64,000 bases of DNA from an uncultured bacterium. GTDB taxonomy: Bacteria; Bdellovibrionota_G; JALEGL01; DATDPG01. Shown piece after piece: positions 1-64,000 of the stretch. The notes below the pieces were generated by a model. That model made no database searches. It was not told where the DNA came from and saw nothing but the letters and a program-made list of their open reading frames with translations. The stretch spans positions 186,480-250,479 of the forward strand of contig CAYNHQ010000004.1 of the NCBI GenBank assembly GCA_964397255.1, given 5' to 3'. A program made the translations under genes and the position numbers. Positions within the stretch are counted from its first letter, which is position 1, and each line of letters starts with the position of its first letter.

Positions 1-249
1 CTGAAACGTTTTTTCACTATAGCGGGCATACCGATAAATGGCGGAGAGCGTGGCATTAGTTTCGGCAATTCGAAGGGCTTGCACATACCCTTCTTCAGAG
101 GGGGAAAGATTGTTGTAATCAATCTGGCGATACGAGGCTTCGCGTTGGAGGGTGAACTTCACTTGCTCCAAAAGAGGATCGAGTGTGGTTTCGGCGTAGA
201 CGGTGGGGTACGAAGCCTCGACAAAAAGGCCCAGCGATAGCATCGACAT
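1..249 (-). CDS. Partial (3'-truncated by window edge) outer-membrane efflux protein, TolC-like N-terminus with signal peptide
   Basis: Minus-strand frame is open to position 1. Translation reads M(RRRVVV)MSMLSLGLFVEASYPTVYAETTLDPLLEQVKFTLQREASYRQIDYNNLSPSEEGYVQALRIAETNATLSAIYRY, i.e. a signal peptide followed by a TolC-family N-terminal motif. ATG at 247-249, alternative GTG at 268-270. Not in the ORF track because it runs off the window. Confidence 0.4.
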   Translation of the reverse strand, partial: MSMLSLGLFVEASYPTVYAETTLDPLLEQVKFTLQREASYRQIDYNNLSPSEEGYVQALRIAETNATLSAIYRYARYSEKTFQ

Positions 250-390
250 AACGACGACGCGCCGACGCACGTTTCCCCCCCTTCAAAAGAAACGAACGAG
301 TTGTAGTTGAACTCCCCCCCTGAGGACGGTTTTAGGCGAAGTTTCGTAGGAATGTCAACACAAGTATGATATTTCACGCCGTTTTCTTGG

Positions 391-467
391 GGCGGTGTAG
401 CTCAGTTGGTTAGAGCGAGGGTCTCATAAGCCCTAGGTCCGGGGTTCGATCCCCTGCGCCGCCACCA
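391..467 (+). tRNA. tRNA-Met (anticodon CAT), elongator type; tRNA-Ile2 (lysidine) cannot be excluded; CCA encoded
   Basis: Cloverleaf folded by hand. Acceptor GGCGGTG pairs CGCCGCC (G1:C72 is paired, so it is not an initiator), discriminator A73, CCA. D-arm GCTC-AGTTGGTTA-GAGC. Anticodon stem AGGGT/GCCCT with loop CTCATAA (CAT). T-arm CGGGG-TTCGATC-CCCTG. Confidence 0.85.
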
Positions 468-471
468 AATG
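452..471 (+). repeat. attL core: 20-bp sequence ccctgcgccgccaccaaatg at the tRNA 3' end, repeated exactly at 8353-8372
   Basis: Exact 20-bp direct repeat seen at both positions. Integrase gene lies immediately adjacent. Confidence 0.75.
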
Positions 472-565
472 CGTTCTAACTTCTCGTCATCAAAAAACTT
501 TTTCTTCAACGTAGGGTCAGTTGGGTAACTTTGGGTAACAGCTCGGGTTACTTTTACTTCGCTGC

Positions 566-1837
566 TTACGAATGTCGAACCAAAGAGATGACTTTGGCTC
601 CTTCCGGACTCGGAGGGTTCTCGGTCGGTTTATCTTTCCCCAACGCGAATTTTTCAATCGCGTTCCTTTGCGTTCTCTCTGCCACCTTCGCGTAATGCTG
701 CGTGACGGCGAGATCTCGGTGACCCATCGCTGCTTGCGCAGCCCGAATATCATTCGTCTGATCCGCATAAATTGAGGCGAATGTGTGACGCATGACATGC
801 GTTGACCTCACTGGAAGGCCCAGGGCCCGATACGCTTTCTTGTAGGCATTCTGGAGCGCCGGGTACTTGAGCATCTCCCCTTCTTTGTGAAAGACAAAGG
901 GGCCGTTCGTCCCTTTCAGTTTCCATTCGCTCAAGAGACGAACCAGACGTGACGGCATGACCACCTTTCGGAGGTCTCCCGTCTTGGTCCCCTCACGTAG
1001 GAACGGTTCCTTCGTTCGATACTGCCAGTAACAGACTCGCTTGATCTCCACGGCTGAATTCTGAAGATCGACGCAGTCCCACTGAAGACCGCACGATTCA
1101 CCGATCCGCGCGCCACAGAGCGCTTGGAACGACGCCAGGTAATAATAAACCGGCCGATGATGCGTGCGAAGACGTTCGAGAAATCTCTCTAAGTCCACCT
1201 CAGAAAGCGAAATGTCCGGCTTTCCCGGCTTCGCTTTAAAGAAAGCATCCCGTCGGTGTCGCTTGAGTATCGGAGGTTGAAACCTCGGATTCTTATACTC
1301 GCGATACCAGTTCAGTATCGTCATGAGCGTTTTTACCTCACGCAAGAACGACACGCGCGTTGCCTTCTTCGGGTAGGAAGGATCGATCATGTATTTCAAC
1401 CACCGATCGATATCTTCCGCCGAGAGATCCTCCACAGGAATTTCGAAGAGAGCTCCAAAATGAAAGATCTCCTTCGTTAAAGAATCCCACGTGCCTGGCG
1501 CGAATCTCGGCGGCTTTGACCACTCCCTCCAGTCCGCAACGAGGTTTTGTATTGTGTACGTGTTCTCTTTACGGATGGGAATCTCAGGATTGGATTCGGT
1601 TCTCCAGCCCCGAGCCTCATCGACCGTATGAAAAAGTCGGATCTGCTGGACGATTTTTCCCAGCATTTTCACCCGACGAACGGCGCGATAACTCTTCGCC
1701 TTACTTCCGACGACGGAGCGAAGATCGATGTAACGTTGTTTTTCCTCGCTCCAGACAGTGATCTTGAAGATCCCCGGATATCCCCGCACTTTGGTCAGAC
1801 GGCGTGTATCCCTCTTTCTGTTTTGATGATTATCCAT
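566..1837 (-). CDS. int: Tyrosine-type site-specific integrase (phage integrase family)
   Basis: C-terminal catalytic motifs ...ARIGESCGLQWDCVDL...HVMRHTFASIYA...GHRDLAVTQHYAKV (R, HxxR and Y signature). Adjacent to the tRNA attachment site. The first Met of the ORF may be upstream of the real start. Confidence 0.85.
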   Translation of the reverse strand: MDNHQNRKRDTRRLTKVRGYPGIFKITVWSEEKQRYIDLRSVVGSKAKSYRAVRRVKMLGKIVQQIRLFHTVDEARGWRTESNPEIPIRKENTYTIQNLVADWREWSKPPRFAPGTWDSLTKEIFHFGALFEIPVEDLSAEDIDRWLKYMIDPSYPKKATRVSFLREVKTLMTILNWYREYKNPRFQPPILKRHRRDAFFKAKPGKPDISLSEVDLERFLERLRTHHRPVYYYLASFQALCGARIGESCGLQWDCVDLQNSAVEIKRVCYWQYRTKEPFLREGTKTGDLRKVVMPSRLVRLLSEWKLKGTNGPFVFHKEGEMLKYPALQNAYKKAYRALGLPVRSTHVMRHTFASIYADQTNDIRAAQAAMGHRDLAVTQHYAKVAERTQRNAIEKFALGKDKPTENPPSPEGAKVISLVRHS

Positions 1838-2093
1838 ACTGCTGACTCCTCTCTGATAACCACCTGCGAATCACTTCGGAGCTGAAACGAACCATCCGCG
1901 GCGTAGGTCGGACCGTTGGGATCTTCCCCTGCCAGACTAAATTCCGAATGGTGCCTTTGCTGCATTGAAGGACTTCCGCCAATTCACTGACCGTAAGCAG
2001 TCGGCCTATTCCCTTTTCAAAGATCAAGCCCTCGCGAAGTTGAAATTTCCTCGGGCCGAATTGCGCGATCTTATCATCCTGCATGGGAAACAA
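1830..2093 (-). CDS. xis: AlpA/Xis-family excisionase-type helix-turn-helix DNA-binding protein
   Basis: 87 aa with MerR-like HTH LLTVSELAEVLQCSKGTIRNLVWQGKIPTVRP. Lies immediately upstream of int, overlapping it by 8 nt. This is the typical int-xis arrangement. Confidence 0.6.
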   Translation of the reverse strand: MFPMQDDKIAQFGPRKFQLREGLIFEKGIGRLLTVSELAEVLQCSKGTIRNLVWQGKIPTVRPTPRMVRFSSEVIRRWLSERSQQYG

Positions 2094-2114
2094 CCTTTCT
2101 TTTTCAAATCCTCA

Positions 2115-3488
2115 TCAGAAATCGATCTCCGGGCCGCTCTTTTTCTCGAGGCTCACGTCTCCGAAGAGCGTCAGCGTTTTTTCATTTTTTCGAACTGGTC
2201 GGCGAACCACTTCTGGTCTACGGGATTGAGATTGGGAATCACCTTCTCTTGAAACGTCCTCCAGAGAATCGCGTCCTGGTTCTCTTTCAGATAAAAACGC
2301 CAAATGGAACAGACGCTTACCGCCACCACCGCCATGGCGAGGTTCAGGAGAAAGAAGACCCCGATCGCTTTGAGCTTGATTCCGTTGTTGGCTTGTCGAA
2401 TATCCTCCAGAACGTCCTGCGCCCGTTCGCAGGAGGAGCGAAAGCTCTCGCCCGCCGATTGATAGGTTCGCTGTAGCTGCTGGCTTTCGACCTGCGATTT
2501 GTGGGTCATCTCCCTTAACGAATCGAGCAAGGGACAGATTTTTTTCTCGAAGTCGTTGGCCACGTTTTTGAAGCTCTCGTGAGAGATCTGGAGAAGGTAG
2601 GGCGGATCCTTTTCGGAACTGTTCGATGGCCTGGAAAAGTCTTGGGTCATCTCGGTTTTGGTCATAACTGATTCCTTTCTCTTGTTGTAAGCCGTGCCAC
2701 GTATAGGCTCGGCCGAGGTTACTTCCTTTCATCGATTCGCCGTCCAGACGAAAGCGAATTCCTGAAATGTGGCCGGTCTTGGCCTGGTACGGAGAGACAT
2801 CGACATGCTGGTCCTGAAGCCGTCCAATAAAATCACTCATCGTCGGCTTTCCCTGTGCCGCTTCGTCGATGATCTGTTGTAGTCGGAGCTTTGTACTTGG
2901 CTCGCCGGTCCGAAGAACCCTGTGCAACTCTCCGGAGGTCGGTGATCGTGAGAGCGATTCCCGGCTTGGCAGAACTCGGGTCAGTCCATGCTCCAATTCC
3001 AGGCTCCGAATGGTCGTTTCACTCCGGCGGTAGTCGTGACTTTCTGAAACGACTTTGCCGTCTATGCCGATTCGGTTTGCCACAATATGAATATGGTCGT
3101 GAGGCGTATCGGTGTGTCGGACGATCAGGAATTGCGATTTCTTAAATCCCATCCGGTCGAGATAGGTGTGCGCAACCTCGTTCCATTTCTGATCCGAAAG
3201 GCGCTCGCCGGGTGGTAACGAAAGGCTTGCGTGGTACACGGGCCTTTTCATGCTCGGTTTCAAATTCCGGACCGCTCCGAATTCGGCGATAAGGTCTTTC
3301 GGGGATCGACCGACCATGTTTCCGCCGATCTGCTGCGCACCCTCCTTCCCGAGAACATACTTAACGAGGCCGCCAAAACTCTTCCCTTTGGTCTGCTTAC
3401 CGATCACGCCAACCTCGATGCCAAAACGTTTAGCGCCAGGTTCTGAACGGCGGCGCTTATCTCTTCGAGCAGGCCGACGCCGACGCAA
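2115..3488 (-). CDS. mobA: Mobilization relaxase (MobA/MobL-type relaxase domain)
   Basis: Catalytic Tyr region GKSFGGLVKYVLGKEG and 3-His motif HTDTPHDHIHIVANRIG. The first ~28 codons of the ORF overlap the mobC 3' end, so the real start is probably near 3405-3420 (GTG or ATT). The C-terminal ~180 aa are low-complexity (R/S/G-rich) and overlap an alternative-frame ORF. Confidence 0.7.
   Translation of the reverse strand: MRRRRPARRDKRRRSEPGAKRFGIEVGVIGKQTKGKSFGGLVKYVLGKEGAQQIGGNMVGRSPKDLIAEFGAVRNLKPSMKRPVYHASLSLPPGERLSDQKWNEVAHTYLDRMGFKKSQFLIVRHTDTPHDHIHIVANRIGIDGKVVSESHDYRRSETTIRSLELEHGLTRVLPSRESLSRSPTSGELHRVLRTGEPSTKLRLQQIIDEAAQGKPTMSDFIGRLQDQHVDVSPYQAKTGHISGIRFRLDGESMKGSNLGRAYTWHGLQQEKGISYDQNRDDPRLFQAIEQFRKGSALPSPDLSRELQKRGQRLREKNLSLARFVKGDDPQIAGRKPAATANLSIGGRELSLLLRTGAGRSGGYSTSQQRNQAQSDRGLLSPEPRHGGGGGKRLFHLAFLSEREPGRDSLEDVSREGDSQSQSRRPEVVRRPVRKNEKTLTLFGDVSLEKKSGPEIDF
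2171..2665 (-). CDS. Hypothetical membrane protein encoded out of frame inside the relaxase gene (mobB-like nested ORF)
   Basis: 164 aa with balanced composition and a clear TM helix AIGVFFLLNLAMAVVAVSVCSIW. It lies entirely within the 3' third of the relaxase ORF in another frame. Confidence 0.3.
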   Translation of the reverse strand: MTKTEMTQDFSRPSNSSEKDPPYLLQISHESFKNVANDFEKKICPLLDSLREMTHKSQVESQQLQRTYQSAGESFRSSCERAQDVLEDIRQANNGIKLKAIGVFFLLNLAMAVVAVSVCSIWRFYLKENQDAILWRTFQEKVIPNLNPVDQKWFADQFEKMKKR

Positions 3489-3829
3489 CTCGCCTGCCCG
3501 GAATGAATGGCCTTTGTCAGCTGGTTGAGGTTGTTCCCGACGCGAGCAAGCTCTTGATACGCGGATCTATTGATCTCGGGTGCGGGAAGAGGCGGAAGTC
3601 TACGCTTCAATACCGCCCGCCGGACGTATTCGCTCAGGCTTAGGTGGAAAGCTCGAGCGCTCATTCCGATCTCTTTTCGTTCTTCCGGCGTGAACCGAAT
3701 GGGAACGACGCGAGTCCTCCCGCGAACGGAGTGAGTGGGACCGCAAATCGACGTAGTCGGTTTGCATGGCTCGCTACTCACTTCTTCCCACATTCTTTCC
3801 CCCTGCTTCTCTTCCCATTTCTTTTTCAT
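3404..3829 (-). CDS. mobC: Relaxosome accessory protein MobC (ribbon-helix-helix mobilization protein)
   Basis: VVPIRFTPEERKEIGMSARAFHLSLSEYVRRAVL...YQELARVGNNLNQLTKAIHSGQ matches the MobC signature (RxTxEE...SxSEYIR...GNNLNQ). Start taken at the internal ATG at 3827-3829 (MKKKWEE). The upstream part of the 276-aa ORF overlaps a plus-strand gene and is judged non-coding. Confidence 0.7.
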   Translation of the reverse strand: MKKKWEEKQGERMWEEVSSEPCKPTTSICGPTHSVRGRTRVVPIRFTPEERKEIGMSARAFHLSLSEYVRRAVLKRRLPPLPAPEINRSAYQELARVGNNLNQLTKAIHSGQASCVGVGLLEEISAAVQNLALNVLASRLA

Positions 3830-3926
3830 CTTTTTGTCTTTTCTCTCTACGCATCTGTGATATAACACATTTGAGGTACACCGTGTCAACGCATAGTTAC
3901 GTGATAAAATATAACGTTTTAAGCCT

Positions 3927-4760
3927 ATGAATGTATTCAAAAATTCCGGGCAGCCTCCGGAGCCAGGTGTCGCCCAGGCGGAGAAGCCTCGATCGAACTT
4001 GGTCGGAATGAATGTACGGCTGGAGCCATCCCTCAAAAAGGCGATCGAGGCAGTAACTTGGGAATCCGGAGTCTCCCCAGGCGGGCTCATTCGAAGGCTC
4101 TCGTTCCAGGACATCACGAGAAATGTTGCGAACCGATGGAAGGCCCCGGAGTGGATCAAAGAGGAGCCACGTGCAGCGAACCTGAATTTTCTTGTGCTTG
4201 CCCGACATTCGGAAGCGATTCGACTTCGAGCCAAGGAACTAAATTTAAGCCTGACCGACTACATTCGCTCGCTCGCCATTTTCCAGGTTTTTGAAGCTGA
4301 AAAAGTGTTCAAAGAAAAGGGTCAAAAATTAACAATCTTGGACGAAACCTCAAGACACTATTGGCCAACCCTCGAAGCAAAATCGAAAAAGAGTTGGCTA
4401 TCGAAATGGACAAAAAGCAAGAGAGACCCAGACCTTCAAGACCAATTTCTACGCGACGTCGAGGGCGTTGACATCGCCGCCGGATACACCACGTACAAAG
4501 GCAAGAAGATCATCGAGCTTGTGAAAGGCGAGGCAGAAAAAGAGGGCTTAAGTCTTGCGGCCTATCAAAAGAAGCTCGTGTATGAAGACCTGGAACGAAA
4601 ATATGGGATGAAATTTGTGGCAGAAATTCTCGACGAACCGTTTGAGCAATGGGAGATGTATGATGATTTTATAAAGCGTGTGATCGATGATACCGGAAAG
4701 GTGAATATGGAATTCCTGAAACTCAAATCCTCGGCAAAATCGCCGCATACGAAGAAGTGA
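3927..4760 (+). CDS. Hypothetical protein with two N-terminal ribbon-helix-helix (CopG/MetJ-like) motifs
   Basis: MNVRLEPSLKKAIEAV... and FLVLARHSEAIRLRAKELNLSLTDYIRSLAI resemble RHH beta-strand plus helix units. The K/E-rich C-terminal ~150 aa is of unknown function. 16-nt gap to the next gene on the same strand. Confidence 0.5.
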   Translation: MNVFKNSGQPPEPGVAQAEKPRSNLVGMNVRLEPSLKKAIEAVTWESGVSPGGLIRRLSFQDITRNVANRWKAPEWIKEEPRAANLNFLVLARHSEAIRLRAKELNLSLTDYIRSLAIFQVFEAEKVFKEKGQKLTILDETSRHYWPTLEAKSKKSWLSKWTKSKRDPDLQDQFLRDVEGVDIAAGYTTYKGKKIIELVKGEAEKEGLSLAAYQKKLVYEDLERKYGMKFVAEILDEPFEQWEMYDDFIKRVIDDTGKVNMEFLKLKSSAKSPHTKK

Positions 4761-4776
4761 TGGAGATCAAAACTCA

Positions 4777-6243
4777 GTGACTCTGAATGAACTACGCCGC
4801 CTTGTCCGTGAAGGCGAAGGCCCCGGACTGGAGTTCAAACGAACGACGGGAGAGCTGAGCCGCGGTTTAGAAACGATATGTGCTTTTTTGAATACGGAAG
4901 GTGGACAGGTTTTGTTCGGCGTCGGCCCCAAGGGGACGATCGAAGGGCAGCAAGTCTCATCCCAAACCCTGCATGAAATCACCCAGGCATTCAGCCGATT
5001 CGAACCGCCGGCGGTGATCAAGATTGAACGGGTCAAGATCGGAAAAGGGCGCGAAATACTTGTTCTAAACCCGAAAATCGATTCGGAGTCGCTGCCGTTC
5101 ACGTTTGATGGTCGCCCCTATGAACGAGTCGGAAACACGACTCGGAAGATGCCGCAGCACCGATATGAGTCCCTTCTTTTTGAACGGGCTCACGCCACGC
5201 GGCGATGGGAGAATCAACCCGCCGAGGGCGTGCGTCTCAAAGACCTCGATCACGAGGAAATTTTAGCAACAAGGGAAGCCGCCATTGCGCAACGGCGGAT
5301 CTCCGCAGGAACCAGCCGGGATATCGGAGACATCCTCGACCGACTCGGCCTTCGCGTCGATGGAAAGATCACGCAGGCAGCGCAAGTTCTCTATGGGACG
5401 AAGTTCTTGCCTTACTATGCCCAGTGCCTTCTAAAAATGGGAAGGTTTCGGGGAACAAAAATCACAGGGGAAATCGTCGACAACAAGCAAGAACATTTGC
5501 ACGCTTTCGCGGTCGTACGGGAGGGGATGGCATTTTTAGACCGAACGCTTCCGCTCGGCGCGCGTTTCCCCGAGGGAAAGATTTTCCGGGAAGACCGCCT
5601 TCCGATTCCTCCGAATGCGCTCCGAGAAATCCTTCTCAATGCGGTGATGCATCGGGATTATTCCGATTATGGTGGACACATTGCGATCGCGATTTTCGAT
5701 GACCGCGTCGAAATCAGGAGTGCAGGAAAGCTTCCGGCCGGCGTGACCGTAGATCAACTATCAGGTCCTCACCTTTCAAAACTCCGTAACCTTCTCATCG
5801 CTGGAACGTTTCACCGGACCGGGGCGGTCGAAATCTGGGGTCGCGGCACAGACCGAGTCGTGGACGAGTGCAAACAGCATGGAATCGATCCCCCGATTTT
5901 TGAGGAACGACAAGGGTTCCTGATTGTAACGTTTCGGGCGCAGGTCGTCGTTACCTCGCGACAGCTAGAGTCACAGCCAGAGTCACAGCTAGAGTCGCGG
6001 CCAGAGTCGCTCGATAGACGGGTTTTAATTTTCCTCGAGAACGGTCCTTTGGGAAAAGCGGAAATTGCGGCGCGTATGAGCCAAAAGAAAGTCTCTGGCC
6101 AGCTCAACAAGGTGATTCGGGAACTCGTGAGCGAAGGCCTAATCGTGTATACGATTCCTGAAAAGCCAAACAGCCGGTTGCAGCGATATCAGATAACCAA
6201 AGTAGGCAAAAAACTCTTGGAGAAGAACGGTGAAAGCGAATAG
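4777..6243 (+). CDS. Schlafen-like AlbA_2 (putative DNA-binding) + HATPase_c_4 (RecG C-terminal-like ATPase) + C-terminal winged-HTH protein
   Basis: N-terminus LEFKRTTGELSRGLETICAFLNTEGGQVLFGV (AlbA_2-like). Central LREILLNAVMHRDYSDYGGHIAIAIFDDRVEIRSAGKLP (HATPase_c-like). C-terminus DRRVLIFLENGPLGKAEIAARMS... (wHTH). Family assignment made from memory of motifs. Confidence 0.65.
   Translation: MTLNELRRLVREGEGPGLEFKRTTGELSRGLETICAFLNTEGGQVLFGVGPKGTIEGQQVSSQTLHEITQAFSRFEPPAVIKIERVKIGKGREILVLNPKIDSESLPFTFDGRPYERVGNTTRKMPQHRYESLLFERAHATRRWENQPAEGVRLKDLDHEEILATREAAIAQRRISAGTSRDIGDILDRLGLRVDGKITQAAQVLYGTKFLPYYAQCLLKMGRFRGTKITGEIVDNKQEHLHAFAVVREGMAFLDRTLPLGARFPEGKIFREDRLPIPPNALREILLNAVMHRDYSDYGGHIAIAIFDDRVEIRSAGKLPAGVTVDQLSGPHLSKLRNLLIAGTFHRTGAVEIWGRGTDRVVDECKQHGIDPPIFEERQGFLIVTFRAQVVVTSRQLESQPESQLESRPESLDRRVLIFLENGPLGKAEIAARMSQKKVSGQLNKVIRELVSEGLIVYTIPEKPNSRLQRYQITKVGKKLLEKNGESE
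5961..6008 (+). repeat. In-frame 12-bp tandem repeat x4 (acagctagagtc / acagccagagtc / acagctagagtc / gcggccagagtc) encoding QLES-QPES-QLES-RPES
   Basis: Seen directly in the sequence. Lies between the ATPase core and the C-terminal wHTH of the 4777-6243 gene. Confidence 0.9.
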
Positions 6244-6495
6244 GCGACTGAATTACGGCGCGGAATAGCGACCGTTTTGCAATGCCTCTCCTTTACACCT
6301 GGCCACCGGCCGCTGAAGTCTCCCCATTGATCCGCGACAGTTTCGCAGAGACATTCACTCCGCAGCCCTCGCCCTCAAAGAAAAAATATTAATGATATTA
6401 ATTGCTTATATCTGAAATCCATTCTCTATAAATGGCCTATTGAATGCATGGAAATAGTGTGACAATATGCGTCAATTTTTCGAACGAGGTGTGAG

Positions 6496-7299
6496 ATGAG
6501 AACGAAGTGGATGGCAATAACGATGGCTGCTCTGGCGACCGCGTCGGCGCAAGCGGCTTCTGAAAAATCCGATCGGATTTGTGGGTTTCCCGGCGAAGCG
6601 GGTCACAATATTGAGCAGAGAATTGCGGATTGCAAAGTGGCCTACCCATCCGATTCAACACGGAAGTCCGACACGTCGAACGCAACCATCTCGTTGGTGA
6701 CTCGCTTGATTTCAAACAGTGGAAAGTCGGAAGATGTTTGGAAAGAGATGCCTAGCGGCCTTCTATGGTCGGATATCATTAAGCGAGTGACTGATCCCCC
6801 GAGCGACAAAGCACCTGATTCATCGGAGAAGCCCAAAACTACTTATTCATGGAATGAACTCATAGAGTGGGCAAAGTTGAAAACGGAGCCAGGTTCGTTG
6901 GAGTTTTTGGATGACGTAGAAACATATAGATGGGTCGAGAGGAAATATTCTGGAGGCAAATCCGTAAAATTTGATGACCCCGCTGGGAAAACCGTTTGCC
7001 AACTCGCGACTGAGAAGTTGGCCGCAATGGGGGGGCTTAAAGATGTTCATTGGCATCTTCCGACAGCTGACGAGCTAGCCCACATCGGAAGGGTGGATCA
7101 GAGCCGTTACAACGAATACGAAAAGAAAAATATCACAGGGAATGGGCTTTTTGCGAAACTTCCGAACATGGCCGATCATTGGTTTTGGTCCTCGTCGCCT
7201 GCCGGTGGCGTCAACGCGTGGGGGCTCAGCGGGAGCTTCGGCGATGTCGTCAGCGACGACCGCGACTACGACGGCGCCGTACGTTGCTTGGGCCGCTAG
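6496..7299 (+). CDS. Secreted DUF1566 (Lcl C-terminal domain-like) protein with signal peptide
   Basis: Signal peptide MRTKWMAITMAALATASAQA. C-terminal motifs VHWHLPTADEL...FWSSSPAGGVNAWGLSGSFGDV resemble DUF1566. AT-rich promoter region upstream. Confidence 0.5.
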   Translation: MRTKWMAITMAALATASAQAASEKSDRICGFPGEAGHNIEQRIADCKVAYPSDSTRKSDTSNATISLVTRLISNSGKSEDVWKEMPSGLLWSDIIKRVTDPPSDKAPDSSEKPKTTYSWNELIEWAKLKTEPGSLEFLDDVETYRWVERKYSGGKSVKFDDPAGKTVCQLATEKLAAMGGLKDVHWHLPTADELAHIGRVDQSRYNEYEKKNITGNGLFAKLPNMADHWFWSSSPAGGVNAWGLSGSFGDVVSDDRDYDGAVRCLGR

Positions 7300-7322
7300 G
7301 CGTGGGAAGGGTCAGCTTAGAA

Positions 7323-7366
7323 GGGGACTATCAGTCCGTGATGGATTGATAGTCCCCTTTGATTTT
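7323..7366 (+). terminator. Rho-independent terminator after the DUF1566 gene
   Basis: Perfect 11-bp inverted repeat ggggactatca / tgatagtcccc (loop 13 nt) followed by tttgatttt. Confidence 0.7.
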
Positions 7367-7496
7367 CACCCGTTTTCGATGGATCGAAATCTCTTCGGGA
7401 ATCGCACGGAACTCGGTGGTCCAATCGACCAGCCGATCGAGGGATTCTTTCCGAAGTCGATAGCTTTGGGCATGAATCAGATAGCCGAGGCAGGAA

Positions 7497-8078
7497 TTGA
7501 GTTTTGCCAGGCGGCTCTCAGTTATTTTCGGCCAGCTGGGAAACGCGAGCGCCTGGGTACCCGGCAACATCACGGATAATGTGTACGCCGAAATCTTATT
7601 CCTACGCGAGCTGGAGAAAAAGGAGACTGCGCCCACTGGCAGCGCAACAGTTGCTGAAAAAGTTAAAGGACCCAAGAACATTCAAGAGGCTATTGCCAAT
7701 TCTATTCGATTCCTAACGCGAGAATTAAGCGGACATGTGAAACTCTTGAGCCAGCACAATCAGCCCAAGGAGCTCTATAAAGAGATGGCAATTGAACAAT
7801 CCGGGTATGGGATGATCTGTCCTTTAGGAGATGTTGGCCAATGTCTCCTCTTACCAAAGGCCATAAAGGACGTTCTTCCGATTCAGATGCAGCATCTCAC
7901 GCCCGAAGTGGAAAAGTTTGTAAAGGCCACTACCGGGAAACTCATATATTACGACCCCGCACTCTTCGCCCAACGGGTCAGAGAAGCGAACGAGAAACAT
8001 CAGCGTGAGATCATTCGCGAAGGTCAATTCGCCGCCGAAGCGCAACAAAAAGCAGTCGATCGGCAATTGAAGTGGTAG
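7497..8078 (+). CDS. Hypothetical protein (island cargo); true start uncertain
   Basis: 193-aa ORF with protein-like composition from ~VYAEILFLRELEKKE onward. No recognisable domain. Overlaps a probably spurious minus-strand ORF. Confidence 0.35.
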   Translation: MSFARRLSVIFGQLGNASAWVPGNITDNVYAEILFLRELEKKETAPTGSATVAEKVKGPKNIQEAIANSIRFLTRELSGHVKLLSQHNQPKELYKEMAIEQSGYGMICPLGDVGQCLLLPKAIKDVLPIQMQHLTPEVEKFVKATTGKLIYYDPALFAQRVREANEKHQREIIREGQFAAEAQQKAVDRQLKW

Positions 8079-8352
8079 CCCGACTTCATTTGGATCATTA
8101 AGAAGAACAATTGACCAGCGGGCTAGTCGATAGCGAGGTTAACTTGCCCATACTTCGTCTTTTTGGGATTCACACGAGGGATACCATTTGGTTCGCGGTA
8201 ACCCTTTCCCGTGTCTTGGGTAATTTTGGGTAACAGGCCGACTGATACGGAGTGAAATGGGTGCTACTCAGTGATACTGCAGGTTTTGTTATCTGCTTGA
8301 TGTTATTGTTTTTGCCTTACGATCCGAACCGTTGCGCGCCCGCCCCTGCAGG

Positions 8353-8372
8353 CCCTGCGCCGCCACCAAATG
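8353..8372 (+). repeat. attR core: second copy of the 20-bp tRNA 3'-end sequence
   Basis: Exact match to 452-471. Confidence 0.75.
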
Positions 8373-8375
8373 ATT

Positions 8376-8420
8376 TCCGAATACGGTATTCGGAATACAG
8401 AATTCAGTATTCTAAAAAAT
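8376..8420 (+). promoter_or_regulatory. Cluster of GAATAC/GTATTC half-sites including the perfect palindrome ccgaatac-g-gtattcgg; candidate operator/promoter upstream of the 8440 gene
   Basis: Sequence ttccgaatacggtattcggaatacagaattcagtattct...gagtattct. Lies immediately outside attR and 20-60 nt upstream of the start codon. Confidence 0.4.
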
Positions 8421-8439
8421 CGAGTATTCTGCCCCGTTC

Positions 8440-10032
8440 ATGTCGACCGAAATCCAGTCCGTAGGGAACCTCTCAGACACCCCCCTCCTTCAATTATTTC
8501 GATGGGTTACCGAGAACCACTATAGCGGGGTCATGATTCTTGCCCACGACGAAGTGAAGAAATCGATCATTTTTGAAAAGGGCCAGATCATCTCCGCTCG
8601 TTCCAACATTATGTCGGAGTGTCTTGGGCAGCTCCTGCTCGCTCAAGGGAAGATTACTCAAGCTCAGCTCACTCAATCGCTGACCAAAACCGATGCACAG
8701 GAATCCATGCGACATGGAGAGGTGTTGATTGCGATGGGACTAATCGACCATGCCCTTCTAAATGATTTTCTTCGAAGACAAGTGGAAGTACGAATCGAAG
8801 AAATTTTTTCCTGGAAAGAAGGGAAATACGGCTTTGTTGAGAAAATTCCGGAGGATGCGGCCCGCGTAAAAATCGAAGGCACACTTCTTGAGATCGCTCT
8901 TAGGGGTCTAATTCGGCGATATTTGAAACAAGAAGATACGAAAGCGCTGAGTCTTGATTTAAAGCCAATTTCGATTGGAGGACATGGTATTGAAATTGAG
9001 CAACTGAAATTAGTGGGTCGAGAGATGAGTCTGTTGAGAGCTGTTTCTGGTGTGTCGACAATGAAAGATATTATTACGAAGTCACGAATGGATGAGCCCA
9101 TGGCACGCGCAATGTTTCTGGCATTTCGCGACTTCGGAATGATTCGAATCGGCGACACCGCTCCGCAAACTTCTCCCAGCACCCGATCTACCCCTCCGCC
9201 CCCACGCGAATCTTCAAAGCCGGCCCCTGCGCCATCATCTGCCACCGCATCGAAGCCGAGTACTCCGGCTCCGCAGACCCCGGCCACCAAAGGATTTAAC
9301 CCGGAGGAAATAGCCGATCGACTGGCCGCCGCGCAAACGCAAACCCTTTTCGATCTCTTAGGGGTTCCGCGACAGGCGACAACCGACGATATCAAGAAAG
9401 CCTATTTCGATCTTGCCAGGAAGTACCACCCCGATCGCTTGCCACCGAACATGTCCCCCGAAGATCGAAAAAATGCGGAAGCTCTATTTGCTCGAATTAC
9501 CGAAGCACAGACCAGGCTTACCAATCCTTCTTCGCGAAAAGAATATGAGGCCTCACTTGAATTGGAGGCGAGCGGGGTCGGGTCGGGACAAGTGAATGCG
9601 GTCCTGGAATCGGAGGCGGAGTTCCAGAAAGGGACGGCTCTTTTGCGGAAGGGGGATTTCAAAGGAGCTATGGAGGCTTATCAAAAAGCAATATCGCTTT
9701 ACGAAAAAGAACCCGAATATTTTTCACAGCTGGGTTGGGCGATGTTTCGTCAGTCGGCGAAGACGAAAAATGCCGCGGAACATGCGAAAGCAAAACGGGC
9801 GGTGGAGACGTCGATCAAGATGAATCCGAATTTGGCGCAATCGTATTACTACCTGGGCATGATCACGAAGACCGACGGCGATCTCGAAATGGCCAAGAAA
9901 CTGTTCAATAAAGCGGTAGAAATGAATCCAAAAAATGCGGAAGCGACTTCCGAACTCCGACTCATCAATTCGCGTCTGGAGAAGGAACATAAGGGAGGAC
10001 TTAAAGGGCTCTTTAAGAAAAAGGAAGCATGA
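8440..10032 (+). CDS. DUF4388-like N-terminal domain / J-domain (DnaJ) / TPR-repeat protein
   Basis: J-domain YFDLARKYHPDRLP (HPD motif). Pro/Ser-rich linker. C-terminal TPR-like repeats (AMEAYQKAISLYEKEPEYFSQLGWA..., AQSYYYLGMITKTDGDLEMAKKLFNKAVEMNP). N-terminus resembles the DUF4388/PATAN fold (from memory). Confidence 0.65.
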   Translation: MSTEIQSVGNLSDTPLLQLFRWVTENHYSGVMILAHDEVKKSIIFEKGQIISARSNIMSECLGQLLLAQGKITQAQLTQSLTKTDAQESMRHGEVLIAMGLIDHALLNDFLRRQVEVRIEEIFSWKEGKYGFVEKIPEDAARVKIEGTLLEIALRGLIRRYLKQEDTKALSLDLKPISIGGHGIEIEQLKLVGREMSLLRAVSGVSTMKDIITKSRMDEPMARAMFLAFRDFGMIRIGDTAPQTSPSTRSTPPPPRESSKPAPAPSSATASKPSTPAPQTPATKGFNPEEIADRLAAAQTQTLFDLLGVPRQATTDDIKKAYFDLARKYHPDRLPPNMSPEDRKNAEALFARITEAQTRLTNPSSRKEYEASLELEASGVGSGQVNAVLESEAEFQKGTALLRKGDFKGAMEAYQKAISLYEKEPEYFSQLGWAMFRQSAKTKNAAEHAKAKRAVETSIKMNPNLAQSYYYLGMITKTDGDLEMAKKLFNKAVEMNPKNAEATSELRLINSRLEKEHKGGLKGLFKKKEA

Positions 10033-10517
10033 ACGGCCCGCCCTCACTTCTGTTTGAACTTCATATCGCTATACTCGTGGTCGGAGTTCTCTTATTTCTG
10101 TTTGCGTCTCTCTCTTCGCTGATTTATTTGTTGGCGCAACGCCAACTGAAAAGTCGGAAGTTAGAGCCTTGGTTTCGCCGGCTTCCGCCGCTCGAGACCA
10201 TGGACCGTTGGACCGTGCGCGCTCTCATTCTGGGATTTGTTTCGTTGACCATCGGCATTGTCTCGGGAATTTATCTCGCCCATTTGGTGTGGCCCGCGGC
10301 CTGGATCCATGACCCCAAAGTGATTTGTGCGGTGGCCACGTGGGGATGGAATGTCTTGATTCTAATCGTTCGGTATCGACGCGGCTGGCGAGGGGCCAAG
10401 TTTTTTGCGCTCATTCTCGTTGGCTTTTTGTTTCTTTTGCTGACGTTTTTAGGAGTTTTCTTTGTGTTCCCCGCAGAACCTCATCGGATAGCCTCTGTAT
10501 GGATCTCGTTGTATTAG
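10029..10517 (+). CDS. hemX: Small polytopic membrane protein, HemX/CcsA (cytochrome c assembly family)-like, upstream of hemA
   Basis: Four predicted TM helices. W-rich segment WPAAWIHDPKV...ATWGWNVLILIV. Position upstream of hemA, ATGA-coupled to the preceding gene. Shorter than the canonical HemX. Confidence 0.35.
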   Translation: MNGPPSLLFELHIAILVVGVLLFLFASLSSLIYLLAQRQLKSRKLEPWFRRLPPLETMDRWTVRALILGFVSLTIGIVSGIYLAHLVWPAAWIHDPKVICAVATWGWNVLILIVRYRRGWRGAKFFALILVGFLFLLLTFLGVFFVFPAEPHRIASVWISLY

Positions 10518-11782
10518 GCGTGAATCACCGGACGGCGCCGCTGGAGGTTCGCGAGCGGCTCGATTTTTCGAAATATCCGCGCGAGGATTATCTTTCAAAA
10601 CTGGCCGGACAAAGCTCCGTCCGTTCCGGAATGGTTCTTTCGACGTGTAATCGCGTGGAAGTCTACGCCATGGGGAACAACGCCGAACGACTCCTGACGG
10701 ATGCAGACGAATTTCTTCGTATCTTTCATGGTCTAAGAAAAGGCGAAATTGAATCTTTTCTTTACAGCAAATCCAACATGGATGCCGTACGGCATCTCTT
10801 CCGAGTGGCCGCGAGCCTGGATTCGATGATTGTGGGCGAACCTCAAATCCTGGGCCAAGTGAAAGAAGCCTATTTTGCTTCCAGTGCCGCCTCTTTGGTG
10901 GATCCTATTTTTGATCGGCTTCTTCGGAAGACCTTTTCAGTGGCGAAGCGAGTTCGCAATGAAACCAATATCGCAGAACAGGCCGTGTCGATTAGTTACG
11001 CGGCCGTGGAGTTGGCTACCCACATATTTGGAAGGCTTGAAGGGAAGAAGGTGATGATTTTAGGGGGCGGGGAGATGGCTGAACTCGCTGCCCGTCATTT
11101 TTCAAAAGAAAACGTGGGCAAAATATACTTTGCAAACCGGACCTACGAATCGTCGGTCGAGCTTGCGAAAGAATTTAATGGGATCCCCATTCCGATCGAT
11201 CAATTTTCAAAAGACATTTTTGAAGTGGATATTCTTCTCGTTTCCACGGCCGCTCCTCACTATATGGTTCACGTAGGAGAAGTCGCCCGGGCGCTGGAAA
11301 TGCGGAAACAGGAACCAATGTTTTTCATCGATATCTCCGTGCCCCGGAATGTGGATCCGGCCATTAACGCCCTCGAAAATGTTTATTTGTACAATATTGA
11401 TGACCTTCAAAATGTAGTGGCCAACCATAAGGAAGCTCGCGCCCAGGAAGCGGAAAAGGCGGAAGCAATTATCGAACTGGAGATCAAACGTTTCTATGAG
11501 GCGATAGAGAGAATGAAAGTAGGCCCGATGATCGAGTCGCTGCAGGAAAAAGCCGAAACCGCCCGGCAAATGGAACTCTCCCGGCTTTCGAAACGACTTA
11601 AAAATGTGACGGCGGAGGAGATGGCCGAAATAGAGCGCGCGACCGAGTCCCTCGTTCGAAAAATTCTTCACGACCCGATCCAATTTTTGAAAGAAGACCC
11701 CAACGAAATGTCGCAGGCCGAGCGGACGGTCCTTTTTCAATCGATTTTCGGTCTTCGAAAAGAAAGCGAAGGGGAAGAGTGA
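10499..11782 (+). CDS. hemA: Glutamyl-tRNA reductase
   Basis: MDLVVLGVNHRTAPLEVRERL...LSTCNRVEVYA... with NAD-binding MILGGGEMAELAARHF. Start moved to the internal ATG at 10499; the track ORF from 10325 carries an implausible N-terminal extension overlapping hemX. Confidence 0.9.
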   Translation: MDLVVLGVNHRTAPLEVRERLDFSKYPREDYLSKLAGQSSVRSGMVLSTCNRVEVYAMGNNAERLLTDADEFLRIFHGLRKGEIESFLYSKSNMDAVRHLFRVAASLDSMIVGEPQILGQVKEAYFASSAASLVDPIFDRLLRKTFSVAKRVRNETNIAEQAVSISYAAVELATHIFGRLEGKKVMILGGGEMAELAARHFSKENVGKIYFANRTYESSVELAKEFNGIPIPIDQFSKDIFEVDILLVSTAAPHYMVHVGEVARALEMRKQEPMFFIDISVPRNVDPAINALENVYLYNIDDLQNVVANHKEARAQEAEKAEAIIELEIKRFYEAIERMKVGPMIESLQEKAETARQMELSRLSKRLKNVTAEEMAEIERATESLVRKILHDPIQFLKEDPNEMSQAERTVLFQSIFGLRKESEGEE

Positions 11783-12708
11783 AGCTCCGTGTGGGAACGC
11801 GGGGAAGCTCTCTCGCTCTCGCGCAAAGCAAGCTTCTTCAGACGCAACTGGCCCAACAAAATCCGAATCTGAAATTCGAAACGAAAGTCATAAAAACCAC
11901 CGGCGATGAAGCAATTAATCGCCCATTTTCCGCCATCGGCGGGCGCGGAGTGTTTACGCGTGAACTGGACGAGGCGCTCTCCAAGAATGAAATTGATTTT
12001 GCGGTTCATAGTTTGAAGGATCTCACGTCCGAATTTATTCCGGGGGTGATGTTGGGCGCGGTCACCGCTCCAGCGGATCCTCGCGATGTCGTGGTCTCCC
12101 GTAGCGGGCAGCCTCTGGGTGAACTTTCGAAAGGCGCTGTGGTTGGAACCGCAAGCCTGCGGCGCACGGCGCTTCTCAAATCCAAATATCCTCATCTCAA
12201 GATCGAAATGCTCCGAGGCAATATCGATACGCGTCTTCGTAAAGTGGCGGAGGGAACCTACGACGCGATCGTGATCGCGGCGGCGGGGCTCATTCGTCTC
12301 GGCTGGGAATCCAAAATCACCGAGTTTCTCGATCCCAAAGAATTTGTCCCCGCGATTGGACAGGGAAGACTGGCTTTGACCTGCCGAACGTCGGACATGG
12401 CTACCCGTCGAGTGATTGAGACGGTCGATGATTCCGCGAGCCATCGCCTCGCCCGAATGGAGCGAATCTTGATGCAAAGGCTCGAGGGAGGATGTCTCGT
12501 CCCCATCGGTTGTTACGGGGAAGAGAGGGAGGGAAGGGTGATCCTCTATGGGTATCTTGGAATGCCGGATGGGAAAAGGGAGATTCGCCGGACCGTCGAA
12601 GGACGGGTAACCGACGCCGAAAAACTGGCGGAAGATTTGGCAGCTCAGATGCTCCAGGGTGGCGGCAAAGAAATGCTGGAGGAACTTCGCCCGGGAGTGA
12701 CGAAATGA
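11779..12708 (+). CDS. hemC: Porphobilinogen deaminase (hydroxymethylbilane synthase)
   Basis: MKLRVGTRGSSLALAQS...FAVHSLKD... dipyrromethane cofactor region. ATGA overlap with hemA. Confidence 0.9.
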   Translation: MKLRVGTRGSSLALAQSKLLQTQLAQQNPNLKFETKVIKTTGDEAINRPFSAIGGRGVFTRELDEALSKNEIDFAVHSLKDLTSEFIPGVMLGAVTAPADPRDVVVSRSGQPLGELSKGAVVGTASLRRTALLKSKYPHLKIEMLRGNIDTRLRKVAEGTYDAIVIAAAGLIRLGWESKITEFLDPKEFVPAIGQGRLALTCRTSDMATRRVIETVDDSASHRLARMERILMQRLEGGCLVPIGCYGEEREGRVILYGYLGMPDGKREIRRTVEGRVTDAEKLAEDLAAQMLQGGGKEMLEELRPGVTK

Positions 12709-13493
12709 AGCGAGCTCTCGATGGAAAGAGGGTGGTACTGACTCGTCCACGAGATGCCGGAGATGTTTGGAGAAAAGCGTTTGAGCAACATGGAGCGGAG
12801 GTGATTACGATTCCAGTCACGGAGTTCGCACCTCCCAGTTCCTGGGAAGAAGCTGATCGGGCGATTGAAGAATTGACGAGCTTTCGATGGGCCGTCTTTA
12901 CCAGTCAGGAAGCGGTTCGGCGATTGTTCGGTCGACTGCGGGAAAAAGGGAAGCCTTGGCCTATGCGAATGCGAGTGGCCGCAGTCGGTGAAAAAACGGC
13001 GGCCGAGCTAACTTCGGCCGGCTATCGTCCGGAAGTTATTCCCGAAAGCGCCAATGGGAGCGAAGCTCTCGCGAAAACCATTTTGAATCGCGGGCCGATC
13101 AACGGCGTTGCCATTTTGTTTCCCCGTGCCGAAGAGGGCAGCGAGACATTGATCGATGAACTCAAACGATTCGGGGCTACGGTGGTGATGGTCCCGGTAT
13201 ACAGAACTGAAACCAACGCCAAATCAGGTCAGGCGGTTCGGAATCTCCTCCGCCAAAATATCCATTGGGTCACTTTTGCCTCCGGTTCAGCGGTTCGTGC
13301 TTTCTTTTCCCTCGGGGGGAAAGGTGCTGTACTTTCTTGGATTCACGAAAAGGGTATAAGGATCGCGGTGCTGGGTGCAACGGCTGCCGAGGCTCTTTCC
13401 AAGCAGGGGGGAGCGTGTACCGTACGTGCATCACACCCCACCGTGGAGGCGTTGGTGGAAACCGTCGTGAACTATGAAAGTGAGACAGGATGA
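12705..13493 (+). CDS. hemD: Uroporphyrinogen-III synthase
   Basis: HEM4-like. Start at the internal ATG (MKRALDGKRVVLTRPRD) overlapping the hemC stop as ATGA. The track ORF from 12492 has a spurious R/G-rich extension. Confidence 0.8.
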   Translation: MKRALDGKRVVLTRPRDAGDVWRKAFEQHGAEVITIPVTEFAPPSSWEEADRAIEELTSFRWAVFTSQEAVRRLFGRLREKGKPWPMRMRVAAVGEKTAAELTSAGYRPEVIPESANGSEALAKTILNRGPINGVAILFPRAEEGSETLIDELKRFGATVVMVPVYRTETNAKSGQAVRNLLRQNIHWVTFASGSAVRAFFSLGGKGAVLSWIHEKGIRIAVLGATAAEALSKQGGACTVRASHPTVEALVETVVNYESETG

Positions 13494-14458
13494 CGAAGAA
13501 AACTTTTTATCGGGGTCGTAGGCTTCGCCGAAATGAAGAGGCCAGGAATTTTTCGCGTGAAACGTGGGTGACTCCTTCGGATCTTATATCGCCTATTTTT
13601 GTGACCGAAGGAAAAGGAGTTCGGCAGGCCATCGATTCGATGCCGGAGATTGAGCGTTACTCGGTCGATCAACTCGATAGCGAATTGGAAGCGGTTTTCG
13701 CTGCGAAAATTATGTCGGTTCTTCTCTTTGGCGTTCCAAAAGACAAGGATGCAAAGGCCTCTGGCGGTTGGAAGGAGAGCGGAGTGGTTCAAGAGGCAAT
13801 TGCGCGAATCAAGAAGATGGCGCCCGCGATGAACGTAATTACCGATGTTTGCCTATGCGCGTATACCGATCATGGACATTGCGGACATCTCAAGAATGGA
13901 ATCGTGGACAATGACTCTTCGCTTGAGACTCTGGCCCAAATAGCGCTCTCACATGCCAGAGCGGGCGCTGATTTTGTCGCACCTTCCGACATGATGGATG
14001 GGCGTGTTGCCGCGATTCGGGAGAAACTGGATGAGAATGGTTTTCAAAATCTTCCCATTCTTTCTTATTCAGCGAAATACGCCTCGGCCTTTTATGGACC
14101 TTTCCGCGAGGCGGCAAAATCGGGTGCTAAGGAGGGAGACCGGAAGAGCTACCAGATGGATCCTCCCAATGTCCGCCAGGCTATGCGTGAAATTGCGGCG
14201 GATATAGATGAAGGAGCGGATATGGTAATGGTAAAGCCGGCACTGGCCTATCTGGATGTCATTCGTGTCGCTCGCCAGCGTTTCGACACGCCGATCGTGG
14301 CTTACAATGTGAGCGGCGAGTATTCGATGGTGAAAGCCGCCGCGGAGCGGGGCTGGCTGGATGAAAAATCCGTCGTTCGTGAAATTTTAACAGCCATCAA
14401 ACGCGCCGGTGCCGATCGAATCGTTACTTACCACGCCAAAGACTTTGTCCGCGCGTAA
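13490..14458 (+). CDS. hemB: Porphobilinogen synthase (delta-aminolevulinic acid dehydratase)
   Basis: ALAD signature ...VMVKPALAYLDVI...SGEYSM.... ATGA overlap with hemD. Confidence 0.9.
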   Translation: MTKKTFYRGRRLRRNEEARNFSRETWVTPSDLISPIFVTEGKGVRQAIDSMPEIERYSVDQLDSELEAVFAAKIMSVLLFGVPKDKDAKASGGWKESGVVQEAIARIKKMAPAMNVITDVCLCAYTDHGHCGHLKNGIVDNDSSLETLAQIALSHARAGADFVAPSDMMDGRVAAIREKLDENGFQNLPILSYSAKYASAFYGPFREAAKSGAKEGDRKSYQMDPPNVRQAMREIAADIDEGADMVMVKPALAYLDVIRVARQRFDTPIVAYNVSGEYSMVKAAAERGWLDEKSVVREILTAIKRAGADRIVTYHAKDFVRA

Positions 14459-14520
14459 CGCCGCCGCGCGTAGTTGAGGTCATATTCATTCTTGATATGA
14501 TCCCGCGCGAAGGAGGAATC

Positions 14521-14907
14521 GTGCGTATTTATATTCAAATTGGTTTGGTAGTGGTGTTTTGTTTCAGCGTGGTATCCGCATTTGCTGCGAACTGTTATCG
14601 CGGCAGTCAAGGGACCTTGGTTGAAACCGTTGTTGTTCGCGATCCGATGGGCAATCTTTGGACGCTGGACAAAGGAACACAGGTAAGGGTGGTCGATGGC
14701 GAAGTGAGCATGAGAGATCCGCACTCGGGTGTTGAGCTCTACGCTTGGCTTGAATTGGCAGCTCAAACCCCGGCCACGCCTAAGGAAGTTCGTGATTCCA
14801 AAGGGACTTTGGTGGCCTGCGCAGTTGAACCGGGTCGGATCATTTCTGGACGAACTATTGACGAAGCACTTGGCACAAAATACGTGATCAATTGCTATCC
14901 TAACTAA
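14521..14907 (+). CDS. Hypothetical secreted protein
   Basis: GTG start preceded by RBS gaaggagga. Signal peptide VRIYIQIGLVVVFCFSVVSAFA. Confidence 0.4.
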   Translation: MRIYIQIGLVVVFCFSVVSAFAANCYRGSQGTLVETVVVRDPMGNLWTLDKGTQVRVVDGEVSMRDPHSGVELYAWLELAAQTPATPKEVRDSKGTLVACAVEPGRIISGRTIDEALGTKYVINCYPN

Positions 14908-16132
14908 GGGAATGAAAGACAAAGCCGGTCATGACTTTGGGGTAAAAGAAAGTTGATTTTTGGGGAAGAACCTCACCCCGTTTTGCCATTTCGATGACTT
15001 GTTCCACTCGCAGCGGCTTTAGCCAAAAGCCGATGCGATGGGGACTTTTCGTGAGTTCCACCACTTCATTCGCCGATTTTACAAATTGGATCTTGCGCTG
15101 ATCTTCCGGGTGCTGGAGGTCAAGACCAAAAATGGGTTTCATGATTTCGTGATTGAGAATTTCTGTCGGCAACATCGAAGATGGTTGTTTGGGCGTCAGT
15201 AGGGTCATCGTTGACTGACGGCCATCAATCCAGGCTATCGGAGCGTTCGCCATCGTGAAATGCTTTTCCTCGAGGGGCAATTCGTTCAAATGAAAATGAG
15301 GCAGCAACTTTTTGTCCAACTCCTCTTTGGAAAATGTCGTCGAGAGTACACGATGAATCGCGCCCAGGACCAAACCCGGATCGGGAGCCGTGGCCAAATA
15401 GGTGAGCATGAAACGGGATTCAGGCAGGCGATGGCCCTCCTTCTCCGCGAAATGAAGCGCGGTGGCGTAGCGATGATGACCGTCGGCGATCAAAAAGGGG
15501 ACATCTTTCAAGATTCGCTGAATTTCAGCCGTCATCAGTGGAGAGGAAATTCTCCAAAAGCGGTGTTCGATTTTTTCATCACGGTTCGCAAATTGAACGA
15601 GTGGTGGAAAAGAGGTGGTTCGGTCTAAGAGGGCCGACATCGAATGAGAGGGATCTTCGGCGATTAAATAAATGGGGCTTAAGTGGGTTTGAGTCTCCGT
15701 TAAAAGTTTGAGGCGATCTTCAATCGGTCCTGCAAGTGTTCGCTCATGTGGGAGAATGTTTCCTCTTCCCAACGTTTCCAATTCGACAAGGCCGATGATC
15801 CCGCGGCGTTGAAGTCGAGTCCCCTTCCACTCAAAGCTGTCCTCTACGACATAAGAGGATGGTTCTTTCTCCTGCTCGAGAGTGCCGTCTTTTTTCCACG
15901 CTGCTAGCGTCTCTGCGGCTTTACGGTAACGGGAAACATCTTCTTGTTCGGCCTTTGTCAATGTAAAGGGATCGCCCAAAATCAGGCGTATTACATTTTG
16001 GGGGTGTCGCACATGGAGTGCCTCACACTGCGATCGCGAAATGACATCATACGGGGGCGCTATGACGGCAGAGAAGTCGGATAGTTTGGAAAGATCATAG
16101 CGGAGACCTCGGAAAGGAAGGAATCGGGCCAC
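14900..16132 (-). CDS. DUF1015 family protein
   Basis: Conserved ADGHHR motif (FLIADGHHRYATA), recalled from memory as the DUF1015 signature. Confidence 0.65.
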   Translation of the reverse strand: MARFLPFRGLRYDLSKLSDFSAVIAPPYDVISRSQCEALHVRHPQNVIRLILGDPFTLTKAEQEDVSRYRKAAETLAAWKKDGTLEQEKEPSSYVVEDSFEWKGTRLQRRGIIGLVELETLGRGNILPHERTLAGPIEDRLKLLTETQTHLSPIYLIAEDPSHSMSALLDRTTSFPPLVQFANRDEKIEHRFWRISSPLMTAEIQRILKDVPFLIADGHHRYATALHFAEKEGHRLPESRFMLTYLATAPDPGLVLGAIHRVLSTTFSKEELDKKLLPHFHLNELPLEEKHFTMANAPIAWIDGRQSTMTLLTPKQPSSMLPTEILNHEIMKPIFGLDLQHPEDQRKIQFVKSANEVVELTKSPHRIGFWLKPLRVEQVIEMAKRGEVLPQKSTFFYPKVMTGFVFHSLS

Positions 16133-16749
16133 TACTTCTTCTTCTCTAAAGCTCCTACGATCACATCCCAGGGGATCGCGCCTTCACGAAGGAGCTCAGG
16201 CGGGCGCTTCGTACAGTCGATGACCGTGGAGGGGGGTAGGCCTGTCGCCGGCCCCGCATCCAGAACCATAAGATCCGGGTGATGAAACATTTTTCTCACT
16301 TCTTCGGGTGTGGCCGCAGGAATTTTTCCCGAAGGATTCGCACTTGTCGTCGTCATCGGTTTGCCGAATTGTTCCGCGAGAGCTTTGGCGACAGGATGGT
16401 CGCTCACGCGGAATCCAACCCCTCCGCTCGGACCGCGAAGATCCTCCGAAAATCGAGAGGCGGGAACAATGAGGGTCAGAGCTCCGGGCCAGAATTTTTT
16501 AGCCAGCAGTTTCGCCTCAGGAGAAACTTCGTCGGCATATTCGGGAAAGAGGGCGGGTGTGGGGAGGAGAAGAGGGAAGGGCTTGCCTTCGGGACGACCT
16601 TTTAATTCCCGAAGACGTGCAAGGGCCTTGGGGTCAAGAGCATTCACACCCAGGCCGTAGACCGTTTCGGTGGGATACGCGACCATTTTTCCCGATCGGA
16701 GCCATTGAATCGTCGCCGCAAGATCTGGAGATTTCAGAGAGCTCGCCAA
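16132..16749 (-). CDS. tsaC: L-threonylcarbamoyladenylate synthase (Sua5/YciO/YrdC family)
   Basis: YPTETVYGLGVNALDPKALARLRELKGR...PLLLP... is a YrdC-domain signature. Confidence 0.8.
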   Translation of the reverse strand: MASSLKSPDLAATIQWLRSGKMVAYPTETVYGLGVNALDPKALARLRELKGRPEGKPFPLLLPTPALFPEYADEVSPEAKLLAKKFWPGALTLIVPASRFSEDLRGPSGGVGFRVSDHPVAKALAEQFGKPMTTTSANPSGKIPAATPEEVRKMFHHPDLMVLDAGPATGLPPSTVIDCTKRPPELLREGAIPWDVIVGALEKKK

Positions 16750-18011
16750 CCGATGTCCTTTCGAAAACTTTTTCCCTCGAACGCGATCTTGTCCGCGGCG
16801 CGATACGCCGCGGTTTGAGCTTCTTGGAGATTTTTGCCCAGGCCCGTGATTGCGAACACTCGCCCCCCCGAAGTCACGATTTTTCCCTGATCTATCTTGG
16901 TTCCCGCATGGAAAACAATTGCATCCTTGGCCGCGCCTCCTAAGCCGGAAACGATTTTCCCGGTTTGGGGAGATTGTGGGTATCCATTTGATGCCAGGAC
17001 GACGGTCATCGCCGACTCATTCTTCCAGACAATGCCGGAACCATCTAGTCTTCCTCTGGTCGCGTTTAATAGAAGTTCGGCCAGGTCCGATTCAAGCCTA
17101 GGTAAAATGGCTTCGGTTTCGGGATCGCCGAAACGCGCATTGAATTCCAAGACTTTGGGTCCCTGTTTTGTCAACATGAGACCGGCATAGAGGATTCCCG
17201 TAAAAGGCGTCTTTCGGGTGACCAGAGTTTGAAGAATCGGTCGGACAATCTTCTCTTCCGTCTCCTTTTGTATGGCTCCCGAAAAAATCGGTGCGGGAGA
17301 ATAGGCTCCCATTCCACCTGTATTGGGGCCTTGGTCACCATCCAGCAACCGCTTGTGGTCTTGAGCGCTAGCCAGAGAGGCGAAATCGGTGCCATGGGCA
17401 ATCACCAAGAACGATGCTTCTTCGCCTTCCAAAAATTCTTCGGCGACAATATTCGAGCCGGCGTTGCCATAAATTTTCTTTTCCATCACATCAGAGACGA
17501 AGGTAAGGGCTTCTTCTTTTGTTCCAGCTACGAGCACGCCCTTTCCCGCAGCTAAGCCATCCGCTTTGAGAACGAGAGGATATTGGGAAGAGGAGAGATG
17601 TTCACATGCTTCGGTTGCCGAAAAAAGGCGCTTGAATCCTGCGGTAGGAACTTTTGCTTCGGCCATGAGTTCTTTTGAAAATCCCTTTGAGGCTTCCACT
17701 TGTGCTGCAGCCTTTGTAGGGCCGAAGATTCGAAGATCACGCGTGCGAAATTGATCGACGATTCCCTCTGCAAGTGGCTTTTCGGGGCCCACGACCGTTA
17801 AATCGATTCCCTCTGTGGAAGCGAAGGCCAAAAGAGCAGGAATATCGTCGGAAGCAATCGGCGTGTTTTGGTTTTTTGGAACGAGACTCGTTCCAGGATT
17901 TCCCGGCGCCGTGAAAATGTCTGTGACCAATGGACTTTGCGACAGTTTCCAAGTCAGAGCGTGTTCCCGCCCCCCATTTCCGACGACCAATACCCTCATG
18001 AGCGGGCGCAA
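16734..18011 (-). CDS. purD: Phosphoribosylamine--glycine ligase
   Basis: MRVLVVGNGGREHAL... GARS N-terminal, ATP-grasp and C-terminal domains. Start may be Met1 or Met6. Confidence 0.9.
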   Translation of the reverse strand: MRPLMRVLVVGNGGREHALTWKLSQSPLVTDIFTAPGNPGTSLVPKNQNTPIASDDIPALLAFASTEGIDLTVVGPEKPLAEGIVDQFRTRDLRIFGPTKAAAQVEASKGFSKELMAEAKVPTAGFKRLFSATEACEHLSSSQYPLVLKADGLAAGKGVLVAGTKEEALTFVSDVMEKKIYGNAGSNIVAEEFLEGEEASFLVIAHGTDFASLASAQDHKRLLDGDQGPNTGGMGAYSPAPIFSGAIQKETEEKIVRPILQTLVTRKTPFTGILYAGLMLTKQGPKVLEFNARFGDPETEAILPRLESDLAELLLNATRGRLDGSGIVWKNESAMTVVLASNGYPQSPQTGKIVSGLGGAAKDAIVFHAGTKIDQGKIVTSGGRVFAITGLGKNLQEAQTAAYRAADKIAFEGKSFRKDIGWRAL

Positions 18012-18141
18012 ATTACCCGGTTTGTATCGAAAAGAAAAAGGTTACGTTAGTTGCTAAGATCCTCGCATTTGGGCAGACCGGAGGAAGAAAGCGACCCCTT
18101 CTGCCGTAACGCCGATTAGAAAAAATAAAATAACGAAAGCC

Positions 18142-18624
18142 TTACAATGGCTGTTCACTGAATGTCATCACCTTCCACTCGCCGCCGACCAATTTAAGAG
18201 TGGCATGATGCTTTGCTTCGATCACACGAGGACTACCTCCCATGGCGCTCGAACGATGATCGGTTTGTATGGCGTCGACGGTTGCTTCGTCACCCGTAAT
18301 GACTTTTGTAATATTGCGGTAGGTGGTTCCATCAGATGTGCCTCTGGCCTCTCGAAGCATTTCCTTTCCGCCATCCGACATTTTACCCATGAGACCGGGT
18401 GCGCCCGCTTGCCCGCGCGAAATCGTGCGTTCACTTTTGTAGGTTTGCATGAGGGCGTTTGCGTCGCCCATCGACATCGTCATGGCTGCGTCGTATTGAT
18501 CCGCGGCGATGGCAGCGGCGAAGTGTTTATAGGCGATGACCGCAGGCGGGTCTGCCTTGTAGACATATTGGTATGCGTAGTAACCGCCACCGCCCAAAAG
18601 CGCGAGGAAAAAAAGCATTTTCAT
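18142..18624 (-). CDS. Hypothetical membrane-anchored/secreted protein
   Basis: N-terminal hydrophobic segment MKMLFFLALLGGGGYYAYQYV. No recognisable domain. Confidence 0.4.
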   Translation of the reverse strand: MKMLFFLALLGGGGYYAYQYVYKADPPAVIAYKHFAAAIAADQYDAAMTMSMGDANALMQTYKSERTISRGQAGAPGLMGKMSDGGKEMLREARGTSDGTTYRNITKVITGDEATVDAIQTDHRSSAMGGSPRVIEAKHHATLKLVGGEWKVMTFSEQPL

Positions 18625-18695
18625 GATTCACCTCCCTTTGAAAGATTACCTCCATTGAATCTTGAATCGCGGACAGGGGTCAACGAAAATTGATT

Positions 18696-20966
18696 TTAGC
18701 GAGTGGCTTCCAAGAGGGCGCGCCAGGGTGGCATGTAGCGAGGCTCGATTTGAAGCGACTCTCGCCATTTTGCGATGGCTTCTGCCTTGTCTTTCTTGGC
18801 CATTGCAATATCTCCCAAACCCGCCAGCGCGCGATAGTTCCAAAGAGAGTCCTTTGCCGCCGTATTGAACTCAGTAGAAGCGTCGTTCCATTTCTTCATT
18901 TTGAGGTAGGTCATTCCGAGCCAATAGTGGGACATGGCGCTTACCGGATCATTCTTCACGGCTTGTCGAAAAGCTGTTGCCGCCGCGTCCCAGTTCTTCA
19001 GGGCGAATTGGGTTCGTCCCCAATAAATATGGGGATATTCGAGAGAGGGTGCCAATTCACGCGCACGCTGAAAGGGTCGAAGCGCCGAACGAATTTTCTC
19101 CACATTTTGCTCCGCTTCGCCTTGCGTAAGTCGAAGAAGGCCCAAAAGAGCATGCGCCGTCGGCTCCGTCGCTCGCGAATCTACGAGTGACGAAAATCGG
19201 TGATCCAATGTGCTCCAGGGTGGGCTCCATTCTTCCATGGAGGGAGAGTCCCAGAGGTCCGACACGGGAGCCAGACCCGCCTTCGTAGCAGCCGCGCTCG
19301 CCACATCTAAAGCTTCATCCGGCTCACTCTTTTGCAGGATGAGTCGAGCCAAAAAGAAATAGGGAAGAATCCAATTGGGAGCGATGGAGAGAGTCTCGCG
19401 ATAACCTCGTAACGCTTCATTCACGGTCGCGAATCTTTCCTGTGTTCGGGCGAGAGCTAGACGAAGCTCGGAGTTATTGGGTTCCGTCTTACTCGCGTCT
19501 CCAAGCGTGGCCAACGCCTCGCTTGGACTGCCCAACGCCTCGAGTACGGATGCGCGAGAGATGGCAAATTGTGGAGAGGAAGCGAGAAGAGGTGGGAATT
19601 GATCGACAAGATCTTTGGCTTCTCCAGGACGGCGAGTACGCAGGAGAATTCGAGTCAACATTCGCTGGGCACCGAAAATTTCCGACGTATGGGCGAATCG
19701 CCGGTAACGCGTCAGGATTTCACGTAAGTGCCGCTCGACTATGGGATGGGCCTCCTCTTCATTTTGGAGAAGACGACAGAGGGCAAGGCGGCTCGGAACA
19801 AAACTCGGCTCGGCTCGAAGCGACTCCTGATACCACTCCATCGCTGCGGATTGGTTTTCGGCGCGTTCATCCAGAAGCCCCATTCGATAGGGTGCGGCGG
19901 GATCGTTGGGAGCGCGGGTCATACGCTGTTCAAAGAAACCGCGCGCTTGATCAGGTTCCCCCCGAAGAAAATAACCCATTCCCGCGACGTCATATCCTTC
20001 CAAAAGGGTGGGATCGGTTTGCAAACCTTGGGTCGCCTTTGAAATGGCGAGTGAAATTTCCTGAGGTTCTTTCGCCTTTGCCAGCAAAATGGCTGCATAC
20101 GTGATGAGAAGCGCCCCGCTTCTTGGAAAAAGGGTTTCTGCTTTTTGTGCCGCCTCAAGTGCTAAGGAGAAGTTGTTTGCAGATAATGCACTTCGAATTT
20201 TTGCAATGTAACCTTCGGGCTGATTCGGACTAATCGATAGAGCGAGGTCGGCAATATCAAGCGCTGTCACTTGCAATCGAGGTTCATCACCCAACTCGGA
20301 AGAATAGGCGTACGCCACCGCAAGATTCCCAAGGAGATTCCCATTTTCCGGATCGAGTGTGAGCGCCTGTTCCAAAAGACGCCGTGCCGATTCATAGGCT
20401 TCCGGATGGTTACTTTGCAGGAGCGCTTTTCCATTCTCGAAAAGTACATCGGCGGAACGATTGGCGGCGGGTATTTGCTCCCGAAGTTGAGCTACAAGCT
20501 TATCCCTGAGGGGAAAAGTGGAATGGGAGGTAGGTTGATATCGAACCACGCGGTAGAGCGTCCAAGCGATGGCGCTGGAGAGAAGAGCGACAAGAAAGAA
20601 TTGGAAAAACCACCGGGACGAGAATGAAAATCGCCCAAAACTTTTAAGCGGCGATATGGTGGCTGCTTGGCGATATCGCAGGGTTCGAAATGCATCCTGA
20701 AACGCGCGCAATGCGTTCGCTTGGCTCCGGTTGCCGTCGGGAAGGACGATCAAATCCGTCGGGAGAATGAGTCCTTGAAGGATCCACTGGCGTACTGCTC
20801 CTTCGGATTCGAGTTCAAAGTCTTTGCCTTCTTTGATGACTTTCCAGACCGAGCGAGTTTCCGGTTCAATCTCAATCCCGGGATCGGTGCGACAATCAGG
20901 ACAGACGGGGATGATATCATCCGCTTCTCCCTCAAATTGCGTTCCGCAGCTGATACAGGTACGCAT
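18696..20966 (-). CDS. Zinc-ribbon / TM / TPR-repeat protein
   Basis: N-terminus CISCGTQFEGEADDIIPVCPDC (zinc ribbon). TM segment FFQFFLVALLSSAIAWTLY. Multiple TPR-like repeats in the C-terminal 550 aa. Confidence 0.55.
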   Translation of the reverse strand: MRTCISCGTQFEGEADDIIPVCPDCRTDPGIEIEPETRSVWKVIKEGKDFELESEGAVRQWILQGLILPTDLIVLPDGNRSQANALRAFQDAFRTLRYRQAATISPLKSFGRFSFSSRWFFQFFLVALLSSAIAWTLYRVVRYQPTSHSTFPLRDKLVAQLREQIPAANRSADVLFENGKALLQSNHPEAYESARRLLEQALTLDPENGNLLGNLAVAYAYSSELGDEPRLQVTALDIADLALSISPNQPEGYIAKIRSALSANNFSLALEAAQKAETLFPRSGALLITYAAILLAKAKEPQEISLAISKATQGLQTDPTLLEGYDVAGMGYFLRGEPDQARGFFEQRMTRAPNDPAAPYRMGLLDERAENQSAAMEWYQESLRAEPSFVPSRLALCRLLQNEEEAHPIVERHLREILTRYRRFAHTSEIFGAQRMLTRILLRTRRPGEAKDLVDQFPPLLASSPQFAISRASVLEALGSPSEALATLGDASKTEPNNSELRLALARTQERFATVNEALRGYRETLSIAPNWILPYFFLARLILQKSEPDEALDVASAAATKAGLAPVSDLWDSPSMEEWSPPWSTLDHRFSSLVDSRATEPTAHALLGLLRLTQGEAEQNVEKIRSALRPFQRARELAPSLEYPHIYWGRTQFALKNWDAAATAFRQAVKNDPVSAMSHYWLGMTYLKMKKWNDASTEFNTAAKDSLWNYRALAGLGDIAMAKKDKAEAIAKWRESLQIEPRYMPPWRALLEATR

Positions 20967-21000
20967 TCAGCAAGCATACCAAAGTAGATGGAGGGTTACG

Positions 21001-22299
21001 ATGAAGCTCTTCGCTGACCGGATAGAAGATTTAGGCACCGAAAATGCCTTTAAGGTGGGACCCTATATAAAGGAAGTGGAAAACACCGGTCACAGGGTCA
21101 TCAAGTGCAACCTTGGGGAGCCCGATTTTCCGTTGGCGAAGCATATTGCCGCGGAGGTCAAAAGGCAGATTGATCGAGACTTGACTCATTATGTGGATCC
21201 GCAGGGAATTCTCCCGTTACGCGAAACCGTGGCCAACGATGTGGGCAAAAAAAGAGGCCTCCACATCAATCCCGATCGTGTGGTTGTTTTTCCAGGGGCT
21301 AAACCATCCATTGGATTTTGCCAGCACGCCTATTGTAATCCGGGAGAAGAAGTTATTTATCCGAGTCCCGGATATCCGATTTACGAATCGTTTACGAAGT
21401 ATGTCGGGGCGAAACCCATTCCACTGCATTTGGAAGAAGAAAATGGATTTAGCTTCACAGGCGATGAACTGGCGCCACTCATCAGCCCACGAACGAAATT
21501 AATCATCCTCAACTTCCCCTCCAATCCTACGGGAGGCGTGGCCACCCGAGATCAGCTCAAAGGAATAGCGGAGGTGATTCGAAAAAAAGCGCCCGAGCAT
21601 GCGAGAATTTATTCCGACGAGGTGTACGAGAACATCTTGTTTGATGGTGCAAGGCATGTATCCATTGCGTCTCTCCCCGGCATGGATGAAAGAACGATCA
21701 TTGCGTCGGGCGCATCGAAATCCTATTCGTGGACGGGAGGCCGGATCGGCTGGGCCATCTTTCCGACAAAAGAGGAAGCAGCGATATTTAAAAATCTCAA
21801 TATCAACTACTTCTCTTGCATTCCGGCGTACAACCAGTTTGGGGCGAAAGTCGCGATCGAGTCCAAAGAAAGCGTCATTTCCATACGCAAAATGGTGCAT
21901 GCCTTTGAGGAGAGGCGAAACCTCGTGCTGAAGGGGCTCAATTCCATCCAGGGGATCACCTGTCAGACTCCCAAGGGAGCCTTTTATGTCTTTCCCAATA
22001 TTCGTGAAGTTTGCGAATCCATTGGAGCGATTGAGGCCTATCCAAAACTGGACCCTCTGACACGATCTCATTCGAGTCCTTCGACACTTTTTCAGATGTT
22101 CCTGCTTTACCGGTATCAGGTCGCGACGATGGACCGACGATCATTCGGAAGTATTGGAAGTGAGGATATGCACTTTCTTCGAATTTCGGTCGCGACGGGC
22201 AAGAAGGACCTCGAAGAGACACTGGACCGTATTCGAAAAGCATCGACCGACCGCATGGGATTTGCCGCCTTCATGAAGGAAGGGGGAAGGCTCTATTAA
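21001..22299 (+). CDS. Pyridoxal-phosphate-dependent aminotransferase, class I/II (aspartate/aromatic aminotransferase-like)
   Basis: PLP-lysine region IASGASKSYSWTGGRIGW and NPTGGV motif. Start at the internal ATG (MKLFADRIEDLG) preceded by ggaggg. The track ORF from 20824 uses a TTG start with an extension overlapping the divergent gene. Confidence 0.8.
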   Translation: MKLFADRIEDLGTENAFKVGPYIKEVENTGHRVIKCNLGEPDFPLAKHIAAEVKRQIDRDLTHYVDPQGILPLRETVANDVGKKRGLHINPDRVVVFPGAKPSIGFCQHAYCNPGEEVIYPSPGYPIYESFTKYVGAKPIPLHLEEENGFSFTGDELAPLISPRTKLIILNFPSNPTGGVATRDQLKGIAEVIRKKAPEHARIYSDEVYENILFDGARHVSIASLPGMDERTIIASGASKSYSWTGGRIGWAIFPTKEEAAIFKNLNINYFSCIPAYNQFGAKVAIESKESVISIRKMVHAFEERRNLVLKGLNSIQGITCQTPKGAFYVFPNIREVCESIGAIEAYPKLDPLTRSHSSPSTLFQMFLLYRYQVATMDRRSFGSIGSEDMHFLRISVATGKKDLEETLDRIRKASTDRMGFAAFMKEGGRLY

Positions 22300-23861
22300 T
22301 GTTTGAAGTGGCGAACGCCGGTAAAAATCATCGCGATATGGTGATCATTGGCGGCTTGAACAACCTCTTCGTCCCGAATGGATCCTCCCGGCTGGACAAT
22401 CGCTGTCACGCCGTACTTGGCCACTTCATCGATGGAATCGCGGAAGGGAAAGAAGGCATCCGAAGCAAGTGCGAAGCCTTTGAGTTTAATGGATTCCGCT
22501 TTTAGCGCGGCGAAGCGGCTGGAATCCACTCGGCTCATTTGTCCCGCGCCGATTCCGACCGTTGCGGACTCATTGGTGAGAACAATGGCGTTGGATTTCA
22601 CATGTTTCCCGACTTTCCACGCCAGTGTCAGGGCTCGAAGTTCCGCATCAGTGGGTTTTCTTTTCGTGACGACTTTTGATTCTTTCAAATTCTCTATGCT
22701 TCGATCACGATTTTGGATCAGATATCCATCAACGGCGCGCCGGATGTCGTAGCCCCCCAACACTTTTTTGGCGGCTTCGGTATCGACTTCCAAGAGGCGA
22801 AGGTTTTTCTTTTTGGAGAAAATCTTTAAAGCTCCCTCTTCAAACTTTGGTGCGATCACAATTTCCGTAAATGTTTCCACGCAATGGGCGGCCGTTTTCT
22901 CATCCAGCGGGTGAGAAAAAACCACGATGCCGCCGAAAGCGGAAACCGGGTCACAGGCTAGAGCCCGATCATACGCTTCGCCCAAGGATGTTTCCGACGT
23001 TCCCACCCCGCAGGGGTTGGTATGTTTTAAAATGGCTACCGCACGAACGTTTTCGAATTCGGTAATGAGATCAAGCGCGCCATGGACATCCATCAAATTG
23101 TTGTAGGAAAGAGCTTTTCCCTGAAGAACTCGTTCGAGAACCGTCACTCCCTGTGCGGCGGCCGGAAGATAAAATCCGGCCTTTTGGTGAGGATTTTCGC
23201 CGTAACGCATTTCCCATTTTTCTTGAAGTCCAAGTGCATAGCGCTTGGGCATCTCTTCTTCTTCGCCGCGGAAAAAAGCGGAGATGGTGGCGTCGTACTC
23301 GGCGGTTCGTTCAAAAACAGAACGAGCGCAATTCCTCCGAAATTCCAGCGTCGTCGCACCTTGATAATCTTCGAACTCTTTCAAGAACGTTTCGTACTGC
23401 GCCGGTTCAATGAGTACAGTTACGAAGGGGAAATTTTTCGCGGCCGAGCGAAGCATCGTCGGTCCGCCGATATCGATTTGCTCCACAATGTCATGAAACT
23501 GATTTTTCGGATTCTTGAGGGCCGATTCAAAGGGATACAGATTCACGACCACCAAATCGATCGGGACGAATTTCTGCGCCTCCAATTGTTTCATATGTTC
23601 GGCATTGTCTCGAATCGCAAGAAGGCCGCCGTGGACCTTGGGATGAAGGGTTTTGAGTCGTCCATCCAGCATTTCAGGCGCACCGGTGAAATTAGACACG
23701 TCGCGGACCGGGATTCCCTTTTCCGCCAGGAACTTCGCCGTTCCCCCTGACGAGAGAATTTCCACATCCCGTTTCGTAAGGGCGCGGGCCAACTCTTCGA
23801 GGCCGGACTTGTCACTCACACTTAAAATGGCTCTTCGGATAGGGATTCGATCACTTGTCAT
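22296..23861 (-). CDS. purH: Bifunctional AICAR transformylase / IMP cyclohydrolase
   Basis: MGS-like N-terminus ALTKRDVEILSSGGTAKFLAEKGIPV plus AICARFT domain. Confidence 0.9.
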   Translation of the reverse strand: MTSDRIPIRRAILSVSDKSGLEELARALTKRDVEILSSGGTAKFLAEKGIPVRDVSNFTGAPEMLDGRLKTLHPKVHGGLLAIRDNAEHMKQLEAQKFVPIDLVVVNLYPFESALKNPKNQFHDIVEQIDIGGPTMLRSAAKNFPFVTVLIEPAQYETFLKEFEDYQGATTLEFRRNCARSVFERTAEYDATISAFFRGEEEEMPKRYALGLQEKWEMRYGENPHQKAGFYLPAAAQGVTVLERVLQGKALSYNNLMDVHGALDLITEFENVRAVAILKHTNPCGVGTSETSLGEAYDRALACDPVSAFGGIVVFSHPLDEKTAAHCVETFTEIVIAPKFEEGALKIFSKKKNLRLLEVDTEAAKKVLGGYDIRRAVDGYLIQNRDRSIENLKESKVVTKRKPTDAELRALTLAWKVGKHVKSNAIVLTNESATVGIGAGQMSRVDSSRFAALKAESIKLKGFALASDAFFPFRDSIDEVAKYGVTAIVQPGGSIRDEEVVQAANDHHIAMIFTGVRHFKH

Positions 23862-23915
23862 GGCGCGCCTTTTACCCGAAAAAAAAGGAAAGAAAAGGGG
23901 GAAAAAGAGAGAAGA

Positions 23916-24911
23916 TTAATGAATGCTAGCGAGAATCAGCTCGGACTTCTCACGATTTTGGGAATCATCATACATCGCGAGAGCAGTGAGGCTCTTGTCG
24001 ACCTCGTCTAATTTCACCGCGATGGCATAGCGTGTAGTAGAAGTGTCGTTCTTTTCCGCACGAATCGTCAACAATCGACCCTTCCGAGATCGGCTGGGTC
24101 CGATAGGAATTTCTTCTTCGTCTATACTCTCACTCGATTTCAGAACGATCATATTTTCAGGTGGAACGCTCCCCACAACGACGCGAATCCCGGGCATGGA
24201 AAATTCTCCCAAAAGGCCTTTCTCAGTGAGTGCCTGATAATCCATTTCCTGCGGAACCATGACGCGCCAACGATCGGCAAAATTCACATACTTCCAACCT
24301 TTCGCGACCATCCCCGGCGAGAGCTGATCGACGCGCGGTTTAGCATGTGGACTTTCTGAGCGCCTCGTCGCGGCTTTTCCGGTCATCACCCCATTTCCAA
24401 TTCGAACAGAAATGGGTGAGCTAGGGAGGCTTTTCTCGCCATTTGCGCTCGAAGCGACAGCGAACAAATAATAGGTTCCCGTTTTTCCCTCGGGAATGTC
24501 TATCGTGATTTCCCCTGGCTCTTCGATGCTGGCAAGCAGTTCGGCTTCTTTCGAATTCTTTTCGCTGGGGGGATGTTCTGACCCATAGAGGGTATATTCA
24601 ATTTTCTCCGAATGATTGGATTCGTTTCCGTTTACGTGAAGTCTATAGTGAATGCTTAATTCGGTACTTTCCGTCCCGCATGAACGGGTTTCCGATTCTT
24701 CGACGACCTCTAACTTTGGTGCCGAGATACCTGATTTCGTAGGAAGTGAATTCGTCGGGTGAGAACTTGGGGAGTTCGTAATCGTAGAATGCGACTCGGG
24801 GCGAATTCCAGCTTGAGCGACAGGCCCGGCGGTTGGTTTATTATGCGTTGATCCGCAGCCAAATAGACTAAAGCAAAGCGCAAGGGCGATCGTGTAGGGG
24901 GCCGACCTCAT
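23916..24911 (-). CDS. Hypothetical lipoprotein
   Basis: Lipobox LFGC after a signal peptide. Ser/Pro-rich N-terminal region. No domain recognised. Confidence 0.45.
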   Translation of the reverse strand: MRSAPYTIALALCFSLFGCGSTHNKPTAGPVAQAGIRPESHSTITNSPSSHPTNSLPTKSGISAPKLEVVEESETRSCGTESTELSIHYRLHVNGNESNHSEKIEYTLYGSEHPPSEKNSKEAELLASIEEPGEITIDIPEGKTGTYYLFAVASSANGEKSLPSSPISVRIGNGVMTGKAATRRSESPHAKPRVDQLSPGMVAKGWKYVNFADRWRVMVPQEMDYQALTEKGLLGEFSMPGIRVVVGSVPPENMIVLKSSESIDEEEIPIGPSRSRKGRLLTIRAEKNDTSTTRYAIAVKLDEVDKSLTALAMYDDSQNREKSELILASIH

Positions 24912-24967
24912 ACACTTCGGCCTTATAGCGCATCGCGCTATGAAGTCAAGGTTTGCTATCGCGATGA

Positions 24968-26401
24968 CTAAAACTTCGCGGCGCCGCCGGCAGAGGCGGC
25001 GATGGCCTTTAAGTCGCTGTCATAAAACTGAATTCCGAGGCCGAAAAACGGATTCTTTTTGGACGCCTTTGTGATCAGGTCATCCACACCTCCGGTAAAC
25101 AAGAGATGTTTGTAAAGGACGAGTGTTCCATATGCGCGCAGGTGCGCCCGGTCAAAGTCGCGGGAGAAATCAAATCCTTCAAATGAGACGATAAATTTAT
25201 CTCGCAGGAGATGATAGTCGAGGCCAATCCCCGCGCGAGAACGCATCAAACCCACTCGGGCGGTGAGATCCCACAAACGTTTAGCGTAAAAAAGGCTTAA
25301 GAGGAGATTATCGTTGGTTTGAATCGTCTGTGTGGTCGTTACCGGCACACCGTTAGAGAGAACCACCGTATCGGTCACGCGCGCGACTCCCACCGGGGCG
25401 GAGACAAATTCAAGCATTACGTATTGATCGGGCGTGGGCGCGACCGAAATTCCGATCAAACTTTGCAGCTCCTGCGCGCCGGTAAGCCACTCCCCCCGAT
25501 AGCGAATCCCGAGCTGAATTTTGCGAAAAACACCGAGCGTGTCGTTCACGGTGTCGATGGCTTGGTTCAAATTGTTGACGGTGGTTTCGTCATTGACCAG
25601 TTTGCCGATCGTCCCCTCTCCTTTGTCGATCTTGTCCGCCACGCGCTGAAGCGAAGCCATGGTCGAATCGAGGTTGTCGGCCGCTTTTCGGAACGATCCA
25701 TCTTTTCCAAGCACTTCCTTTAGACTCGACAACGTATCACTCATGGAAACGAGGACATTGTGAATGTCGTCCTTGTTTTCGCCCGTGATATCTTTGAGGT
25801 CACTCGTAAATGAATCGACGTTAGCCATGATCCTGTTGAATCGGCCCTCGTTCTCACCCACCATGTCTTTAATTTGTTTTGTAGTATCGCGAAGGTTCAC
25901 AATCACCTGGCCCAGCGCCCCTTTGGGGTTGTCCGACTCGACCAGCGACTTTACAAGGTCGGCGGTCTCCGCCAGGGAGCTTGTCAGGCGCTCGAGATCT
26001 CCCTGCGAAAATGTCTTTGGAATCTCGTCGCCATCCCCCAAGAGCGCGGCATCCGGCGTGCCGGGATTCAGCATGAGGAATCGATCCCCCAGAATTCCAC
26101 GGTCGCGAACGCTGAGCGAACTGTTGGCGTAGACTTTTACATCCTTTCGTACCCGAACAATGACGCGAGCTCGGCCGTCCACGAGATCAATCGATTGAAT
26201 GAAACCGGCTGGAATGCCCGATACTTCCACCGGAACTTTTCGGACGAGACCGCTTACCGACTGGAAATACGCACGATAACTGTTGGCCGAGCCACCGACC
26301 GTTCCTCGGTCGTTGATCTGGAGCGACATATAAATGATGATCAGGAGGCCAAGAAGTGCGAAGGTGCCCACCGTGAATTCAGTTGTAAGAAAGCGCCTCA
26401 T
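24968..26401 (-). CDS. mlaD: MlaD/MCE-domain protein with long C-terminal extension
   Basis: N-terminal TM plus MCE domain (VSGLVRKVPVEVSGIPAGFIQSIDLVDGRARV). Extra ~300 aa C-terminal region. TGA/ATG overlap with mlaF. Confidence 0.75.
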   Translation of the reverse strand: MRRFLTTEFTVGTFALLGLLIIIYMSLQINDRGTVGGSANSYRAYFQSVSGLVRKVPVEVSGIPAGFIQSIDLVDGRARVIVRVRKDVKVYANSSLSVRDRGILGDRFLMLNPGTPDAALLGDGDEIPKTFSQGDLERLTSSLAETADLVKSLVESDNPKGALGQVIVNLRDTTKQIKDMVGENEGRFNRIMANVDSFTSDLKDITGENKDDIHNVLVSMSDTLSSLKEVLGKDGSFRKAADNLDSTMASLQRVADKIDKGEGTIGKLVNDETTVNNLNQAIDTVNDTLGVFRKIQLGIRYRGEWLTGAQELQSLIGISVAPTPDQYVMLEFVSAPVGVARVTDTVVLSNGVPVTTTQTIQTNDNLLLSLFYAKRLWDLTARVGLMRSRAGIGLDYHLLRDKFIVSFEGFDFSRDFDRAHLRAYGTLVLYKHLLFTGGVDDLITKASKKNPFFGLGIQFYDSDLKAIAASAGGAAKF

Positions 26402-27150
26402 GTCAGTGTGTTGGCCGCCAGTTGCACGTCGATGAATTGTCTCACGAACGGGTGCTTGGATCGACGAAATTGCTCCGGCGTACCCGACTCGATGATCTTC
26501 CCTTCGTACAGCATGGAAATTTGATTCGCCAATCGGAACGACAGCGAGAGATCATGGCTGATCACCACGGCGGTTACTTCATGGCGCTGATGCGTGGTCT
26601 CAATGAGTTCAGCGATTTGATCGGTGATGATGGGATCGAGGCCAGTCGTGGGCTCGTCGAAGAGAAGAATTTTCGGATTCAACATAAGCGCGCGCGCTAA
26701 CCCTACGCGCTTGCGCATACCACCGGATAGTTCGTTCGGCAACTTGTGGTTGATGTCGGTGAGTCCCACTTCCGACAATTTTTCGACTACCTGATCCAGA
26801 ATTTCTGCATCTTTCATTTCAGTGTGCTCGTACAGCGGGAAACTGACGTTTTCGAAGACGTTCATATCGTCGAAAAGAGCGGCGTCTTGAAAGAGCATTC
26901 CAAATTTTCTTCGGACGATGTTCATTTCCTTGTTCGGTAGTCCGACGATATTTTCGCCTTCCAGCAAAATTTCCCCCTGATCCGGCCGAAGGAGGCCGAT
27001 CAAATGCTTGAGCATCACCGATTTCCCAGTCCCGCTGGGTCCCATGATGACGGTGATCTTTCCCGCTTCAATGGAAAGATTCACACCTGCCAATACCTTT
27101 TGTGTTCCGAAGGTTTTGTGAAGGTTTCGTATTTCAATCAGCGGCGGCAT
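26398..27150 (-). CDS. mlaF: ABC transporter ATP-binding protein, MlaF-like
   Basis: Walker A GPSGTGKS, ABC signature LSGGMRKRVGLARAL, Walker B LLFDEPTTGLD. Confidence 0.85.
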   Translation of the reverse strand: MPPLIEIRNLHKTFGTQKVLAGVNLSIEAGKITVIMGPSGTGKSVMLKHLIGLLRPDQGEILLEGENIVGLPNKEMNIVRRKFGMLFQDAALFDDMNVFENVSFPLYEHTEMKDAEILDQVVEKLSEVGLTDINHKLPNELSGGMRKRVGLARALMLNPKILLFDEPTTGLDPIITDQIAELIETTHQRHEVTAVVISHDLSLSFRLANQISMLYEGKIIESGTPEQFRRSKHPFVRQFIDVQLAANTLT

Positions 27151-27157
27151 TGATTCA

Positions 27158-27967
27158 TTAAAAGAGGAGGGCGGTTAGAAAATAATCGGATACCAAGACG
27201 GCAACCGATGAAATCACTACGGCGTGCGTGGTGGCTCGACCGACACCGGCGGCACCTCCACGGGCGTTGTATCCCTTGTAACAACTCACCAGAACGATAA
27301 TGATGGCAAAAAAACAGGACTTAAAAAGTCCCTGAACGACATCGGAGACATCAACGTAATACTGAATTTTCTGAACGAAAATCGCTTCGTCGATTTTCAA
27401 TAATTTAACGCCGACGACGTAGGCTCCCAGGGCACCGATAAAATCGAAAATAGTGGTGAGAAGCGGAAGAACCAGCAGGCTCGCCACCATCCTGGGAACA
27501 ATTAAGTAGTGGATCGGATTAACGGCCATCGATTCAAGAGCGTCGATTTGTTGCGTGACTTGCATGGTCCCGAGCTGTGCGGCCATCGCCGATCCCGCGC
27601 GCGCGGTGACCATGATTGCGGTGAGCACTGGCGACAATTCCCGGGCAATGGCAAGCGTGGCGACGGCACCGGTCAACGTTTCGGCACGAAAGAGAGCAAA
27701 GGCCCTTCCACTTTGGAGGGAAAAGACCATTCCCGTGAATGCGCCGGTGAGAAGGACGATAAAGAGCGAGCTAACGCCGATAAATTGCATTTGCACCACG
27801 ATCAATTTCCAGCGAATCGGCGGCGTGATCATTTGAACCACAGCCTGCCAGAGCAGGAGGAGCATTTTCCCTGTTTCGTCGATCGCCACCGTAAACGCGT
27901 GGATGATGGCGAGGACAATTCTTCCCAAATCTTGAACGGGTTTGTGAGGTAAGGGGGCGGGGCTCAC
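27158..27967 (-). CDS. mlaE: ABC transporter permease, MlaE-like
   Basis: Hydrophobic ~270-aa membrane protein reading as MlaE/Ttg2B-like. Sits upstream of mlaF with 4-nt coupling. Confidence 0.8.
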   Translation of the reverse strand: MSPAPLPHKPVQDLGRIVLAIIHAFTVAIDETGKMLLLLWQAVVQMITPPIRWKLIVVQMQFIGVSSLFIVLLTGAFTGMVFSLQSGRAFALFRAETLTGAVATLAIARELSPVLTAIMVTARAGSAMAAQLGTMQVTQQIDALESMAVNPIHYLIVPRMVASLLVLPLLTTIFDFIGALGAYVVGVKLLKIDEAIFVQKIQYYVDVSDVVQGLFKSCFFAIIIVLVSCYKGYNARGGAAGVGRATTHAVVISSVAVLVSDYFLTALLF

Positions 27968-29103
27968 TTTGCCCGTCCCATCAAATATTGACGGCTCACA
28001 CGCGTACTAATTCCGGTCAGTACCTCGTAGGGAATGGTCCGCTCCGCTTCCGCCAATTCACGGGCATCGGGAGCCCCCGTCAATGGCGTTCCCAGCAGAA
28101 TCGCTTCTTCTCCCGGTCGAACTCTTTCAAACGCACTTACGTTCATCATCATGAGATCCATGCATACGTTGCCGACAATTTCACATCGCTTTCCACGAAA
28201 TCCGATCCCGACCTTGGCATACCCCCTGCGAAATCCATCCCCGTATCCCGCCGCGAGCGTGGCAATCGTCATCCTTTTTCGCGCACGAAAACTTCGGTTG
28301 TAGCTGACGAAATCTCCCGAGGCAATTGACTTCACCTGCAAGATCGGCGCGCGCCATTCCAAAAAAGGCGCGAAGTCTTCGCCCTTTCGAACGAGATGCG
28401 CCGGTGGATATCCGTACAGAGCGATCCCCGGGCGAACCCAGTCGAATTGGGCGTTTGAATATCCCAAAATTCCTCCGCTGTTGGCTGCGTGGCGAATCAG
28501 CTTGCGATTCAGAGCCTTCTCAAACAGACCGACCGCCAATTGAAATCTTTTTAGCTGAAGTTGGGTCAGAGCCGGGTCGGGATCATCCGCCTCTAAAAGA
28601 TGAGTGAAAATTCCCTCGACTTGAACTCCCTGTGAGGATTGCAGCATGCCAGCTATTTTTTCCCAATCGCCCGGGTCGAGTCCCAGCCTGTGCATGCCGG
28701 TATCGACTTTCACATGAACACGAATTTTCCTCCGATGTTTTTTGGTGAAAGCTGTGAAGCGTGCCAGGCCTTCTTTGGAATGGATGGTCAAAATTAAATT
28801 GCTCTGAATGCTTTCTAAGAATGCCTGCTCGGAGGATGCTCCCAAACATAGAATATCTCCCTCATACCCCGCATCGCGAAGAGGGATGGCTTCGGCGACA
28901 TCCGCCACTCCTACGCCAGCGGCTCCCAGGCGTGCGGCTTCCTTTGCAATGGCCACACTTCCATGCCCGTACGCATTGGCTTTGACCACCGCGAGAATAC
29001 TCGTGCCGCGGCCCAGGCGTGCCAAAAGAGATTTCCAATTTCGTCGAAACCCTTGAAGGTCGATCACGGCCTTCGTCGGCCGAACGTAGGGAGATCGTTT
29101 CAT
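27964..29103 (-). CDS. alr: Alanine racemase
   Basis: PLP motif AVVKANAYGHG and C-terminal racemase domain. Confidence 0.85.
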   Translation of the reverse strand: MKRSPYVRPTKAVIDLQGFRRNWKSLLARLGRGTSILAVVKANAYGHGSVAIAKEAARLGAAGVGVADVAEAIPLRDAGYEGDILCLGASSEQAFLESIQSNLILTIHSKEGLARFTAFTKKHRRKIRVHVKVDTGMHRLGLDPGDWEKIAGMLQSSQGVQVEGIFTHLLEADDPDPALTQLQLKRFQLAVGLFEKALNRKLIRHAANSGGILGYSNAQFDWVRPGIALYGYPPAHLVRKGEDFAPFLEWRAPILQVKSIASGDFVSYNRSFRARKRMTIATLAAGYGDGFRRGYAKVGIGFRGKRCEIVGNVCMDLMMMNVSAFERVRPGEEAILLGTPLTGAPDARELAEAERTIPYEVLTGISTRVSRQYLMGRAK

Positions 29104-31082
29104 TTGAGCCCGAGTTCCATTTGAAGTTCAGCGATCGACTGATACCGCGCTTGGGGTTCTTTTTGAAGCGCGCGAAGAATCGCCCGCCGCATGTCCTCTG
29201 AAATTTGCGGCTCGCTTTCTTTTGGATCGGGAGGGGAAGTGTGGACATGATGGTAGCCAAGGTCGCCGCCTTTGAATGGAAGCGAGCCGGTGGTCAGCTC
29301 ATACATGCAGATTCCGACCGAATAGATATCGGTGCGATAGTCAATCGGTTTTCCCAGGGTCTGCTCCGGTGACATGTAGGAGGGAGTACCCCCGATGATC
29401 GACTGCTCACTGAGAAGTTCCTTGATAATTTTTGCCAGACCGAAATCCATGATTTTCACCCGTTTGTCCCGGGTCCACATGATGTTGTTGGTGGTTAAGT
29501 CTCGATGAACGATTTTGTTGGCATGGGCGTATGCCAGTGCCGAAAGAAGTTGCCTCAGAATTTCCCGAGTATCCACGTTGGAGAATTTTCCACGAGATCT
29601 CAGAATCTCCTTCAACGTTTTTCCCTGAATATATTCCATGGCGATGTAATAATCGTTCAGCTCCAGACCGGTATCGAAGACGGTGACGATATTGGGATGA
29701 TTCAAGCTGGCAGCGGCCTTTGCCTCTCGCAGAAAGGTTTCGACCGCTTGAAGATTTTTCTTGAATGCTCCGTGGAGAATTTTTAGAGCCACAATTCGGT
29801 CTAACTTCGTATCCTTCGCACGGTATACGATGCCCATACCCCCGCGGCCGATTTCCTCCATTCGAATGTAGCGTTTAGGTGTAGGCGCTGTGGCGATGCC
29901 CTCGGGAACAATTTCCAGCTCAGTACGCTCTTCATTTTGAAAACAGCGCTCCGCCTCTTCGAGATCTCCGGCGCGTTTAAATGCTTCGGCCGCCTCCGCC
30001 ATCCGGTTGGCCTTTTTATACAAAAAACCCGCGAGGGAATATTCCTTGGCCTCCTCATACATGTGGGCGGCCTGATCGAATTCTTCAAGATCGCGGTGAA
30101 TTTCAGCGGCGCGATGGAAATCTTCTCCCCTTTTAAATTGTTCAACGGCTTCACGATATTTTCCTTCCAAAAGGAAACGCTCGCCCTCTAAAAGGGCGGC
30201 CGCCTTTTGATCGCCCGTTAAAGCAATCGCTTGCGATGCTTTTTGAAGGTCGCCGGCTTTTTGAAAAAATTCAGCCGCTTTTTTGGGTTGTCCGGCGAGC
30301 AAATAGCATTCCGCCGCCTGACCGATATTTTTCAGCTCCTGAAAGACTTCCGCGGCGGACTCAAAGTCACCGGCCCATTTTAATAGACGCGCGGCGCGTT
30401 CTCCCGCCGCCTCGGTTTCCGGGCGGAAAGGTTCACCCTCAAGGCCATCCTGCATCTTTTTTGCAGCGAGGAAGGCTCGATCGGCTGCGTCGGCTGCTTC
30501 ATTTCGCTTCCCCAATTTTTCGAAGGTCTCGGCTGCATCACTGAAACGCGCAGCGGAAAAAAAAGCGCATGCCGCACGTTCCAGATTTCCGCTTTTAATA
30601 TAATAGTCACCCGTCAATTCCTTTTTCCCGGCCTTTTGAAGCGCTCCTTCGGCAAGGTCGAATTGTTTTCGTTCAAAATAAATTTCCGCCGCTTTCACAA
30701 ACTCGCCTCCACGCTCGTACAGTACCGCAGCTTTCTCCACATTTTTGCGCCGAAGCTGGATGTCGGCCGCACGACCGAATAAATTTCCCCTGATGAAAAC
30801 ATCCAGGGCTTGATCGATGTTTCCCAGTGCGATCAACCGATCTCCTGCTTGGGCGTATTCGCCCACTCGCAGAAGCGAACGAATTTCGCGATGCCCGTAC
30901 CAAATATTGAGAAGAGGAATCTTGGCACGAAAAGTAGCCCCTCTTGCACTCATAAAAAATCGATACAGGAAATATATGATGAGAATGAGGAAGCTCAGTT
31001 TTACAGAAGCATTCAGCCAAAAATGAGCCTGAATGACTTCCAGGGCCTGAGAAATAAAGCTGAGGGATTGCGATGGGTTCAC
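29100..31082 (-). CDS. Membrane-anchored TPR-like repeat protein with C-terminal Ser/Thr protein kinase domain (atypical catalytic loop)
   Basis: N-terminal TM (LSFLILIIYFLYRFFM). ~19-aa helical repeats (xxAAExFxKAGD...). Kinase motifs present: GRGGMGIVYRAKD, VALK, HRDLTTNN (canonical is HRDLKPxN), DFG, SPE. ATGA-coupled to alr. Confidence 0.75.
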   Translation of the reverse strand: MNPSQSLSFISQALEVIQAHFWLNASVKLSFLILIIYFLYRFFMSARGATFRAKIPLLNIWYGHREIRSLLRVGEYAQAGDRLIALGNIDQALDVFIRGNLFGRAADIQLRRKNVEKAAVLYERGGEFVKAAEIYFERKQFDLAEGALQKAGKKELTGDYYIKSGNLERAACAFFSAARFSDAAETFEKLGKRNEAADAADRAFLAAKKMQDGLEGEPFRPETEAAGERAARLLKWAGDFESAAEVFQELKNIGQAAECYLLAGQPKKAAEFFQKAGDLQKASQAIALTGDQKAAALLEGERFLLEGKYREAVEQFKRGEDFHRAAEIHRDLEEFDQAAHMYEEAKEYSLAGFLYKKANRMAEAAEAFKRAGDLEEAERCFQNEERTELEIVPEGIATAPTPKRYIRMEEIGRGGMGIVYRAKDTKLDRIVALKILHGAFKKNLQAVETFLREAKAAASLNHPNIVTVFDTGLELNDYYIAMEYIQGKTLKEILRSRGKFSNVDTREILRQLLSALAYAHANKIVHRDLTTNNIMWTRDKRVKIMDFGLAKIIKELLSEQSIIGGTPSYMSPEQTLGKPIDYRTDIYSVGICMYELTTGSLPFKGGDLGYHHVHTSPPDPKESEPQISEDMRRAILRALQKEPQARYQSIAELQMELGLK

Positions 31083-31169
31083 GTGATTTCGGGCCTAGTT
31101 ATACAGGGAGCCTTGACAAGCTACCAATCGAACCGTACCTAAAGCCAAATTCAACTTGGGGAGGTTTTC

Positions 31170-31598
31170 ATGGCGGGCATCAATAAAGTGATTTTAATCG
31201 GACATCTCGGGGCGGATCCTGAAATTCGATATACGCAAGGGGGTGCGCCGGTGGCTAACCTTCGACTCGCGACAAGCGAATCCTGGAAAAATAAAAACGG
31301 CCAGAAGGAAGAACGTACCGAATGGCATCGCGTCGTGGCCTGGTCGAAACTCGCCGAACTCGCCGGACAATATCTCCAAAAGGGGCGGCAGATTTATGTG
31401 GAAGGCAGACTTCAAACCCGAAGCTGGGACGACAAAGATGGAAATAAACGCTACTCCACCGAAATCGTCGCGACGAACATTCAATTTCTTGGTGGCCGGC
31501 CAGAAGGAAAAGAAGCTCCGAAGGATTTTCCCGCCGATCTTCCCCCGCCCCCTGACGATTTAGGCACCACGGCAGGCGAAGAGGATATTCCTTTCTAA
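31170..31598 (+). CDS. ssb: Single-stranded DNA-binding protein
   Basis: OB-fold N-terminus [22 protein letters not shown]... and acidic C-terminal tail ...EEDIPF. Confidence 0.9.
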
Positions 31599-31715
31599 CC
31601 GAGTGCGGGTAGAGTAGCGCGGGTGGCACCGATGGGGGGTTCCCAACCGAGTCTTTTCGCGAGATGGGTCCCAGGCCCCAGAGGTGACAGGACCCGCGCA
31701 ATAAACCGCGCTAAA

Positions 31716-32123
31716 TTATTCCTGTTGGGGGACGTCACGGGCTTCGTGAAGGAACCAGTTTTGTTCCTTGGGATCATATTTCCAAATTTGAAGCTCTTGG
31801 CGATATTTTAGATCTTGATCCGCGACATTATAGAAACTGAATTCCACGAGCACCGATGCGTTTTTCTTTTCCGCGTCCACACCCAAATCTACAATCGAAT
31901 AGTCCACTACACGCGTGGTGCTTAGTTGCTTGGCCAATCGCTGCGCCATACTTCGGCGAACATCGTCTGCTATGACCGCACTAGCCGCCGTCACACTCGA
32001 CCATCGGACCGATCGATTGTAGGCCTCGGCCCGATCGGTCAAAAGCTCCACTCGCTCTTTTCCACAGCCAAGGAGTCCCAACAGAAGAACGATCGATAAT
32101 TCTCGAAGATGCACGACCCTCAT
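31716..32123 (-). CDS. Hypothetical lipoprotein
   Basis: Lipobox LLGC after a signal peptide. Confidence 0.4.
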   Translation of the reverse strand: MRVVHLRELSIVLLLGLLGCGKERVELLTDRAEAYNRSVRWSSVTAASAVIADDVRRSMAQRLAKQLSTTRVVDYSIVDLGVDAEKKNASVLVEFSFYNVADQDLKYRQELQIWKYDPKEQNWFLHEARDVPQQE

Positions 32124-32149
32124 TATCGCGGAGTCGGCGGAGTTGGCTA

Positions 32150-32692
32150 CTATTTGGGGCGATTAAAAATATTTGCCAGGGAATTGGTATTTTGTGTGCT
32201 GAGTCCCTGGCAGGCTGCGCAAAATTGCGGGATCACGCGACCCGTGGATAGGGAGCTAAAACGAGGATTTTTCATTTGCATGGACATTCGCATAATGGCA
32301 CTGAGGTGAAGATATTTATCAAGGTACTTAAAAATGATGGCGCCAAAAGCATTCGACGAAAGATCCTTCCAAAAATCGAGGGAAAAAATACTCGAAAGAC
32401 TCATTGGTGTGGGTTGCGCTTTTTGTCCGCCCAAACCCATATTCTGCATCATTTGAGCATACAAGATGGCGCTGTAGGGATCGGCTGCCCCATTGCGTTG
32501 CAGAGCCAATAAAGTGGGGTCCATTTGAGGATAAATCCGGCTTGCCGCTCCAAAATCGGTTCCCCACTGATTTCCGGTTGCGCGCACATCGGACGGGGGC
32601 ATTGTAGTTGTCTGAGGAATGCCGGCCTGGGCGGGCGAACCCAAAAGAATGAGAAGTGCCAACGTCCGGAATATGAGCAGAGCTCTGCGCAT
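32150..32692 (-). CDS. Hypothetical secreted protein
   Basis: Start at the internal Met with signal peptide MRRALLIFRTLALLILLGSPAQA. The upstream extension in the track is implausible. Confidence 0.35.
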   Translation of the reverse strand: MRRALLIFRTLALLILLGSPAQAGIPQTTTMPPSDVRATGNQWGTDFGAASRIYPQMDPTLLALQRNGAADPYSAILYAQMMQNMGLGGQKAQPTPMSLSSIFSLDFWKDLSSNAFGAIIFKYLDKYLHLSAIMRMSMQMKNPRFSSLSTGRVIPQFCAACQGLSTQNTNSLANIFNRPK

Positions 32693-32772
32693 CGATCCTA
32701 TTCTACCGCAAGCCACATGCCAGCGAAGATCCAGGGACCTTAATATAACCCATTGAAACCATGTACATTTTT

Positions 32773-34020
32773 TCAAGTTGCGGGGGCGGGCGATGCTGAA
32801 GTTTGGCACTGTCGCAGCACTTCCCTGGCCTCGCTCAATTTCGGATTAAGCTCCAAAGCATGCTCAGCTGCCCGCCTTGCCTCACCTGTTTTCCCCAGAG
32901 CCAAAAGGGCCTGAGCCAGCGCAAGGTGTACATCGGCATAGCCTGGCTTCTTATCCGCTACACGCCCGAAATGGCGTGCCGCCTCGGCGAACTCCCCCAT
33001 CGCGAAAAGTAAGCGAGCATAATCCAGTCTCGCTTCGATGTAGCCCGTATGAATTCTCAGAGCCGCTTCCCAGCTCTTTCGAGCGGATTCCAGATCGCCC
33101 TCCGCCTGATGCAATAGGGCCAATTGATGGTGAAGGTCCGGGTAGTTGGGATGGCTCGACACCAATTCAAGCAAACGGGTTCGGGCTTGGCTCACATCGC
33201 CTCCTCTCGCAACTGCTGTGATAAGTTGTAGCTCGCTCGAAATCGTTTTCGGCGAAGGAAGCGCCTCTGAGGATTCCCGTCGCTTGAGCGAGCCGAGCAA
33301 TAAAATTCCGATGGCAATAATGGGAAGAAAAACAGCCAACGAAAAAATGCCGACATACATCCACTTCTTGTCCAGATGCCACGCAGGGGGAGGGGGGAGA
33401 GGTTTTTCGACCTTTGTTTCGGCCGGGGATTCTTCCAGAAGCGCCTTTACCGCCGCTTCAGGGGACGATTTAAGCTCTTCTCCAGTTCCACTAGAAAAAG
33501 ATGCGAGCTGATATTGGGCGCCCCGCTCCACGATTCGAATTCGTCCGGCCGTTTCATCCAGCCACATCTCTCCGAGGGGGTCGGGTGATCCGAGGGGGGC
33601 ATAAACGATTTTCCAGGCATGGGGATAGGCCTCGCCGAACACCGTAACGGGTTCAATTCCTGAATTCGAGAAAAGGAAGTCCCCGCTCTTCCAAGTTTGA
33701 CCCGCTTCGGCCGGTGTTTTGAAAAACATCAGAGGTTGATTACAACCCATCGCATTGGAGGGAAGTTGGCTCGCCTGACACTCGTACCAATCGCCATTGG
33801 AAGTGAAAACGAGGCGATTGTTTCCGTCGTCCCTACGAACGACGGCGACATTCACGCTTCCTTGACTGGTTGAAATGGTCGAGAAACTTTCCACATAATG
33901 ATGTCGTTGGGGCGAACCATCGACTTGATAGGTCCATCGTGTTCCGACTTTTAGAGAGAGCGGAGCGGCCGGAAAGCTCATAAAAAGAATGGATCCAATG
34001 AAGAAAGCTCGAGTGGTCAT
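32773..34020 (-). CDS. Signal peptide / periplasmic domain / TM / cytoplasmic TPR protein
   Basis: MTTRAFFIGSILFMSFPAAP is signal-like. Internal TM segment WMYVGIFSLAVFLPIIAIGILLLG. C-terminal TPR repeats. Start moved to Met6 for a 4-nt overlap with moaC. Confidence 0.45.
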   Translation of the reverse strand: MTTRAFFIGSILFMSFPAAPLSLKVGTRWTYQVDGSPQRHHYVESFSTISTSQGSVNVAVVRRDDGNNRLVFTSNGDWYECQASQLPSNAMGCNQPLMFFKTPAEAGQTWKSGDFLFSNSGIEPVTVFGEAYPHAWKIVYAPLGSPDPLGEMWLDETAGRIRIVERGAQYQLASFSSGTGEELKSSPEAAVKALLEESPAETKVEKPLPPPPAWHLDKKWMYVGIFSLAVFLPIIAIGILLLGSLKRRESSEALPSPKTISSELQLITAVARGGDVSQARTRLLELVSSHPNYPDLHHQLALLHQAEGDLESARKSWEAALRIHTGYIEARLDYARLLFAMGEFAEAARHFGRVADKKPGYADVHLALAQALLALGKTGEARRAAEHALELNPKLSEAREVLRQCQTSASPAPAT

Positions 34021-34454
34021 TTGATTCGCTTCCAAGACCCGCTTCTTCCGCCACTTTTCTCAAGAAGCTCAATGCGATGAATCGACATTCCTCGGTCGAG
34101 AGATTTGCACATATCGTATATGGTGAGGGCCGCCGCCGCGGCGGCGGTGAGCGCCTCCATCTCCACGCCGGTTTTCCACGTGACTTCGGCCGACGTACGA
34201 ATTTCAATTTCAGAAGGAACCTCCCGAATTTGAAATTCCACATCAAGGCATTCCAGCGGAAGGGGATGGCAGAGAGGGAGAATCCGGGACGTTTCTTTCG
34301 CCGCTTGAATCGCTGCCACCTTCGCCACAGCCAACACATCGCCTTTGGGGACGGTTCCATTCTGAATCGCGGCCAATGTCTTCTTCGATAGAGAAACGAT
34401 GGCATGCGCAGAGGCCCGTCGAAGAGTCGCCTCTTTCGGACCGACATTGATCAT
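34017..34454 (-). CDS. moaC: Cyclic pyranopterin monophosphate synthase accessory protein
   Basis: MINVGPKEATLRRASAHAIV... reads as the MoaC fold. Start at the internal ATG; the 215-aa track ORF has a spurious extension. Confidence 0.8.
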   Translation of the reverse strand: MINVGPKEATLRRASAHAIVSLSKKTLAAIQNGTVPKGDVLAVAKVAAIQAAKETSRILPLCHPLPLECLDVEFQIREVPSEIEIRTSAEVTWKTGVEMEALTAAAAAALTIYDMCKSLDRGMSIHRIELLEKSGGRSGSWKRIK

Positions 34455-34518
34455 CCGAACTTCTCCCGCGCGCTTCACGCCCAAGAGGTTACCTGACTTC
34501 TTTCGAATGAGAAGAGGG

Positions 34519-35628
34519 CTATCCTCGGGGCGGAGTGGAGGTCGCTGTCGAGGTCGTTTGAGTTTTATCGTCGTTGAAATCGAAAAACGTGTAACTGGTT
34601 CCTCTCGGACATTTTCCGCTCTGATTATCCAGGCCAAGCGCAATGCACACGGCGCTGGATTCATCCAGCGGCTTCACATTGGCAACCTCATAGTTTGAAT
34701 AATCGAGCAGTTTGAAATTTGGATTGCGGAACGCGATTGTGAATTTGCGTATCTCGTTCGGTTGATTGCTCGGGCGATAGGGCGCCGTGACCACATACGT
34801 GTCATAGGGCTCGGAGATGTTATTTTTGTAGGGTCCGTCTTCTTCCACCGCGAGTCTGGATGCCAACCGAACGATTGAATGAATGGCCACACCGCTTGGG
34901 CAGTCTCGATCATCGTTATTTCTTGACCCTCCGCCCACCTCACCCGTGACATCGCAGACGATTGTATTTTCCTGTACGTCTCTGGGAGAAACTGCGGAAT
35001 CAAATTTGAGGACGACCAAATCCTGACTCGACAAAGGTTCTCCCGATTTTCTGGGTAGGTACATATGAGCCACAGGCTTTTCAGCGAATTCGAATGCCGA
35101 ATCCGGATCGACTTGATAAAAGCTGTCCTGCGCGGGAGCTATTTTGAGTTTTTCTCGTTTCTTATTGTCGCTTCTTTCGAATTCGAGCGGCAACCGACTC
35201 AGCGTGATCGAAGATCCCCGTTCAAGCGGAGAGGCGCCGCCCTTCTTGGGAATCGGAAGGATGTATGCGCGTGTAATGCATCCACCTCCCTCATTCACCG
35301 AGGGCAGAGTAATTTTTCGCTGAACAAAGATGTCAATCGCCTCGCCCGAAGATTGCACACCGGGCGTGGGTGTGACCGTAGGCGTGGCGGAAGGTTCCCC
35401 ATTCGCGGAGCCAGATCCTGAATCATTGCCCATGGCAAACGCAGGATCCTTTTTAAGTGTGTACCCGTGTTGAATTTTTGACTCTGAAATGCACATTGCG
35501 CTCGAGATTTCATCCGTGAGCACCACATTGGTCGGAACTCGGTTAGATTTGCAGGAGGATATAACCGCAAAGAGCAGAAATAGTGCGCTCACCTGGCGGA
35601 ATTTGGAGTCGCTGAACCACATAGTCAT
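34519..35628 (-). CDS. Hypothetical lipoprotein
   Basis: Lipobox VISSC after a signal peptide. Gly/Ser/Pro/Thr-rich linker. No domain recognised. Confidence 0.45.
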   Translation of the reverse strand: MTMWFSDSKFRQVSALFLLFAVISSCKSNRVPTNVVLTDEISSAMCISESKIQHGYTLKKDPAFAMGNDSGSGSANGEPSATPTVTPTPGVQSSGEAIDIFVQRKITLPSVNEGGGCITRAYILPIPKKGGASPLERGSSITLSRLPLEFERSDNKKREKLKIAPAQDSFYQVDPDSAFEFAEKPVAHMYLPRKSGEPLSSQDLVVLKFDSAVSPRDVQENTIVCDVTGEVGGGSRNNDDRDCPSGVAIHSIVRLASRLAVEEDGPYKNNISEPYDTYVVTAPYRPSNQPNEIRKFTIAFRNPNFKLLDYSNYEVANVKPLDESSAVCIALGLDNQSGKCPRGTSYTFFDFNDDKTQTTSTATSTPPRG

Positions 35629-35731
35629 CTATGTATTGGCAAGGAATATGCCTTAGAGATAGCTTTGATTTCAACATGTTATAAGCGAAATGGGCTCGTA
35701 AAAGTGGGGTGTGAATTCCCACTGAGCTGAA

Positions 35732-35974
35732 TTATTCCACTATCTCAAGAACATAGCGGCGGTTTTGCTTGCCACCAACGGCATCAAGAATGGTCCGTAC
35801 TGCGTTCGCGTTTGCCCCCCGCTTCCCGATCACTTTGCCGACATCGTCCTTCGAAACCCTTAATTTAAGTACGCAAGTATACGAACCGAGCGATTCTTCG
35901 ACCACCACATCTTCCGGACGATCCACCAATGCCTTCGCGATCTGCTCAATTAGTTCCTTCATGGCCCGCTCCAA
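35732..35974 (-). CDS. KH-domain RNA-binding protein (UPF0109/YlqC family)
   Basis: 80 aa with GKVIGKRGANANAVRTIL KH motif (GxxG loop). Confidence 0.7.
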   Translation of the reverse strand: MERAMKELIEQIAKALVDRPEDVVVEESLGSYTCVLKLRVSKDDVGKVIGKRGANANAVRTILDAVGGKQNRRYVLEIVE

Positions 35975-36094
35975 TGCTGCTGGGTTCTTCTTTTTTTACG
36001 TACCATCCGCGCAAATTCAGAAGGAATCAAGGGAAGAATGAAGGAAGTGGGCCTGCGGAGAAGAGTTGGTTTTTGGTGTTTCGGCGAGAGCGAA

Positions 36095-37354
36095 TTAGTC
36101 AGTTTTTTCGGCTATAACGGCCGTTGCGGCGCAGCCGCTAAGGACATTTACGCAAGTGAGAATCGGATCTGTAAAAGGATCGATCGCAAGAAACAAAATG
36201 TGAGCAATTTCCATCGGGAGCCGAAGTGGATCGAGTACGATCGACAAAACGGAGAGCGCTGCCGCAGCCGGTACTCCGGTAACAGACATTCCGCTCAAAA
36301 TAGAACCAAAGAGAACGATTAAATAGCCTTGTAAATTTAGATGAAGGCCATAGAGCTGTGTCATGAACATGCTTCCGAGTGAAAAATAAAGCACACTTCC
36401 CTGCGGATTCAAACTCACGCCGATTGGAACGACCAGTTTTGAGAGATTCGGCTGAATCTTCAGTTTGTCCTCCAGCGCTACGATCGAAACGGGAACTGTG
36501 GCAAAGCTCGAAGAGGTTCCCAATGCCACCACAATCGGTTCTTTAAGCGCAGAGAGAGTTGCGCGTATTGATTTTCGCGTGGCTCGAGAAATAATTAAAA
36601 TGTAGGAGATCAAGAGAATGCTCGAGCCGATATAAACACAAAGAAGAAGTCTTCCCATTGCGAAGAAAATCCCAAGTCCTGTTCGGGAGACCTGCATGGT
36701 GAACATGCAAAAAAGGCCGAAGGGCAGTCCATACATGACCCAGCCGATCATTTTTAATAACGCATCGAACAGTGACTCAATCACTCTCAGTGTGGTTTCA
36801 CTGGAAGTGGTTCGGAGGAGCCCTAAAGCCATGCCGAGCAAGATGCAAAAGAAGATAACCGGCAAATTTTTCCCCTGCGTGGCAGCCTCGAAAGGATTTA
36901 TGGGGATCATCATTCGCACGAACCCGAGCATGCTTGGAGGTTCACTGGAGGCGATCGAAGAATTTCTAGATTCCTGCTCGGCAAGAATATTTCCAACTGC
37001 ATTTTGGGAGGAATCCTTGAGTGCTCCGCCTGGATTTCCAACCATGCCTGTAATCATCCCTAGAAGCGTGGCTAAGAAAATGCCGAGCGCGAATACGATG
37101 ATCAGCTTTCTCAAATAGGTCATCGCTTCCCCAGAAGAGAAAAGGCGACCCAATCCAGACACGATTGCGGTTATCAAGATGGGCAATACACACATTTGGA
37201 GAAGCGCAAGGTAAAGTGCCGCGAATGTCGCCACTTTCGGGCCCAATGAAGGACGTAAATGCCCGACTAAAATTCCAGCCACAGAACTCAAAACGATCGT
37301 TTTCGGACTTACGAGAACTCTGAGTCTATGATTTTTACTTGCGGCGCCACTCAT
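36095..37354 (-). CDS. Dicarboxylate/amino acid:cation symporter (DAACS family, GltP/DctA-like)
   Basis: Polytopic membrane protein with conserved segments reading as DAACS-like. Confidence 0.75.
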   Translation of the reverse strand: MSGAASKNHRLRVLVSPKTIVLSSVAGILVGHLRPSLGPKVATFAALYLALLQMCVLPILITAIVSGLGRLFSSGEAMTYLRKLIIVFALGIFLATLLGMITGMVGNPGGALKDSSQNAVGNILAEQESRNSSIASSEPPSMLGFVRMMIPINPFEAATQGKNLPVIFFCILLGMALGLLRTTSSETTLRVIESLFDALLKMIGWVMYGLPFGLFCMFTMQVSRTGLGIFFAMGRLLLCVYIGSSILLISYILIISRATRKSIRATLSALKEPIVVALGTSSSFATVPVSIVALEDKLKIQPNLSKLVVPIGVSLNPQGSVLYFSLGSMFMTQLYGLHLNLQGYLIVLFGSILSGMSVTGVPAAAALSVLSIVLDPLRLPMEIAHILFLAIDPFTDPILTCVNVLSGCAATAVIAEKTD

Positions 37355-38204
37355 TTGTCTTCACATACTTTGTCATCCAGCCGCTGAGCGTTCCGTCGTA
37401 TCGAATCACATCCAAATACGAATTTAACCAATGGAGCAGATTCTCATTCTTCCAATTCACCGCCATCGCCTTCGGATCTAACTTGTCTGGCAAGATAATT
37501 TTATGAACTTGGATAGCGTATTTTGGATTCCGAAATTCCCAATCGCTCACCGTAACGTCCTGGTGTAAGACCGCCGAGAGATTTCCGCGAGCAACATCAA
37601 CGTACATTTCATCAAAATCTTTATAGATCTTGAGCTCCGCGTTTGGATAATTGGCTTTTGTGAATTCGGAATAGGCATTCCCGGCCACCACACCCATGGT
37701 TACACCTTTGTTGTCTAAGAATTCGATGGAATCCGGCCCTCTCCCTCGTTGGGCCTGCGCGATTCGATTCACCAGTAACACTTCGGTGAGCGTGGCATAG
37801 GCATTCGTGTATTGAACCCGCAACGCTCGTCTCGGCGTAATACTTATGCGCGAGATCGCCACGTCGGCCTTGCCTGCTTCGACTTGGTCGAGAAGTTCAT
37901 CGAAGGTTTTGGCGGTTCGAAGAAAATTAACTTTCACTCCAATTTTGCTGGCGATGTCGCGTGCCATTTCCACATCCAGACCGATTAACTGACCCGATGA
38001 GGTGGTCATAAAAAATGGTGCACTGTCCTTTTGGTGCATCGCCACGACGATGGATCCATTCTTTATGATGCGCGCCAGATCAGGCGCACCTTCCATTCCT
38101 TGGGCGACAAACGGCAAGATAAACACGAAAACGAAGAATCGCAGCGAATCCACGAAATGAAAATAATAGCCCAACTCACGATGATGTCCATAACCGGTAG
38201 CCAA
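37335..38204 (-). CDS. Amino-acid ABC transporter substrate-binding protein (SBP family 3)
   Basis: Signal-like N-terminus. Periplasmic binding-protein segments (IVVAMHQKDSAPFFMT, GLDVEMARDIASKIGVKVNF). Confidence 0.65.
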   Translation of the reverse strand: MATGYGHHRELGYYFHFVDSLRFFVFVFILPFVAQGMEGAPDLARIIKNGSIVVAMHQKDSAPFFMTTSSGQLIGLDVEMARDIASKIGVKVNFLRTAKTFDELLDQVEAGKADVAISRISITPRRALRVQYTNAYATLTEVLLVNRIAQAQRGRGPDSIEFLDNKGVTMGVVAGNAYSEFTKANYPNAELKIYKDFDEMYVDVARGNLSAVLHQDVTVSDWEFRNPKYAIQVHKIILPDKLDPKAMAVNWKNENLLHWLNSYLDVIRYDGTLSGWMTKYVKTNEWRRK

Positions 38205-38216
38205 AAAAAGAGGTGA

Positions 38217-39101
38217 ATGGTAATGGGGGCGATGCTCAAATTGAAAAAGAAGGAGGGGTGGAAGGAGCGATTTCAGGGTTGGCTCGGAAAATTCCGTACG
38301 GGTGCCATTTCGCGCGAAGAACTCGAGGCGCTGCTTTTTGAGGCCGATTTATCCGCCGAGGTCGTGGATAAACTTTGCGAAGTCGCCAAACATTATGGAG
38401 GGAAAACTGAAGATGAGCTGATCCAGGGTCTTCAGCGTGAAATCGTTTCCTTGCTCGGCGAGATGAATCGACCCGCGACACTTCTTCCCACACCGGGGGC
38501 CATTCTTTTGGTCGGAGTAAACGGCGCCGGGAAAACCACCGTCGCCGGAAGACTTGCATATCAGTTTCACAAAAAAGGATATGAAGTGATTCTCGCGGCG
38601 GGGGACACATTTCGCGCCGGAGCGATTGAGCAACTCAAAAAATGGGGGGAGCGCGCTGACGTTGAAGTGGTCGCACAAAAGGAAGGTGCCGATCCGGCCG
38701 CCGTCATTTTTGATGCCTGGCAAAGATCCGTCGCGCGAAATGCACTTCTGATTGCAGATACCGCCGGGAGACTCCATACGAAGTCACCGCTCATGGAAGA
38801 AATCAAAAAAGTCGTTCGAGTTCTTGGAAAAGATGGGAGAGGAGCACCTCACGAAACATTTCTCGTTCTCGACGCTACGCTTGGCCAAAACTCCATTGCC
38901 CAGGCACGTGAATTCCAAAAAGCCGTTCCATTAACAGGGCTTATTCTTACGAAGATGGACGGCACCGCACGAGGGGGCGCGGCACTCGCCTCTTCGCTGG
39001 AACTGAAACTCCCAATCCGTTATCTTGGAGTAGGGGAGCAAGCGATAGATCTGGTTCCATTTGATGCGATCCAGTTCGCTCAAGAGCTCCTCAGCGCATG
39101 A
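38217..39101 (+). CDS. ftsY: Signal recognition particle receptor FtsY (NG domain form)
   Basis: GTPase motifs GVNGAGKTT, DTAGR, TKMDG. Confidence 0.85.
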   Translation: MVMGAMLKLKKKEGWKERFQGWLGKFRTGAISREELEALLFEADLSAEVVDKLCEVAKHYGGKTEDELIQGLQREIVSLLGEMNRPATLLPTPGAILLVGVNGAGKTTVAGRLAYQFHKKGYEVILAAGDTFRAGAIEQLKKWGERADVEVVAQKEGADPAAVIFDAWQRSVARNALLIADTAGRLHTKSPLMEEIKKVVRVLGKDGRGAPHETFLVLDATLGQNSIAQAREFQKAVPLTGLILTKMDGTARGGAALASSLELKLPIRYLGVGEQAIDLVPFDAIQFAQELLSA

Positions 39102-40732
39102 CCCATTTTTCCATTGCCTACGTTTTTGCGGCTCTTTGCTTCTTTCTCTACGGGCTTCATATGACCGAGGAAGGTTTCCGCCAGGCGGTCGGAGATCAGC
39201 TTCGGGCGAAGATAGGTCGGCTTACGCGCCATCGGCTGGCCGGTTTTTTTCTCGGCATCATCATGGCCATTGTCTTTCAAAGTTCCACAGCAACCACTGT
39301 CATGATGGTGGGGCTGGCGAGCATTGGGCTTCTCAATGTTCGTCAGGCCGCGGCCGTCGTTTTGGGCGCTGATGTGGGAACGACACTATTGGTAGTTTTG
39401 CTCGCATCGATTGTTCGATTCGATGCCACGATTCTGTCTTTCTCGATTTTGGTTTCCGGTTTCGTGGCCACCTTTCTTTTGCGTCAGGGGCGCAGACAAT
39501 TTTTTGCTGAGGCCCTTCTCGGTTTTGGTTTCATTTTTTATGGATTGACGCTCATGGGAACTTCCGCGACTCCTCTTCGGGAATCTCCTTTGTCTCACGA
39601 AGTGATCGCCGCCATTGCGGGAAATCATGCGGCGGCTCTATTTCTTGCGGCTCTTTTCACGGGGCTGGTTCAAAGCAGCGCAGCCATTGTCGGTATTCTC
39701 CTCTCTTTTGCCGCCGCCGGCCTTCTTACTGCCACAGATGCGGTTCCGTTTGTTCTCGGAGCGAATCTAGGGGGAACCGTGGGCCCTCTCCTAGCTGGTT
39801 TTCGTGCGCAAACGGAAGGAAAGCGTTTGGCGCTACTTCATGTCATGACGAAGTCCCTCGTCATCTTTGCGCTGCTTCCTTTCGCGGATGTCATCGGGGA
39901 GTGGGCCACCGAACAAATTTCCGTTCCTTCGTATCAAGTGGCGGCGATTCACATATTTTTTAACGTTATCTTGGCTGTTGTTTTTCTACCTATTGTTCCG
40001 CTTCTCTCCCGTTGGATGTCGACATTGGTTCGCCCGCGTGTAGGCGAATCAGAATTTGGGCCCAAATATTTGGACGAGCATGCGTTGGAGTCCCCGACAT
40101 TGGCCTTCGCAAATGTGACACGTGAAATTCTCCGAATGGCCGAAATCACGCAGGAGATGTGCGCTCTGGCGTTGGCTCCCTTCGAAGAACAGGACCGTGA
40201 GACGATGAATCGCCTCGAAGAGATGGATGATCAAGTGGATCGCCTCGACAAGGGGATTAAATTCTACTTGGCCAAAGTCGCGCAAACAAAACTCACCGAT
40301 GAACAAGCGCAACGCGAGTTGGAACTGCTCATGCTTACACACGACCTCGAATCGGTGGGCGATGTGGTCTCCAAGGATTTGATGGCTCTGGCGGAAAAAC
40401 GACGACGAAAAGGAGTATCGTTTTCCACCGTAGGGCGGGAAGAAATTCATGAGTTTCACCGCCAAGTGATGGAAAATTTTCAGTTGGCGGTGACTTCGTT
40501 TGCGACCGGCAATATCGAGATCGGACAAAAGGTCATGAGGCACAAAAAGCAAATCGCCCAATTGGAGCAGGAACTCAGCCAAAAACACCTTTTTCGCCTT
40601 CATCAGGGATACAAAGAGTCCATTGAAACCTCGTCGATCCATTTAGATATATTGAGCAATCTTCGCCGAATCAATTCGATCATTTGCAAGATGGCCTACC
40701 CTGTCTTGGACCGTCGTGGAGCCCACTCCTAG
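39098..40732 (+). CDS. Na/Pi-cotransporter family protein with C-terminal PhoU-like domains
   Basis: N-terminal polytopic Na/Pi-cotransporter repeats. C-terminal helical PhoU-like region. ATGA overlap with ftsY. Confidence 0.75.
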   Translation: MTHFSIAYVFAALCFFLYGLHMTEEGFRQAVGDQLRAKIGRLTRHRLAGFFLGIIMAIVFQSSTATTVMMVGLASIGLLNVRQAAAVVLGADVGTTLLVVLLASIVRFDATILSFSILVSGFVATFLLRQGRRQFFAEALLGFGFIFYGLTLMGTSATPLRESPLSHEVIAAIAGNHAAALFLAALFTGLVQSSAAIVGILLSFAAAGLLTATDAVPFVLGANLGGTVGPLLAGFRAQTEGKRLALLHVMTKSLVIFALLPFADVIGEWATEQISVPSYQVAAIHIFFNVILAVVFLPIVPLLSRWMSTLVRPRVGESEFGPKYLDEHALESPTLAFANVTREILRMAEITQEMCALALAPFEEQDRETMNRLEEMDDQVDRLDKGIKFYLAKVAQTKLTDEQAQRELELLMLTHDLESVGDVVSKDLMALAEKRRRKGVSFSTVGREEIHEFHRQVMENFQLAVTSFATGNIEIGQKVMRHKKQIAQLEQELSQKHLFRLHQGYKESIETSSIHLDILSNLRRINSIICKMAYPVLDRRGAHS

Positions 40733-40786
40733 CCACGGGCATTTCAAACTTGACGGAGCCGACCCATATTAGGTATTCCGGTCGGC

Positions 40787-41059
40787 ATGAGCACGGAAGT
40801 AAAGATCCTCGGCAAGGCTTATACGGTTCGGAGCGGTTTTGACGATTCATTTGCCAATGAGTCAGCCGATTTGGTGAATTCGAAAATGCGCGAGCTGATT
40901 GGAAAGGCGGGTTCTCTTTCGACGGAGAAAATTGCAATATTGACGGCCATGAATCTTGCGGGCGAATTGCTGCAAGAGCGGCGGCAAGCGGCCCGAATTC
41001 GAGACACCATTCAGAAGCGTGGCAACCGCATTCTCAAGCTCGTCGACGCACAGCTTTAA
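40787..41059 (+). CDS. zapA: Cell division protein ZapA
   Basis: 90-aa protein VKILGKAYTVRSGFDDSFANESADLVNSKMREL... reads as ZapA-like. Confidence 0.55.
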   Translation: MSTEVKILGKAYTVRSGFDDSFANESADLVNSKMRELIGKAGSLSTEKIAILTAMNLAGELLQERRQAARIRDTIQKRGNRILKLVDAQL

Positions 41060-41145
41060 TTTCTTTCCACTTGTTGATTGATCCCCATTGAGCCGCATGA
41101 TGCACGTGTGGATTAGGTGGTAATAGAACAGGAAATGTTTCAAGT

Positions 41146-41946
41146 ATGAATATTCTTTTAATTGGAGATGTATTTGGAAAGCCGGGACGACGGGCCATTA
41201 TGGAGAGCCTTCCCGCGCTCATCAAAAATGAGGCCCTCGATTTCGTGATCGCTAACGGGGAAAATCTCGCGGGAGGGAAGGGGATGACTCCGGACAAATG
41301 TGAAGAATTGTTTGCCGCCGGTGTCGACATCATTACCAGTGGCAATCACGTTCGAGACCAAAAAGAGATCGATCCGGCTCTCGACTCCGACTCCCGTCTT
41401 CTTCGCCCGCTCAATTACCCGCCCCATAGCATGCCGGGAAGGGGATGGATCGTGCGCGCGGCAAAAAATGGTGTGGAAGTGGGAGTGATCAATGCCATTG
41501 GCCGGGTTCATATGGGCGAAATTCCCTCGCCATTTGAGATTACACTGGGCGCGGTGACCGAGTGCCGAAAAACGACATCGATTATCATTGTCGACTTTCA
41601 TGCCGAAGCGACGTCAGAAAAGCGGGCATTGGGGTGGTATCTCAATGGAAAAGTTTCAGCGGTCTTGGGAACGCACACGCATGTTCAAACCGCTGACGAG
41701 GAAATTCTATCGGAGGGTACGGCCTATATCAGCGATGTGGGAATGACGGGCCCCTATGATTCCGTCATCGGTCTTCGAAAAGACCTGGCGCTGGAGCGTT
41801 TTGTTCTGGGCATTAAGGGGAAATTTGATGTCGGGAAAAATGACGTTCGTTTTTGCGGAGCTATTGTGGACGTGGATTCAAAAACAGGTCGCGCCCGGTC
41901 CATCCGGCGTGTCCGCCAAGATCTCGGCACGCTAGCCCCAGGTTAA
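41146..41946 (+). CDS. ymdB: YmdB-family metallophosphoesterase (2',3'-cyclic-nucleotide phosphodiesterase-like)
   Basis: MNILLIGDVFGKPGRRA...VIANGENLAGGKG...GNH... is the calcineurin-like/YmdB signature. Confidence 0.75.
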   Translation: MNILLIGDVFGKPGRRAIMESLPALIKNEALDFVIANGENLAGGKGMTPDKCEELFAAGVDIITSGNHVRDQKEIDPALDSDSRLLRPLNYPPHSMPGRGWIVRAAKNGVEVGVINAIGRVHMGEIPSPFEITLGAVTECRKTTSIIIVDFHAEATSEKRALGWYLNGKVSAVLGTHTHVQTADEEILSEGTAYISDVGMTGPYDSVIGLRKDLALERFVLGIKGKFDVGKNDVRFCGAIVDVDSKTGRARSIRRVRQDLGTLAPG

Positions 41947-42503
41947 CTAGGACGATATCGGAAACAGTCGGTGGTATGGTCGGCGACAAGTCCGCAGGCC
42001 TGCATGAAGGCGTAACAAATCGTTGAACCGACAAAATTAAAACCTCTCTTTTTTAAATCTCTGCTCATGGCGTCCGATTCTCGGGTTCGAGGAGGAACTT
42101 CCTTGAGGGAGCGGGGAGAATTTCGGATCGGTTTTCCAGCTACGAATTGCCAAATATAACGATCAAAACTTCCAAATTCCTTCTGCACATCGAGAAACGC
42201 CCTAGCATTTTCAATTGTCGAACGAATCTTGAGCCGATTCCGAACAATCCCTTCATTTCGCAAGAGATCTTTTTCTTTCTTCGATGTGTAGCGCGAAATT
42301 TTTTTTGGATCGAATCCGTTAAACGCTCGGCGATAGTTTTCTCGCTTGCGGAGAATCGTAATCCAAGAGAGTCCCGCCTGCGCACCCTCGAGCGTGATGA
42401 ATTCAAAGAGCGTTCGATCGTCGTGCACGGGTCTTCCCCACTCGTCGTCGTGGTATGCGATATAGAGGGGGTCGCTGCCCGACCATGCGCAGCGATTTTT
42501 CAT
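41943..42503 (-). CDS. tag: DNA-3-methyladenine glycosylase I
   Basis: YHDDEWGRPVHDDRTLFEFITLEGAQAGLSWITIL is the Tag signature. Confidence 0.85.
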   Translation of the reverse strand: MKNRCAWSGSDPLYIAYHDDEWGRPVHDDRTLFEFITLEGAQAGLSWITILRKRENYRRAFNGFDPKKISRYTSKKEKDLLRNEGIVRNRLKIRSTIENARAFLDVQKEFGSFDRYIWQFVAGKPIRNSPRSLKEVPPRTRESDAMSRDLKKRGFNFVGSTICYAFMQACGLVADHTTDCFRYRPS

Positions 42504-42925
42504 TTCACGAAGGTCGAAAGATGTTGAGTGAGGGCCTGCAGAATTTTTCCTTCCAACACGTAGTCAGTGGGGAGTGCTTTCCAATGCTCTCCATCGAAGG
42601 TTTGCCGCTGGTTGTAGAGTGTGAGGAGAGATTTATCGTTTTGCGAAATGATTCTTCCCGATATTCGATTTCGAATCGTTATTCCAAGAGTTTGTTCCGT
42701 GATCTGCTTCGTTGAAAAAAACCCCTCGGTATCATCCGCCACTTCCAAAGGGAATTTGAAGTCGTTTTCTATGACGGTAATGGTTGCCTTCCAAAGCGTG
42801 GTAAAGGGGAAATCAAATATTTTCGCATTGGGTGGGACCGGAGAGACGGGTGGGGTAGATCCCACACAACCAAATACGGAGAAAAGGAATAGAAAAAACG
42901 TTAGCCGGAGATTGGAGTAAGCCAT
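42500..42925 (-). CDS. Hypothetical lipoprotein
   Basis: Lipobox VFGC after a signal peptide. Confidence 0.4.
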   Translation of the reverse strand: MAYSNLRLTFFLFLFSVFGCVGSTPPVSPVPPNAKIFDFPFTTLWKATITVIENDFKFPLEVADDTEGFFSTKQITEQTLGITIRNRISGRIISQNDKSLLTLYNQRQTFDGEHWKALPTDYVLEGKILQALTQHLSTFVK

Positions 42926-43824
42926 TCTCGATATTTCGGAACTCGTCCGTACACCACATCGGTATACAGTTGCTGCAATTTTCGCGTGATGGGACCCGGA
43001 ACGCCCTTCCCAATTTGTCGGTGGTCTATTTCTCGGATCGGTGTAATTTCCGCTGCTGTTCCGGTAAAGAATATTTCATCAGCGACATAAAGATCGTCAC
43101 GTGTCAGTCCTTCTTCGATCAGCGGCATCCCTTCATTTTTCGCCAATGTTATTACCGTATCCCGAGTTATTCCGCGTAAAATGGCTCCTAGAGTGGGAGT
43201 CTTGATCACGCCATCTCGGACAATAAAAATGTTTTCGCCCGAACCTTCGGCGACATAGCCCTCCGGATCGAGGAGGATCGCTTCGTCGAATCCTCCTACT
43301 CGAGCTTCTCTTTTGGCCAAAACTGAATTGACATACTGGCCCGTAATCTTCCCCTTTGTGAAATTCGTGTTTCGATGCAGGCGGGTATAGCTCGAAATTT
43401 TTGTTCGAACGCCGTCTTTAAGGGCGTCTTTTCCAAGATAGGCTCCCCATCCGTAGGTGACCATGGCGACACGGACCGGATTATCATAGGCCCAGAGTCC
43501 GACATTGGGTCCCTCGGAGATAAAGGCCAGCGGCCGAACATATCCTTCTTTTAATCCGCAAATCCGGAGGAGTTCCAAACAGCCGTCCCGGAGTTGCGTG
43601 GCAGTGAAGGGAAGTTTGAGCGCGACGATTTTCACGGATTCTTCGAATCGACGAAGATGATCGCCCAGGCGAAAAAGAGCCGGACCTCGTTCCGTGTTGT
43701 AATAGCGAATTCCTTCAAACGCTCCGACGCCATAGTGAAGCGAATGGGTCATGATGTGGACGTTTGCATCCCCCCAGGGAACCAACTTTCCATCCATCCA
43801 GATCTTTTCCGTCGGCTGATACAT
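42901..43824 (-). CDS. ilvE: Branched-chain amino acid aminotransferase
   Basis: Class IV aminotransferase. ...FEGIRYY... and ...EIFFTGTAAEITPI... reads as IlvE. Confidence 0.85.
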   Translation of the reverse strand: MYQPTEKIWMDGKLVPWGDANVHIMTHSLHYGVGAFEGIRYYNTERGPALFRLGDHLRRFEESVKIVALKLPFTATQLRDGCLELLRICGLKEGYVRPLAFISEGPNVGLWAYDNPVRVAMVTYGWGAYLGKDALKDGVRTKISSYTRLHRNTNFTKGKITGQYVNSVLAKREARVGGFDEAILLDPEGYVAEGSGENIFIVRDGVIKTPTLGAILRGITRDTVITLAKNEGMPLIEEGLTRDDLYVADEIFFTGTAAEITPIREIDHRQIGKGVPGPITRKLQQLYTDVVYGRVPKYREWLTPISG

Positions 43825-43856
43825 GGCGCAGGCAACCTAAGTCGTTGGCTCTCCTT

Positions 43857-44906
43857 CTACAAGTTTTTTTCGCTCTTCTTTAGCGTCACGAGCGACTCTG
43901 AGTATGGTGGTCGGGCGATGCCGTTTTCGGTAATAATTGCAGTGACATAACGGGCGGGCGTGACATCGAATGCGGGATGGCGCGCGTTCATTTCCACTGG
44001 GGCGACCAAATTTCCCCCGAATCGGCGAACCTCCTCCGGATTTCTTTCTTCAATGGGTATCGCTGTTCCCCAAGGAGTTCCCAGATCGATTGTTGAGAGG
44101 GGAGCCGCTACATAAAATGGAATTCCATTTTCTTTTGCCAACACCGCCAACGTGTATGTGCCAATTTTGTTTGCAACGTCTCCATTCGCCACAATTCGAT
44201 CGGCTCCCACGATGACTAAATCAACTTCCCGTCGCGACATAAAATGCCCCGCCATATTGTCGGAGATCAAAGTTGCGGGAATCTCTAACTCACCCAATTC
44301 CCAGGATGTGAGCCGAGCACCTTGCAGAAAGGGCCGGGTTTCATCTACCCAGACGGAAACGTTTTTACCCGATTCTGCCGCCGAACGAATCACACCGACT
44401 GCCGTGCCCCATCCCGCCGTGGCTAATGCCCCCGCATTGCAGTGGGTGAGAATTTTCGCATGGCTCGGGATCAGCGAAGCGCCGAAGTCCCCCATGGTTT
44501 TGCAGGCCCGAATGTCTTCCTCTCGAATTTTTTTCGCTTCCTCCAAGAGTTTTGCCGCCCATTCCTTCGTATGGGGGTATGATTTCGCTGCGGTCCGCTT
44601 CATCCGTTCGATTCCCCAGAAGAGATTGACGGCGGTCGGTCGCGTCGACGCAAATCGTTCGCACCAACGGCCAAATTGCATATTGGCCTCGGGCAGAGAA
44701 ATCGACGTATCTTGATTTGCTGCCAAAGCGAGGCCAAGCGCCGCAGTCACGCCAATGGCGGGAGCTCCTCGCACAATCATTTTTTCTATCGATTGGACGA
44801 CGTCCTCCGGGTCTGAATAGGAGTGATAGATCACCTGGTGAGGAAGAAGCGTCTGATCGATCACGACGACTTGATTGTCTTTCCATTCCACCGTTTCAAA
44901 CGGCAC
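43857..44906 (-). CDS. mtnA: S-methyl-5-thioribose-1-phosphate isomerase (eIF-2B alpha/beta/delta family)
   Basis: IVRGAPAIGVTAALGLALAA... and ...VIVGADRIVANGDVANKIGT... are eIF-2B-family signatures. Confidence 0.75.
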   Translation of the reverse strand: MPFETVEWKDNQVVVIDQTLLPHQVIYHSYSDPEDVVQSIEKMIVRGAPAIGVTAALGLALAANQDTSISLPEANMQFGRWCERFASTRPTAVNLFWGIERMKRTAAKSYPHTKEWAAKLLEEAKKIREEDIRACKTMGDFGASLIPSHAKILTHCNAGALATAGWGTAVGVIRSAAESGKNVSVWVDETRPFLQGARLTSWELGELEIPATLISDNMAGHFMSRREVDLVIVGADRIVANGDVANKIGTYTLAVLAKENGIPFYVAAPLSTIDLGTPWGTAIPIEERNPEEVRRFGGNLVAPVEMNARHPAFDVTPARYVTAIITENGIARPPYSESLVTLKKSEKNL

Positions 44907-46356
44907 GGCCCAGCTCCTCTTTTAGAATTTGATTCACTAATTCGGGGTTGGCTTTTCCCTGTGAGGCTTTCATGACCTGGCCCACAAAAAATCCAAAGAG
45001 TTTCTCTTTTCCAGCGCGGTAGTCCGACGCTTGACTCGGGTTCGCAGCGACAATGGCTTTCACTATTTTTCGGATTTCTTCCGGATCGGTGAGTTGCGAA
45101 AGGCCCTGACTCGCCACAATATCCGCAGCGCTTTTTCCCGAAGCCGCCATTTCATCAATCACTTCTTTCGCCATTTTTCCGCTGATCTTCCCCGAATCTT
45201 TCAAATTCAAAAGGTCGGCCAGCGCCACCGGAGAGATACCCGCCTGGTCCACGGATTTCCCCTTTTCATTCGCAATTCGAAGAACCTCTCCCATGACAAA
45301 GTTGCTGATCGTCTTTACTCGCTCGGGGGAGGGATTTCCATAAGCCTTTAGCGCGGTCTCAAAATAGTCGGCCATCTCTTTCTCGGCCGTCAAAACTCCC
45401 GCATCGTATGAGGGAAGGGCATATTCTTTCTCAAATCTTTTTCTCCGTTCATCGGGCAACTCGGGAAGGGATGTTTGCGCGTCTTTAATAAGCTGGGCTG
45501 GGAGTTCGAGAGGAAGCAGGTCGGGATCGGGAAAATAACGATAATCGTGGGCGTGTTCCTTTGATCGCATCGATGCGGTGAGATTTTTGTCGGGATTCCA
45601 AAGCCGCGTTTCCTGAACGATCTTCTCGCCCGATTCGAGAGCTTCCGTTTGCCGGAAAATTTCGTACTCAATGGCTTTTTGAACATGCTTAAACGAATTC
45701 ATGTTCTTGATTTCTACCTTCGTTCCAAATTCTTTCGCTCCCCTTTTACGAACCGAAACATTGGCATCGCAACGGAAACTTCCTTCCTCCATATTTCCGT
45801 CGCAGACCTCCAGATAACGGAGGGTCGTGCGAAGTTTTTTCAAATAAGCGGCGGCATCCTCGCCCGACCGAAGATGGGGCTCGCCGACAATTTCAATGAG
45901 CGGCACCCCCGCACGATTAAGATCGACCAAGCTCCCTTCCTTTGTAATCATGCTGTCGCCGTGAAGGAGTTTTCCGGCATCTTCCTCCATGTGAATTCGC
46001 GTAATTCCCACCTCTTTGGGGCCTTCTTTCGTGTCGATGGTCATTTTTCCATTTGTGCACAGAGGAGCTTCATATTGTGAAATTTGATAGCCCTTGGGGA
46101 GATCAGGATAAAAATAATTTTTTCGTGCAAAGATCGATCGCGGATGAATCTTGCAGTGAAGGGCAATCCCCGCCTTGAGCGCGAATTGAACGGCCTGGCC
46201 GTTGAGTACAGGCAATGCACCTGGCAGGCCGAGACATACAGGACATGTCAGCGTGTTTCCTTCTTTACCGAATAAATTCTCACAGCGGCAAAAGAGTTTC
46301 GTTTTGGTCTTTAGTTGCGCATGGACTTCCAGGCCGATGACTGCTTCGTAGTTCAT
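44896..46356 (-). CDS. gatB: Asp-tRNA(Asn)/Glu-tRNA(Gln) amidotransferase subunit B
   Basis: MNYEAVIGLEVHAQL...CDANVSVR... reads as GatB. Confidence 0.9.
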   Translation of the reverse strand: MNYEAVIGLEVHAQLKTKTKLFCRCENLFGKEGNTLTCPVCLGLPGALPVLNGQAVQFALKAGIALHCKIHPRSIFARKNYFYPDLPKGYQISQYEAPLCTNGKMTIDTKEGPKEVGITRIHMEEDAGKLLHGDSMITKEGSLVDLNRAGVPLIEIVGEPHLRSGEDAAAYLKKLRTTLRYLEVCDGNMEEGSFRCDANVSVRKRGAKEFGTKVEIKNMNSFKHVQKAIEYEIFRQTEALESGEKIVQETRLWNPDKNLTASMRSKEHAHDYRYFPDPDLLPLELPAQLIKDAQTSLPELPDERRKRFEKEYALPSYDAGVLTAEKEMADYFETALKAYGNPSPERVKTISNFVMGEVLRIANEKGKSVDQAGISPVALADLLNLKDSGKISGKMAKEVIDEMAASGKSAADIVASQGLSQLTDPEEIRKIVKAIVAANPSQASDYRAGKEKLFGFFVGQVMKASQGKANPELVNQILKEELGRAV

Positions 46357-47816
46357 GCCGGAGGCTTTCGTTCAAAATAGCGGGTTTCGGTTTCATAGGC
46401 GTGTCCGACCTGAAAGAGAGTCGATTCGTCGAATGCTTTTCCGATCAACTGAATCCCAAGCGGAAGTCCCGTCGCAGAGAATCCGGATGGAACGGCCAGG
46501 GCGGGAAGGCCGGCCAACGGCGTGGAAACCGTGAAAATATCCGAGAGATACATTTCAAGCGGATTACTTGATCTGCTTCCAATTTTAAAAGCAGGGGTAG
46601 GGGAGGTGGGACTCAGAATCACATCGACTTTCTCAAACGCCTTGGCAAAGTCATTTCGAATCAGCGTCCGGACTTTTTGCCCCTTGAGGTAATACGCGTC
46701 GTAATAGCCGGAGCTCAGCACGAACGTTCCCAGAAGGATTCTCCTCTGCACCTCTTTGCCAAAGCCTTCCGTTCGCGATCTAACAAAAAGCTCCGTCATG
46801 TCATTCGATTTGTCAGACCGGTGTCCATAACGTACGCCGTCGTAGCGAGCGAGATTCGACGAAGCCTCCGCCGTGGCCACAATGTAGTAGCAGGCAATAG
46901 CGTACTCCGTATGCGGCAGCGAAATTTCCACTACTGTGGCCCCTAATTTCTCGAAGTCTCGGAGCGCCTTGGTAAAATTTTCACGAACTTCTTTTGAAAG
47001 TCCTTCCGGAAGAAACTCTTTGGGATAGCCGATCCGGAGCCCCTGGATGGATTGGCCGATTTTCCCACGCGGGGGTTCCATCGTGACTCGTGCGGAGGTT
47101 GATTCGTGGGGATCATGTCCGGCAATCGTTTCGAAAACCAAAGCCGAATCTTCCACTCTTCTCGTCATCGGTCCCACTTGGTCAAGGGAAGAAGCGAACG
47201 CCACCACGCCATACCGGCTGACACGCCCATACGTGGGTTTAAGTCCGACAATTCCGCAGAGGGCCGCGGGCTGGCGAATGGATCCACCCGTATCGGTGCC
47301 CAATGCTGCCGGAGCTTCCCGCGAAGACACGGCAGCAGCGGACCCGCCACTCGATCCTCCCGGCACACATTTTAGATTCCAAGGGTTTCGGACCACTTCG
47401 TAGGCTGAATTTTCATTCGAAGATCCCATCGCAAATTCGTCGCAATTGGTCTTGCCCAGGAACACGGCTCCGGTGTCGCGAAGTTTCTCCGTCACAGTGG
47501 CGTCGTAGGGAGCCACAAAATTTCGGAGAATTTTTGAACCAGCCGTCGTTCGAACCCCCCGAACGTGAATGATGTCTTTAATCGCGATCGGGATTCCGGC
47601 GAGAGGCGAAATCTCGCCCTGTTTGATTTTCTGGTCCGCTCGGTCAGCCATTTCAAGAGCCAGCTCGGGTGTGACGGTGAGAAAAGCTCCGAATGCATGG
47701 TCTCGGTTGTCGATGTCATCGAGAAAAATCTTCGTCATTTCTCGCGAAGATATTTTTCGTTTGTCGAGAAGCGCGCGAAGTTCGGTGAGACTCGCCTCTT
47801 GAATTTGATCACGCAT
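46353..47816 (-). CDS. gatA: Asp-tRNA(Asn)/Glu-tRNA(Gln) amidotransferase subunit A (amidase)
   Basis: Amidase signature GGSSGGSAAAV; K and S catalytic residues; coupled to gatB. Confidence 0.9.
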   Translation of the reverse strand: MRDQIQEASLTELRALLDKRKISSREMTKIFLDDIDNRDHAFGAFLTVTPELALEMADRADQKIKQGEISPLAGIPIAIKDIIHVRGVRTTAGSKILRNFVAPYDATVTEKLRDTGAVFLGKTNCDEFAMGSSNENSAYEVVRNPWNLKCVPGGSSGGSAAAVSSREAPAALGTDTGGSIRQPAALCGIVGLKPTYGRVSRYGVVAFASSLDQVGPMTRRVEDSALVFETIAGHDPHESTSARVTMEPPRGKIGQSIQGLRIGYPKEFLPEGLSKEVRENFTKALRDFEKLGATVVEISLPHTEYAIACYYIVATAEASSNLARYDGVRYGHRSDKSNDMTELFVRSRTEGFGKEVQRRILLGTFVLSSGYYDAYYLKGQKVRTLIRNDFAKAFEKVDVILSPTSPTPAFKIGSRSSNPLEMYLSDIFTVSTPLAGLPALAVPSGFSATGLPLGIQLIGKAFDESTLFQVGHAYETETRYFERKPPA

Positions 47817-47821
47817 GGGAA

Positions 47822-48130
47822 CTATTCGTTCTCCACCACTCGGGGAACTCGAAAATAATGATCTTGTTTGGAAGGAGCATTGGCCAGGCCGACATCGGGA
47901 TCCAGTGAAGGAACAGGCTGGTCCGGGGCCAAAGGTGTCCCCAATGAACCCTCGGCTGTTGTAATCTGAGCCGTGGGTTCGATCTGATTTGTGTCAATCT
48001 CATTTAGCTTTTCAATGTGGGTCAAAATGTCGTTAAACTCGGCGAGACGCTTGGCAAAATCCGACTCCTCAATGCGTAGGCGGGCGAGGGTTGCCACATG
48101 CGCGATATCCTTTTGAGTGAGTTTCGGCAC
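47822..48130 (-). CDS. gatC: Asp-tRNA(Asn)/Glu-tRNA(Gln) amidotransferase subunit C
   Basis: VPKLTQKDIAHVATLARLRIEE... is a GatC N-terminus. Probable GTG start at 48128-48130. The track ORF to 48208 adds an implausible extension. Confidence 0.75.
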   Translation of the reverse strand: MPKLTQKDIAHVATLARLRIEESDFAKRLAEFNDILTHIEKLNEIDTNQIEPTAQITTAEGSLGTPLAPDQPVPSLDPDVGLANAPSKQDHYFRVPRVVENE

Positions 48131-48225
48131 GGCGAATCTGCTATCACATTGAGCGGTCTTTACAACCTTGCGGCCCGGTGCGAAGATCCGCCTCCATAAA
48201 AGTTTCAATTTAGGAGGTTAGGTTC

Positions 48226-48804
48226 ATGCGAAAAATCATTGGAGTGAGTTCACTGGTACTTCTTTTTGCGGGATGTGTGGCGAGTACAAACCGGGTGGAT
48301 GTGACTGCCGACGAGCCTTTTTCGGACACCCAAACGGGCAGCAAAGATCTCCTCGCGGTGGCTCAAAACATGTCGCGATCGATGATCCAACTTCCACAAA
48401 TTGCGAACGCAAAAACCCCACCTCGCATTGCTTTTGCCGATGTGAAAAATGAAACGAATGAAATTATTAACAAGAATCTCTTTATCGAAAAAATGCGAAC
48501 CCTTCTTTTGAAGAATGCCTCGGGGAAAATGGTTTTTCTGGATCGCGAATTGAGCGAACAAATCGCGAAAGAACGGGAGGCCAAACGGAAAGGCGAAATC
48601 ACCAGTTCAGGCTCGAAAATGAAATCGGGCGCGGACTATTTTCTGACCGGTAAACTTTCGTCCATCGACAAGGTGGCGGGAGGAACCCGTTCCACGTATA
48701 CCCGCTATGCCTTTCGTCTCACCGACGCCGAATCAACCGACATCCTTTGGGAGGATGAATACGAAGTGAAAAAGATCGGTGAGGCGGGATTGTACGATCG
48801 ATAA
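48226..48804 (+). CDS. LpoB-like (penicillin-binding protein activator family, COG3417-like) lipoprotein
   Basis: RBS aggagg upstream. Lipobox LFAGC. C-terminal ADYFLTGKLSSIDKV...YTRYAFRLTDAESTDILWE pattern resembles LpoB (from memory). Confidence 0.4.
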   Translation: MRKIIGVSSLVLLFAGCVASTNRVDVTADEPFSDTQTGSKDLLAVAQNMSRSMIQLPQIANAKTPPRIAFADVKNETNEIINKNLFIEKMRTLLLKNASGKMVFLDRELSEQIAKEREAKRKGEITSSGSKMKSGADYFLTGKLSSIDKVAGGTRSTYTRYAFRLTDAESTDILWEDEYEVKKIGEAGLYDR

Positions 48805-48816
48805 CCCCGGACCTCA

Positions 48817-49968
48817 GTGAACCGAATTTGCGCTGCCGTTCTCTTTCTGAGCGGCGCGCTGATGGCCTGCAGCACTCATCTTCCAGCGGCGGGAGTCAAA
48901 GCCTACGATGCCTGCGACTATGCTCGAGCCACGAAAGTCTTTGAAGGAAAGGCGAACGAAGGGGACAAGAATTTTGTTCTTTATAATTTAGCGATTCTAA
49001 GTTCCGCCATCCATGGTGGGGATGAGGAAAAAGCGGAAAAAGCTTCCCAAGCCGCGCAGCAAACCATGTGGAGTGATGTCGGAAAGGGAAGAGGCGAAGC
49101 CAGCCTGGTCAGTGCCGAAGCGATTAAAATTTTTAAGGGTGAGCCTTTTGAAAAGGCGATGGCAGCCATCTATGGCGGGATTATCTATTATAATAAGGGG
49201 GACTACGATAATGCGCGCGCTTCATTTACCAAGGCGACGCTGGCGATTAAGCAAAAAGAGAAAAACCGCGACGACTTTGCGTTGGCCTATCTCCTCTTGG
49301 CGAAACTGGCGTTTAAGTTGGGAGAAGATGACAACGCCCGAATCGCGCTTGAGAATGTGAAGAAGGTTTATCCCCATCATCCCCTTCTTTCTCCGGAAAA
49401 ACTAAAAGCGGCGAATATCATTTTTCTCGCGGAGCTGGGAAAAATGCCGGAAAAGGTTCGAAAGGGGCCGGGAGGAAGTTTGATTGAATGGCAGCGGCGG
49501 AATTATCCGGAACGGGGAGTGGAGATTGAGATCGACGGAGCCGCCAAAGGAGAGGGAGCCGAGATCGCGGATCTAACCAATCAGGCAAGATCAAAGGGAT
49601 GGACTGGAAAAGACACAGTACAAATTACGAAGGGGATCACCCATGATGCCGCGGCTGCGACCACAGTGATTGCTGCGAATGAAGCGGCAAAGGGAAATGA
49701 AACGGCGGGTTGGGTGGCGCTGGGTGCCGGTCTCTTTATGTTGGCGGATCAGTCGAAAGCCGACACACGCGAGTGGGAACTGTTGCCTGATCGCATTCTC
49801 ACGTTTGGAACTCATTTGGCACCGGGCCGGCATGAGGTGAGAGTTCGATTTTACGCCGAGGGAAAGTCTCCTCTTCCCCGATACGATCAGCTCTGGTACT
49901 ACGACATACAAACGGGAGAGGAACGGATGGTTTTGGTCCGTGGACAACCGTGTCCACCGAAATCTTAG
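48817..49968 (+). CDS. Hypothetical large lipoprotein (COG4259-like?)
   Basis: Lipobox LMAC. 383 aa of mixed alpha/beta composition. Follows the LpoB-like gene with a 12-nt gap. Confidence 0.4.
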   Translation: MNRICAAVLFLSGALMACSTHLPAAGVKAYDACDYARATKVFEGKANEGDKNFVLYNLAILSSAIHGGDEEKAEKASQAAQQTMWSDVGKGRGEASLVSAEAIKIFKGEPFEKAMAAIYGGIIYYNKGDYDNARASFTKATLAIKQKEKNRDDFALAYLLLAKLAFKLGEDDNARIALENVKKVYPHHPLLSPEKLKAANIIFLAELGKMPEKVRKGPGGSLIEWQRRNYPERGVEIEIDGAAKGEGAEIADLTNQARSKGWTGKDTVQITKGITHDAAAATTVIAANEAAKGNETAGWVALGAGLFMLADQSKADTREWELLPDRILTFGTHLAPGRHEVRVRFYAEGKSPLPRYDQLWYYDIQTGEERMVLVRGQPCPPKS

Positions 49969-49982
49969 GGATGGAGGTTAAA

Positions 49983-50372
49983 ATGAAGCGACTATTGATT
50001 GGAATCTTTTTAATTGCGGGGCTGGGGTGCGGTCCATATAAGCCGACTTCCAGTGAAACGCCTCTCCAAGAAACTGAAAAGGTGTTGCTTCTGGATCATG
50101 GATTGACCTACCGGATTCATGTCGTGAAAGAAGCCAGCACCCGTCTCGCCGGAGGCCAGTTCGAAGTCAAAATGGAAATTGAAAACAAATGGAATGACGA
50201 TGTGTGGGTCGATATTCAGACGATTTTCCGTGGAACCGATGGATTTGAAATAGAAAAGACCGACTGGGAGCCTTTCTTGCTCCATCGCCGGACGGTCACT
50301 TTGTTTCAAAGAAACTCACTCAATACCGCCGCCGCCGACTACCGCATTCTGATCCGGAACGTCAGAAATTAG
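49983..50372 (+). CDS. Small lipoprotein, YcfL/DUF1425-like
   Basis: Start at the internal ATG MKRLLIGIFLIAGLGCG (lipobox). ~130 aa, all-beta-like composition. Confidence 0.35.
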   Translation: MKRLLIGIFLIAGLGCGPYKPTSSETPLQETEKVLLLDHGLTYRIHVVKEASTRLAGGQFEVKMEIENKWNDDVWVDIQTIFRGTDGFEIEKTDWEPFLLHRRTVTLFQRNSLNTAAADYRILIRNVRN

Positions 50373-50425
50373 GCCGTATCTTGACTGCCGAAGCGACCTG
50401 CCGTCATTGCTCGATTTCATGTAGG

Positions 50426-50455
50426 TTGACACAAACATATACACATTTATATACT
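50426..50455 (+). promoter_or_regulatory. Sigma70-like promoter (TTGACA-18-TATACT) driving the toxin-antitoxin operon, apparently leaderless
   Basis: ttgaca at 50426-50431 and tatact at 50450-50455. The antitoxin ATG at 50462 is about 7 nt downstream. Confidence 0.35.
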
Positions 50456-50461
50456 CGTGGT

Positions 50462-50737
50462 ATGAAGAAGGTGAATGCACTGACTTTGCGGCAATCTCTG
50501 GGTAAGGTCCTGAGGGACCTTGCCCGAAATGAGGGTCCGATTCTCGTGGAAAAAGGGCGGGAGCCCGCGGCCGTGCTGATCTCGGTGAAGGACTTCCGCG
50601 AACGATTCGTAGATAAACATGCCGCCGAGGAACGCAAGACCCTGGTCGAACACATGATCGCCCTACGAAAACGGAAAGGGAAGTCTAATACGAGCTCTCT
50701 CGACATTTTGAGAAGTCTTCGAGGCCCTCTGCCTTGA
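50462..50737 (+). CDS. Type II antitoxin, Phd/YefM-like
   Basis: MKKVNALTLRQSLGKVLRDLARNEGPILVEKGREPAAVLISVKDF is the Phd/YefM fold signature. Overlaps the PIN toxin by ATGA. Confidence 0.6.
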   Translation: MKKVNALTLRQSLGKVLRDLARNEGPILVEKGREPAAVLISVKDFRERFVDKHAAEERKTLVEHMIALRKRKGKSNTSSLDILRSLRGPLP

Positions 50738-51138
50738 TTCGGGTAGTCGATGCCTCCGTTGCGACCAAATGGTTTCGGGAAGAAAAGGGCTCCGATCGAG
50801 CGCGTGAATACTTGTTTGAAATACAGGAACGTCCGGAGGCATTTGCAGTCCCCGAGCTTTTCTTCTTTGAAGTACATGCCGTCCTTCTTCGGTTGTTGGA
50901 GGCGAGGGATGTGGAGGAAGCCCTTCAAGGCCTATTGAAACTTGGTGTAAGGCGCTATCCAATGGATGAAGGCCTCTCCCATTGCGCTTGTGAAATTGTT
51001 TCCAAATTCAAGTTGACGGGATACGACGCTGCTTACGCGGCCCTGGCTAAACTCCTTCGAGGTAAGTGGTTGACTTTCGACGGCGAAGCCGTCAGCCGGC
51101 TGCAAGGAGCGAACTACGCGCTCTGTCTCGATTCCTAA
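50734..51138 (+). CDS. vapC: PIN-domain toxin VapC
   Basis: MIRVVDASVATKWF...ELFFFEVHAVLL...GYDAAYAALA... carries the acidic PIN residues. Confidence 0.75.
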   Translation: MIRVVDASVATKWFREEKGSDRAREYLFEIQERPEAFAVPELFFFEVHAVLLRLLEARDVEEALQGLLKLGVRRYPMDEGLSHCACEIVSKFKLTGYDAAYAALAKLLRGKWLTFDGEAVSRLQGANYALCLDS

Positions 51139-51167
51139 TTTAGAATATGGAATGCAAGTTCGAATCG

Positions 51168-52058
51168 TCAAAATCCCCCCGTCATTTTGAGGGCGATGGG
51201 GACGAAGAGAAGGATAAAGACGACTGGAAAAATACATATAATGAGGGGGGCGAGCATTTTCACGGGGGCTTTTTGAGCGAGAGCTTCGGCTTGGCTGAAG
51301 ATTTCGCGGCGCAGAGTTTCCGATTGAAGGCGAAGTAGGCTTCCTAAGCTCGATCCAAGCTGCTCCGATTGAGCGATACTGGAAGCCCAGAGGGACATGG
51401 CCTCGACCCCGGTTCGATTCGCCATATCCTGGAAAGCTACGGAACGAAGCGTTCCCATTCGAATCGATTTCAATGTGATGAGAAGCTCTTCCCGCAACGG
51501 ATTGTTTTGATCTCGCCCTACCACCTCTTCAATTGCTACGATCAAATCGAGACCAGCTTCGAGGGCGAGGGTGATGAGATCCAGGTAATAAGGGAAGCAC
51601 AGCACAATCGCCCGTTGCCGTTTTCGGATCTGACTATTGAGAGTTTGAGCCGGGAGAAAATAGCCTGCGGTGGCAAACAGGATCGCTAGGAAAGGAGTAT
51701 CGAGTACGGACCAAAAAACCAACCCGAGGATACTTCCCCCCACGCTCAACAGAATTTGTTTCGCTAGAAAATGTGGCGCTTCTCCAGCCGGTCTTCCAGC
51801 CCGCTCCAATTTCTTCGCGAGTCCAGCGAATATTGTGGGTGAAACGCGGCCGGTCAGCCACTGGCTGAAATCCGCCGATAATCGAGTGCTTCCCTGTTTT
51901 GGGTTTTTGAAAAGTTGGGGGTTGACTCCCGCAGGAACCCATTTCGCCAATCGTGTGCGGTATCCCCAAATGAGATATCCGAGCGCCGAACCCCAACAAC
52001 CAATAGCCAATAATTCCATCATCGGATGAGCTCCATTTTGCTGATCTTGTAAACCCAT
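51168..52058 (-). CDS. tadC: Tad/type II secretion system F-family inner membrane protein TadC
   Basis: T2SSF-like: ...LITLKSIRMGTLRSVAFQDMANRTGVEAMS... with 3 TM segments. Confidence 0.7.
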   Translation of the reverse strand: MGLQDQQNGAHPMMELLAIGCWGSALGYLIWGYRTRLAKWVPAGVNPQLFKNPKQGSTRLSADFSQWLTGRVSPTIFAGLAKKLERAGRPAGEAPHFLAKQILLSVGGSILGLVFWSVLDTPFLAILFATAGYFLPAQTLNSQIRKRQRAIVLCFPYYLDLITLALEAGLDLIVAIEEVVGRDQNNPLREELLITLKSIRMGTLRSVAFQDMANRTGVEAMSLWASSIAQSEQLGSSLGSLLRLQSETLRREIFSQAEALAQKAPVKMLAPLIICIFPVVFILLFVPIALKMTGGF

Positions 52059-52957
52059 GTTCCGCCGACGCTGAGAAGAACGATCGATACGGCGATCGCC
52101 AAGTGTCCCGCCGATGTTCGGAAAAGTGGGGAAAGATAGTCGGGTGCCAAAAAATTCATTCCAACCGTCAGTAAAATCGGCATAGCGATCGCTACCATCG
52201 CCTGCACTTTCCCCTGCGCCGTTAAAGCCGTGAGGCGGTCTCGAAGCGCAGCTCGCGCCCGGATCATCTCCGCTACGCGATCAAAAGCTTCGGAAAGGTT
52301 CGATCCGACACGCCGAGAAATCGAAACGGCGCTCGAGACCAGCTCCAGATCACGGCTCGGATAGCGAAGGCAGAGATTCTTCATCGCCTCTTCCATTGTG
52401 GTTCCCAGACGCAGCTCCTTTGCGACGATCTGGAATTCCTGAGAAAGTGGAGCAGGCTGCGTTCGAATCAGTGATTCAATCGCGCGATCAAATGTATGCC
52501 CCGCATGAAGAATGGCCGAGAGCTGAGGCAGGACCAAACCAAATTGCTTCTGAAAAAGTGTCTGGCGGCGGTTTCGAATATGCCGTAAAAGTAAAATCGG
52601 TATTCCGATCGCAAGGAGGAGCGAGCCAAAGAAGGGCCATGGCGAAAGGGTAACAAACGAGACGAGGCCACCAACGGCAGCCATACATAACAAGCTTTTT
52701 CTTAGCGCCGTCGGATTTACAAAGAGAAATTGTTCTGAGAGCCCGTATCGAACATTTTCTTCCCATTCATTCTCCACCACCAAAAGCTTGGTTTGATAGC
52801 GGCTCACCAGGTTCGTGGCGATCCAAAAAAGAGATGCCGCGATAAAGAGAGCGCTAAGCCAAAGCACGGAGTTCTCCAAGGTTGAGGATATCCACAAAAC
52901 GCTGGCGTTCCTGAGACGAAAGCTGGTCGGCGAATCGGGGAAGACGTCCGGTGGCAT
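52019..52957 (-). CDS. tadB: Tad/type II secretion system F-family inner membrane protein TadB
   Basis: T2SSF-like. Probable GTG start near 52863-52866 (VLWLSALF...), giving a short overlap with cpaF. The track start at 52957 overlaps cpaF by 104 nt. Confidence 0.7.
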
Positions 52958-54140
52958 GAAGCCCTTCCACGCCGGGGCGTCGAAGAAAGAGATCCTGCGA
53001 TTGAATCGTTCCGTCCTCGGTTCCGCAAATTTCCGTCACATGCGTCACTTTTCGAGTTCCATCGGAGCATCGAGCCTGAAAGACGATGAGGTCGATCGCA
53101 CTGGCGATCTGTTCGCGAATCGCGCGCAGCGGGAGATCGAAACCTGCCATCATCACCATGGTCTCCAGGCGAAGAAGGGCATCGCGCGGAGAGTTCGCAT
53201 GAGCGGTAGTGAGCGAACCATCATGGCCAGTGTTCATGGCTTGAAGCATGTCGAGAGCTTCGCCCCCACGGCATTCGCCCACGACAATCCGATCGGGGCG
53301 CATGCGGAGGGCATTGCGGACAAGGTCACGGATGGAGACCTCTCCACGACCTTCAACATTTGCCGGGCGAGCTTCCAGCGAAACCACATGAGGTTGCGGA
53401 AGTTTCAATTCGGCGGCGTCCTCTACCGTCAAAATTCGTTCATGACTTGGGATGAATCCTGAAAGAGCGTTGAGAAGAGTCGTTTTTCCCGAACCGGTTC
53501 CTCCTGCGATCAAAACATTCTTTCGAATACGAACGGCATCATTAAGAAAAAAGGCGGCTTGTTTGGTGAGCGAACCGAATTCAATGAGCCGTTCGACGGA
53601 AATGGGGGTCTTTGAGAATTTTCGAATGGTGATCGTAGGTCCATTTAGCGCGAGCGGCGGAATAATGGCATTCACCCGTGAACCATCGGCCAGACGTGCA
53701 TCGACCATAGGAGAAGACTCATCGATTCGACGGCCCAGAGGAGTGACGATTCGATCGATGATCGTCCGGAGAGATGCATCGCTCGAAAACGTCGCCAGAG
53801 TCTGCTGAATCTTTCCTTTTTGTTCGATAAAGATTCGATCTTTGCCGTTTACCATGATTTCCGTAACGGTCGGATCGCGAAGCAGCTTTTCCAAGGGTCC
53901 GAGTCCGACGGCTTCGTCGACAATGTCGGAAACCAATTCGTCGTCTACGGAGAGACGACCCTGGGCATCGATTTTGTCGAGACATTGTTTGACCAGCGCT
54001 TCGACTTTGGCACGCAATTCGGGACCTCGAAGCTGAGCGTAGTCGGTCTTTCGAAGATCGATGATCTCCAGAAGGTTGTTTAAGAGAAACTCCTTCGATC
54101 GATTCCGAACATTTTGTGAAAGGGTGGTGTTCATGATCAA
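52854..54140 (-). CDS. cpaF: Tad/Flp pilus assembly ATPase CpaF/TadA
   Basis: Walker [18 protein letters not shown]; secretion ATPase Asp/His boxes. Confidence 0.85.
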
Positions 54141-55540
54141 TCCAGAATCGAGAGTTTGAGTTCCTTATCAAACCGCTTGGAGTGCTCATCCGCTTTCTTA
54201 AGCGTCTGTCGTGCGACCGTACTGGTTGCATCTCCAGAGAATGGGGTAAGGAAGATGACGAACTCAGATTCATTTTTCTGAAAGGATCGGCTTTTGAATA
54301 GCTCACCCAAAATCGGCACGTGTCCGAGGAAGGGAACTTTCTCCACATTCTTGCGGGATCGATCTTCAATTAAACCTCCCAGGACGATCGTGTCGCCCAA
54401 GCGGAGATTTGCCGCAGTTTTGACTCGATGTTCGAGGATGCCGGGAATGTTGTCGATCGCCGTAGAGGAATCGAGATCGGAAATTTTGCTTTCAATTTCA
54501 AGATAGACTCTTCGCGACTGGTCGATCTTTGCCTTGATTTCGAGTTTTACACCGTACTCTTTGAAGATGACGTCCGCTGTGCGTTCCCCCACGACTCGAA
54601 TCGGGATTTCGCCCCCTGCGAGGAAGGATGCGGGCGTTCCGTTCCGACAGAGAAGCTTGGGGTTGGAAAGAACCTTGGCAAGCCCTTTGGCGACCATGGC
54701 TTTGAGGTTCAGGGTGGGTTTTTCGCCCCCGATATTGATGATTCCCGACCAACCGGCCCCGCCGCCGAAACTAGCTGAAGCGTCACTTGAAATGCTGTTC
54801 GGCCAATCGAGACCCACGTCACCGAGAGAATTTTTTCGGATCTCCATCATCTTCACATCCACCAAGATCAAAGGCTCGGCGGACACGCCGACGGAAATGG
54901 AATTGGAAACTTTGGAATAAATGGATTTCGCGAGATTCTCCGCGCGTGCGATATCGCCTTTGCGCGATACTTCTCCTTCCAGAAAAATCGTGTCGACTTC
55001 GCTCCGGACGGTTACTTGCTCAAGACCCGCCTTTTCAAGCCGCTCGGCGATCTGATGCCCCATGTATTCCAGCGCCTGAGGATTTACACGTGTATTGTCC
55101 TTCACATTGGAATAATTCTTCGTAATTTTCGCGATCTTTTCGAGATCTTCGCCTCGGAACACCTGTCCTTCGAGTGTTAAATTTCCTCCTGTTCTTCGAA
55201 GCGAGACCCCTTCCATTCCATCGAGCATTGCCCGCACTTCCTGTTCGATATTTCTTCCTTTCGTATTCACTTCGATGAGATAGGATTTTTTCGATCCATC
55301 TCGAAACCAAAGGATGAGATCCGTAGTGCCTCGTTTAGCGCCGGTCACAATGACTTGTTGAGCATCGGGGAGGGCCTTCACGTCCGCCACATCGGGGTCA
55401 CCGATGGCCGCGCGCTTTACTCCGGGGGATGAAATCACATGTTGACGGCCGGGAGCGATTGTGATCGTTTCCGCCGCCTTCGCCGATGTGATGCATAAGA
55501 GACTCAAAAGAATTTGAAATATTTTTTTCGCGTTTTTCAT
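54137..55540 (-). CDS. cpaC: Secretin CpaC/RcpA (type II/III secretion secretin family)
   Basis: Signal peptide, BON-like N-domain, C-terminal secretin motif [30 protein letters not shown]. Confidence 0.8.
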
Positions 55541-55720
55541 ACCCCCTGCTATGGCAATCGAAGTGCCAACGCGCGAAAACGCGCAACTGCTTGATATAAA
55601 AGGAATAAAATCTCAGACTCTTCGGCATGACTGGACGAAAGAAAGTCAACAGAGATCGATTTTCGGACGGAAGAAAATCTCTCTTGGGTCATACCGTTTT
55701 CCAGCTAGAATCGCGGTTCC

Positions 55721-56809
55721 TTGAATACCGTTGAGCAATTATTACGAAAGCTTCCTGAAATGGGGGCTTCCGACCTCCATATCGCGGCCAGCATGCCCCC
55801 CTTGGTTCGCGTGCATGGCCTGCTAAAGCCTCTGTCTGTACCCCCATTCCGACCGGAAGAAACCGAACAAATGATCGGTGCGATACTAAATGACGAACAA
55901 AAAAAGGGATTTTCGGAGAAGTGGGATATCGATTTTTGTTACGAGATTCCGGAAGTCGGTCGTTTTCGCGCTAACGTGTTGCGACAGCGTAACGGCATGG
56001 ATGCCGTTTTTCGTTATATCCCAAACAAGATTCCAACGCCGAAGGATTTGGGACTTAACGACACGATTGTTAATTTCGTGAATTTAAATCAGGGGCTCAT
56101 CCTGGTTACGGGACCGACTCGGAGCGGAAAGACCACCACTCTGGCAGCGCTCATTCAAACCATTAATGAACGAGAGCCGGTTCATATTATTACGGTGGAA
56201 GACCCGATAGAGTTCATTTTCCCTCCCGGCCGTGCGCTGATCAATCAGCGCGAGGTGGGAAAACACACCAAGAGCACGGCCGCTGCTTTGCGTGGAGCCC
56301 TACGCGAAGACCCCGACATTATTATGGTGGGCGAAATGCGGGATCTGGAAACCATTTCGCTCGCGATCTCAGCCGCGGAAACGGGTCACTTGGTATTGAG
56401 CACGCTTCAAACGCAAAGCGCCCACAAGACCGTCGATCGAATTGTGGATTCGTATCCGGCGACTCAGGCCTCGCAAATTCGAACCATGCTTTCCGAATCT
56501 TTACGAGGAATCTGTTCACAGCAGTTGTTAAAGAAGGCCGACAATAGTGGCATGGTCTTAGCGACGGAAATATTGGTCACGACCACATCCATTTCAAATC
56601 TCATTCGCGACGGAAAAACCTTCCAGATTCCCTCCATCATGCAAACGGGTGCCACTTTGGGAATGAAAAAGATGGATACCGCTCTTGCAGAATTGGTTCG
56701 CGACAAGGTGATTACAAGAGAAGAGGCTCTGCGGGCCGCGCATCACAAGAAGGAAGTGGATGCGCCCCTCGCGGTAAAGAAAACAGGAGTTCAGCGTGGC
56801 CAAGCTTGA
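55721..56809 (+). CDS. pilT: Type IV pilus retraction ATPase PilT family
   Basis: Walker A GPTRSGKTT; Asp box IITVEDPIEF; His box; PilT C-terminal region. Confidence 0.85.
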   Translation: MNTVEQLLRKLPEMGASDLHIAASMPPLVRVHGLLKPLSVPPFRPEETEQMIGAILNDEQKKGFSEKWDIDFCYEIPEVGRFRANVLRQRNGMDAVFRYIPNKIPTPKDLGLNDTIVNFVNLNQGLILVTGPTRSGKTTTLAALIQTINEREPVHIITVEDPIEFIFPPGRALINQREVGKHTKSTAAALRGALREDPDIIMVGEMRDLETISLAISAAETGHLVLSTLQTQSAHKTVDRIVDSYPATQASQIRTMLSESLRGICSQQLLKKADNSGMVLATEILVTTTSISNLIRDGKTFQIPSIMQTGATLGMKKMDTALAELVRDKVITREEALRAAHHKKEVDAPLAVKKTGVQRGQA

Positions 56810-57848
56810 TCGACTCTTTATAGAGCTTAAGGAACGGGGGGCTTCGGACCTTCATCTCTCCGTCGGATTTCCCCCAATGCTGCGTGTTCATGGCGAAGTT
56901 ATGCCGCTTAAAATTCCGCCTCTCACCGATGATCAACTGAAACAGTTGGTATTTGAAATCATGCGACCCGAGCAAGTTGAAATCGCCACGCGGGAATGGG
57001 ATCTCGATTTTGCCTATTCCATTGAAAATGTGGCGCGATTTAGAGCCAACGTTTTTTTCACACATCGCGGTATGGCCGCAGTGTTTCGTATCATTCCCGC
57101 CGAAATCAAGCACATCGATGCGATGGGATTTCCTCCCGCGGTTAAGAAATTAGCGGAACTTGAAAAGGGAATGGTCTTGGTGACGGGCCCGACGGGAAGC
57201 GGAAAGTCGACGACTCTCGCTTCAATGATCAACCACATCAATGAAACACGGGAAGCGCACATTATCACGATTGAGGACCCCATTGAGTTTGTTCATCCAC
57301 CGAAGAAGTGTCTGGTGACGCAAAGGGAAGTTCATTATCACGCGCGAAGTTTCGCTACCGCTCTTCGAGCAGCTTGTCGGGAAGATCCCGATGTCATTTT
57401 GGTGGGCGAAATGCGCGACGTCGAAACCATCGGTCTTGCGCTCACTGCCGCAGAATTAGGAGTCCTCATTTTCGGTACGTTGCATACCAATAGTGCAGGA
57501 AAAACCGTGGATCGAATCATTGATGTTTTTCCGGTAGAAGCACAGGCGCAAGTGCGAACAATGCTTGCCGATTCTCTCAAGGGTGTGATTGCGCAACAGT
57601 TGATTCGAACATCGGATGGCAGAGGAAGGGCAGCGGCGCTTGAAATCATGGTCGGGGGGTCGGCGCTGGCGAATTTAGTCCGAGAAGGGAAAACGACTCA
57701 AATCGCTTCCATGATTCAAACAGGTGCCTCGGAAGGAATGGTCTTAATGGATCAGTCGCTCATGGCGCTGGTAAAAGCGGGAAAGATTGATCGGCAGGAG
57801 GCCGCATTGAGGGCAATGGATAAAAAGCCATTCGAGACAACCGCATGA
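56796..57848 (+). CDS. pilU: Second PilT-family ATPase (PilU-like paralog)
   Basis: Walker A GPTGSGKST; IITIEDPIEF; GEMRD. 14-nt overlap with the first pilT. Confidence 0.8.
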   Translation: MAKLDRLFIELKERGASDLHLSVGFPPMLRVHGEVMPLKIPPLTDDQLKQLVFEIMRPEQVEIATREWDLDFAYSIENVARFRANVFFTHRGMAAVFRIIPAEIKHIDAMGFPPAVKKLAELEKGMVLVTGPTGSGKSTTLASMINHINETREAHIITIEDPIEFVHPPKKCLVTQREVHYHARSFATALRAACREDPDVILVGEMRDVETIGLALTAAELGVLIFGTLHTNSAGKTVDRIIDVFPVEAQAQVRTMLADSLKGVIAQQLIRTSDGRGRAAALEIMVGGSALANLVREGKTTQIASMIQTGASEGMVLMDQSLMALVKAGKIDRQEAALRAMDKKPFETTA

Positions 57849-58312
57849 GTCAATTTCTTATTAAAAAAACCAAGAGAGAAGTTGTGCTTCATGTGGCGGG
57901 GCACAAACCGATCAAGGGGAATGTATTTCTTAGCGAAGTGACTACCGCGCATCACGGGGCAGAACGTGTGTTGGATGTGCTAGCGGCGCCCGAGCCTTTT
58001 ATCGCCTTCGAAACGGAGAAAAAAGATTTTTGGATGGTTCAAAAAAAGGCGATCGAAAAAATTGTCGTGGATGCAGAATACGAACTCGAAATTATGAGAT
58101 CATACGGTGCCGGCGTGGCCAAACTCAAAGACGTGCTTGTGGTGATGACGGACGGGAAGGAAGAACTCGGCGTGGTTTGGGTGGAATCGCAGGAGCCGTG
58201 GAGGGCATTTGATGAGGTCAACCGGAGCAAAAATTTTCTGTTATTGGATTGCGGAAAGAGCGTTCAACTGATCGGATTTGCTTCAATCGCGACGATTAAG
58301 GAACCGCCTTAA
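57845..58312 (+). CDS. Hypothetical protein translationally coupled (ATGA) to the second PilT paralog
   Basis: 155 aa, no recognisable domain. Confidence 0.35.
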   Translation: MSQFLIKKTKREVVLHVAGHKPIKGNVFLSEVTTAHHGAERVLDVLAAPEPFIAFETEKKDFWMVQKKAIEKIVVDAEYELEIMRSYGAGVAKLKDVLVVMTDGKEELGVVWVESQEPWRAFDEVNRSKNFLLLDCGKSVQLIGFASIATIKEPP

Positions 58313-59616
58313 GTCTTTTCGAACGTTCCCACCAGTTCAACGTGGTAGGTCTGCGGAAACATGTCGTAAGGTTGTGTCGAAATTAGTTTGAAGCCCAGCG
58401 GGGCGAGGGCCTTCACGTCCCGTGCGAATGTCGCAGGAGAGCAAGAAACATAGAGGAGCTGCTTGATCCCAAGCTTCGGAATTGTCTCGATAATTCCGGG
58501 CAGTAATCCTTTTCTCGGTGGATCAACGACCGCCGTATCAAATTGTTCTCCCTCCGCGAAGAGGCGTTGAACAATCCGATCTGCTTTGCCCGCGCGAAAT
58601 TTTGCCAGTTCATGAAGTTGATTTTCTTTAGCGGATCGCTCCGCCTGCTGAATCGACGGGTATTGAACGTCTATTCCCAGCGTGGAAATATTTTGACGAG
58701 CGAGCGCAAGCGTAAAAAGACCCGCGCCGCAGAAAATGTCTAGAGCTCTCGTCACATTTTGCTTCCGGGCCCAGCGAGTGACATCCGCAACGATTTTTTC
58801 CGTCATCTCGGGATTGATTTGAAAAAATAAATCTGGGCGAACGTGATATTGGATTCCTCCCAATTCCTCTACAAGGGTGTCCGGGCCACAAAGTGAAACG
58901 AACTCCTTTCCGAAGGGAGAATACGAATCCTTGCGGATGAGCGTTGAATAAGCGCTCGTGACTTCCAGTTGTGAAGAGATGTTTTTGAGCGTGTCGTCTA
59001 TGGGAGTTGTAACACTAAAAATAATGGAAGTTTGACCGGTTGTCGTTCTTCTTAGGACGATGTAGGGAAGTTGGAATGCCGGTATTTCGGCAGCGAGGCT
59101 ACGAACGGTTCCCCAGAGCCGGTTGAGCTGTTCGTTTGCAATGGGGCATTGGGGAACATCAATGACTTGATCCCTCCTCCAGGAAACATAACCCTGAGCG
59201 CCCGATTCCGATCGGTGATACGTGACACGATTCCTGTAATTCCAAGTGATGTCGCCGGTGATAAGAGGAGAAACTTCCGGCTTCTCAAGGGAAGCAAGTC
59301 GCGTCAGGGCGTCGCGAACGAATTGGCCCTTTTGTTCCGCAGCCGCTTTGGGAGAAAGATGTTGAAGATGACAACCTCCGCATTCCGAAAAATGTTTGCA
59401 ACGAGGAACGACTCGATCCTTCGATTCTGATTGAATGGCTCGAATGACGGCCCGACCGTATCGCCGCCGGACATCCGTAATTTCCACATCGACTTGATCT
59501 CCGGGTGCGGTGCGGGGAACGAATAATGTGAATCCGTCCGGAAGCGCCACTCCATCTCCTCCATACGCCACGCGATCAATCGTTACAGTGATAGCCTTTC
59601 CTGGAACGAGGTTCAC
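58309..59616 (-). CDS. rlmD: 23S rRNA (uracil-C5)-methyltransferase RlmD/RumA family (TRAM + [4Fe-4S] + SAM MTase)
   Basis: TRAM N-terminus; Cys cluster CKHFSECGGCHLQHL; SAM motif LDIFCGAGLFTLALA; catalytic PPRKG. Confidence 0.8.
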   Translation of the reverse strand: MNLVPGKAITVTIDRVAYGGDGVALPDGFTLFVPRTAPGDQVDVEITDVRRRYGRAVIRAIQSESKDRVVPRCKHFSECGGCHLQHLSPKAAAEQKGQFVRDALTRLASLEKPEVSPLITGDITWNYRNRVTYHRSESGAQGYVSWRRDQVIDVPQCPIANEQLNRLWGTVRSLAAEIPAFQLPYIVLRRTTTGQTSIIFSVTTPIDDTLKNISSQLEVTSAYSTLIRKDSYSPFGKEFVSLCGPDTLVEELGGIQYHVRPDLFFQINPEMTEKIVADVTRWARKQNVTRALDIFCGAGLFTLALARQNISTLGIDVQYPSIQQAERSAKENQLHELAKFRAGKADRIVQRLFAEGEQFDTAVVDPPRKGLLPGIIETIPKLGIKQLLYVSCSPATFARDVKALAPLGFKLISTQPYDMFPQTYHVELVGTFEKT

Positions 59617-59617
59617 A

Positions 59618-61474
59618 TTATTTTTTCCATGTCGCGGCCAGTGTTTGTGAAATCTCTCTCTTCATAGCCATAATTCGCCCTTCGAGCGCCTCATGTTCGC
59701 TAACGAGATTAGCCACTCTGTTACGTGAACGCAGGTTGGCGGACAAATATTGAAGGGCTCTTTTAGCTTCTTGAGGTTCCGTGTTCATAGATTGCCTCGC
59801 CCATTTTAATATCTCTTCATAATGCGCGATTTCAACATGGGTAAAGTCACTCTTGCACTTTAATTCTTTTTCGCGAAGGGCTGAGAGCATTTCTGATTTA
59901 CCTGGAGAATATTGCATGCTCTGAACTCTCGATTTATCAGCTTCTATACTTTGGAGTTCAGCACTGAGCGATTCCATTTCAGGTGTCGCGGACGTAATCT
60001 GCCATGAAGGTTTTGTCGGGATACTTGAGGTTTTTAAAGAAGAAACTGAAACTTTCTCAGTGTCCATATTGCGAATTCGTACGAGCAAAGCTTCGGCGCG
60101 GTTGACTACCGCAAACTTTCCTGTGCGCTTGGCTCTCATAATTTGGGCTACAAATGTTTCTCTTTCAGCAAGTGGTAGGCTTGCACGACCGTTTAATGTT
60201 CGCTCAATATTGGTTAGGTCGGTCCTCGCACGTTCCTCATCGACCACAAAACCATTCCCCTTCCAATCAGCCAATTCATCAATTTTTTCTCGTCCACTTT
60301 GGGTACCAAATTCACGGTCACTTTCATGGTTTTTGACCGATCCATTTGAATTCTTCCCAAAGGTGAATTCTTTTCTAGTGGAGTCTCCGAAAAGCGCGAC
60401 CATCGGTAATGATTTTCCTAAAGAAACTAGCACAGAGGGACCTTTGGGGAATGTCAGTTCAGTAGCGAGTTTCAAAGGTGTCGATCGCATCTCGATCGCC
60501 GCACCCGCAAGCGCGGGAGCTAGCGCTGGTGGCGGAGAAAAGCGTTCGTTAAGGAACGCTTTTGTATCTCTGATGAGAGCCGCCGTGTCTTCAGTAAGGA
60601 TAGTCCTCCCAAGCCGCCCCACTCCCAACCCACCTTGAAGAACACTATAACCCGCAAAAACGAGATCAGTTTCGGCTTCCAGGAATTCGGCCACATTTTT
60701 TGCTTCCGCAGCTCGTCTTCCGGGATCCAGAAACATGGAACTTACAATTGCGGTTGTTGTCCCCTTTGCCATATCTGGAATGGAAATCCCCGCTTCATGG
60801 GCTTCACGAATTCCAATAAAGACCTTGGCGATGATCCCTTGTGGAGCGTAATTCTTCCTGGAAAGGAGAACCATGTCGAACACATTGGCCCCCGTCAGAG
60901 CCCAAATCCCCTCCGCCGTTATCTTAGTAACCACTCGTTCCGGAATCGTCGAAGCTACGAATGCTCTTTGAAGAAAAGGCGCTCTGTCCCATGCCTCATG
61001 CCTGCGAATCTTGTCGTAGGCCACATCATAAGAACCGTCTTCGATTCGAAATACGACGGCAGACCCGTCTCGATTGGAAATCGCCTTAAAAATTAATGCG
61101 TGATCGGTTTGGTGGATCAATTCGCACGTTGAATAGAGTTTGGAAATAAACCAAAGAAATTGCTCGCTGTTCGTGAAAGCGGAATCCATAGAGAGAGCCC
61201 GCTCAATGTCCAGCTTTTTTTCGACATCGGGCCTGGCGAAAGATTCGACAGTGGTCTCCGTAGATGCGCATTCGGATGGAGCCGGTCCGGCCCCGCCAGA
61301 CGCATTTGACAGTGACTGAATTCGTTCGGATTCCTCTTTTTCGTCGATCGACGTGTGAAGGATACACTCCAAATTTCTCTCCAACTCACTCCCCCGAACG
61401 GGTCGAAATTCCACAAAATTATGGACCTGTTGGACCGATACGGCGGCAATGGCAGCTGTAAGAACGACAATCAT
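59618..61474 (-). CDS. Hypothetical 618-aa membrane-anchored protein
   Basis: N-terminal hydrophobic anchor MIVVLTAAIAAVSV. No recognisable domain. Ends 2 nt before the rlmD start. Confidence 0.4.
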   Translation of the reverse strand: MIVVLTAAIAAVSVQQVHNFVEFRPVRGSELERNLECILHTSIDEKEESERIQSLSNASGGAGPAPSECASTETTVESFARPDVEKKLDIERALSMDSAFTNSEQFLWFISKLYSTCELIHQTDHALIFKAISNRDGSAVVFRIEDGSYDVAYDKIRRHEAWDRAPFLQRAFVASTIPERVVTKITAEGIWALTGANVFDMVLLSRKNYAPQGIIAKVFIGIREAHEAGISIPDMAKGTTTAIVSSMFLDPGRRAAEAKNVAEFLEAETDLVFAGYSVLQGGLGVGRLGRTILTEDTAALIRDTKAFLNERFSPPPALAPALAGAAIEMRSTPLKLATELTFPKGPSVLVSLGKSLPMVALFGDSTRKEFTFGKNSNGSVKNHESDREFGTQSGREKIDELADWKGNGFVVDEERARTDLTNIERTLNGRASLPLAERETFVAQIMRAKRTGKFAVVNRAEALLVRIRNMDTEKVSVSSLKTSSIPTKPSWQITSATPEMESLSAELQSIEADKSRVQSMQYSPGKSEMLSALREKELKCKSDFTHVEIAHYEEILKWARQSMNTEPQEAKRALQYLSANLRSRNRVANLVSEHEALEGRIMAMKREISQTLAATWKK

Positions 61475-61520
61475 GAAGATTCCCCTTAACGCGACGTGCT
61501 AAATGAAATGGGGTCAGAAG

Positions 61521-64000
61521 TCAATGGCTTATTGAGTTGTCGCCTGGTTTTGAGCGTTCCAGAGGCGAGAAAATTTCGTAGGCGCAGGGGACGACAAAAA
61601 GGGTAAGGAAGGTCGAGACAATGACTCCTCCAATCACGGCAATCGCCATAGGAATTCGAGTCTCGGCTCCGGGTCCGAGGGCAAGGGCGGGTGGAACGGC
61701 GGCGGCTACAGTGGCGATCGACGTCATGAGAATGGGACGTAGGCGAGTGGGACACGCCAGCAAGAGAGCCTCTCGAACCGACTTTCCTTTTTGACGGACC
61801 TGATTTGTGAAATCGACGAGTAGAATGGAATTCTTTTTAACGATCCCCATCAACAGAAGAAGGCCGATCAAACTAAATACGTTGAGTGACCGATCACTCA
61901 GTCGCAGCGCCAAAAGTCCGCCCGTGATACTGAAGGGAAGGGCGAGAAGAATCGTGATGGGATGGAGGAAACTATTGAACTGTGATCCGAGAACCATATA
62001 AGCGACAGCGATTCCGACCCAGAGAGCAAAGAGGAGACTCTGAAACGATTCCTGAAAAGTTTTCGCTCCTCCCGTTAAAACGGCTCGATAGCCTGGAGGA
62101 AGAACGGAGTTCGCAAACTCCAGCGCTGAATCGATAGCCTTTGTTTGAGATACATTTTTACCTAAATTTGCAAAGATGCCGATGGATCTCTCCCGGTCTC
62201 GTCGTTGAATTGTCTGAAGAGAAGGCTTTTCCGTGACTTTCACCACCTCGGAAAGAGGAATGAGTTCGTTTCGATTGTTTCGGACAAATAAATGCTCGAT
62301 ATCATCTTTTGAAATTCGGTCCTTGGCGAGAAGCCGAACCCTTACATCATAGCGTCTCCCACCTTTTGTATATCGTCCTGCTTCTACGCCGCCGATCCCA
62401 GCATTGATGATGTTTCCGATCGATGAAACGCTCACCCCTCGTTCGGAGGCCTTCACCCGATCAGGGAGAACACGAATTTCCGGCATCCCGACCCGGTAGT
62501 CATTGTCAATGTCTTGATAAAGCCCCGATGCTTTCATCTTCTCCGTGATTCGGGCCGAAAACTCACCCAGTTTGTCCCAGTCGGGACCACGGATGGAAAA
62601 TTCCACCGGAAATCCTCGATCGGCCGTGAATCCTCGTGTGGAAAGATCTTGAACAATCGCCTTAATCCCCGGAATGGCGTTAAGTCCCTTCCTCGCCTCA
62701 TCAATAAACTCGGCCTGCGTCAGTTTTCGTTCCTTGGGTGGCTTGAGTGTGACAAACAAAACTCCCGTATCGACCTCGCCTCCTCCAAAACCACCGACAG
62801 CGGCGAAGTATCGATCTGATTCCGGCCTCTTCATGATGAAAGATTCCGCCTCACGGAATTTCGCGTCGGTGTAATCGATCGACGATCCGATGGGAGCCTG
62901 AAGCCGGACAAAAAACATGCTCTGGTCCTGCGCAGGAACAAATTCCTTTCGAAGGCCACCGACCAAGAAAAGGGACCCCACAAATATTCCGACCGCACCC
63001 ACGACGACGAGCCACTTGAATCGAAGCGCGATGGAAAGGAGTAAACGGTAGAGACGGTTAAACGCACCGAAAAGTTTGTCACTTGCGCGTGTGATGACGT
63101 TGTTGTGGCCCACGCGGAGAAATTGCGAGGACCTCATCGGAGTCAGCGTCAAAGCCTCCAAAAGAGAAAGCATGACGGCAACTGAAATCGTGAGACCGAA
63201 CTGAAAGAAAAATTTTCCGATCACACCTTTCATAAAAGCGACGGGAAGAAAGATGGCGACAATTGCAATCGATGCGGCGATCGCCGCGAACGTAATTTCT
63301 TTGGATCCCTCCAGTGCCGCAAAAAACCTGGATTTTCCCATTTCTCCGTGTCGCGTGATGTTTTCCAAAACCATGATGGCATCGTCCACGACGATACCGA
63401 TGGCGAGAGTCAGCCCCAGGAGCGTGAATGTGTTGAGCGTGAATCCGAGAAAGTAAATAATGAGAAAGGATCCAAGAATGGACGTTGGAATCGCAAGTAA
63501 GACATTGAGTGTGGAAGTCATCGAACCGAGAAAAAGCCAGCAGACAATCGATGTGAGCAGCGCGGAAAGAATCAATGTGAAATTCATCTCCGAAATGGAC
63601 TCCTGAATGAATCGAGTCGAATCAAAGTTGATTCCGAGCGTAAATCCGGGAGGGAGCTGGGGTTTGAGCTCCTCCAACCGTTTTTTTACTTCGTTCGCCA
63701 CAGCGACAGCGTTCGCACCTCGCTGCTTTTTAATCCCAAGGCCGATGGCCGCTTCGCCGTTCACGCGGGCGATTCGGCGCACATCAGCCACACTGTCCTC
63801 CACAGTGGCGACTTCCTTTAAGCGAAACGGCCGGTAAAGAGGCTGGCCTCCCCGCTGATCTATGATGATGTTTTCAAAATCAGAAACGGTGGGGGCTTCA
63901 CCCATCACACGAACGTTGAATTCTTTCGCACTTGTTTCGATTCGTCCCGCGGGGACTTCTTCGTGCTGACTGCGAATGGAGGAAATAACATCGTCCATTG
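61521..64000 (-). CDS. RND efflux transporter permease (AcrB/HAE1 family), 5'-truncated by window edge
   Basis: Large polytopic protein with AcrB-like periplasmic loops and TM bundles. The frame is open to the window edge; the Met at 63998 is internal. Confidence 0.85.
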   Translation of the reverse strand, partial: MDDVISSIRSQHEEVPAGRIETSAKEFNVRVMGEAPTVSDFENIIIDQRGGQPLYRPFRLKEVATVEDSVADVRRIARVNGEAAIGLGIKKQRGANAVAVANEVKKRLEELKPQLPPGFTLGINFDSTRFIQESISEMNFTLILSALLTSIVCWLFLGSMTSTLNVLLAIPTSILGSFLIIYFLGFTLNTFTLLGLTLAIGIVVDDAIMVLENITRHGEMGKSRFFAALEGSKEITFAAIAASIAIVAIFLPVAFMKGVIGKFFFQFGLTISVAVMLSLLEALTLTPMRSSQFLRVGHNNVITRASDKLFGAFNRLYRLLLSIALRFKWLVVVGAVGIFVGSLFLVGGLRKEFVPAQDQSMFFVRLQAPIGSSIDYTDAKFREAESFIMKRPESDRYFAAVGGFGGGEVDTGVLFVTLKPPKERKLTQAEFIDEARKGLNAIPGIKAIVQDLSTRGFTADRGFPVEFSIRGPDWDKLGEFSARITEKMKASGLYQDIDNDYRVGMPEIRVLPDRVKASERGVSVSSIGNIINAGIGGVEAGRYTKGGRRYDVRVRLLAKDRISKDDIEHLFVRNNRNELIPLSEVVKVTEKPSLQTIQRRDRERSIGIFANLGKNVSQTKAIDSALEFANSVLPPGYRAVLTGGAKTFQESFQSLLFALWVGIAVAYMVLGSQFNSFLHPITILLALPFSITGGLLALRLSDRSLNVFSLIGLLLLMGIVKKNSILLVDFTNQVRQKGKSVREALLLACPTRLRPILMTSIATVAAAVPPALALGPGAETRIPMAIAVIGGVIVSTFLTLFVVPCAYEIFSPLERSKPGDNSISH

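Follow-up and report, generated by a model that had tools for sequence, protein, structure and literature searches.

A non-random array of GWATWC hexamers as a putative operator upstream of a J-domain/haem operon beside a tRNA-Met island

The window analysed here, by which we mean the whole stretch of DNA of 64 kb (64,000 nucleotides), contains a complete 7.9-kb integrative mobilisable element (452-8372) at a tRNA-Met gene and, beyond its right boundary, an operon that opens with a gene for a J-domain protein and continues with genes of haem biosynthesis (Table 1). The attL core is made up of the last 16 nt of the tRNA followed by AATG; the exact copy at the other end keeps the displaced tRNA 3' end at 8353-8368, and the flanks beyond the 20-nt repeat differ between the two ends. 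A tRNA is the sole match of the Rfam scan in the whole window. Among the proteins of the island, the Schlafen/AlbA_2-HATPase_c_4-Fic-like_C protein is a possible candidate for defence cargo, and a 12-bp tandem repeat, ACAGCYAGAGTC, of about four copies (5961-6008) lies within its reading frame. Just 3' of the Lcl_C-domain gene there is a strong hairpin, AAGGGGACTATCAGTCC/GGATTGATAGTCCCCTT (7321-7359; 17-nt arms, 94% complementary, 5-nt loop), which looks like a terminator. Inside both island ends we also find a 21-nt direct repeat, TTGGGTAAYTTTGGGTAACAG, itself a tandem of TTGGGTAAC, whose copies (521-541 and 8216-8236; 95% identical) are separated from the att core by about 50 bp and about 117 bp and are probably arm-type integrase-binding sites. 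A 1,790-bp contig in Logan SRR12313479 is 100% identical to 470-2259, the integrase region of the island, and stops 2 nt into the att core, an end that may reflect low coverage or heterogeneity of the junction.

Table 1. Features of the island, the hexamer array and the operon, in positions of the window.
Feature	Position	Strand	Source or remark
tRNA-Met (CAT) gene, 3' end the island integration target (attL side)	391-467	+	ARAGORN; Rfam tRNA, 68 bits
attL core, 20 nt, CCCTGCGCCGCCACCAAATG	452-471	+	direct-repeat family
Tyrosine integrase gene	566-1837	-	Pfam
HTH_17 excisionase-like gene	1830-2093		Pfam
MobA/VirD2 relaxase gene	2115-3488		Pfam
NikA-like/MobC protein gene	3404-4234		Pfam
Schlafen/AlbA_2-HATPase_c_4-Fic-like_C protein gene	4777-6243		Pfam
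Lcl_C-domain protein gene	6496-7299		Pfam
attR core, exact 20-nt copy of 452-471, right island boundary	8353-8372	+	direct repeat
Palindrome 1, perfect 10-1-10 inverted repeat TTCCGAATAC-G-GTATTCGGAA, 21 bp	8375-8395	none	sequence
GWATWC hexamers 1 to 5, in exact 7-bp register	8379-8412		starts 8379, 8386, 8393, 8400, 8407
Palindrome 2, GAATAC-A-GAATTC-A-GTATTC	8393-8412		centre 8402/8403, about 37 bp before ATG
A6 tract between hexamers 5 and 6	8414-8419	+	sequence
Sixth hexamer (8424-8429) within the 8-mer AGTATTCT	8423-8430	+	
DUF4388/PatA_N-DnaJ-TPR gene, first of operon	8440-10032	+	Pfam
hemX-like gene (Cytochrom_C_asm)	10029-10517		Pfam
hemA, hemC, hemD, hemB, after the hemX-like gene	operon to 14458		Pfam; synteny kept in relatives

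An array of short, related hexamers takes up the greater part of the 67 bp that separate attR from the start codon (8370-8442 reads atgaTTTCCGAATACGGTATTCGGAATACAGAATTCAGTATTCTAAAAAATCGAGTATTCTGCCCCGTTCatg). The array was described in an earlier note as lying immediately outside attR and upstream of the J-domain/haem operon, and this is where it is: it begins 3 bp past attR, on the chromosomal side, and its hexamers cover the interval 11-61 bp before the ATG. With the att direct repeat ending at 8372 and the array starting at 8375, the array is not part of the repeat. The same note had reported a perfect palindrome, ccgaatac-g-gtattcgg, with further half-sites close by. The palindrome is present and longer than stated, with arms of 10 nt and its centre at 8385, 55 bp 5' of the ATG at 8440; the extra half-sites are likewise there, and can be written as five copies of G(A/T)AT(A/T)C (GWATWC) in a 7-bp register, followed by a sixth out of that register. 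The in-register run reads GAATAC G GTATTC G GAATAC A GAATTC A GTATTC, so that hexamers 1 to 5 point forward, reverse, forward, both ways (GAATTC being itself palindromic) and reverse. In palindrome 2 the hexamers are symmetric around GAATTC, and only the two spacer bases are non-complementary. The 8-mer AGTATTCT stands at 8406-8413 and is repeated 17 bp further on, around the sixth hexamer.

The palindrome taken by itself is not exceptional in this DNA. GAATAC/GTATTC occurs 25 times in the window against an expected 19.6 +/- 4.4, with 5 of the 25 falling within 8379-8429, and because perfect palindromes with arms of at least 10 nt and loops of up to 10 nt number two in the window against 0.7 in shuffled sequence, palindrome 1 alone is weak evidence of non-randomness. 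The arrangement is another matter. The degenerate GWATWC has 76 copies in the 64 kb, and the array is the only place where three or more of them fall within 51 bp, here with six; AGTATTCT has three copies in the window against 0.7 expected. Chance does not explain the in-register run, and the array is clearly non-random: symmetric, in register and non-coding. It is also single-copy in the window, where a mismatch-tolerant search (13-, 15- and 21-mer palindromes and other spacings, with 2-7 mismatches) returned chance-level matches only. We know of no operator consensus that the hexamer fits.

That the array is non-coding follows from an in-frame TAA at 8413-8415, upstream of the ATG at 8440, and from the support that this start receives from the N-termini of homologues (MSTEIQSVGNLSDTPL here versus MSTQAQSVGSLQETPL and others). 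The closest homologues of the J protein, searched among 5.8 billion proteins, are 35-49% identical to it, and the best-named of them comes from a Bdellovibrionota MAG. We compared the loci of seven such homologues as the orthologous loci. They keep the J-hemX-hemA-hemC-hemD(-hemB) operon, with a divergent thioredoxin gene and no tRNA upstream of it; in these relatives the operon is preceded by the thioredoxin gene and by mreB-mreC-pbp2-rodA, a synteny that is broken in the window. In this Bdellovibrionota-like group (the window and loci L001, L004, L006 and L008) the hemX-hemA-hemC-hemD(-hemB) operon regularly opens with a DUF4388/PatA_N-DnaJ-TPR gene, and comparison of these loci suggests that the J protein may be a chaperone-type partner for haem synthesis.

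The relatives also indicate where a promoter might be expected. In the intergenic regions of five of them (L001, L004, L006, L007 and L008), an extended -10-like TGGTAnnnT stands 10-25 nt before the ATG of the J gene, a position that would imply very short or absent leaders, and in the same regions the divergent thioredoxin gene has a TTGACA -35 box with a spacing of 17 nt. Since the promoter of the relatives lies 10-25 nt before the ATG, the array in the window would cover the expected site of RNA polymerase. Within the sixth hexamer, TATTCT (8425-8430) has the -10-like form TAnnnT and lies 9 nt before the ATG; by its position, which matches the extended -10 of the relatives, it would be the -10 element, and the last GTATTC may accordingly serve as a -10 element rather than as a half-site. 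On this assignment palindrome 2 would cover the -35 region, with palindrome 1 about 17 bp further upstream. Scans for sigma-70 promoters and for terminators gave counts no better than those of shuffled sequence anywhere in the window and are uninformative for this organism. Read by eye, sigma-32, sigma-28 and sigma-54 promoters were rejected, the transcription start falling inside the reading frame or the GG/GC spacing being unsuitable.

The array itself is a different matter in the relatives. The earlier note had named conservation of the motif in orthologous promoters and its occurrence elsewhere in the genome as the points on which its proposal should be judged, and neither lends it positive support: the motif is absent from all of the orthologous promoters examined and has no further copy in the 64-kb window. 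The intergenic regions of the five loci named above are free of GWATWC hexamers before the J gene, and L005, whose J gene follows other genes, has a single one. The array motif thus appears not to be conserved in orthologous promoters, as far as relatives so distant and rearranged upstream can tell; with J proteins only 35-49% identical and a different upstream gene, its absence there is a weak test.

A further question is whether the array came with the island. It abuts the attR of an element with integrase, excisionase-like, relaxase and NikA-like genes, and in this it resembles the att sites of mobilisable elements that target tRNA genes; in contrast to those sites, it falls on the chromosomal side, beyond the repeat. 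The Bdellovibrionota MAG GCA_035292885.1 carries a related element, identical in gene set and with an integrase 62% identical, at a tRNA-Leu gene with a 15-bp repeat, and the DNA past its far repeat has no such hexamer array. For this reason we assign the array, by comparison of the two elements, to the chromosome and not to the island, which inserted 3 bp upstream of the array and left it intact. What the island displaced, upstream of 8373, would formerly have been the tRNA-Met gene, which would have ended 7 nt upstream of palindrome 1 and been joined directly to ATTTCCGAATAC. Read-through from the tRNA promoter into the operon, if there was any, would have been lost when the island inserted.

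We suggest that the array is an operator with several protein-binding sites that overlies the J-hem promoter, its last hexamer doubling as the -10-like TATTCT. This is the best-supported reading, to which we give a tentative probability of roughly 45%. It is favoured because six GWATWC hexamers, five of them in register, are packed into 51 bp with no other such cluster in 64 kb; because a perfect 21-bp palindrome is accompanied by a second symmetric palindrome and by the duplicated AGTATTCT; because the array is non-coding and lies over the expected promoter; and because an operator design of this kind, with unspaced heptads in mixed orientation across a promoter, is established for the omega repressor (PMC4627068). 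Against it we count the lack of conservation in relatives, of a second site in the window and of an adjoining transcription-factor gene, and also the fact that the exact five-hexamer array has no metagenome match and that a 14-bp duplication could yield such regularity unselected. Symmetry, non-coding position and overlap with a likely promoter all fit the putative transcription-factor site that the earlier note had proposed. Its further description of the site as dimeric is probably too simple, since the 7-bp register of five hexamers points to several protein units side by side.

The omega repressor of pSM19035 binds as one dimer per heptad, with two contiguous heptads as the minimal site and 5'-WATCACW-3' as the heptad consensus (PMC4627068). 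The operators of this ribbon-helix-helix protein are like the present array in consisting of contiguous, unspaced 7-bp units, mixed direct and inverted, several in a row and overlapping -35 and -10. Where that system asks for two or more unspaced 7-bp repeats, there are five here (starts 8379 to 8407), in mixed orientation; the heptads are not WATCACW, the units being GAATAC, GTATTC or GAATTC plus one base. The omega operators are plasmid-borne and autoregulatory, with the ribbon-helix-helix gene adjacent, whereas the array is chromosomal and stands upstream of a chaperone/haem operon. No ribbon-helix-helix gene lies beside the operon, and the only proteins of that type in the window are the NikA-like mobilisation proteins of the island. 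As the heptads are of another sequence and have no cognate gene beside them, the resemblance appears to be one of architecture only, and not of membership. A more specific version of the operator reading, in which a small cooperative protein, possibly of the ribbon-helix-helix type, occupies five or six GWATWC units in the manner of omega heptad iterons and switches the J-domain/haem operon, of which the site would be the only control point since the island cut off the tRNA-Met promoter, seems to us decidedly doubtful. If it were true, it would mean a new operator motif and a new regulator for haem synthesis, in a design so far found mainly on plasmids.

Boxes of the Fur family offer a second comparison. 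These are AT-rich 7-1-7 inverted repeats, overlapping or adjacent, and can likewise stand upstream of an operon of hemA, hemX, hemC, hemD and hemB: in Bacillus subtilis a PerR box lies upstream of hemAXCDBL, which PerR controls. Metal or peroxide control of haem synthesis would be biologically sensible. The 7-1-7 geometry is present in the array, as CGAATAC-G-GTATTCG at 8378-8392. Half-sites of the family follow TGATAAT, TTATAAT or TCGTAAT, and by inspection each half-site here agrees with the consensus at only about 3 of 7 positions. In further contrast to known Fur-family systems, there is no Fur-family gene in the scanned reading frames and no other box was found. An ICE box of Irr was considered and rejected, a half-site TTCTAAA alone being present. 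A search for a regulator near the operon met no adjoining transcription-factor gene, the small flanking reading frames having no DNA-binding domain, and the small genes that adjoin hemB or hemD in the relatives bear no relation to each other.

Another reading, somewhat unlikely, makes the array a neutral by-product of mutation with no dedicated function: in a short, AT-rich spacer, slippage or template switching would have produced a second copy of the palindromic 14-bp unit TTCNGAATACNGWA, and the result would not yet have decayed. TRF describes the array in just such terms, as a tandem repeat with a 14-bp period, 2.2 copies and 82% matches, and neither conservation nor a second copy in the window speaks against an accident. 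Heptamer repeats built on GWATWC are moreover common in public data, and so expand easily: a degenerate four-heptad pattern has at least 120 metagenome and 56 viral matches against a naive, uniform-composition estimate of less than 1. Among the matches listed, however, almost all are microsatellites, direct repeats of one heptamer, whereas orientation alternates here. They include (GAATTCN)n, (GAATACT)n, (GTATTCT)n and (GTATACN)n, and one phage family carries TGTATTCTGTTTTAT(GTATTCT)4GGCTCTG inside a 272-aa reading frame. No metagenome contig matches the exact five-hexamer array, and an alternating three-hexamer pattern has two matches in viral contigs, both in coding sequence and at chance level. 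Simple slippage, moreover, does not yield a perfect 21-bp palindrome, nor does duplication account for a sixth hexamer that lies out of register, 17 bp off, in an identical 8-mer context; and a spacer that is the sole room for the promoter of the operon is unlikely to be free of constraint.

Rather than being read in DNA, the array might act in RNA, as the leftover 3' trailer of the tRNA-Met or as a 5' hairpin of the mRNA: either a site where the tRNA is processed or non-canonically terminated, or a stabiliser at the 5' end of a co-transcribed J-hem mRNA, now stranded at attR. We hold this to be unlikely. Like the terminator or trailer hairpin of a tRNA, the array offers a perfect stem-loop that would have started 7 nt after the original tRNA-Met 3' end, with the displaced end of that tRNA still in attR (8353-8368) and the palindrome following from 8375, and the predicted fold of both strands is a stem of 9 bp closed by a 3-nt loop, along with another hairpin that is weaker. 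Unlike such hairpins, it has an only moderately GC-rich stem and extra in-register hexamers, and no U-tract: the stem is followed by UACAGAAUUC and then by A6, and the terminator scan called no intrinsic terminator at the array. In this organism the lack of a U-tract does not settle the matter, since canonical terminators are not enriched in the window (28 against 28.1 expected, and 35 against 27.6 expected). The folding itself is unremarkable for the composition (z of -1.4 and -1.8), which together with the absence of a U-tract argues against a purely RNA role. An RNA role would also leave the 7-bp register, the central GAATTC and the sixth hexamer 17 bp downstream unexplained.

We also considered the array as one copy of a dispersed element. 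The 17-bp core CCGAATACNGTATTCGG was used as the query of a genome-collection scan, and among the matches listed it sits at the tip of a REP-like hairpin, present in high copy, in three MAGs of Patescibacteria (H43-bin112_1, Modern_marine.mb.217 and MM_PC_MetaG.mb.212) and at the tip of long hairpins in several alphaproteobacteria; the two Bdellovibrionota matches listed are both within reading frames. The Patescibacteria REP/MITE-like hairpin, GGGTCTGTCG-CCGAATACSGTATTCGG-CGACAGACCC, is frequently linked to TATAAAATTCCAAATTTTTGTAAATTTT and in many cases lies at contig ends. Also among the matches listed, the palindrome has a conserved position in seven Candidatus Poribacteria genomes, and at the two of these loci inspected (L021 and L089) it stands inside a long reading frame (about 480-500 aa), beside TTGACAC. 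The core is all that the Patescibacteria hairpin and the window palindrome have in common, the flanks being GGGTCTGTCG..CGACAGACCC there and TT..AA here. That the array is a REP/MITE-like hairpin copy, for which the shared core at these hairpin tips would speak, or a site of another recombinase, with 7-bp inverted arms around the 8-bp spacer AGAATTCA in a geometry of palindrome 2 that we take, as a lead only, to be that of a simple tyrosine-recombinase core site, is very improbable given a single copy in 64 kb, the differing flanks, the lack of any match of 8200-8445 to plasmids and phages by BLAST and the absence of a second recombinase nearby.

Returning to the operator reading, we posit that a sequence-specific protein recognising the near-palindromic G(A/T)AT(A/T)C would fill adjacent 7-bp units, either as one dimer per hexamer, in the manner of ribbon-helix-helix repressors, or as dimers on overlapping 6-1-6 palindromes. 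Binding could start about 55 bp before the ATG, where the perfect palindrome is, and spread cooperatively over the -35 region to the -10-like AGTATTCT, and the bound protein would then exclude RNA polymerase and act as a repressor. With the tRNA-Met removed by the island, the promoter within the array may now be the main driver of the operon. Where the promoter lies, what kind of protein binds and whether it represses are points that we infer from the sequence, and the array is probably a fairly ordinary, putative regulatory site.

As a single, unconserved site in an uncultured organism, the array is of limited value in itself. If it is a real operator, the island would have inserted only 3 bp away from a regulatory site and spared it, and the site would mark where haem biosynthesis, together with an unusual DUF4388-DnaJ-TPR protein, is controlled in a poorly known lineage of predatory bacteria.

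Follow-up and report, generated by a model that had tools for sequence, protein, structure and literature searches.

A gene for a PATAN, J-domain and TPR protein precedes hemX-hemA-hemC-hemD-hemB in a Bdellovibrionota-related lineage: possible co-chaperone control of haem synthesis

Organization of the gene cluster

The window, that is, the whole stretch of 64,000 nucleotides that was analysed, carries six tightly packed genes on the plus strand at positions 8440-14458. The first gene (8440..10032) encodes a protein of 530 aa with PATAN (DUF4388), J and TPR domains, a class-C J-domain co-chaperone according to its ORF, Pfam matches and AF2 model, and is referred to below as the J protein. It is followed by a half-size hemX of 162 aa with four hydrophobic segments (10029..10517), assigned to the CcsA/PF01578 family by Pfam, alignment, and hydropathy and charge analysis. 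The remaining genes are hemA for glutamyl-tRNA reductase (GluTR; 10499..11782, 427 aa; Pfam, TIGR01035), hemC for porphobilinogen deaminase (11779..12708; Pfam), hemD for uroporphyrinogen-III synthase (12705..13493; Pfam HEM4, 190 bits) and hemB for porphobilinogen synthase (13490..14458; Pfam ALAD, 480.6 bits), the last three being delimited also by their junctions. A first-pass annotation had already described six consecutive genes here. The ORFs bear this out, Pfam confirms the DUF4388-like domain, the J domain with its HPD motif and the TPR repeats of the first product, and the identities of the five hem genes are confirmed by Pfam and NCBIfam.

Neighbouring genes overlap at every junction. 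Three overlaps read ATGA in the sequence, those of J/hemX (10029-10032), hemC/hemD (12705-12708) and hemD/hemB (13490-13493). The annotation had also counted the hemA/hemC overlap (11779-11782) as ATGA-type; it reads GTGA, and the start codon of hemC is therefore GTG, not ATG. The fifth junction is a 19-nt overlap, in which hemA starts at the ATG at 10499 and hemX stops at 10515-10517. This start of hemA is backed by N-terminal alignment with relatives (MDLVVLG.NH.TAPLEVRE), and the starts of hemC, hemD and hemB likewise match the N-termini of relatives. No Shine-Dalgarno sequence is evident upstream of the J or hemA start codons. In consensus scans, promoter-like sites inside the cluster were not in excess (5 seen, 5.5 expected), and no conspicuous terminator was found between its genes. 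The cluster J-hemX-hemA-hemC-hemD-hemB is very probably a single operon, as predicted from this arrangement.

A mobile element now lies between tRNA-Met (391-467) and the J gene. Its right edge is marked by an attR copy of the tRNA-Met 3' end (8353..8372, plus strand), recognized from the direct repeat 452-476 / 8353-8377 (92%, 20 nt identical). The 67 nt that separate attR from the J start codon contain a perfect 21-bp palindrome, TTCCGAATACGGTATTCGGAA (8375..8395), followed by GTATTC/GAATAC repeats. The palindrome occurs once in the window, where chance would give 0.01 matches, and the RNA fold at this position is unremarkable (z = -1.3). An operator or an RNA hairpin are candidate roles for it.

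The half-size HemX and the haem synthesis enzymes

The HemX-like protein matches PF01578 with 88.5 bits, covering profile positions 72-206 of 212 only. In relatives HemX has 285-288 aa, and the 162 residues of the window protein align with its C-terminal half. Four hydrophobic segments are present, so that the eight-transmembrane topology of HemX is not seen; the gene of this PF01578 membrane protein does overlap hemA, the adjacency expected of hemX. Short HemX proteins, 138-163 aa long and alike in their boundary and conserved motifs (TM His, LPxLExxD, GxYxAHxxW, GWRG), were found in at least nine lineages. They occur in 9 of the 12 lineages with a linked J gene, compared to 0 of 59 loci sampled elsewhere, and this enrichment is a hint of functional interplay. 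Full-length and short forms are interspersed on the J tree, which implies repeated loss. Judged from sequence, this HemX of 162 aa is no pseudogene but a genuine half-size form with four helices that recurs in the clade. As for the "truncated HemX" of the annotation, the half size is real and the gene is not damaged.

The position of hemX ahead of hemA had been presented as a departure from a Bacillus-like order. It is not unusual, since hemX lies directly upstream of hemA in 68 of 80 other hemA loci, often with a 4-nt overlap. The phrase "truncated HemX placed ahead of hemA" merges two separate things, a common position and a recurrent half-size variant.

A role of this HemX as CcsA, the System II cytochrome c synthase, was considered and rejected: the TIGR03144 score is 74.7 bits against a cutoff of 187.6, and the WWD motif is degenerate (WIHDPK).

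HemA contains GlutR_N, Shikimate_DH and GlutR_dimer, and scores 444.7 bits with TIGR01035 (cutoff 209.55). HemC, HemD and HemB also score far above their cutoffs.

Domain architecture of the J protein

The AF2 model of the J protein has a mean pLDDT of 87.4 and clear domain boundaries. The N-terminal PATAN/DUF4388 domain occupies residues 9-153 (8464..8898, plus strand, as for all parts of this protein; PF14332, 69.9 bits against a cutoff of 25) and is modelled with pLDDT >90. Within it, an alpha-clip insertion at residues 62-114 resembles the MshE-type c-di-GMP motif, and NCBIfam NF053729, a model of the MshE-related c-di-GMP motif, matches these residues with 34.1 bits, below its cutoff of 38. 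An MshEN domain was taken to require the tandem 24-residue motif RLGxxLLxxGLIxxxxLxxxLxxQ above the model cutoff and with its Arg conserved. Motif 2 fits in the J protein of the window (RHGEVLIAMGLIDHALLNDFLRRQ); in the alignment of orthologues, position 1 is H, G or L and the Arg is not kept, and motif 1 is without Arg. The position-1 Arg is critical for c-di-GMP binding in MshEN.

A disordered linker rich in Pro, Ser and Thr follows at residues 240-284 (9157..9291), with pLDDT <50 in the AF2 model and variable length in the alignment. The J domain, residues 303-370 (9346..9549), is supported by PF00226 (DnaJ; 61 bits against a cutoff of 27.8) and by PDB J-domain matches down to E = 1e-16, with DNAJC3 among the PDB matches of the protein. 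Its HPD motif, residues 330-332 (nt 9427-9435), is invariant across 8 orthologues (H330, P331, D332), and HPD is kept in most members of the PATAN-J-TPR family. In J domains this tripeptide, placed between helices II and III, is required for stimulation of the Hsp70 ATPase. No match to PF00684 or PF01556 was obtained, so the zinc finger and DnaJ C-terminal domain of classes A and B are absent; no G/F region, another class A/B feature, is present. DnaJ equivalog models match the J domain only, with scores far under their cutoffs. By domain criteria, the protein is a class C J-domain protein (Hsp40).

The TPR module comprises residues 392-505 (9613..9954), with three repeats and a capping helix recognized by Pfam TPR families and Foldseek. 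Foldseek matched it to generic three-TPR modules with target-normalised TM-scores of 0.8-0.89. FLU was absent from the best 60 PDB sequence matches and the best 50 Foldseek matches; the TPR modules matched were generic ones of consensus type. The protein ends in a basic-hydrophobic tail, KGGLKGLFKKKEA (9994..10029), conserved in orthologues, which is a putative membrane-targeting helix. The tail is kept family-wide as G-[IL]-[LF]-G-[RK]-[LI]-F-K-K, and is not specific to haem-linked members. Its possible membrane-targeting role is suggested by a resemblance to the tail of MinD.

Distribution and genomic context of the J gene

The annotation had named a lack of synteny between the J-TPR gene and hem genes in relatives as counter-evidence to its proposal. 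Such synteny was found in 11 further lineages, where at most 15 nt separate the J gene from the hemX downstream of it; the gaps measure 1-15 nt, and in L174 the two genes overlap by 4 nt. The linkage is present in L001/L002/L003, L004, L005, L006, L011, L012, L014, L020, L172, L173 and L174, with J identity of 30-49% and HemA identity down to 36%. The linked lineages apparently all belong to one Bdellovibrionota-related clade, and no J gene was found in 45 other hemX-hemA loci having at least 1.7 kb of upstream sequence. The J gene before hemX is an innovation of this clade, inherited in at least 12 lineages.

All 100 bootstraps of the neighbour-joining tree group the haem-linked J proteins together, to the exclusion of the distant non-linked ones. 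P0004 of L171 is nested within the haem-linked clade with the same support, yet its gene belongs to a PilZ-PATAN-TPR / REC operon. The conservation of the J-hemX pair is equalled by that of unrelated flanking genes, namely trx and rodA upstream, and DUF1015, sua5 and purD downstream. The pair is intact where the upstream side has changed, as in the window, where tRNA-Met and the mobile element replace trx/rodA; relatives differ on the hemB side as well.

With 417 matches in species-representative genomes, the PATAN-J-TPR family is large, and about 70 other members adjoin unrelated genes. The homologue neighbours glnE in L016, L019 and L021, lies 19 nt upstream of a tRNA synthetase gene in L009 and L010, and is near PilZ/REC genes in L007, L008 and L171. 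In L013 and L017 it is flanked on one side by an IF-2B/mtnA-like gene and on the other by one for a class-IV aminotransferase (Aminotran_4, ilvE-like). The window has these two flanking genes as direct neighbours (IF-2B, 43857-44906; Aminotran_4, 42901-43824), without a J gene in between. Additionally, distant homologues carry REC domains or adjoin PilZ genes. The "dedicated" J-protein of the annotation is therefore overstated, given the 417-match family beside unrelated genes, the non-haem-linked P0004 and the equally conserved flanks.

Interpretation

The explanation that we favour, tentatively and at slightly less than even chances, is a gene for a general, membrane-proximal DnaK adaptor that was relocated into, and is co-transcribed with, a standard hem operon. 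The J protein would recruit DnaK through its HPD motif to partners chosen by the PATAN and TPR domains. Its gene would have come from another site, which in sister lineages is that between the IF-2B/mtnA-like and aminotransferase genes, and would now share a transcript and translational coupling with the hem genes. Shared expression, rather than an established haem-specific function, would be what chiefly follows from this. HemA would yield glutamate-1-semialdehyde, and HemB, HemC and HemD would convert 5-aminolevulinate to uroporphyrinogen III, as usual. This explanation draws on the large family beside mostly unrelated genes, the non-linked P0004, the 45 other hemX-hemA loci without a J gene, the equally conserved flanks, the family-wide C-terminal tail, the adjacent IF-2B and Aminotran_4 genes of the window and the known partnership of PATAN domains with pilus motor proteins. 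Several of the points given below for dedicated control count against it. The layout is conserved in the lineage, and co-chaperone control of haem synthesis is a hypothesis.

Dedicated control of GluTR is possible but less probable than a general adaptor. The membrane-tethered J protein would bind HemX, GluTR or both through its TPR or PATAN domain, and the J domain would load DnaK on GluTR, altering its stability (by hand-over to Lon, Clp or FtsH) or its activity according to haem sensed via HemX. This is the idea of the annotation extended to HemX. The tight J-hemX junction, kept in 12 lineages despite J identity down to 30%, argues for it, as do the survival of the linkage through rearrangements on both sides and the apparent recruitment of the J gene to the hem site from elsewhere. 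The half-size HemX, without the four N-terminal helices, points in the same direction through its concentration in J-linked lineages and through the J gene found upstream in 2 of 3 distant short-HemX representatives picked for inspection of their context. Moreover, class-C J proteins are often encoded beside their clients, as hscB is in the isc operon. However, this support is genomic context within a single clade and thus amounts to essentially one evolutionary event; unrelated flanking genes are equally conserved, the family elsewhere sits tightly beside unrelated housekeeping genes, and P0004 lies within the clade without haem linkage. A short HemX without a J gene was also found once, in L175 (order hemL-like / short hemX / hemA), the TPR module has generic matches and none to FLU, and acidic HemA C-terminal tails are not clade-specific.

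In Bacillota, HemX is a membrane protein that lowers GluTR abundance. It is described with eight transmembrane segments and acts post-transcriptionally by a mechanism termed "multiprotein" (Choby 2018, PMC5801465). A DnaK-recruiting partner would fit such a mechanism. The annotation held that HemA stability is controlled by chaperones and proteases; in the literature searched, control of GluTR by Lon/ClpAP protease and by HemX is documented and chaperone control is not (PMC5801465). The same search found no bacterial J-protein or DnaK role in GluTR control, and no link between HemX and a J-domain protein.

It is improbable that the J protein acts instead on the machinery of type IV pili, secretion ATPases or the cell pole, with its operon partners irrelevant; it may then also be c-di-GMP-tuned via the MshE-like alpha-clip. 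PATAN domains are known to partner with the motor proteins of type IV pili, PilB and PilC are bound by PATAN-REC regulators, the PATAN alpha-clip is similar to N1 repeats in T2SS/T4P ATPases, and social motility of Myxococcus xanthus depends on its PATAN protein SgnC (bioRxiv 10.1101/2021.06.11.447907). The NF053729 match, though under its cutoff, the close homologue P0004, encoded in one operon together with a response regulator and a PilZ-PATAN-TPR protein, and the REC domains or PilZ neighbours of distant homologues are consistent with such a role. Against it, the motif Arg is not kept in orthologues, and in the window the J gene has no pilus genes as neighbours, the Tad-like secretin and ATPase being encoded some 43 kb from it. 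This explanation overlaps with that of a general adaptor, and the two are not mutually exclusive.

An artefact, either a decayed short hemX or overlaps due to wrong start-codon calls, is very improbable: the match of the HemX-like ORF to the Pfam profile is limited to its C-terminal two thirds and the J and hemA starts are without an evident Shine-Dalgarno sequence, but the short form recurs with the same boundary and motifs and accounts for about 20 among the best 150 cluster representatives, and relatives begin their HemA, HemC, HemD and HemB at the corresponding residues.

Comparison with known systems

As in the hemAXCDBL operon of Bacillus subtilis and the HemX/GtrR system of Staphylococcus aureus (Schroder 1994; PMC5801465), a PF01578 HemX gene adjoins, and is probably co-transcribed with, the genes for GluTR and uroporphyrinogen synthesis. 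In contrast to B. subtilis, hemX precedes hemA in the window, as it does in the majority of the non-Bacillota loci sampled, and hemL is absent from the cluster; the window HemX has four predicted helices rather than eight. A J-domain gene precedes hemX in the window, and none is reported for HemX operons in the literature searched. Compared with CcsA (ResC), HemX belongs to the same Pfam family and keeps the TM His and a WWD-like loop (WPAAWIHDPK) on the predicted periplasmic side, but has no nearby ccsB/resB partner, and its gene adjoins hemA.

In plants, post-translational regulators of GluTR include FLU (a TPR protein), GBP, cpSRP43 and Clp. In Salmonella, GluTR is degraded by Lon/ClpAP (PMC5801465). 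If dedicated control holds, a TPR factor together with a chaperone or protease system would likewise set GluTR abundance here; the J protein resembles FLU in sequence and fold only as far as any generic TPR module does.

Two further groups share features with the J protein. Like PixG, PixE, PatA and SgnC of M. xanthus, the J protein has an N-terminal PATAN/DUF4388 domain with an alpha-clip insertion. Unlike PatA-type regulators, its output consists of a J domain and TPR, not a receiver domain, and no pilus genes adjoin it. Like other specialised class-C J proteins, namely the bacterial HscB and membrane-anchored DjlA and the eukaryotic TPR-plus-J proteins DNAJC3 and DNAJC7, it joins a J domain with HPD to a targeting or client-binding module, with J before TPR in the window protein and the reverse order in the eukaryotic DNAJC3 and DNAJC7. 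To our knowledge, these four proteins have neither a PATAN domain nor a C-terminal amphipathic tail. HscB, whose gene is part of the isc operon, is a precedent for placing a J protein gene among those of the pathway it serves.

Organization of the gene cluster

All six consecutive plus-strand genes from 8440 to 14458 carry the identities proposed for them in the first-pass annotation, and every assignment is upheld by Pfam and NCBIfam. The J gene (8440-10032, 530 aa) encodes a protein with a DUF4388/PATAN domain (69.9 bits), a DnaJ domain (61 bits), and matches to TPR families in Pfam. It is followed in the ORF list by a HemX-like gene (10029-10517, 162 aa), whose product matches PF01578 at 88.5 bits over profile positions 72-206 of 212 only, and then by hemA (10499-11782), hemC (11779-12708), hemD (12705-13493), and hemB (13490-14458). 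The longest hemA ORF begins at 10325, yet the N-terminus common to relatives (MDLVVLG.NH.TAPLEVRE) begins at ATG 10499, which was therefore taken as the start. HemA scored 444.7 bits against TIGR01035 (cutoff 209.55), and HemC, HemD, and HemB were far over their respective Pfam and NCBIfam cutoffs.

As read in the sequence, the J/hemX, hemC/hemD, and hemD/hemB junctions are ATGA overlaps as had been claimed; the hemA/hemC junction, counted among them, is instead GTGA, and hemX overlaps hemA by 19 nt. Promoter and terminator scans of the cluster gave matches no more numerous than in shuffled sequence. The cluster is genuine, conserved, and tightly coupled, and the J gene is probably co-transcribed with the hem genes.

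Distribution of the J-hem arrangement

The close full-length relatives of the J protein found in the family search are 35-49% identical to it, and one comes from a named Bdellovibrionota MAG; such MAG names are the basis for assigning the lineage to Bdellovibrionota. Loci for the synteny comparison were gathered by context look-ups and by a scan of species-representative genomes, and were scored by tblastn with the window proteins. The order J, hemX, hemA, hemC, hemD, with hemB where the contig permits, was seen in L001/L002/L003, L004, L005, L006, L011 (the Bdellovibrionota chromosome OY764265), L012, L014, L020, and L172. L014 and L020 are Bdellovibrionota MAGs in which the J protein is 31% and 30% identical and HemA 36% and 39% identical, respectively. 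Two further J-linked loci, L173 (J 33%, HemA 39%) and L174, were found around genes for distant short HemX proteins. The J-to-hemX gap is 1-15 nt in the relatives, and L174 has a 4-nt overlap, as in the window. The first-pass annotation had named a J-TPR gene not syntenic with hem genes in relatives as a refutation of its proposal; as the two are syntenic in the relatives listed above, the proposal is not refuted on this count.

Outside this clade a different picture is obtained. The PATAN-J-TPR family has 417 confirmed matches in species-representative genomes, and linkage to haem genes was found in none of approximately 70 family loci examined outside the clade. There, the neighbours of the J homologue include glnE (L016, L019, L021), an IF-2B/mtnA-like gene with a class-IV aminotransferase gene (L013, L017), a tRNA synthetase gene just 19 nt downstream (L009, L010), and PilZ/REC genes. 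Such neighbours indicate that members of the J family typically lie close to housekeeping genes unrelated to them. The protein P0004, which is 45% identical across 99% of the window J protein, is encoded at L171 on a contig without hem genes, and it falls inside the haem-linked J clade in 100 of 100 neighbour-joining bootstraps; the separation of that clade from distant non-linked proteins is equally supported (100/100). In the operon at L171 (50-4627), genes for a PilZ-PATAN-TPR protein (733 aa) and a response regulator (127 aa) precede the J gene, which is followed by a gene of 146 aa; neighbouring genes overlap by 4 nt or are 8 nt apart. Its gene content resembles a setting of c-di-GMP/two-component signalling for the family.

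The reverse comparison was made by scanning metagenomes with a HemA profile, which yielded 80 loci with HemA identities of 40-48%. Among the 45 hemX-hemA loci of this set having at least 1.7 kb 5' of hemX, none had a J homologue upstream. The J-hem genomes have also kept unrelated neighbours, namely mreBCD, pbp2, rodA, and a divergent thioredoxin gene upstream, and DUF1015, sua5, purE, and purD downstream; the clade is too little diverged to have scrambled the region. Taken with the loci outside the clade and with L171, this makes the shared synteny weaker as evidence than it may seem. The position of a PATAN-J-TPR gene ahead of a standard hemX-hemACDB operon is a clade-specific placement. The association was previously undescribed, and it rests on the context of one lineage, with counter-examples.

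In two sister lineages, L013 (8872-12619) and L017 (8857-14009), the J gene lies between the IF-2B-family and class-IV aminotransferase genes, with two tandem PATAN-J-TPR paralogues in L017. In the window the same two genes, IF-2B (43857-44906, minus strand) and the aminotransferase (42901-43824, minus strand), adjoin each other without a J gene between them. This comparison of gene orders suggests that, in the ancestor of the clade, the J gene relocated to its place in front of the hem genes.

Upstream region and mobile element

The J-hemX pair of the window has remained intact although its upstream side has changed, the thioredoxin/rodA genes being replaced by tRNA-Met and a mobile element. 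tRNA-Met was identified with Rfam at 391-467, and its last 20 nt (attL, 452-471) are repeated at 8353-8372 (attR). The two copies bound a 7.9-kb integrative mobilisable element inserted in tRNA-Met (391-8372), and its right end is 67 nt 5' of the J start codon. The element carries genes for an integrase (566-1837), a MobA/VirD2 relaxase (2115-3488), and NikA/MobC (3404-4234), all on the minus strand, followed by a Schlafen/AlbA_2-HATPase_c_4-Fic-like_C gene (4777-6243), a gene with an Lcl_C domain in Pfam (6496-7299), and a 193-aa ORF (7497-8078). Three to four 12-nt tandem repeats, ACAGCyAGAGTC (5961-6008), encode QLES/QPES repeats in the Schlafen/AlbA_2 gene. A further repeat, TTGGGTAAyTTTGGGTAACAG, occurs at 521-541 and again at 8216-8236 and is a possible arm-type site.

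Between attR and the J start lies a perfect 21-bp palindrome, TTCCGAATACGGTATTCGGAA (8375-8395), which is unique in the window and is lacking upstream of the J gene in relatives; it may serve as an operator or form a tRNA-proximal hairpin. GAATAC-N8-GTATTC and then a single GTATTC follow it, up to 8430. The 67 nt before the J start contain no evident Shine-Dalgarno sequence. A regulatory RNA upstream was rejected, since Rfam matched only tRNA-Met in the whole window and the leader fold had z = -1.3. In seven relatives (L001, L004, L005, L006, L011, L012, L014) the thioredoxin-J intergenic region is short and contains conserved TGTCAAC and (G)TGGTA at variable spacing. Their TGGTA motif is only 12-20 nt ahead of the J ATG, which suggests a very short J leader. 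The window copy, TGTCAAC...TATGATATT (355-375), is instead upstream of tRNA-Met. Elsewhere in the window, approximately 43 kb from the J gene, a Tad/Flp-type secretin gene (Secretin, T2SS-T3SS_pil_N, BON) adjoins a T2SSE ATPase gene (52854-55540, minus strand).

Position and size of HemX

The earlier description of a truncated HemX placed ahead of hemA merged two separate matters. The position is the norm, as hemX lies directly 5' of hemA in 68 of the 80 other loci, with a 4-nt overlap in 32 of the 68 having a scorable hemX; this agrees with the reported adjacency of hemX and gtrR in 94% of 113 genomes (PMC5801465). The half-size form is genuine rather than a defect of this gene, because proteins of 138-158 aa that share its boundary recur in L004, L005, L006, L014, L020, L173, and L174. 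HemX of L172 is apparently short too, and its contig stops within hemX. Untruncated hemX ORFs in the other loci, 59 in all, encode 260-459 aa, and the published HemX family has eight transmembrane helices (PMC5801465). The window protein has four hydrophobic segments, with K/R-rich loops 26-64 and 115-127 predicted to be cytoplasmic and a WWD-like loop, WPAAWIHDPK, predicted to be periplasmic. It aligns to the C-terminal half of the longer HemX (285-288 aa) encoded in L001, L011, and L012, and the transmembrane His, LPxLExxD, GxYxAHxxW, and GWRG motifs are common to short and long proteins.

Short and long forms are intermixed on both the J tree and the HemA tree, and the nearest relatives of the short ones are the C-terminal halves of long forms (47-51% identity). 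It is therefore parsimonious that the N-terminal half was lost repeatedly. When 1.84 billion cluster representatives were searched exhaustively, about 20 of the best 150 matches were short HemX forms; a word-indexed homologue search had given only 11 matches. A J gene precedes two of the three distant short forms examined for context. The third, at L175/L176 (2296-5260), is a 158-aa HemX gene that overlaps a hemL-like aminotransferase gene on one side and hemA on the other, and its WWD-like motif (WGDFWYLDPRQ) is better preserved. Since this lineage has no J gene, the four-helix HemX arose more than once, and the idea that short HemX is strictly tied to the J gene was rejected on account of L175. 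The half-size HemX is thus real and enriched beside J genes, and it is not exclusive to them. As a naturally minimized protein, the four-helix form would mark the essential half of HemX.

Two other ideas were rejected. For an N-terminal half of HemX encoded elsewhere in the window, tblastn gave nothing better than E = 0.4. Fusion of J to HemX by read-through or frameshift was also dismissed: 6 of 10 relatives have hemX in the J frame, directly past the J stop, which is no significant excess over one third. A G_AAA_AAG heptamer (10017-10023) lies just 3' of the last hemX-frame stop, TAA (10014-10016), and it is pure speculation that a -1 slip there could fuse the two proteins; the idea was dropped because the heptamer merely encodes the family-wide KKK tail.

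Structure of the J protein

A confident AlphaFold2 model of the J protein, built with 23 family members as input (mean pLDDT 87.4), consists of the PATAN domain joined to a small helical domain (residues 1-237), a linker that is disordered and rich in Pro, Ser, and Thr (240-284), the J domain (288-377), a TPR module of three repeats and a capping helix (382-518), and a short C-terminal helix. HPD (residues 330-332) is invariant among the aligned orthologues, and through this motif the protein would recruit DnaK. Foldseek matched the TPR module only to generic three-TPR structures (consensus TPRs, SGT, RPAP3, Hip). A module like that of FLU, the plant GluTR regulator, was rejected, as the best 60 matches of the PDB profile search and the best 50 of Foldseek had generic TPR modules only. 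The carboxylate clamp is the Lys/Asn pattern of Hop TPR1; an EEVD-binding clamp was likewise rejected on the generic matches and by the absence of these residues on inspection by eye. The window encodes large TPR proteins at 18696-20966 and at 32773-34035 as well, and its 29100-31082 segment encodes a TPR-Ser/Thr kinase.

The C-terminal tail KGGLKGLFKKK (9994-10029) is conserved among orthologues, with the consensus G-[IL]-[LF]-G-[RK]-[LI]-F-K-K in the whole PATAN-J-TPR family (P0002-P0031). This tail resembles the amphipathic membrane-targeting helix of MinD, and the resemblance suggests that the family may bind the membrane peripherally through it. The J protein is accordingly likely to reside near the membrane.

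Possible roles of the J protein

The reading that we favour, although tentatively, makes the J protein a general adaptor and its gene a capture by the hem operon. The loci outside the clade, with their varied neighbours, can be set beside it. If the link to hem genes is incidental, the locus would still illustrate cleanly how a biosynthetic operon can capture the gene of a housekeeping co-chaperone, and it would show that adjacency conserved in a single clade should not be taken as function.

A dedicated partner of HemX or GluTR, which extends to HemX the control of GluTR proposed in the first-pass annotation, is possible but less likely. The J gene is kept joined to hemX across the whole lineage, which makes it a cheaply testable candidate HemX partner, and the 45 HemA-profile loci with sufficient upstream sequence lack it. 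An acidic HemA C-terminal tail (...ESEGEE in the window) was rejected as a TPR ligand, because such tails occur in J-linked HemA and in HemA of unrelated loci alike, and L004 and L011 lack them.

A pilus or polarity factor is improbable, and this reading overlaps with that of the general adaptor. In cyanobacteria, pilus motor proteins are bound by PATAN domains, which are also tied to Myxococcus social motility (10.1101/2021.06.11.447907). The PATAN alpha-clip (residues 62-114; 8623-8781) scored 34.1 bits with the MshE-related c-di-GMP motif model, just below the cutoff of 38. In the window protein its second repeat fits the 24-residue motif perfectly, but the key first-position Arg of the motif is not conserved in J orthologues.

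A more specific form of partnership with HemX, which we consider rather unlikely, would make the PATAN-J-TPR protein the missing cytoplasmic effector of HemX. The J protein would be tethered to the membrane beside the minimal four-helix HemX, which would sense haem at its WWD-like loop, and J would then load DnaK onto glutamyl-tRNA reductase, leading to its inactivation or degradation. HemA stability had been described as under chaperone and protease control. Protease control is documented, Lon and ClpAP being the enzymes that degrade GluTR in Salmonella (PMC5801465, PMC10991733); our literature search found neither a link of DnaK to bacterial GluTR turnover nor one between HemX and a J-domain protein. 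In B. subtilis and S. aureus, HemX reduces GluTR post-transcriptionally by an undefined mechanism, with no partner known and a multiprotein mechanism considered probable, and how it does so is a question standing since 1994 (PMC5801465, PMC10991733). Were the effector reading true, it would explain the repeated dispensability of the HemX N-terminal half in this clade, and the Hsp70 system would become part of tetrapyrrole feedback control.

Follow-up and report, generated by a model that had tools for sequence, protein, structure and literature searches.

A membrane-anchored kinase with a lysine-less catalytic loop, conserved beside alr and mlaEFD in Bdellovibrionota-type genomes and plausibly linked to cell-envelope upkeep

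Does a Hanks-type kinase that has lost the lysine of its catalytic loop still work as an enzyme, and is its position ahead of genes for peptidoglycan-precursor synthesis and phospholipid transport a functional one? These questions are raised by a string of five minus-strand genes in the window (i.e. the whole 64-kb stretch of DNA analysed here), which encodes a kinase (29100–31082), an alanine racemase, MlaE, MlaF and a long MlaD (24968–26401). Our preferred reading, to which we give about even odds (a probability near 0.5), is that an active, non-canonical Hanks-type kinase coordinates envelope building with Alr and MlaEFD.

The ORFs bear out the operon-like packing described in an earlier note on this DNA, and Pfam and NCBIfam searches back its five gene assignments. 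The alr gene (27964–29103, 379 aa) scores 307.4 bits against TIGR00492 (cutoff 168), and its product contains the PLP-lysine motif KANAYGHG at residue 41 and the tyrosine of VSYN at residue 267. It is followed by a GTG-initiated gene for an MlaE-family ABC permease (27158–27967, 269 aa; PF02405, 263 bits, 1.8e-78; TIGR00056, 256.5 bits versus a cutoff of 212.2) and a gene for an MlaF-like ABC ATPase (26398–27150, 250 aa; ABC_tran, 5.3e-37). The best NCBIfam model for the latter is MlaF NF008809 (222 bits, under its equivalog cutoff of 441), and the Walker A (GPSGTGKS), signature (LSGG) and Walker B (ILLFDE) motifs are all present. Three junctions are 4-nt overlaps (kinase/alr, ATGA; alr/mlaE, GTGA; and mlaF/mlaD), as previously described, while the mlaE/mlaF gap is 7 nt rather than 8 nt. 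The identical protein and order of genes are found on two independent Logan assemblies, which excludes an assembly artefact. We infer that the string is co-transcribed; the kinase gene is most likely translationally coupled to alr and, via alr, to the three-gene MlaEFD system.

Upstream, an 87-nt intergenic region (31083–31169) separates the kinase gene from the divergent, plus-strand ssb gene. This is the presumed promoter region of the string, and no consensus sigma-70 site was found in it. Downstream, on the same strand, lie a predicted 331-aa lipoprotein gene (23916–24911, lipobox LFGC), 56 nt after mlaD, and then purH (22296–23861) after a further 54 nt; no convincing terminator is predicted between the genes from mlaD to purH. 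The lipoprotein has no match in Pfam or NCBIfam, is found by tblastn only in L001 (the same organism) and is missing between mlaD and purH in nine related loci spanning that position, so that its membership of the unit is uncertain. The purH gene follows mlaD in relatives; it may be co-transcribed with the string and is probably functionally unrelated to it.

The lead gene (29100–31082, GTG start) encodes a 660-aa protein in which a membrane anchor and a TPR-like solenoid precede a C-terminal Hanks-type kinase domain. Hydropathy (Kyte–Doolittle maximum 1.88 at residues 21–39) and the AF2 model (helix 21–44) predict a single transmembrane helix at residues 21–44, FWLNASVKLSFLILIIYFLYRFFM (30951–31022, minus strand). 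A basic stretch follows the helix, which by the positive-inside rule implies an N-out/C-in topology that places the solenoid and kinase in the cytoplasm. Residues 73–385 (29928–30866, minus strand) form about 24 tandem 13-residue helix-turn repeats with the motif G-[DE]-[FY]-x-x-A-A-x-x-[FY]-x-x-x; autocorrelation peaks at 13, 26 and 39, and the AF2 model has helices of about 10 residues with 3-residue turns between them. The inverted order of domains proposed before thus holds, with a repeat period of 13 rather than about 19 residues. This architecture is unusual: of the 42 families in an atlas of bacterial Ser/Thr kinases, one alone has its transmembrane segment N-terminal to the kinase, and TPRs are reported there as C-terminal (bioRxiv 10.1101/2025.01.12.632604). 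No periplasmic or sensor domain is present in the protein. Alignment shows that about 145 residues present in all relatives, a second TPR block and a linker, are missing from it.

The kinase domain (residues 404–657; 29112–29873, minus strand) matches Pfam Pkinase at residues 405–648 (185.8 bits, 1.3e-54). Comparison with Hanks-type kinases, which the earlier note had proposed, places PknB as the closest solved relative (E 2.7e-51; Foldseek TM-score 0.81–0.88). Translation confirms the intact motifs GRGGMG (412–417), VALK (431–434), DFG (546–548) and SPE (571–573), together with E453, D528, N533, D585 and R646. In canonical Ser/Thr kinases the catalytic-loop lysine contacts the gamma-phosphate. 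Here the loop reads HRDLTTNN (residues 526–533; 29484–29507, minus strand), in which the lysine of HRDxKxxN is replaced by Thr530.

Our results reveal that this loss is shared. The pattern HRDL[TS]xxN occurs in all 36 closest relatives, from Bdellovibrionota/Oligoflexia MAGs, with Thr at the lysine position in 32 and Ser in four; the next 84 relatives all have Lys. The N-terminal hydrophobic segment is found in 27 of the 36 Lys-less relatives (weak or absent in nine) and in 83 of the 84 Lys-type ones. The activation segment SEQSIIGGTPSYMSPE (29364–29411, minus strand) co-varies with the loss: Lys-type sequences read N-H-T-T-x-x-S-G-T-P-Y, and the discriminating columns (558–561, 564 and 568) set NHTT against SEQS. 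Lys-type sequences group apart from all Lys-less ones in the tree, also when these columns are removed. Within a 35-sequence alignment (A1), the G-loop, K434, E453, H/R/D526–528, N533, D546, T566, SPE, D585 and R646 are invariant. Pairwise identity is 68% in the kinase domain versus 36% in the solenoid/repeat domain.

One interpretation of these data is that the lysine loss left the domain inert or nearly so, and that the protein is a scaffold that is tethered to the membrane, binds nucleotide and uses its solenoid and kinase fold to organize partners without phosphotransfer. We consider this unlikely. Besides the lysine, the TT pair of the activation loop is gone, with a Glu replacement that is possibly phosphomimetic; the PknB_PASTA model gives 301–317 bits versus 334–342 for Lys-type relatives; and no PP2C phosphatase or FHA partner was found in the 64-kb window. 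Column comparison with Lys-type sequences revealed no conserved compensating basic residue in the Lys-less clade, which suggests that phosphotransfer may be weak. However, a pseudokinase is defined in the field by loss of the VAIK-Lys, HRD-Asp or DFG-Asp, and all three, as well as the Mg-binding Asn, are present and invariant here. Moreover, the kinase domain is the best-conserved part of the protein, and the lysine position accepts only Thr or Ser. There is also a precedent for activity: PRPK, with the loop 160-HGDLTTSN-167, autophosphorylates in a manner dependent on D162 and K60 (PMC7864929), which makes an active, non-canonical kinase the most likely reading. Since all the residues that bind ATP/Mg and transfer the phosphoryl group are kept and strongly constrained, the domain is, to judge from its sequence, most likely still an enzyme.

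The likeness to Bud32/PRPK (KEOPS) and the RIO atypical kinases lies in the loop H-x-D-L-T-T-[SN]-N, where Lys has given way to a hydroxyl residue. Kinship with these families was considered and rejected: they have no activation segment, no APE motif and no helices beyond alpha-F (as stated for PRPK, PMC7864929), all of which are present in the window kinase, and Bud32 NCBIfam models give Lys-type relatives equally weak scores. The resemblance is thus a local convergence. Independent loss of the lysine is also seen in kinase–nSTAND2 NTPase fusions (L091, L111 and L113), which carry Ser-Thr instead (HRDLSTNN); unlike the window protein, these have an N-terminal kinase with DLG for DFG fused to a STAND NTPase, share only 34–35% kinase identity and have an unrelated genomic context. 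Because HRDLTTNN is common in its clade and recurs in the nSTAND2 family and Bud32/PRPK, it is a fixed, selected state and no lesion.

We also compared gene order across relatives. The arrangement ssb | kinase-alr-mlaE-mlaF-mlaD-(purH) is found in all nine full loci (L083–L086, L089, L115–L117 and the window) and partially in L090, and the divergent ssb|kinase arrangement is kept in all related loci reaching upstream of the kinase; by contrast, none of about 12 Lys-type loci examined has this order. The earlier note had named a common HRDLTTNN variant together with unconserved gene order as evidence against its proposal: the variant is indeed common within the clade, while gene order is kept in all 10 relatives with the Lys-less architecture.

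Alternatively, the protein could be a general cytoplasmic signalling kinase whose adjacency to alr-mlaEFD is inherited synteny of a slowly rearranging lineage, with no functional coupling. Collinearity with L085 exceeds 25 kb, and the conserved block includes ssb, purH, purD, Sua5 and DUF1015. This weakens guilt by association, so that adjacency alone is no proof of a functional link and may partly be due to slow genome rearrangement. Lys-type relatives occur in varied contexts, and L114 carries the Lys-less kinase module outside the alr-mla context, in a fusion with MshEN-HD_5-REC-TPR in which it seems to serve as a signalling output. Against this, the core order has survived changes on both flanks (L086 and L116 have pnp-rpsO upstream, and L089 has an inserted PLA1), and the kinases of these loci share only 35–50% identity, which indicates a deep lineage. 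At the kinase/alr junction the two genes overlap by 4 nt or 1 nt, or lie 6–22 nt apart, both in the window and in six of nine related loci spanning the junction; the gaps in L084 and L117 are longer. In addition, two Lys-type relatives adjoin lpxC, also an envelope gene. On balance, descent without coupling seems rather doubtful, and a link of the kinase to cell-envelope upkeep is plausible.

Under the preferred reading of an active kinase, the protein would cross the inner membrane once, by a single transmembrane helix, with a short N-terminus in the periplasm and a cytoplasmic part in which a TPR-like solenoid, built from about 24 helices of thirteen residues and serving as a partner-docking module, precedes a PknB-type kinase domain. 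It belongs to a clade from Bdellovibrionota/Oligoflexia-type genomes that is old and looks monophyletic, and in which a hydroxyl residue (Thr/Ser) took the place of the catalytic-loop Lys while the activation loop was simultaneously remodelled (the TT phospho-acceptor pair to QS, and His to an invariant Glu). Rather than a dead pseudokinase, the outcome would be an ATP-hydrolysing switch or a non-canonical phosphotransferase, its catalytic loop resembling that of Bud32/RIO. Linked to alr and to a three-gene MlaEFD of the long, trans-envelope MlaD type, in an arrangement fixed throughout the clade, the kinase may act on Alr or Mla, controlling or coordinating from the cytoplasmic face the supply of D-Ala for peptidoglycan and inter-membrane phospholipid traffic.

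Known systems resemble this arrangement in part. Like the PknB/StkP/Stk1-type Hanks kinases that control envelope synthesis, the window kinase is membrane-anchored, is encoded next to a peptidoglycan-precursor enzyme and has a kinase domain nearest PknB in sequence and fold. Unlike them, it has the reversed domain order, lacks PASTA or other extracytoplasmic sensor domains, scores 317 bits against NF033483 (under the cutoff of 450), and has Thr for the catalytic-loop Lys and no activation-loop TT. The overall architecture is shared with the Lys-retaining, uncharacterised relatives of about 850 aa from Myxococcota and 'Deltaproteobacteria' MAGs, which have an N-terminal hydrophobic segment, 13/26-residue repeats, a TPR block and a C-terminal kinase of 45–61% domain identity; their catalytic loop still reads HRD[IV]K, their activation loop is of the NHTT form, and they lie away from alr/mla.

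The transport genes recall the minimal MlaEFD with elongated, trans-envelope MlaD of the Veillonella parvula type (PMC10665443). Both combine MlaE and MlaF with a single MlaD of over twice the length found in E. coli (477 aa in the window, against 183 aa), and the window cluster is without mlaA, mlaB and mlaC; it differs in that alr and the kinase gene lie ahead of it and are translationally coupled to it. The MlaD protein (24968–26401, minus strand) has a predicted layout of a TM segment, an MCE/MlaD domain (PF02470, residues 40–114), a long helical region and a C-terminal domain that is rich in beta structure and ends in AAKF. This layout also matches the Veillonella type. Its residues 6–140 can be aligned to solved MlaD and Mce1 structures, and an identical protein has precomputed Pfam matches to Helical_needle and Aq_493_lipo.

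The kinase gene (29100-31082, minus strand) has a GTG start and encodes 660 aa, with a Pkinase match (1.3e-54) at residues 405-648. It heads a minus-strand string consisting of (i) alr (27964-29103; 379 aa; TIGR00492, 307.4 bits against a cutoff of 168); (ii) mlaE (27158-27967; 269 aa; PF02405, 1.8e-78; TIGR00056, 256.5 against 212.2); (iii) a gene for an MlaF-like ATPase (26398-27150; 250 aa), with MlaF as its top model, under the equivalog cutoff, and with Walker A, signature and Walker B motifs intact; and (iv) a gene for a long MlaD/MCE protein (24968-26401; 477 aa; MCE domain at residues 40-114). The Alr protein has both Ala_racemase_N and Ala_racemase_C domains, the PLP-binding Lys (K41) in KANAYGHG and the catalytic Tyr in VSYN. 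The kinase/alr, alr/mlaE, mlaE/mlaF and mlaF/mlaD junctions measure -4, -4, +7 and -4 nt; the three 4-nt overlaps described in the earlier note are thus reproduced, and the mlaE/mlaF spacing is 7 nt, not 8 nt. The co-directional string runs on beyond mlaD, with a gene for a 331-aa predicted lipoprotein (23916-24911, minus strand; lipobox LFGC; no family match) after 56 nt and purH after a further 54 nt. This lipoprotein gene was found at the mlaD-purH position in none of the related loci. On the other side, ssb lies divergently upstream of the kinase gene across an 87-nt gap. On two independent Logan assemblies the kinase is identical and the gene order is unchanged. Promoter and terminator scans gave counts under shuffle expectation, with no convincing terminator or sigma-70 promoter, and no unit boundaries were placed; an Rfam scan of the window matched only a tRNA, with no riboswitch or leader near the kinase-mlaD cluster.

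The Pfam PF00069 profile places the kinase among the Hanks-type (eukaryote-like) Ser/Thr kinases (185.8 bits against a cutoff of 31.7). The closest solved relatives of its kinase domain are those of PknB, StkP and Stk1 (E 2.7e-51), and its AF2 model has the bilobal kinase fold (TM-score 0.81-0.88 to PknB in Foldseek). Translation bears out the earlier reading of an HRDLTTNN loop with intact Gly-loop, VALK, DFG and SPE motifs: the kinase contains GRGGMG, VALK (K434), E453, HRDLTTNN (526-533), DFG (D546), SPE (571-573), D585 and R646, and its activation segment reads SEQSIIGGTPSYMSPE. The catalytic-loop Lys is regarded as a hallmark of Ser/Thr kinases. The Lys of HRDxKxxN, here Thr530, is the sole missing Hanks-type catalytic motif residue, and the Gly-loop, K434, E453, D528, N533, D546, SPE571-573, D585 and R646 are invariant across an alignment of the kinase with 34 relatives (n=35). 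In an atlas of 42 families of bacterial Ser/Thr kinases (STKs), a pseudokinase is defined by loss of the VAIK-Lys, HRD-Asp or DFG-Asp (bioRxiv 10.1101/2025.01.12.632604). All three are present in the kinase and invariant in the alignment, and by this definition it is not a pseudokinase. Nor is it a PASTA kinase of the Stk1/PknB equivalog, as it scores 317 bits against a cutoff of 450 for NF033483, with a match confined to the kinase portion of that model (positions 7-265 of 563).

We then compared the catalytic loop among the best 120 homologs of the kinase. The 35 nearest (793-816 aa), from MAGs labelled Bdellovibrionota, Bdellovibrionales or 'Pseudomonadota', and an Oligoflexia protein (P0087) all read HRDL[TS][TNS][NST]N. 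In these 36 Lys-less homologs the position of the Lys is occupied by Thr (32) or Ser (4) and by nothing else. The other 84 (~850 aa; 'Deltaproteobacteria' and others) read HRD[IVM]K[TPS]xN and are hereafter called Lys-type. Columns that separate the two groups are concentrated in the catalytic loop and the activation segment, where the changes from Lys-type to Lys-less are N-H-T-T to S-E-Q-S, S to G, and Y to S past the GTP motif. Lys-type sequences form a clade without any Lys-less member, also after the discriminating columns are dropped; this split was evaluated unrooted, because with midpoint rooting the root had fallen among the Lys-less sequences. Loss of the Lys is thus a character of the clade and no accident. 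In a representative library of 1.84 billion proteins, ~15 of the top 150 clusters (50% identity) combine a Lys-less loop with an EQSIIGGTP activation segment. A scan of a genome collection with the peptides KIMDFGLA and PS[FY]MSPEQ from the 35-sequence alignment was too generic: it yielded Lys-type context loci (L003-L013), many unrelated kinases (L014-L082) and no Lys-less members among the matches listed. Overall, a deep bacterial clade has swapped its catalytic-loop Lys for Thr or Ser and reshaped its activation loop, with all else strongly constrained.

A loop of this kind occurs in human PRPK (Bud32), which reads 160-HGDLTTSN-167; in PRPK, K60A leaves almost no autophosphorylation and D162N lowers it dramatically (PMC7864929). 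Since PRPK autophosphorylates, phosphoryl transfer can go together with a Lys-less H-x-D-L-T-T-S-N loop. The kinase shares with Bud32/RIO proteins the H-x-D-L-[ST]-x-x-N loop without Lys, but has an activation segment and C-lobe helices past alphaF, both of which are absent in PRPK. Bud32 NCBIfam models do match it (1e-12 to 1e-15), but they match Lys-type relatives equally well and are uninformative on any special kinship; for TIGR03724 it scores 55 bits against a cutoff of 125, and Lys-type relatives score alike. The likeness to Bud32 is confined to the loop.

Could the kinase nevertheless be a pseudokinase or a scaffold? A compensating conserved basic residue was sought in the Lys-less clade and was not found. 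Mean pairwise identity within the Lys-less group is 68% in the kinase domain versus 36% in the repeat solenoid, the opposite of what is expected of a decaying domain. Together with the intact triad and the PRPK precedent, this makes a pseudokinase or scaffold unlikely. The best-supported reading is that of an enzymatically competent, non-canonical Hanks-type kinase, its activity being predicted from conserved motifs and fold.

A metagenome scan with the Lys-less loop pattern, whose contigs were mostly too short for gene context, gave a partial contig of the same gene string (L090), several ssb|kinase fragments and two other protein types. One is a 1019-aa fusion protein (contig L114, 6705-9764, plus strand), in which the same Lys-less kinase module (HRDLTTSN, with SEQSIIGGTPSFMSPE) is joined to MshEN, HD_5 (HD-GYP-like), receiver and TPR domains. 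This protein adjoins neither alr nor mla, so the Lys-less module also serves a cyclic-di-GMP-type signalling context. The other is an unrelated family in which an N-terminal kinase with HRDLSTNN, and DLG for DFG, is joined to an nSTAND2 NTPase (L091, 107-2065, plus strand; also L111, L113, L110 and L100). Here the catalytic-loop Lys was lost independently, for a second time; taken together with the Lys-less clade, this means that bacteria have lost it more than once. The scan also returned apparently eukaryotic matches (L092 and L095; L096, L099 and L103), with CMGC-like kinases reading HRDL[TS]T[NT]N and Bud32-like HSDLTTSN.

Domain architecture also sets the kinase apart. A hydrophobic helix at residues 21-44 is followed by basic residues and then by the repeat region, with the kinase domain C-terminal to both and no extracytoplasmic domain. 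Following the positive-inside rule, we infer that the solenoid and the kinase domain face the cytoplasm. The repeats had been described as ~19 aa long; their period is in fact 13 residues (BLOSUM autocorrelation peaks at 13, 26 and 39), and the AF2 model (pLDDT 93, pTM 0.79) shows ~24 ten-residue helices linked by three-residue turns. All Pfam TPR-family matches are under cutoff, and the period of 13/26 residues differs from the canonical 34-residue TPR. Similarity to TPR-like solenoids exists at the fold level only. In the bacterial STK atlas, a TM helix lies N-terminal to the kinase in one family only, and TPRs are only C-terminal (bioRxiv 10.1101/2025.01.12.632604). The architecture described here matches none of the conserved ones reported there. 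Compared with all 34 aligned relatives, the kinase lacks ~145 residues comprising a second, more canonical TPR block and a Ser/Gly-rich linker (gap in the window region 29883-29940, protein residues ~385-403; alignment columns ~397-575). An artefact or pseudogene origin of this shortening is ruled out by the intact ORF, the retention of all motifs and an identical protein in two further assemblies.

The gene order noticed in the window recurs in relatives. Divergent ssb followed by kinase-alr-mlaE-mlaF-long mlaD is present in all nine full-context loci with a Lys-less TM-solenoid-kinase (the window, L083-L086, L089 and L115-L117; in L084, alr was uncalled as a gene and is present by tblastn), and the partial contig L090 agrees. 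The kinase gene and alr overlap, or lie no more than 22 nt apart, in the window and in six of the nine related loci spanning the junction; L084 and L117 have longer gaps. Directly after mlaD comes purH in seven of the nine full-context loci, the exceptions being the window, with its lipoprotein gene, and the Oligoflexia relative L089, with PLA1 and peptidase genes. The L089 gene directly after long mlaD (14325-15110, minus strand) encodes an outer-membrane phospholipase A (PLA1); PLA1 and Mla both act on outer-membrane phospholipids.

Such conservation could reflect descent alone. The window is collinear with relatives over >25 kb, with DUF1015, Sua5, purD and a TPR protein to purH on one side, and ORF135, a TPR protein, an SRP54-type GTPase, an Na/Pi transporter and YmdB on the other; part of the gene-order conservation is thus plain synteny. 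Within this stretch, beyond ssb, lie ORF135, a small predicted lipoprotein (31716-32123, minus strand; lipobox LLGC; upstream of ssb in L083-L086 by tblastn), and a 219-aa ORF with a 420-aa C-terminal-TPR protein (32150-34035, minus strand; the latter in L083 and L085 by tblastn), none of which has a family assignment except for the TPR of the last. On the other hand, the core ssb|kinase-alr-mlaEFD is kept in L086, L116 and L089, where both flanks differ. We regard descent alone as a rather unlikely account, if the most serious one, of the position of the kinase gene next to alr-mlaEFD. The kinase-alr-mlaEFD context is absent among about a dozen Lys-type relatives. In two of them, L007 (12425-13456, plus strand) and L088 (10849-11751, plus strand), lpxC (lipid A synthesis) comes after the kinase gene, and neighbours of the others are unrelated; the lpxC adjacency is a second pointer, for this kinase architecture, to an association with the envelope.

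The transporter itself was compared with two known types. MlaE scores above the TIGR00056 cutoff, as in the E. coli type (MlaFEDB with MlaC and MlaA), but the narrower MlaE model (NF033619, 230.6 against 315), short MlaD (TIGR04430, 77.7 against 135) and the MlaF equivalog (NF008809, 222 against 441) all fall below their cutoffs, and STAS (MlaB), MlaC and MlaA families were not found among the window ORFs scanned. MlaD aligns to solved MlaD and Mce1 structures over residues 6-140 only; the remaining 335 residues have precomputed Helical_needle and Aq_493_lipo matches and end in ...AAKF. A minimal MlaEFD with an elongated trans-envelope MlaD is known from Veillonella parvula and many other phyla (PMC10665443). 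The window resembles this type in having mlaE-mlaF-mlaD only and an MlaD of 477 aa, >2x the E. coli length, with TM, MCE domain and helical extension, and its predicted transporter matches that type. A C-terminal outer-membrane beta-barrel also characterises that type; in the MlaD of the window, the features observed in this respect are the Aq_493_lipo match and the ...AAKF end.

In the best-supported reading, an inner-membrane anchor would hold the enzymatically competent kinase on the cytoplasmic side, with its solenoid as a putative docking module. Translational coupling would co-express it with Alr and the trans-envelope lipid transporter, if the genes are co-transcribed, and the kinase may act on Alr or Mla. 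No phosphatase or FHA gene is present in the window. In Proteobacteria, the STAS protein MlaB occupies the regulatory slot of Mla, and we know of no regulator for minimal trans-envelope MlaEFD systems, which are without MlaB. A far-reaching and quite improbable proposal is that a Hanks-type kinase converged on Bud32/RIO-type active-site chemistry and is an ATP-driven switch or dedicated phospho-regulator, not a classical protein kinase; its 13-residue-repeat solenoid would dock on the cytoplasmic face of trans-envelope MlaEFD and/or on Alr, fill the MlaB slot and couple the movement of phospholipids with the provision of D-Ala for peptidoglycan.

Hanks kinases that control the envelope are already known, as are MlaEFD systems and alr. 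We could not find a description of (i) a Lys-to-Thr/Ser loop shared by a whole clade, together with a co-varying activation segment, in a full PknB-type fold; (ii) a kinase architecture of N-terminal TM and 13-residue repeats; or (iii) its fixed place at the head of alr-mlaEFD. Literature searches gave no searchable paper with 'HRDLTT' and nothing relevant on alanine racemase with Hanks-type kinases, MlaF with threonine kinase, or Bdellovibrio with Hanks-type kinases. Kinome surveys using the VAIK/HRD/DFG triad would miss loss of the catalytic-loop Lys, and the Lys-less clade offers a natural experiment on the ability of a Bud32-like loop to function within a full PknB-type fold. A kinase gene fixed with alr at the head of the mlaEFD cluster is a candidate for connecting the supply of peptidoglycan precursors with lipid transport between the membranes; if that connection is synteny only, the finding shrinks to an uncharacterised kinase subfamily.

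Elsewhere in the window, an LpoB-like peptidoglycan-synthase activator lipoprotein is encoded at 48226-48804 (plus strand), and a pilus/secretion cluster at 51168-57848 contains a secretin, three T2SSE-type ATPases and a T2SSF protein. At the start of the window, a tRNA-Met (391-467) is followed by genes for a phage-type integrase (566-1837), a MobA/VirD2 relaxase (2115-3488) and a Schlafen/AlbA_2-HATPase_c_4 protein (4777-6243), and the region 391-6243 looks like a mobile element integrated at the tRNA gene.

Follow-up and report, generated by a model that had tools for sequence, protein, structure and literature searches.

In the canonical Tad/Cpa loci, exemplified by cpa of Caulobacter and tad of Aggregatibacter, the genes encoding the secretin, the motor ATPase and the two platform proteins follow the order secretin-ATPase-tadB-tadC, and TadZ and TadV are present. 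CpaF is described as a bifunctional motor (PMC6920026). In Bdellovibrio bacteriovorus the tad genes are dispersed, a duplicated rcpA-tadA module is dispensable for predation, TadV is lacking and Flp1 is processed by PilD (10.64898/2026.07.08.737194; PMC5430801); the rcpA2-tadA2 module of this bacterium has been described as possibly unrelated to Tad (10.64898/2026.07.08.737194). Tandem genes for PilT paralogues have been described in Myxococcus xanthus: MXAN_6705, which has a long N-terminus, and MXAN_6706 are conserved across the Myxococcales, and deletion of MXAN_6706 leads to a partial S-motility defect (PMC13584747).

Here we describe a locus of an uncultured bacterium that, to judge from one named relative, belongs, as does B. 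bacteriovorus, to a Bdellovibrionota-like lineage. The stretch of DNA that was analysed, 64,000 nucleotides long and hereafter called the window, contains a Tad core in the canonical gene order that, unlike the canonical loci, is accompanied by neither TadZ nor TadV, and that is divergent from an operon encoding two PilT-family ATPases:

51168..52058, minus strand: TadC-like platform protein, single T2SSF domain (3.3e-15)
52019..52957, minus strand: TadB-like platform protein, single T2SSF domain (2e-18)
52854..54140, minus strand: CpaF/TadA-type ATPase, T2SSE domain (4e-66); the database call is 426 aa, with its start at 54134
54137..55540, minus strand: CpaC/RcpA-type secretin, 467 aa, with signal peptide and the Pfam domains T2SS-T3SS_pil_N, BON and Secretin
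55541..55720: divergent intergenic region of 180 bp, the spacer between the two operons
55721..56809, plus strand: PilT-family ATPase paralogue 1 (PilT1), 362 aa, TTG start, TIGR01420 449 bits
56796..57848, plus strand: PilT-family ATPase paralogue 2 (PilT2), 350 aa, TIGR01420 462 bits
57845..58312, plus strand: cytoplasmic tandem DUF6812-like protein of 155 aa, weak Pfam DUF6812 match, ATGA overlap with pilT2

Two divergent operons and a Tad core without pilin

An ORF check of the window found all seven genes at these coordinates, and the minus-strand genes cpaC-cpaF-tadB-tadC are tightly coupled, each overlapping or abutting the next. A first-pass annotation had described contiguous and overlapping secretin, ATPase and platform genes, divergent from an operon of two PilT genes followed by an ATGA-coupled 155-aa gene, and the ORF coordinates, the Pfam and NCBIfam matches, the TIGR01420 scores and the ATGA overlap bear out both halves of this description. 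It had likewise reported that the 180-bp region upstream of cpaC contains no pilin-like ORF, and this is the case: ORFs within 55541-55720 are at most 57 aa long and all non-hydrophobic. A sigma-70 consensus scan gave no match in this spacer, the genome-wide counts of the same scan being at the level of shuffled sequence.

The four minus-strand genes encode ordinary components of the Tad/Flp (type IVc) pilus system. The protein encoded by 54137-55540 combines the pilus-N and BON-like domains of an RcpA/CpaC secretin (T2SS-T3SS_pil_N, PF13629, 1.8e-15; BON, PF04972; Secretin, PF00263, 1.7e-38). The ATPase is a motor of the CpaF/TadA type, as its T2SSE domain indicates; among NCBIfam models the TadA family TIGR03819 matches it best (344 bits, under the equivalog cutoff of 373), its best solved relatives are the CpaF structures of C. 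crescentus (397 bits), and its translation contains recognisable Walker A (GGTGSGKTT), Asp box, Walker B and His box motifs. The platform is split between a TadB-like and a TadC-like protein with one T2SSF domain (PF00482) each. The TadB-like protein is 44-51% identical to homologues of 282-283 aa in related genomes, and the TadC-like protein 41-57% identical to homologues of 272-288 aa. These lengths suggest later starts for both genes: the true start of tadB is likely GTG 52867 or TTG 52879 (about 282-286 aa), and that of tadC is likely ATG 52022 (about 284 aa). The overlap with the upstream gene persists in both cases.

The remaining Tad parts are absent from the window. Scanning the complete window in six frames for the Flp / type IV pilin motif revealed no pilin, whereas the same scan detects Flp-like ORFs in 38 of 43 other Tad loci among the matches listed, one of which was read directly. 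Pfam scans, which took in essentially all window ORFs of at least 130 aa, gave no match among these ORFs to an A24 prepilin peptidase (TadV/CpaA), to RcpC/CpaB (RcpC/SAF) or to TadE/TadG. Nor is a TadZ/CpaE-like protein encoded by them, since the sole CbiA/ParA-type match is weak (E 2.5e-4) and lies inside an SRP54-type GTPase. Unassigned genes at 31-36 kb were considered as pseudopilin candidates and ruled out (SSB, lipoproteins, a TPR protein and a MoaC-like protein). Thus, the "minimal" module of four core genes reported by the first-pass annotation, which had noted that flp pilin, prepilin peptidase, cpaB and tadZ are missing beside the core, is as bare across the entire 64 kb, and the type IVa pilus genes pilB, pilC, pilMNOPQ and pilA are also absent from the window. 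As in Bdellovibrio, one prepilin peptidase may serve both this block and a type IVa pilus system.

The Tad block in related genomes and in sister loci

The same pilin-less block occurs in four related uncultured genomes, in the same chromosomal neighbourhood and with an ATPase that is 67-76% identical to that of the window, such that the bare secretin-ATPase-TadB-TadC block is kept in five diverged genomes. About 10-20 kb could be seen around each relative's block. The shared neighbours are a TRAM methyltransferase, an LpoB-TPR-DUF1425 lipoprotein trio and gatCAB. The secretin is 49-56% identical to those of the same block in L003-L006, the motif scan found no Flp or type IV pilin in these loci, and neither RcpC/CpaB nor TadZ/CpaE is annotated in the flanks of the relatives. 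What differs from genome to genome is the slot between the methyltransferase and secretin genes, which in the window is occupied by the two pilT genes and the 155-aa gene:

L003 (ATPase 72% identical): block without PilT; slot with a permease and an unknown gene
L004/L005, a Bdellovibrionota MAG (76%): block without PilT; in L004, slot with a helicase, HicAB, an oxidoreductase and a HEAT protein
JGI contig (70%): block without PilT; slot empty
L006 (67%): block without PilT

Hence, PilT genes adjoin the block in none of the four closest related genomes.

A more distant comparison leads to the same result. A scan of genome contigs with CpaF provided 43 sister loci for analysis among the matches listed, all from a clade whose ATPases are 56-63% identical to that of the window; the close clade and the source genome lie outside this set. 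These FHA-CpaF Tad loci (within L013-L092), found in Gammaproteobacteria and other phyla, share the order secretin-ATPase-tadB-tadC with the window, but their ATPases have an FHA domain that the window ATPase lacks, and a Flp pilin gene is present in cis in 38 of the 43 according to the motif scan, whereas the window has none. Two of the sister loci, L043 and L089, were read in detail, and both contain TadG, RcpC and the secretin, with TadE also present in L089. PilT was found within 10 kb of none of the 43 sister loci among the matches listed. When the secretin was used as query in a metagenome scan, a single distant locus was obtained.

The closest parallel for such an arrangement is B. bacteriovorus, in which the Tad-type secretin and ATPase are likewise encoded away from the pilin genes, the tad loci lack TadV, and a secondary module without pilins exists. 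The likeness of this module, rcpA2-tadA2, to the window block is one of gene content, and the window block, unlike rcpA2-tadA2, also has tadB and tadC. Furthermore, the window ATPase is a plain CpaF of 426 aa, whereas B. bacteriovorus has a TadZA fusion. CpaF relatives of 650 aa were considered as possible TadZA fusions of the Bdellovibrio type; one cluster that was checked includes an Armatimonadota member.

The PilT paralogues and their DUF6812 companion

Both PilT proteins are full-length members of the PilT/PilU family TIGR01420, with scores well above its curated cutoff of 319 bits, and they match Pseudomonas aeruginosa PilT with 340 (PilT1) and 375 bits (PilT2). Both proteins retain Walker A, Walker B and the Asp box, but in alignment each lacks one of the two His-box histidines. 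In PilT1 the second is replaced (TLQT), with Q at the position of H229 of P. aeruginosa PilT, and in PilT2 the first is replaced by V (ELGV in place of ETGH). An H229A variant of P. aeruginosa PilT does not support twitching, yet is partly functional (PMC12607626).

The first-pass annotation had left the third gene of the operon as a protein of unknown function. To judge from profile searches, it is a divergent tandem DUF6812 protein. Its direct match to Pfam DUF6812 (PF20660) is weak (18.3 bits, against a gathering cutoff of 27.1), but when its phmmer homologues are turned into a profile, 45 proteins are recovered, the majority of them annotated as PF20660; these relatives came from a full phmmer search, a k-mer-indexed homology search having returned the query alone. 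The protein contains two copies of a unit of about 53 residues, each with a conserved R-x-x-D-x-L-N helix, and is only 25-28% identical to typical members. An AlphaFold model (pLDDT 90.7) predicts two small beta-barrels. No transmembrane segment was found in the protein.

Nor is the protein an orphan, as its relatives accompany PilT-like ATPases outside any Tad context. In three other lineages (L008/L094/L096, L011 and L012), DUF6812 is translationally coupled to PilT-family genes, at a distance of 0-4 nt, and these modules have no Tad genes nearby. The closest DUF6812 homologue with usable context (L097-L100, 40% identical) does not adjoin PilT, and the link between DUF6812 and PilT is therefore frequent rather than universal. 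Among the DUF6812-linked PilT proteins, the best match of PilT2 is the second PilT of L011, a Myxococcales genome (55.8% identical); the two are reciprocal best matches, and both lack the first His-box histidine. L011 also has a tandem PilT pair, its module consisting of DUF6812, a PilT of 696 aa and a PilT of 355 aa. Its first PilT has a long N-terminus and its second is short; as judged purely by architecture, L011 would be the counterpart of MXAN_6705/6706. The window pair resembles MXAN_6705 and MXAN_6706 in that these are two adjacent PilT-family genes apart from the main pil cluster. It differs in that neither PilT1 nor PilT2 has the N-terminal extension of MXAN_6705 and of the first PilT of L011, and the DUF6812 gene comes last in the window operon, whereas it comes first in L011. 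DUF6812 has no described function, and no mention of it was found in the literature searched. A probable role for the DUF6812 protein is to bind or regulate the hexameric PilT ATPases in the cytoplasm.

Relationship between the two operons

The first-pass annotation had proposed that a Tad core paired with PilT/PilU is a distinct variant, with a partly scattered locus as fallback. The first proposal is not supported: PilT is absent beside the block in all four relatives and in all 43 sister loci among the matches listed, and the slot is variable. The comparative data favour the fallback, although we infer where the missing parts would be encoded. Our preferred explanation, which we consider probable, is that two independent units stand back to back: a Tad core with its partners elsewhere, and a separate PilT-DUF6812 operon. 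Because the units look separate and are side by side only in this genome, chance gene order is the most likely origin of the combination of Tad with PilT. In the first unit, an outer-membrane secretin, a hexameric motor ATPase and a split inner-membrane platform would form an envelope-spanning core, whose pilins, prepilin peptidase and accessory proteins would be encoded elsewhere or be common to another type IV filament system; alternatively, the unit may be a secondary module like rcpA2-tadA2. If the block follows the usual mode of Tad systems, both extension and retraction would be powered by CpaF alone, and therefore no PilT would be needed. The second unit would be a separate cassette, presumed to correspond to the tandem PilT paralogues of Myxococcales; the machine that it serves is more probably a type IVa pilus system with genes elsewhere. 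Co-regulation in this organism is possible, since the 180-bp divergent region is common to both operons.

It is conceivable, albeit doubtful, that the block is autonomous and needs no Flp, serving as a conduit for secretion or uptake, or as a motor working with borrowed type IVa (pseudo)pilins; its accessory genes would then have been lost for reasons of function and not scattered. The persistence of the pilin-less, CpaB-less and TadZ-less state in five genomes, the good conservation of the secretin and ATPase with intact catalytic motifs, and the precedent of rcpA2-tadA2 as possibly Tad-unrelated agree with this possibility. The four proteins are, however, ordinary members of Tad-type families, Flp, TadG and RcpC belong to the machinery of the nearest sister clade, and scattered type IV filament genes are common, with the view of each relative spanning about 10-20 kb. 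An extension of this idea, in which the clade's block runs on its own after the loss of Flp, RcpC and TadZ and has here recruited the His-box-variant PilT cassette and the tandem-barrel DUF6812 adaptor as a disassembly or regulatory arm, is very unlikely; more probably, DUF6812 proteins are partners of PilT-like hexameric ATPases and form a class that has yet to be described.

We regard as highly improbable a hybrid machine in which the neighbouring PilT paralogues, together with DUF6812, serve the Tad-like core as dedicated retraction motors, both operons being co-regulated through the common divergent promoter region. The operons are indeed adjacent and divergent with just 180 bp between them, and no type IVa pilus genes in the window lay other claim to the PilT proteins; but the adjacency is missing in the relatives and in the sister loci among the matches listed, PilT-DUF6812 modules elsewhere lack nearby Tad genes, motors of the CpaF type are bifunctional (PMC6920026), and each PilT is devoid of one His-box histidine. 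A decaying, now non-functional remnant of a once complete Tad locus would account for the absence of pilin, peptidase, RcpC and TadZ from the neighbourhood, but is extremely unlikely given the intact, translationally coupled reading frames, the conserved ATPase motifs and the retention of the same four genes in five diverged genomes.

If the explanation in terms of two units is true, this locus would be another case of scattered Tad genes in predatory or Bdellovibrionota-like bacteria, and it cautions against inferring function from one divergent gene pair. The contrast between a clade-wide bare block and a sister clade with the pilin in cis, and with accessory genes in the two loci read, prompts one to ask which Tad parts need to be co-encoded. 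The freshest lead of the locus is the link between DUF6812 and PilT: an uncharacterised protein family that is repeatedly coupled translationally to PilT-like ATPases offers a candidate partner for the "extra" PilT paralogues, which are poorly understood.

Gene content of the Tad block

An ORF map and family scans confirmed all seven genes of the two operons that the first-pass annotation had described, namely a secretin, an ATPase and two platform genes on the minus strand, and a divergent pair of pilT genes followed by a gene for a 155-aa protein.

Tad block genes and pilT genes (positions in the window)
54137-55540, minus: secretin with a signal peptide and pilus-N, BON and Secretin domains
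52854-54140, minus: CpaF/TadA-type ATPase (T2SSE); best curated match, the TadA family
52019-52957, minus: TadB-like platform protein, single T2SSF domain
51168-52058, minus: TadC-like platform protein, single T2SSF domain
55721-56809, plus: PilT1; TIGR01420 (PilT/PilU), 449 bits against a cutoff of 319
56796-57848, plus: PilT2; TIGR01420 (PilT/PilU), 462 bits against a cutoff of 319

The best solved relative of the ATPase is Caulobacter CpaF (397 bits), and Walker A, the Asp box, Walker B and the His box are all legible in its translation. Judging from homologue lengths and alternative start codons, tadB probably starts at 52867 or 52879, and tadC at 52022; with these starts, each still overlaps the gene before. 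The block contains all the core parts that a Tad machine needs to span the envelope, and no filament parts.

The claimed absence of pilin, peptidase, cpaB and tadZ genes beside the block, and of a pilin-like ORF in the 180-bp spacer between the operons, was borne out: a six-frame motif scan of the entire 64 kb detected no Flp or type IV pilins, and Pfam scans of the other genes in the window (housekeeping genes, transporter genes and a mobile element) detected no A24 peptidase, RcpC, TadZ-like ParA or TadE/TadG. Genes of unknown function at 31-36 kb were considered as pilin candidates and rejected as not pilin-like. The left end of the window (566-6243) holds a mobile-element-like cluster encoding a tyrosine integrase, a MobA/VirD2 relaxase, a NikA-like protein and a Schlafen/AlbA_2-HATPase_c_4 protein. 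A haem-biosynthesis gene cluster is preceded by the gene for a protein (8440-10032) in which DUF4388 is combined with a DnaJ domain and with TPR repeats.

As a control we used 43 loci, each 15 kb or longer, from among the matches listed from the genome collection, which come from the sister clade only; their ATPases are 56-63% identical and mostly FHA-CpaF fusions. A metagenome scan gave almost no matches. The listed control loci contain a secretin gene (40/43), tadB (42/43), tadC (38/43) and an Flp-like ORF (38/43); the two read in detail carry Flp, TadG-like, RcpC/CpaB, secretin, FHA-CpaF, TadB and TadC genes, and the gene that comes next encodes DUF192 in one locus and TadE in the second. 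Because the same scan finds Flp-like ORFs in most of these loci, and the blocks of close relatives also lack them, the lack of pilin and accessory genes next to the block is a real, clade-wide feature and not a scan failure.

Conservation of the block in related genomes

The closest ATPase relatives are 63-76% identical, about 420 aa long and all from uncultured genomes, the best named one being a Bdellovibrionota MAG. Neighbourhoods were recovered for four of them (loci L003, 72% ATPase identity; L004/L005, 76%; a JGI contig, 70%; L006, 67%). Exactly the same secretin-ATPase-T2SSF-T2SSF order is present in all four as a stand-alone block, with no Flp-like ORF in the locus and no PilT gene within 10 kb of the block. 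In most of them, tblastn confirmed the flanks seen in the window, where a gene for a TRAM-domain RNA methyltransferase lies beyond the secretin gene, and the genes of an LpoB-TPR-DUF1425 lipoprotein trio plus gatCAB lie beyond tadC. The slot beside the secretin gene is variable, being empty in the JGI contig, where the methyltransferase directly abuts the secretin gene, and occupied by a permease and a gene of unknown function in L003, by helicase, HicAB, oxidoreductase and HEAT-protein genes in L004, and by the pilT-pilT-155aa operon in the window, whose 280-kb contig (NCBI MAG) is also present in two SRA runs.

The predicted lipoproteins of the trio (LpoB-like, TPR, DUF1425/YcfL-like; window 48226-50372, L003:16959-19131, L006:14167-17003) each have a lipobox; the trio is syntenic with the block in four of five genomes, convergent to tadC, with a CsgG-like gene added in two, and may be a functional partner, such as a TadD-like pilotin, or a case of inherited synteny. 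Toxin-antitoxin pairs lie in the variable flanks (window Phd/PIN, 50381-51138; L006 BrnT/BrnA, 12885-13269; L004 HicAB, 2816-3429). Two relatives have a gene for a c-di-GMP enzyme downstream of tadC: in L004/L005 an EAL gene follows immediately (L004:10151-11491), and in L003 a GGDEF gene lies at a distance of about 2 kb (14975-16675); none is found near the window's block. A 618-aa protein (59618-61474), whose gene has the TRAM methyltransferase gene on one side and an AcrB-family gene on the other, matches no Pfam or NCBIfam family and is predicted to lack transmembrane segments; both SRA-derived contigs also contain it.

Relationship between the Tad block and the PilT operon

The locus belongs to known kinds of system, and we consider it probable that the Tad block and the PilT-DUF6812 operon are two independent neighbours. 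The block would then be either a secondary module or the central part of a Tad system whose genes are scattered. It fits the pattern of Bdellovibrio bacteriovorus, whose tad repertoire is unusually dispersed, with tadC away from the main locus; this species has no TadV, its T4aP peptidase PilD processes Flp1, and its duplicated rcpA-tadA module is dispensable for predation, expressed differently and possibly Tad-unrelated (bioRxiv 10.64898/2026.07.08.737194; PMC5430801). The first-pass fallback of a partly scattered locus is supported by the comparisons. It is rather unlikely that the block is an autonomous pilin-independent device.

Although the two operons are divergent neighbours in the window, a PilT gene is absent from all 43 listed control loci as well as from the four relatives, so among the genomes compared the adjacency occurs in this one alone. 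The proposed unusual Tad-plus-PilT combination is therefore unsupported, and a true Tad-PilT hybrid is very improbable. Caulobacter CpaF powers extension and retraction alike (PMC6920026), and a Tad core thus does not require PilT. We give the least credence to a decaying remnant.

PilT paralogues and the DUF6812-like protein

Both PilT proteins have P. aeruginosa PilT (PaPilT) as closest solved relative, and each lacks one of two conserved His-box histidines: PilT1 reads TLQT versus consensus TLHT, with Q at the PaPilT H229 position, and PilT2 reads ELGV versus ETGH, losing the first histidine. PilT1 also carries an R in Walker A (GPTRSGKT). These residues may hint at a specialised or heteromeric role of the paralogues. 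The PaPilT H229A variant shows no twitching and keeps partial function (PMC12607626). Among the DUF6812-linked PilT proteins, the best match of PilT2 (55.8%) is the second PilT of locus L011, from a Myxococcales MAG (L011:8544-9611), which also lost the first histidine (ETGA). In L011, DUF6812 is followed by a PilT of 696 aa, with a long extension at its N-terminus, and then by one of 355 aa, an arrangement that resembles the M. xanthus tandem paralogues MXAN_6705/6706. These are reported to be conserved throughout the Myxococcales; the N-terminus of MXAN_6705 is long and disordered, and S-motility is partially defective when MXAN_6706 is lost (PMC13584747). From this architecture, we infer that the L011 pair is their equivalent.

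As first described, the gene for the 155-aa protein (57845-58312, plus) is joined to pilT2 by an ATGA overlap. An indexed search had given the impression that its product is an orphan, which exhaustive phmmer ruled out (42 relatives); a profile built from the relatives retrieved 45 proteins, mostly carrying Pfam DUF6812. The direct DUF6812 match is sub-threshold, and the 53-residue model is matched by relatives in one half, the other half or both. In the confident AlphaFold model (pLDDT 90.7, pTM 0.85), the protein folds into a tandem of small beta-barrels, and both barrels have a short helix bearing a conserved R-x-x-D-x-L-N motif; fold searches gave generic Sm/Hfq/Rof-like barrel matches only, and no transmembrane segment is predicted. 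The gene shares 4 nt at the stop codons with the convergent methyltransferase gene (58309-58312), leaving no terminator space.

Elsewhere, in the L008/L009/L010/L094-L096 group, L012 and L011, which represent three lineages, a spacing of 0-4 nt separates a DUF6812 gene from one of the PilT/PilU family (TIGR01420, 434-472 bits), with no further pilus genes nearby. PilT proteins coupled in this way are extended at the N-terminus by 120-300 aa that match no Pfam family (L096:6445-6735; L008:6473-6890; L011:6453-7350); one of these extensions is very weakly similar to the N-domain of PilT (18.6% identity, E 7e-4), hinting at a duplicated N-domain. Among DUF6812 homologues with usable context, the closest (40% identical, L097-L100) has no adjoining PilT gene, and the literature searched contained no mention of DUF6812. 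We propose the DUF6812-PilT partnership as a lead, from gene linkage only; this recurrent coupling of tandem-barrel proteins to PilT-like ATPases is the most useful new lead to come from the locus.
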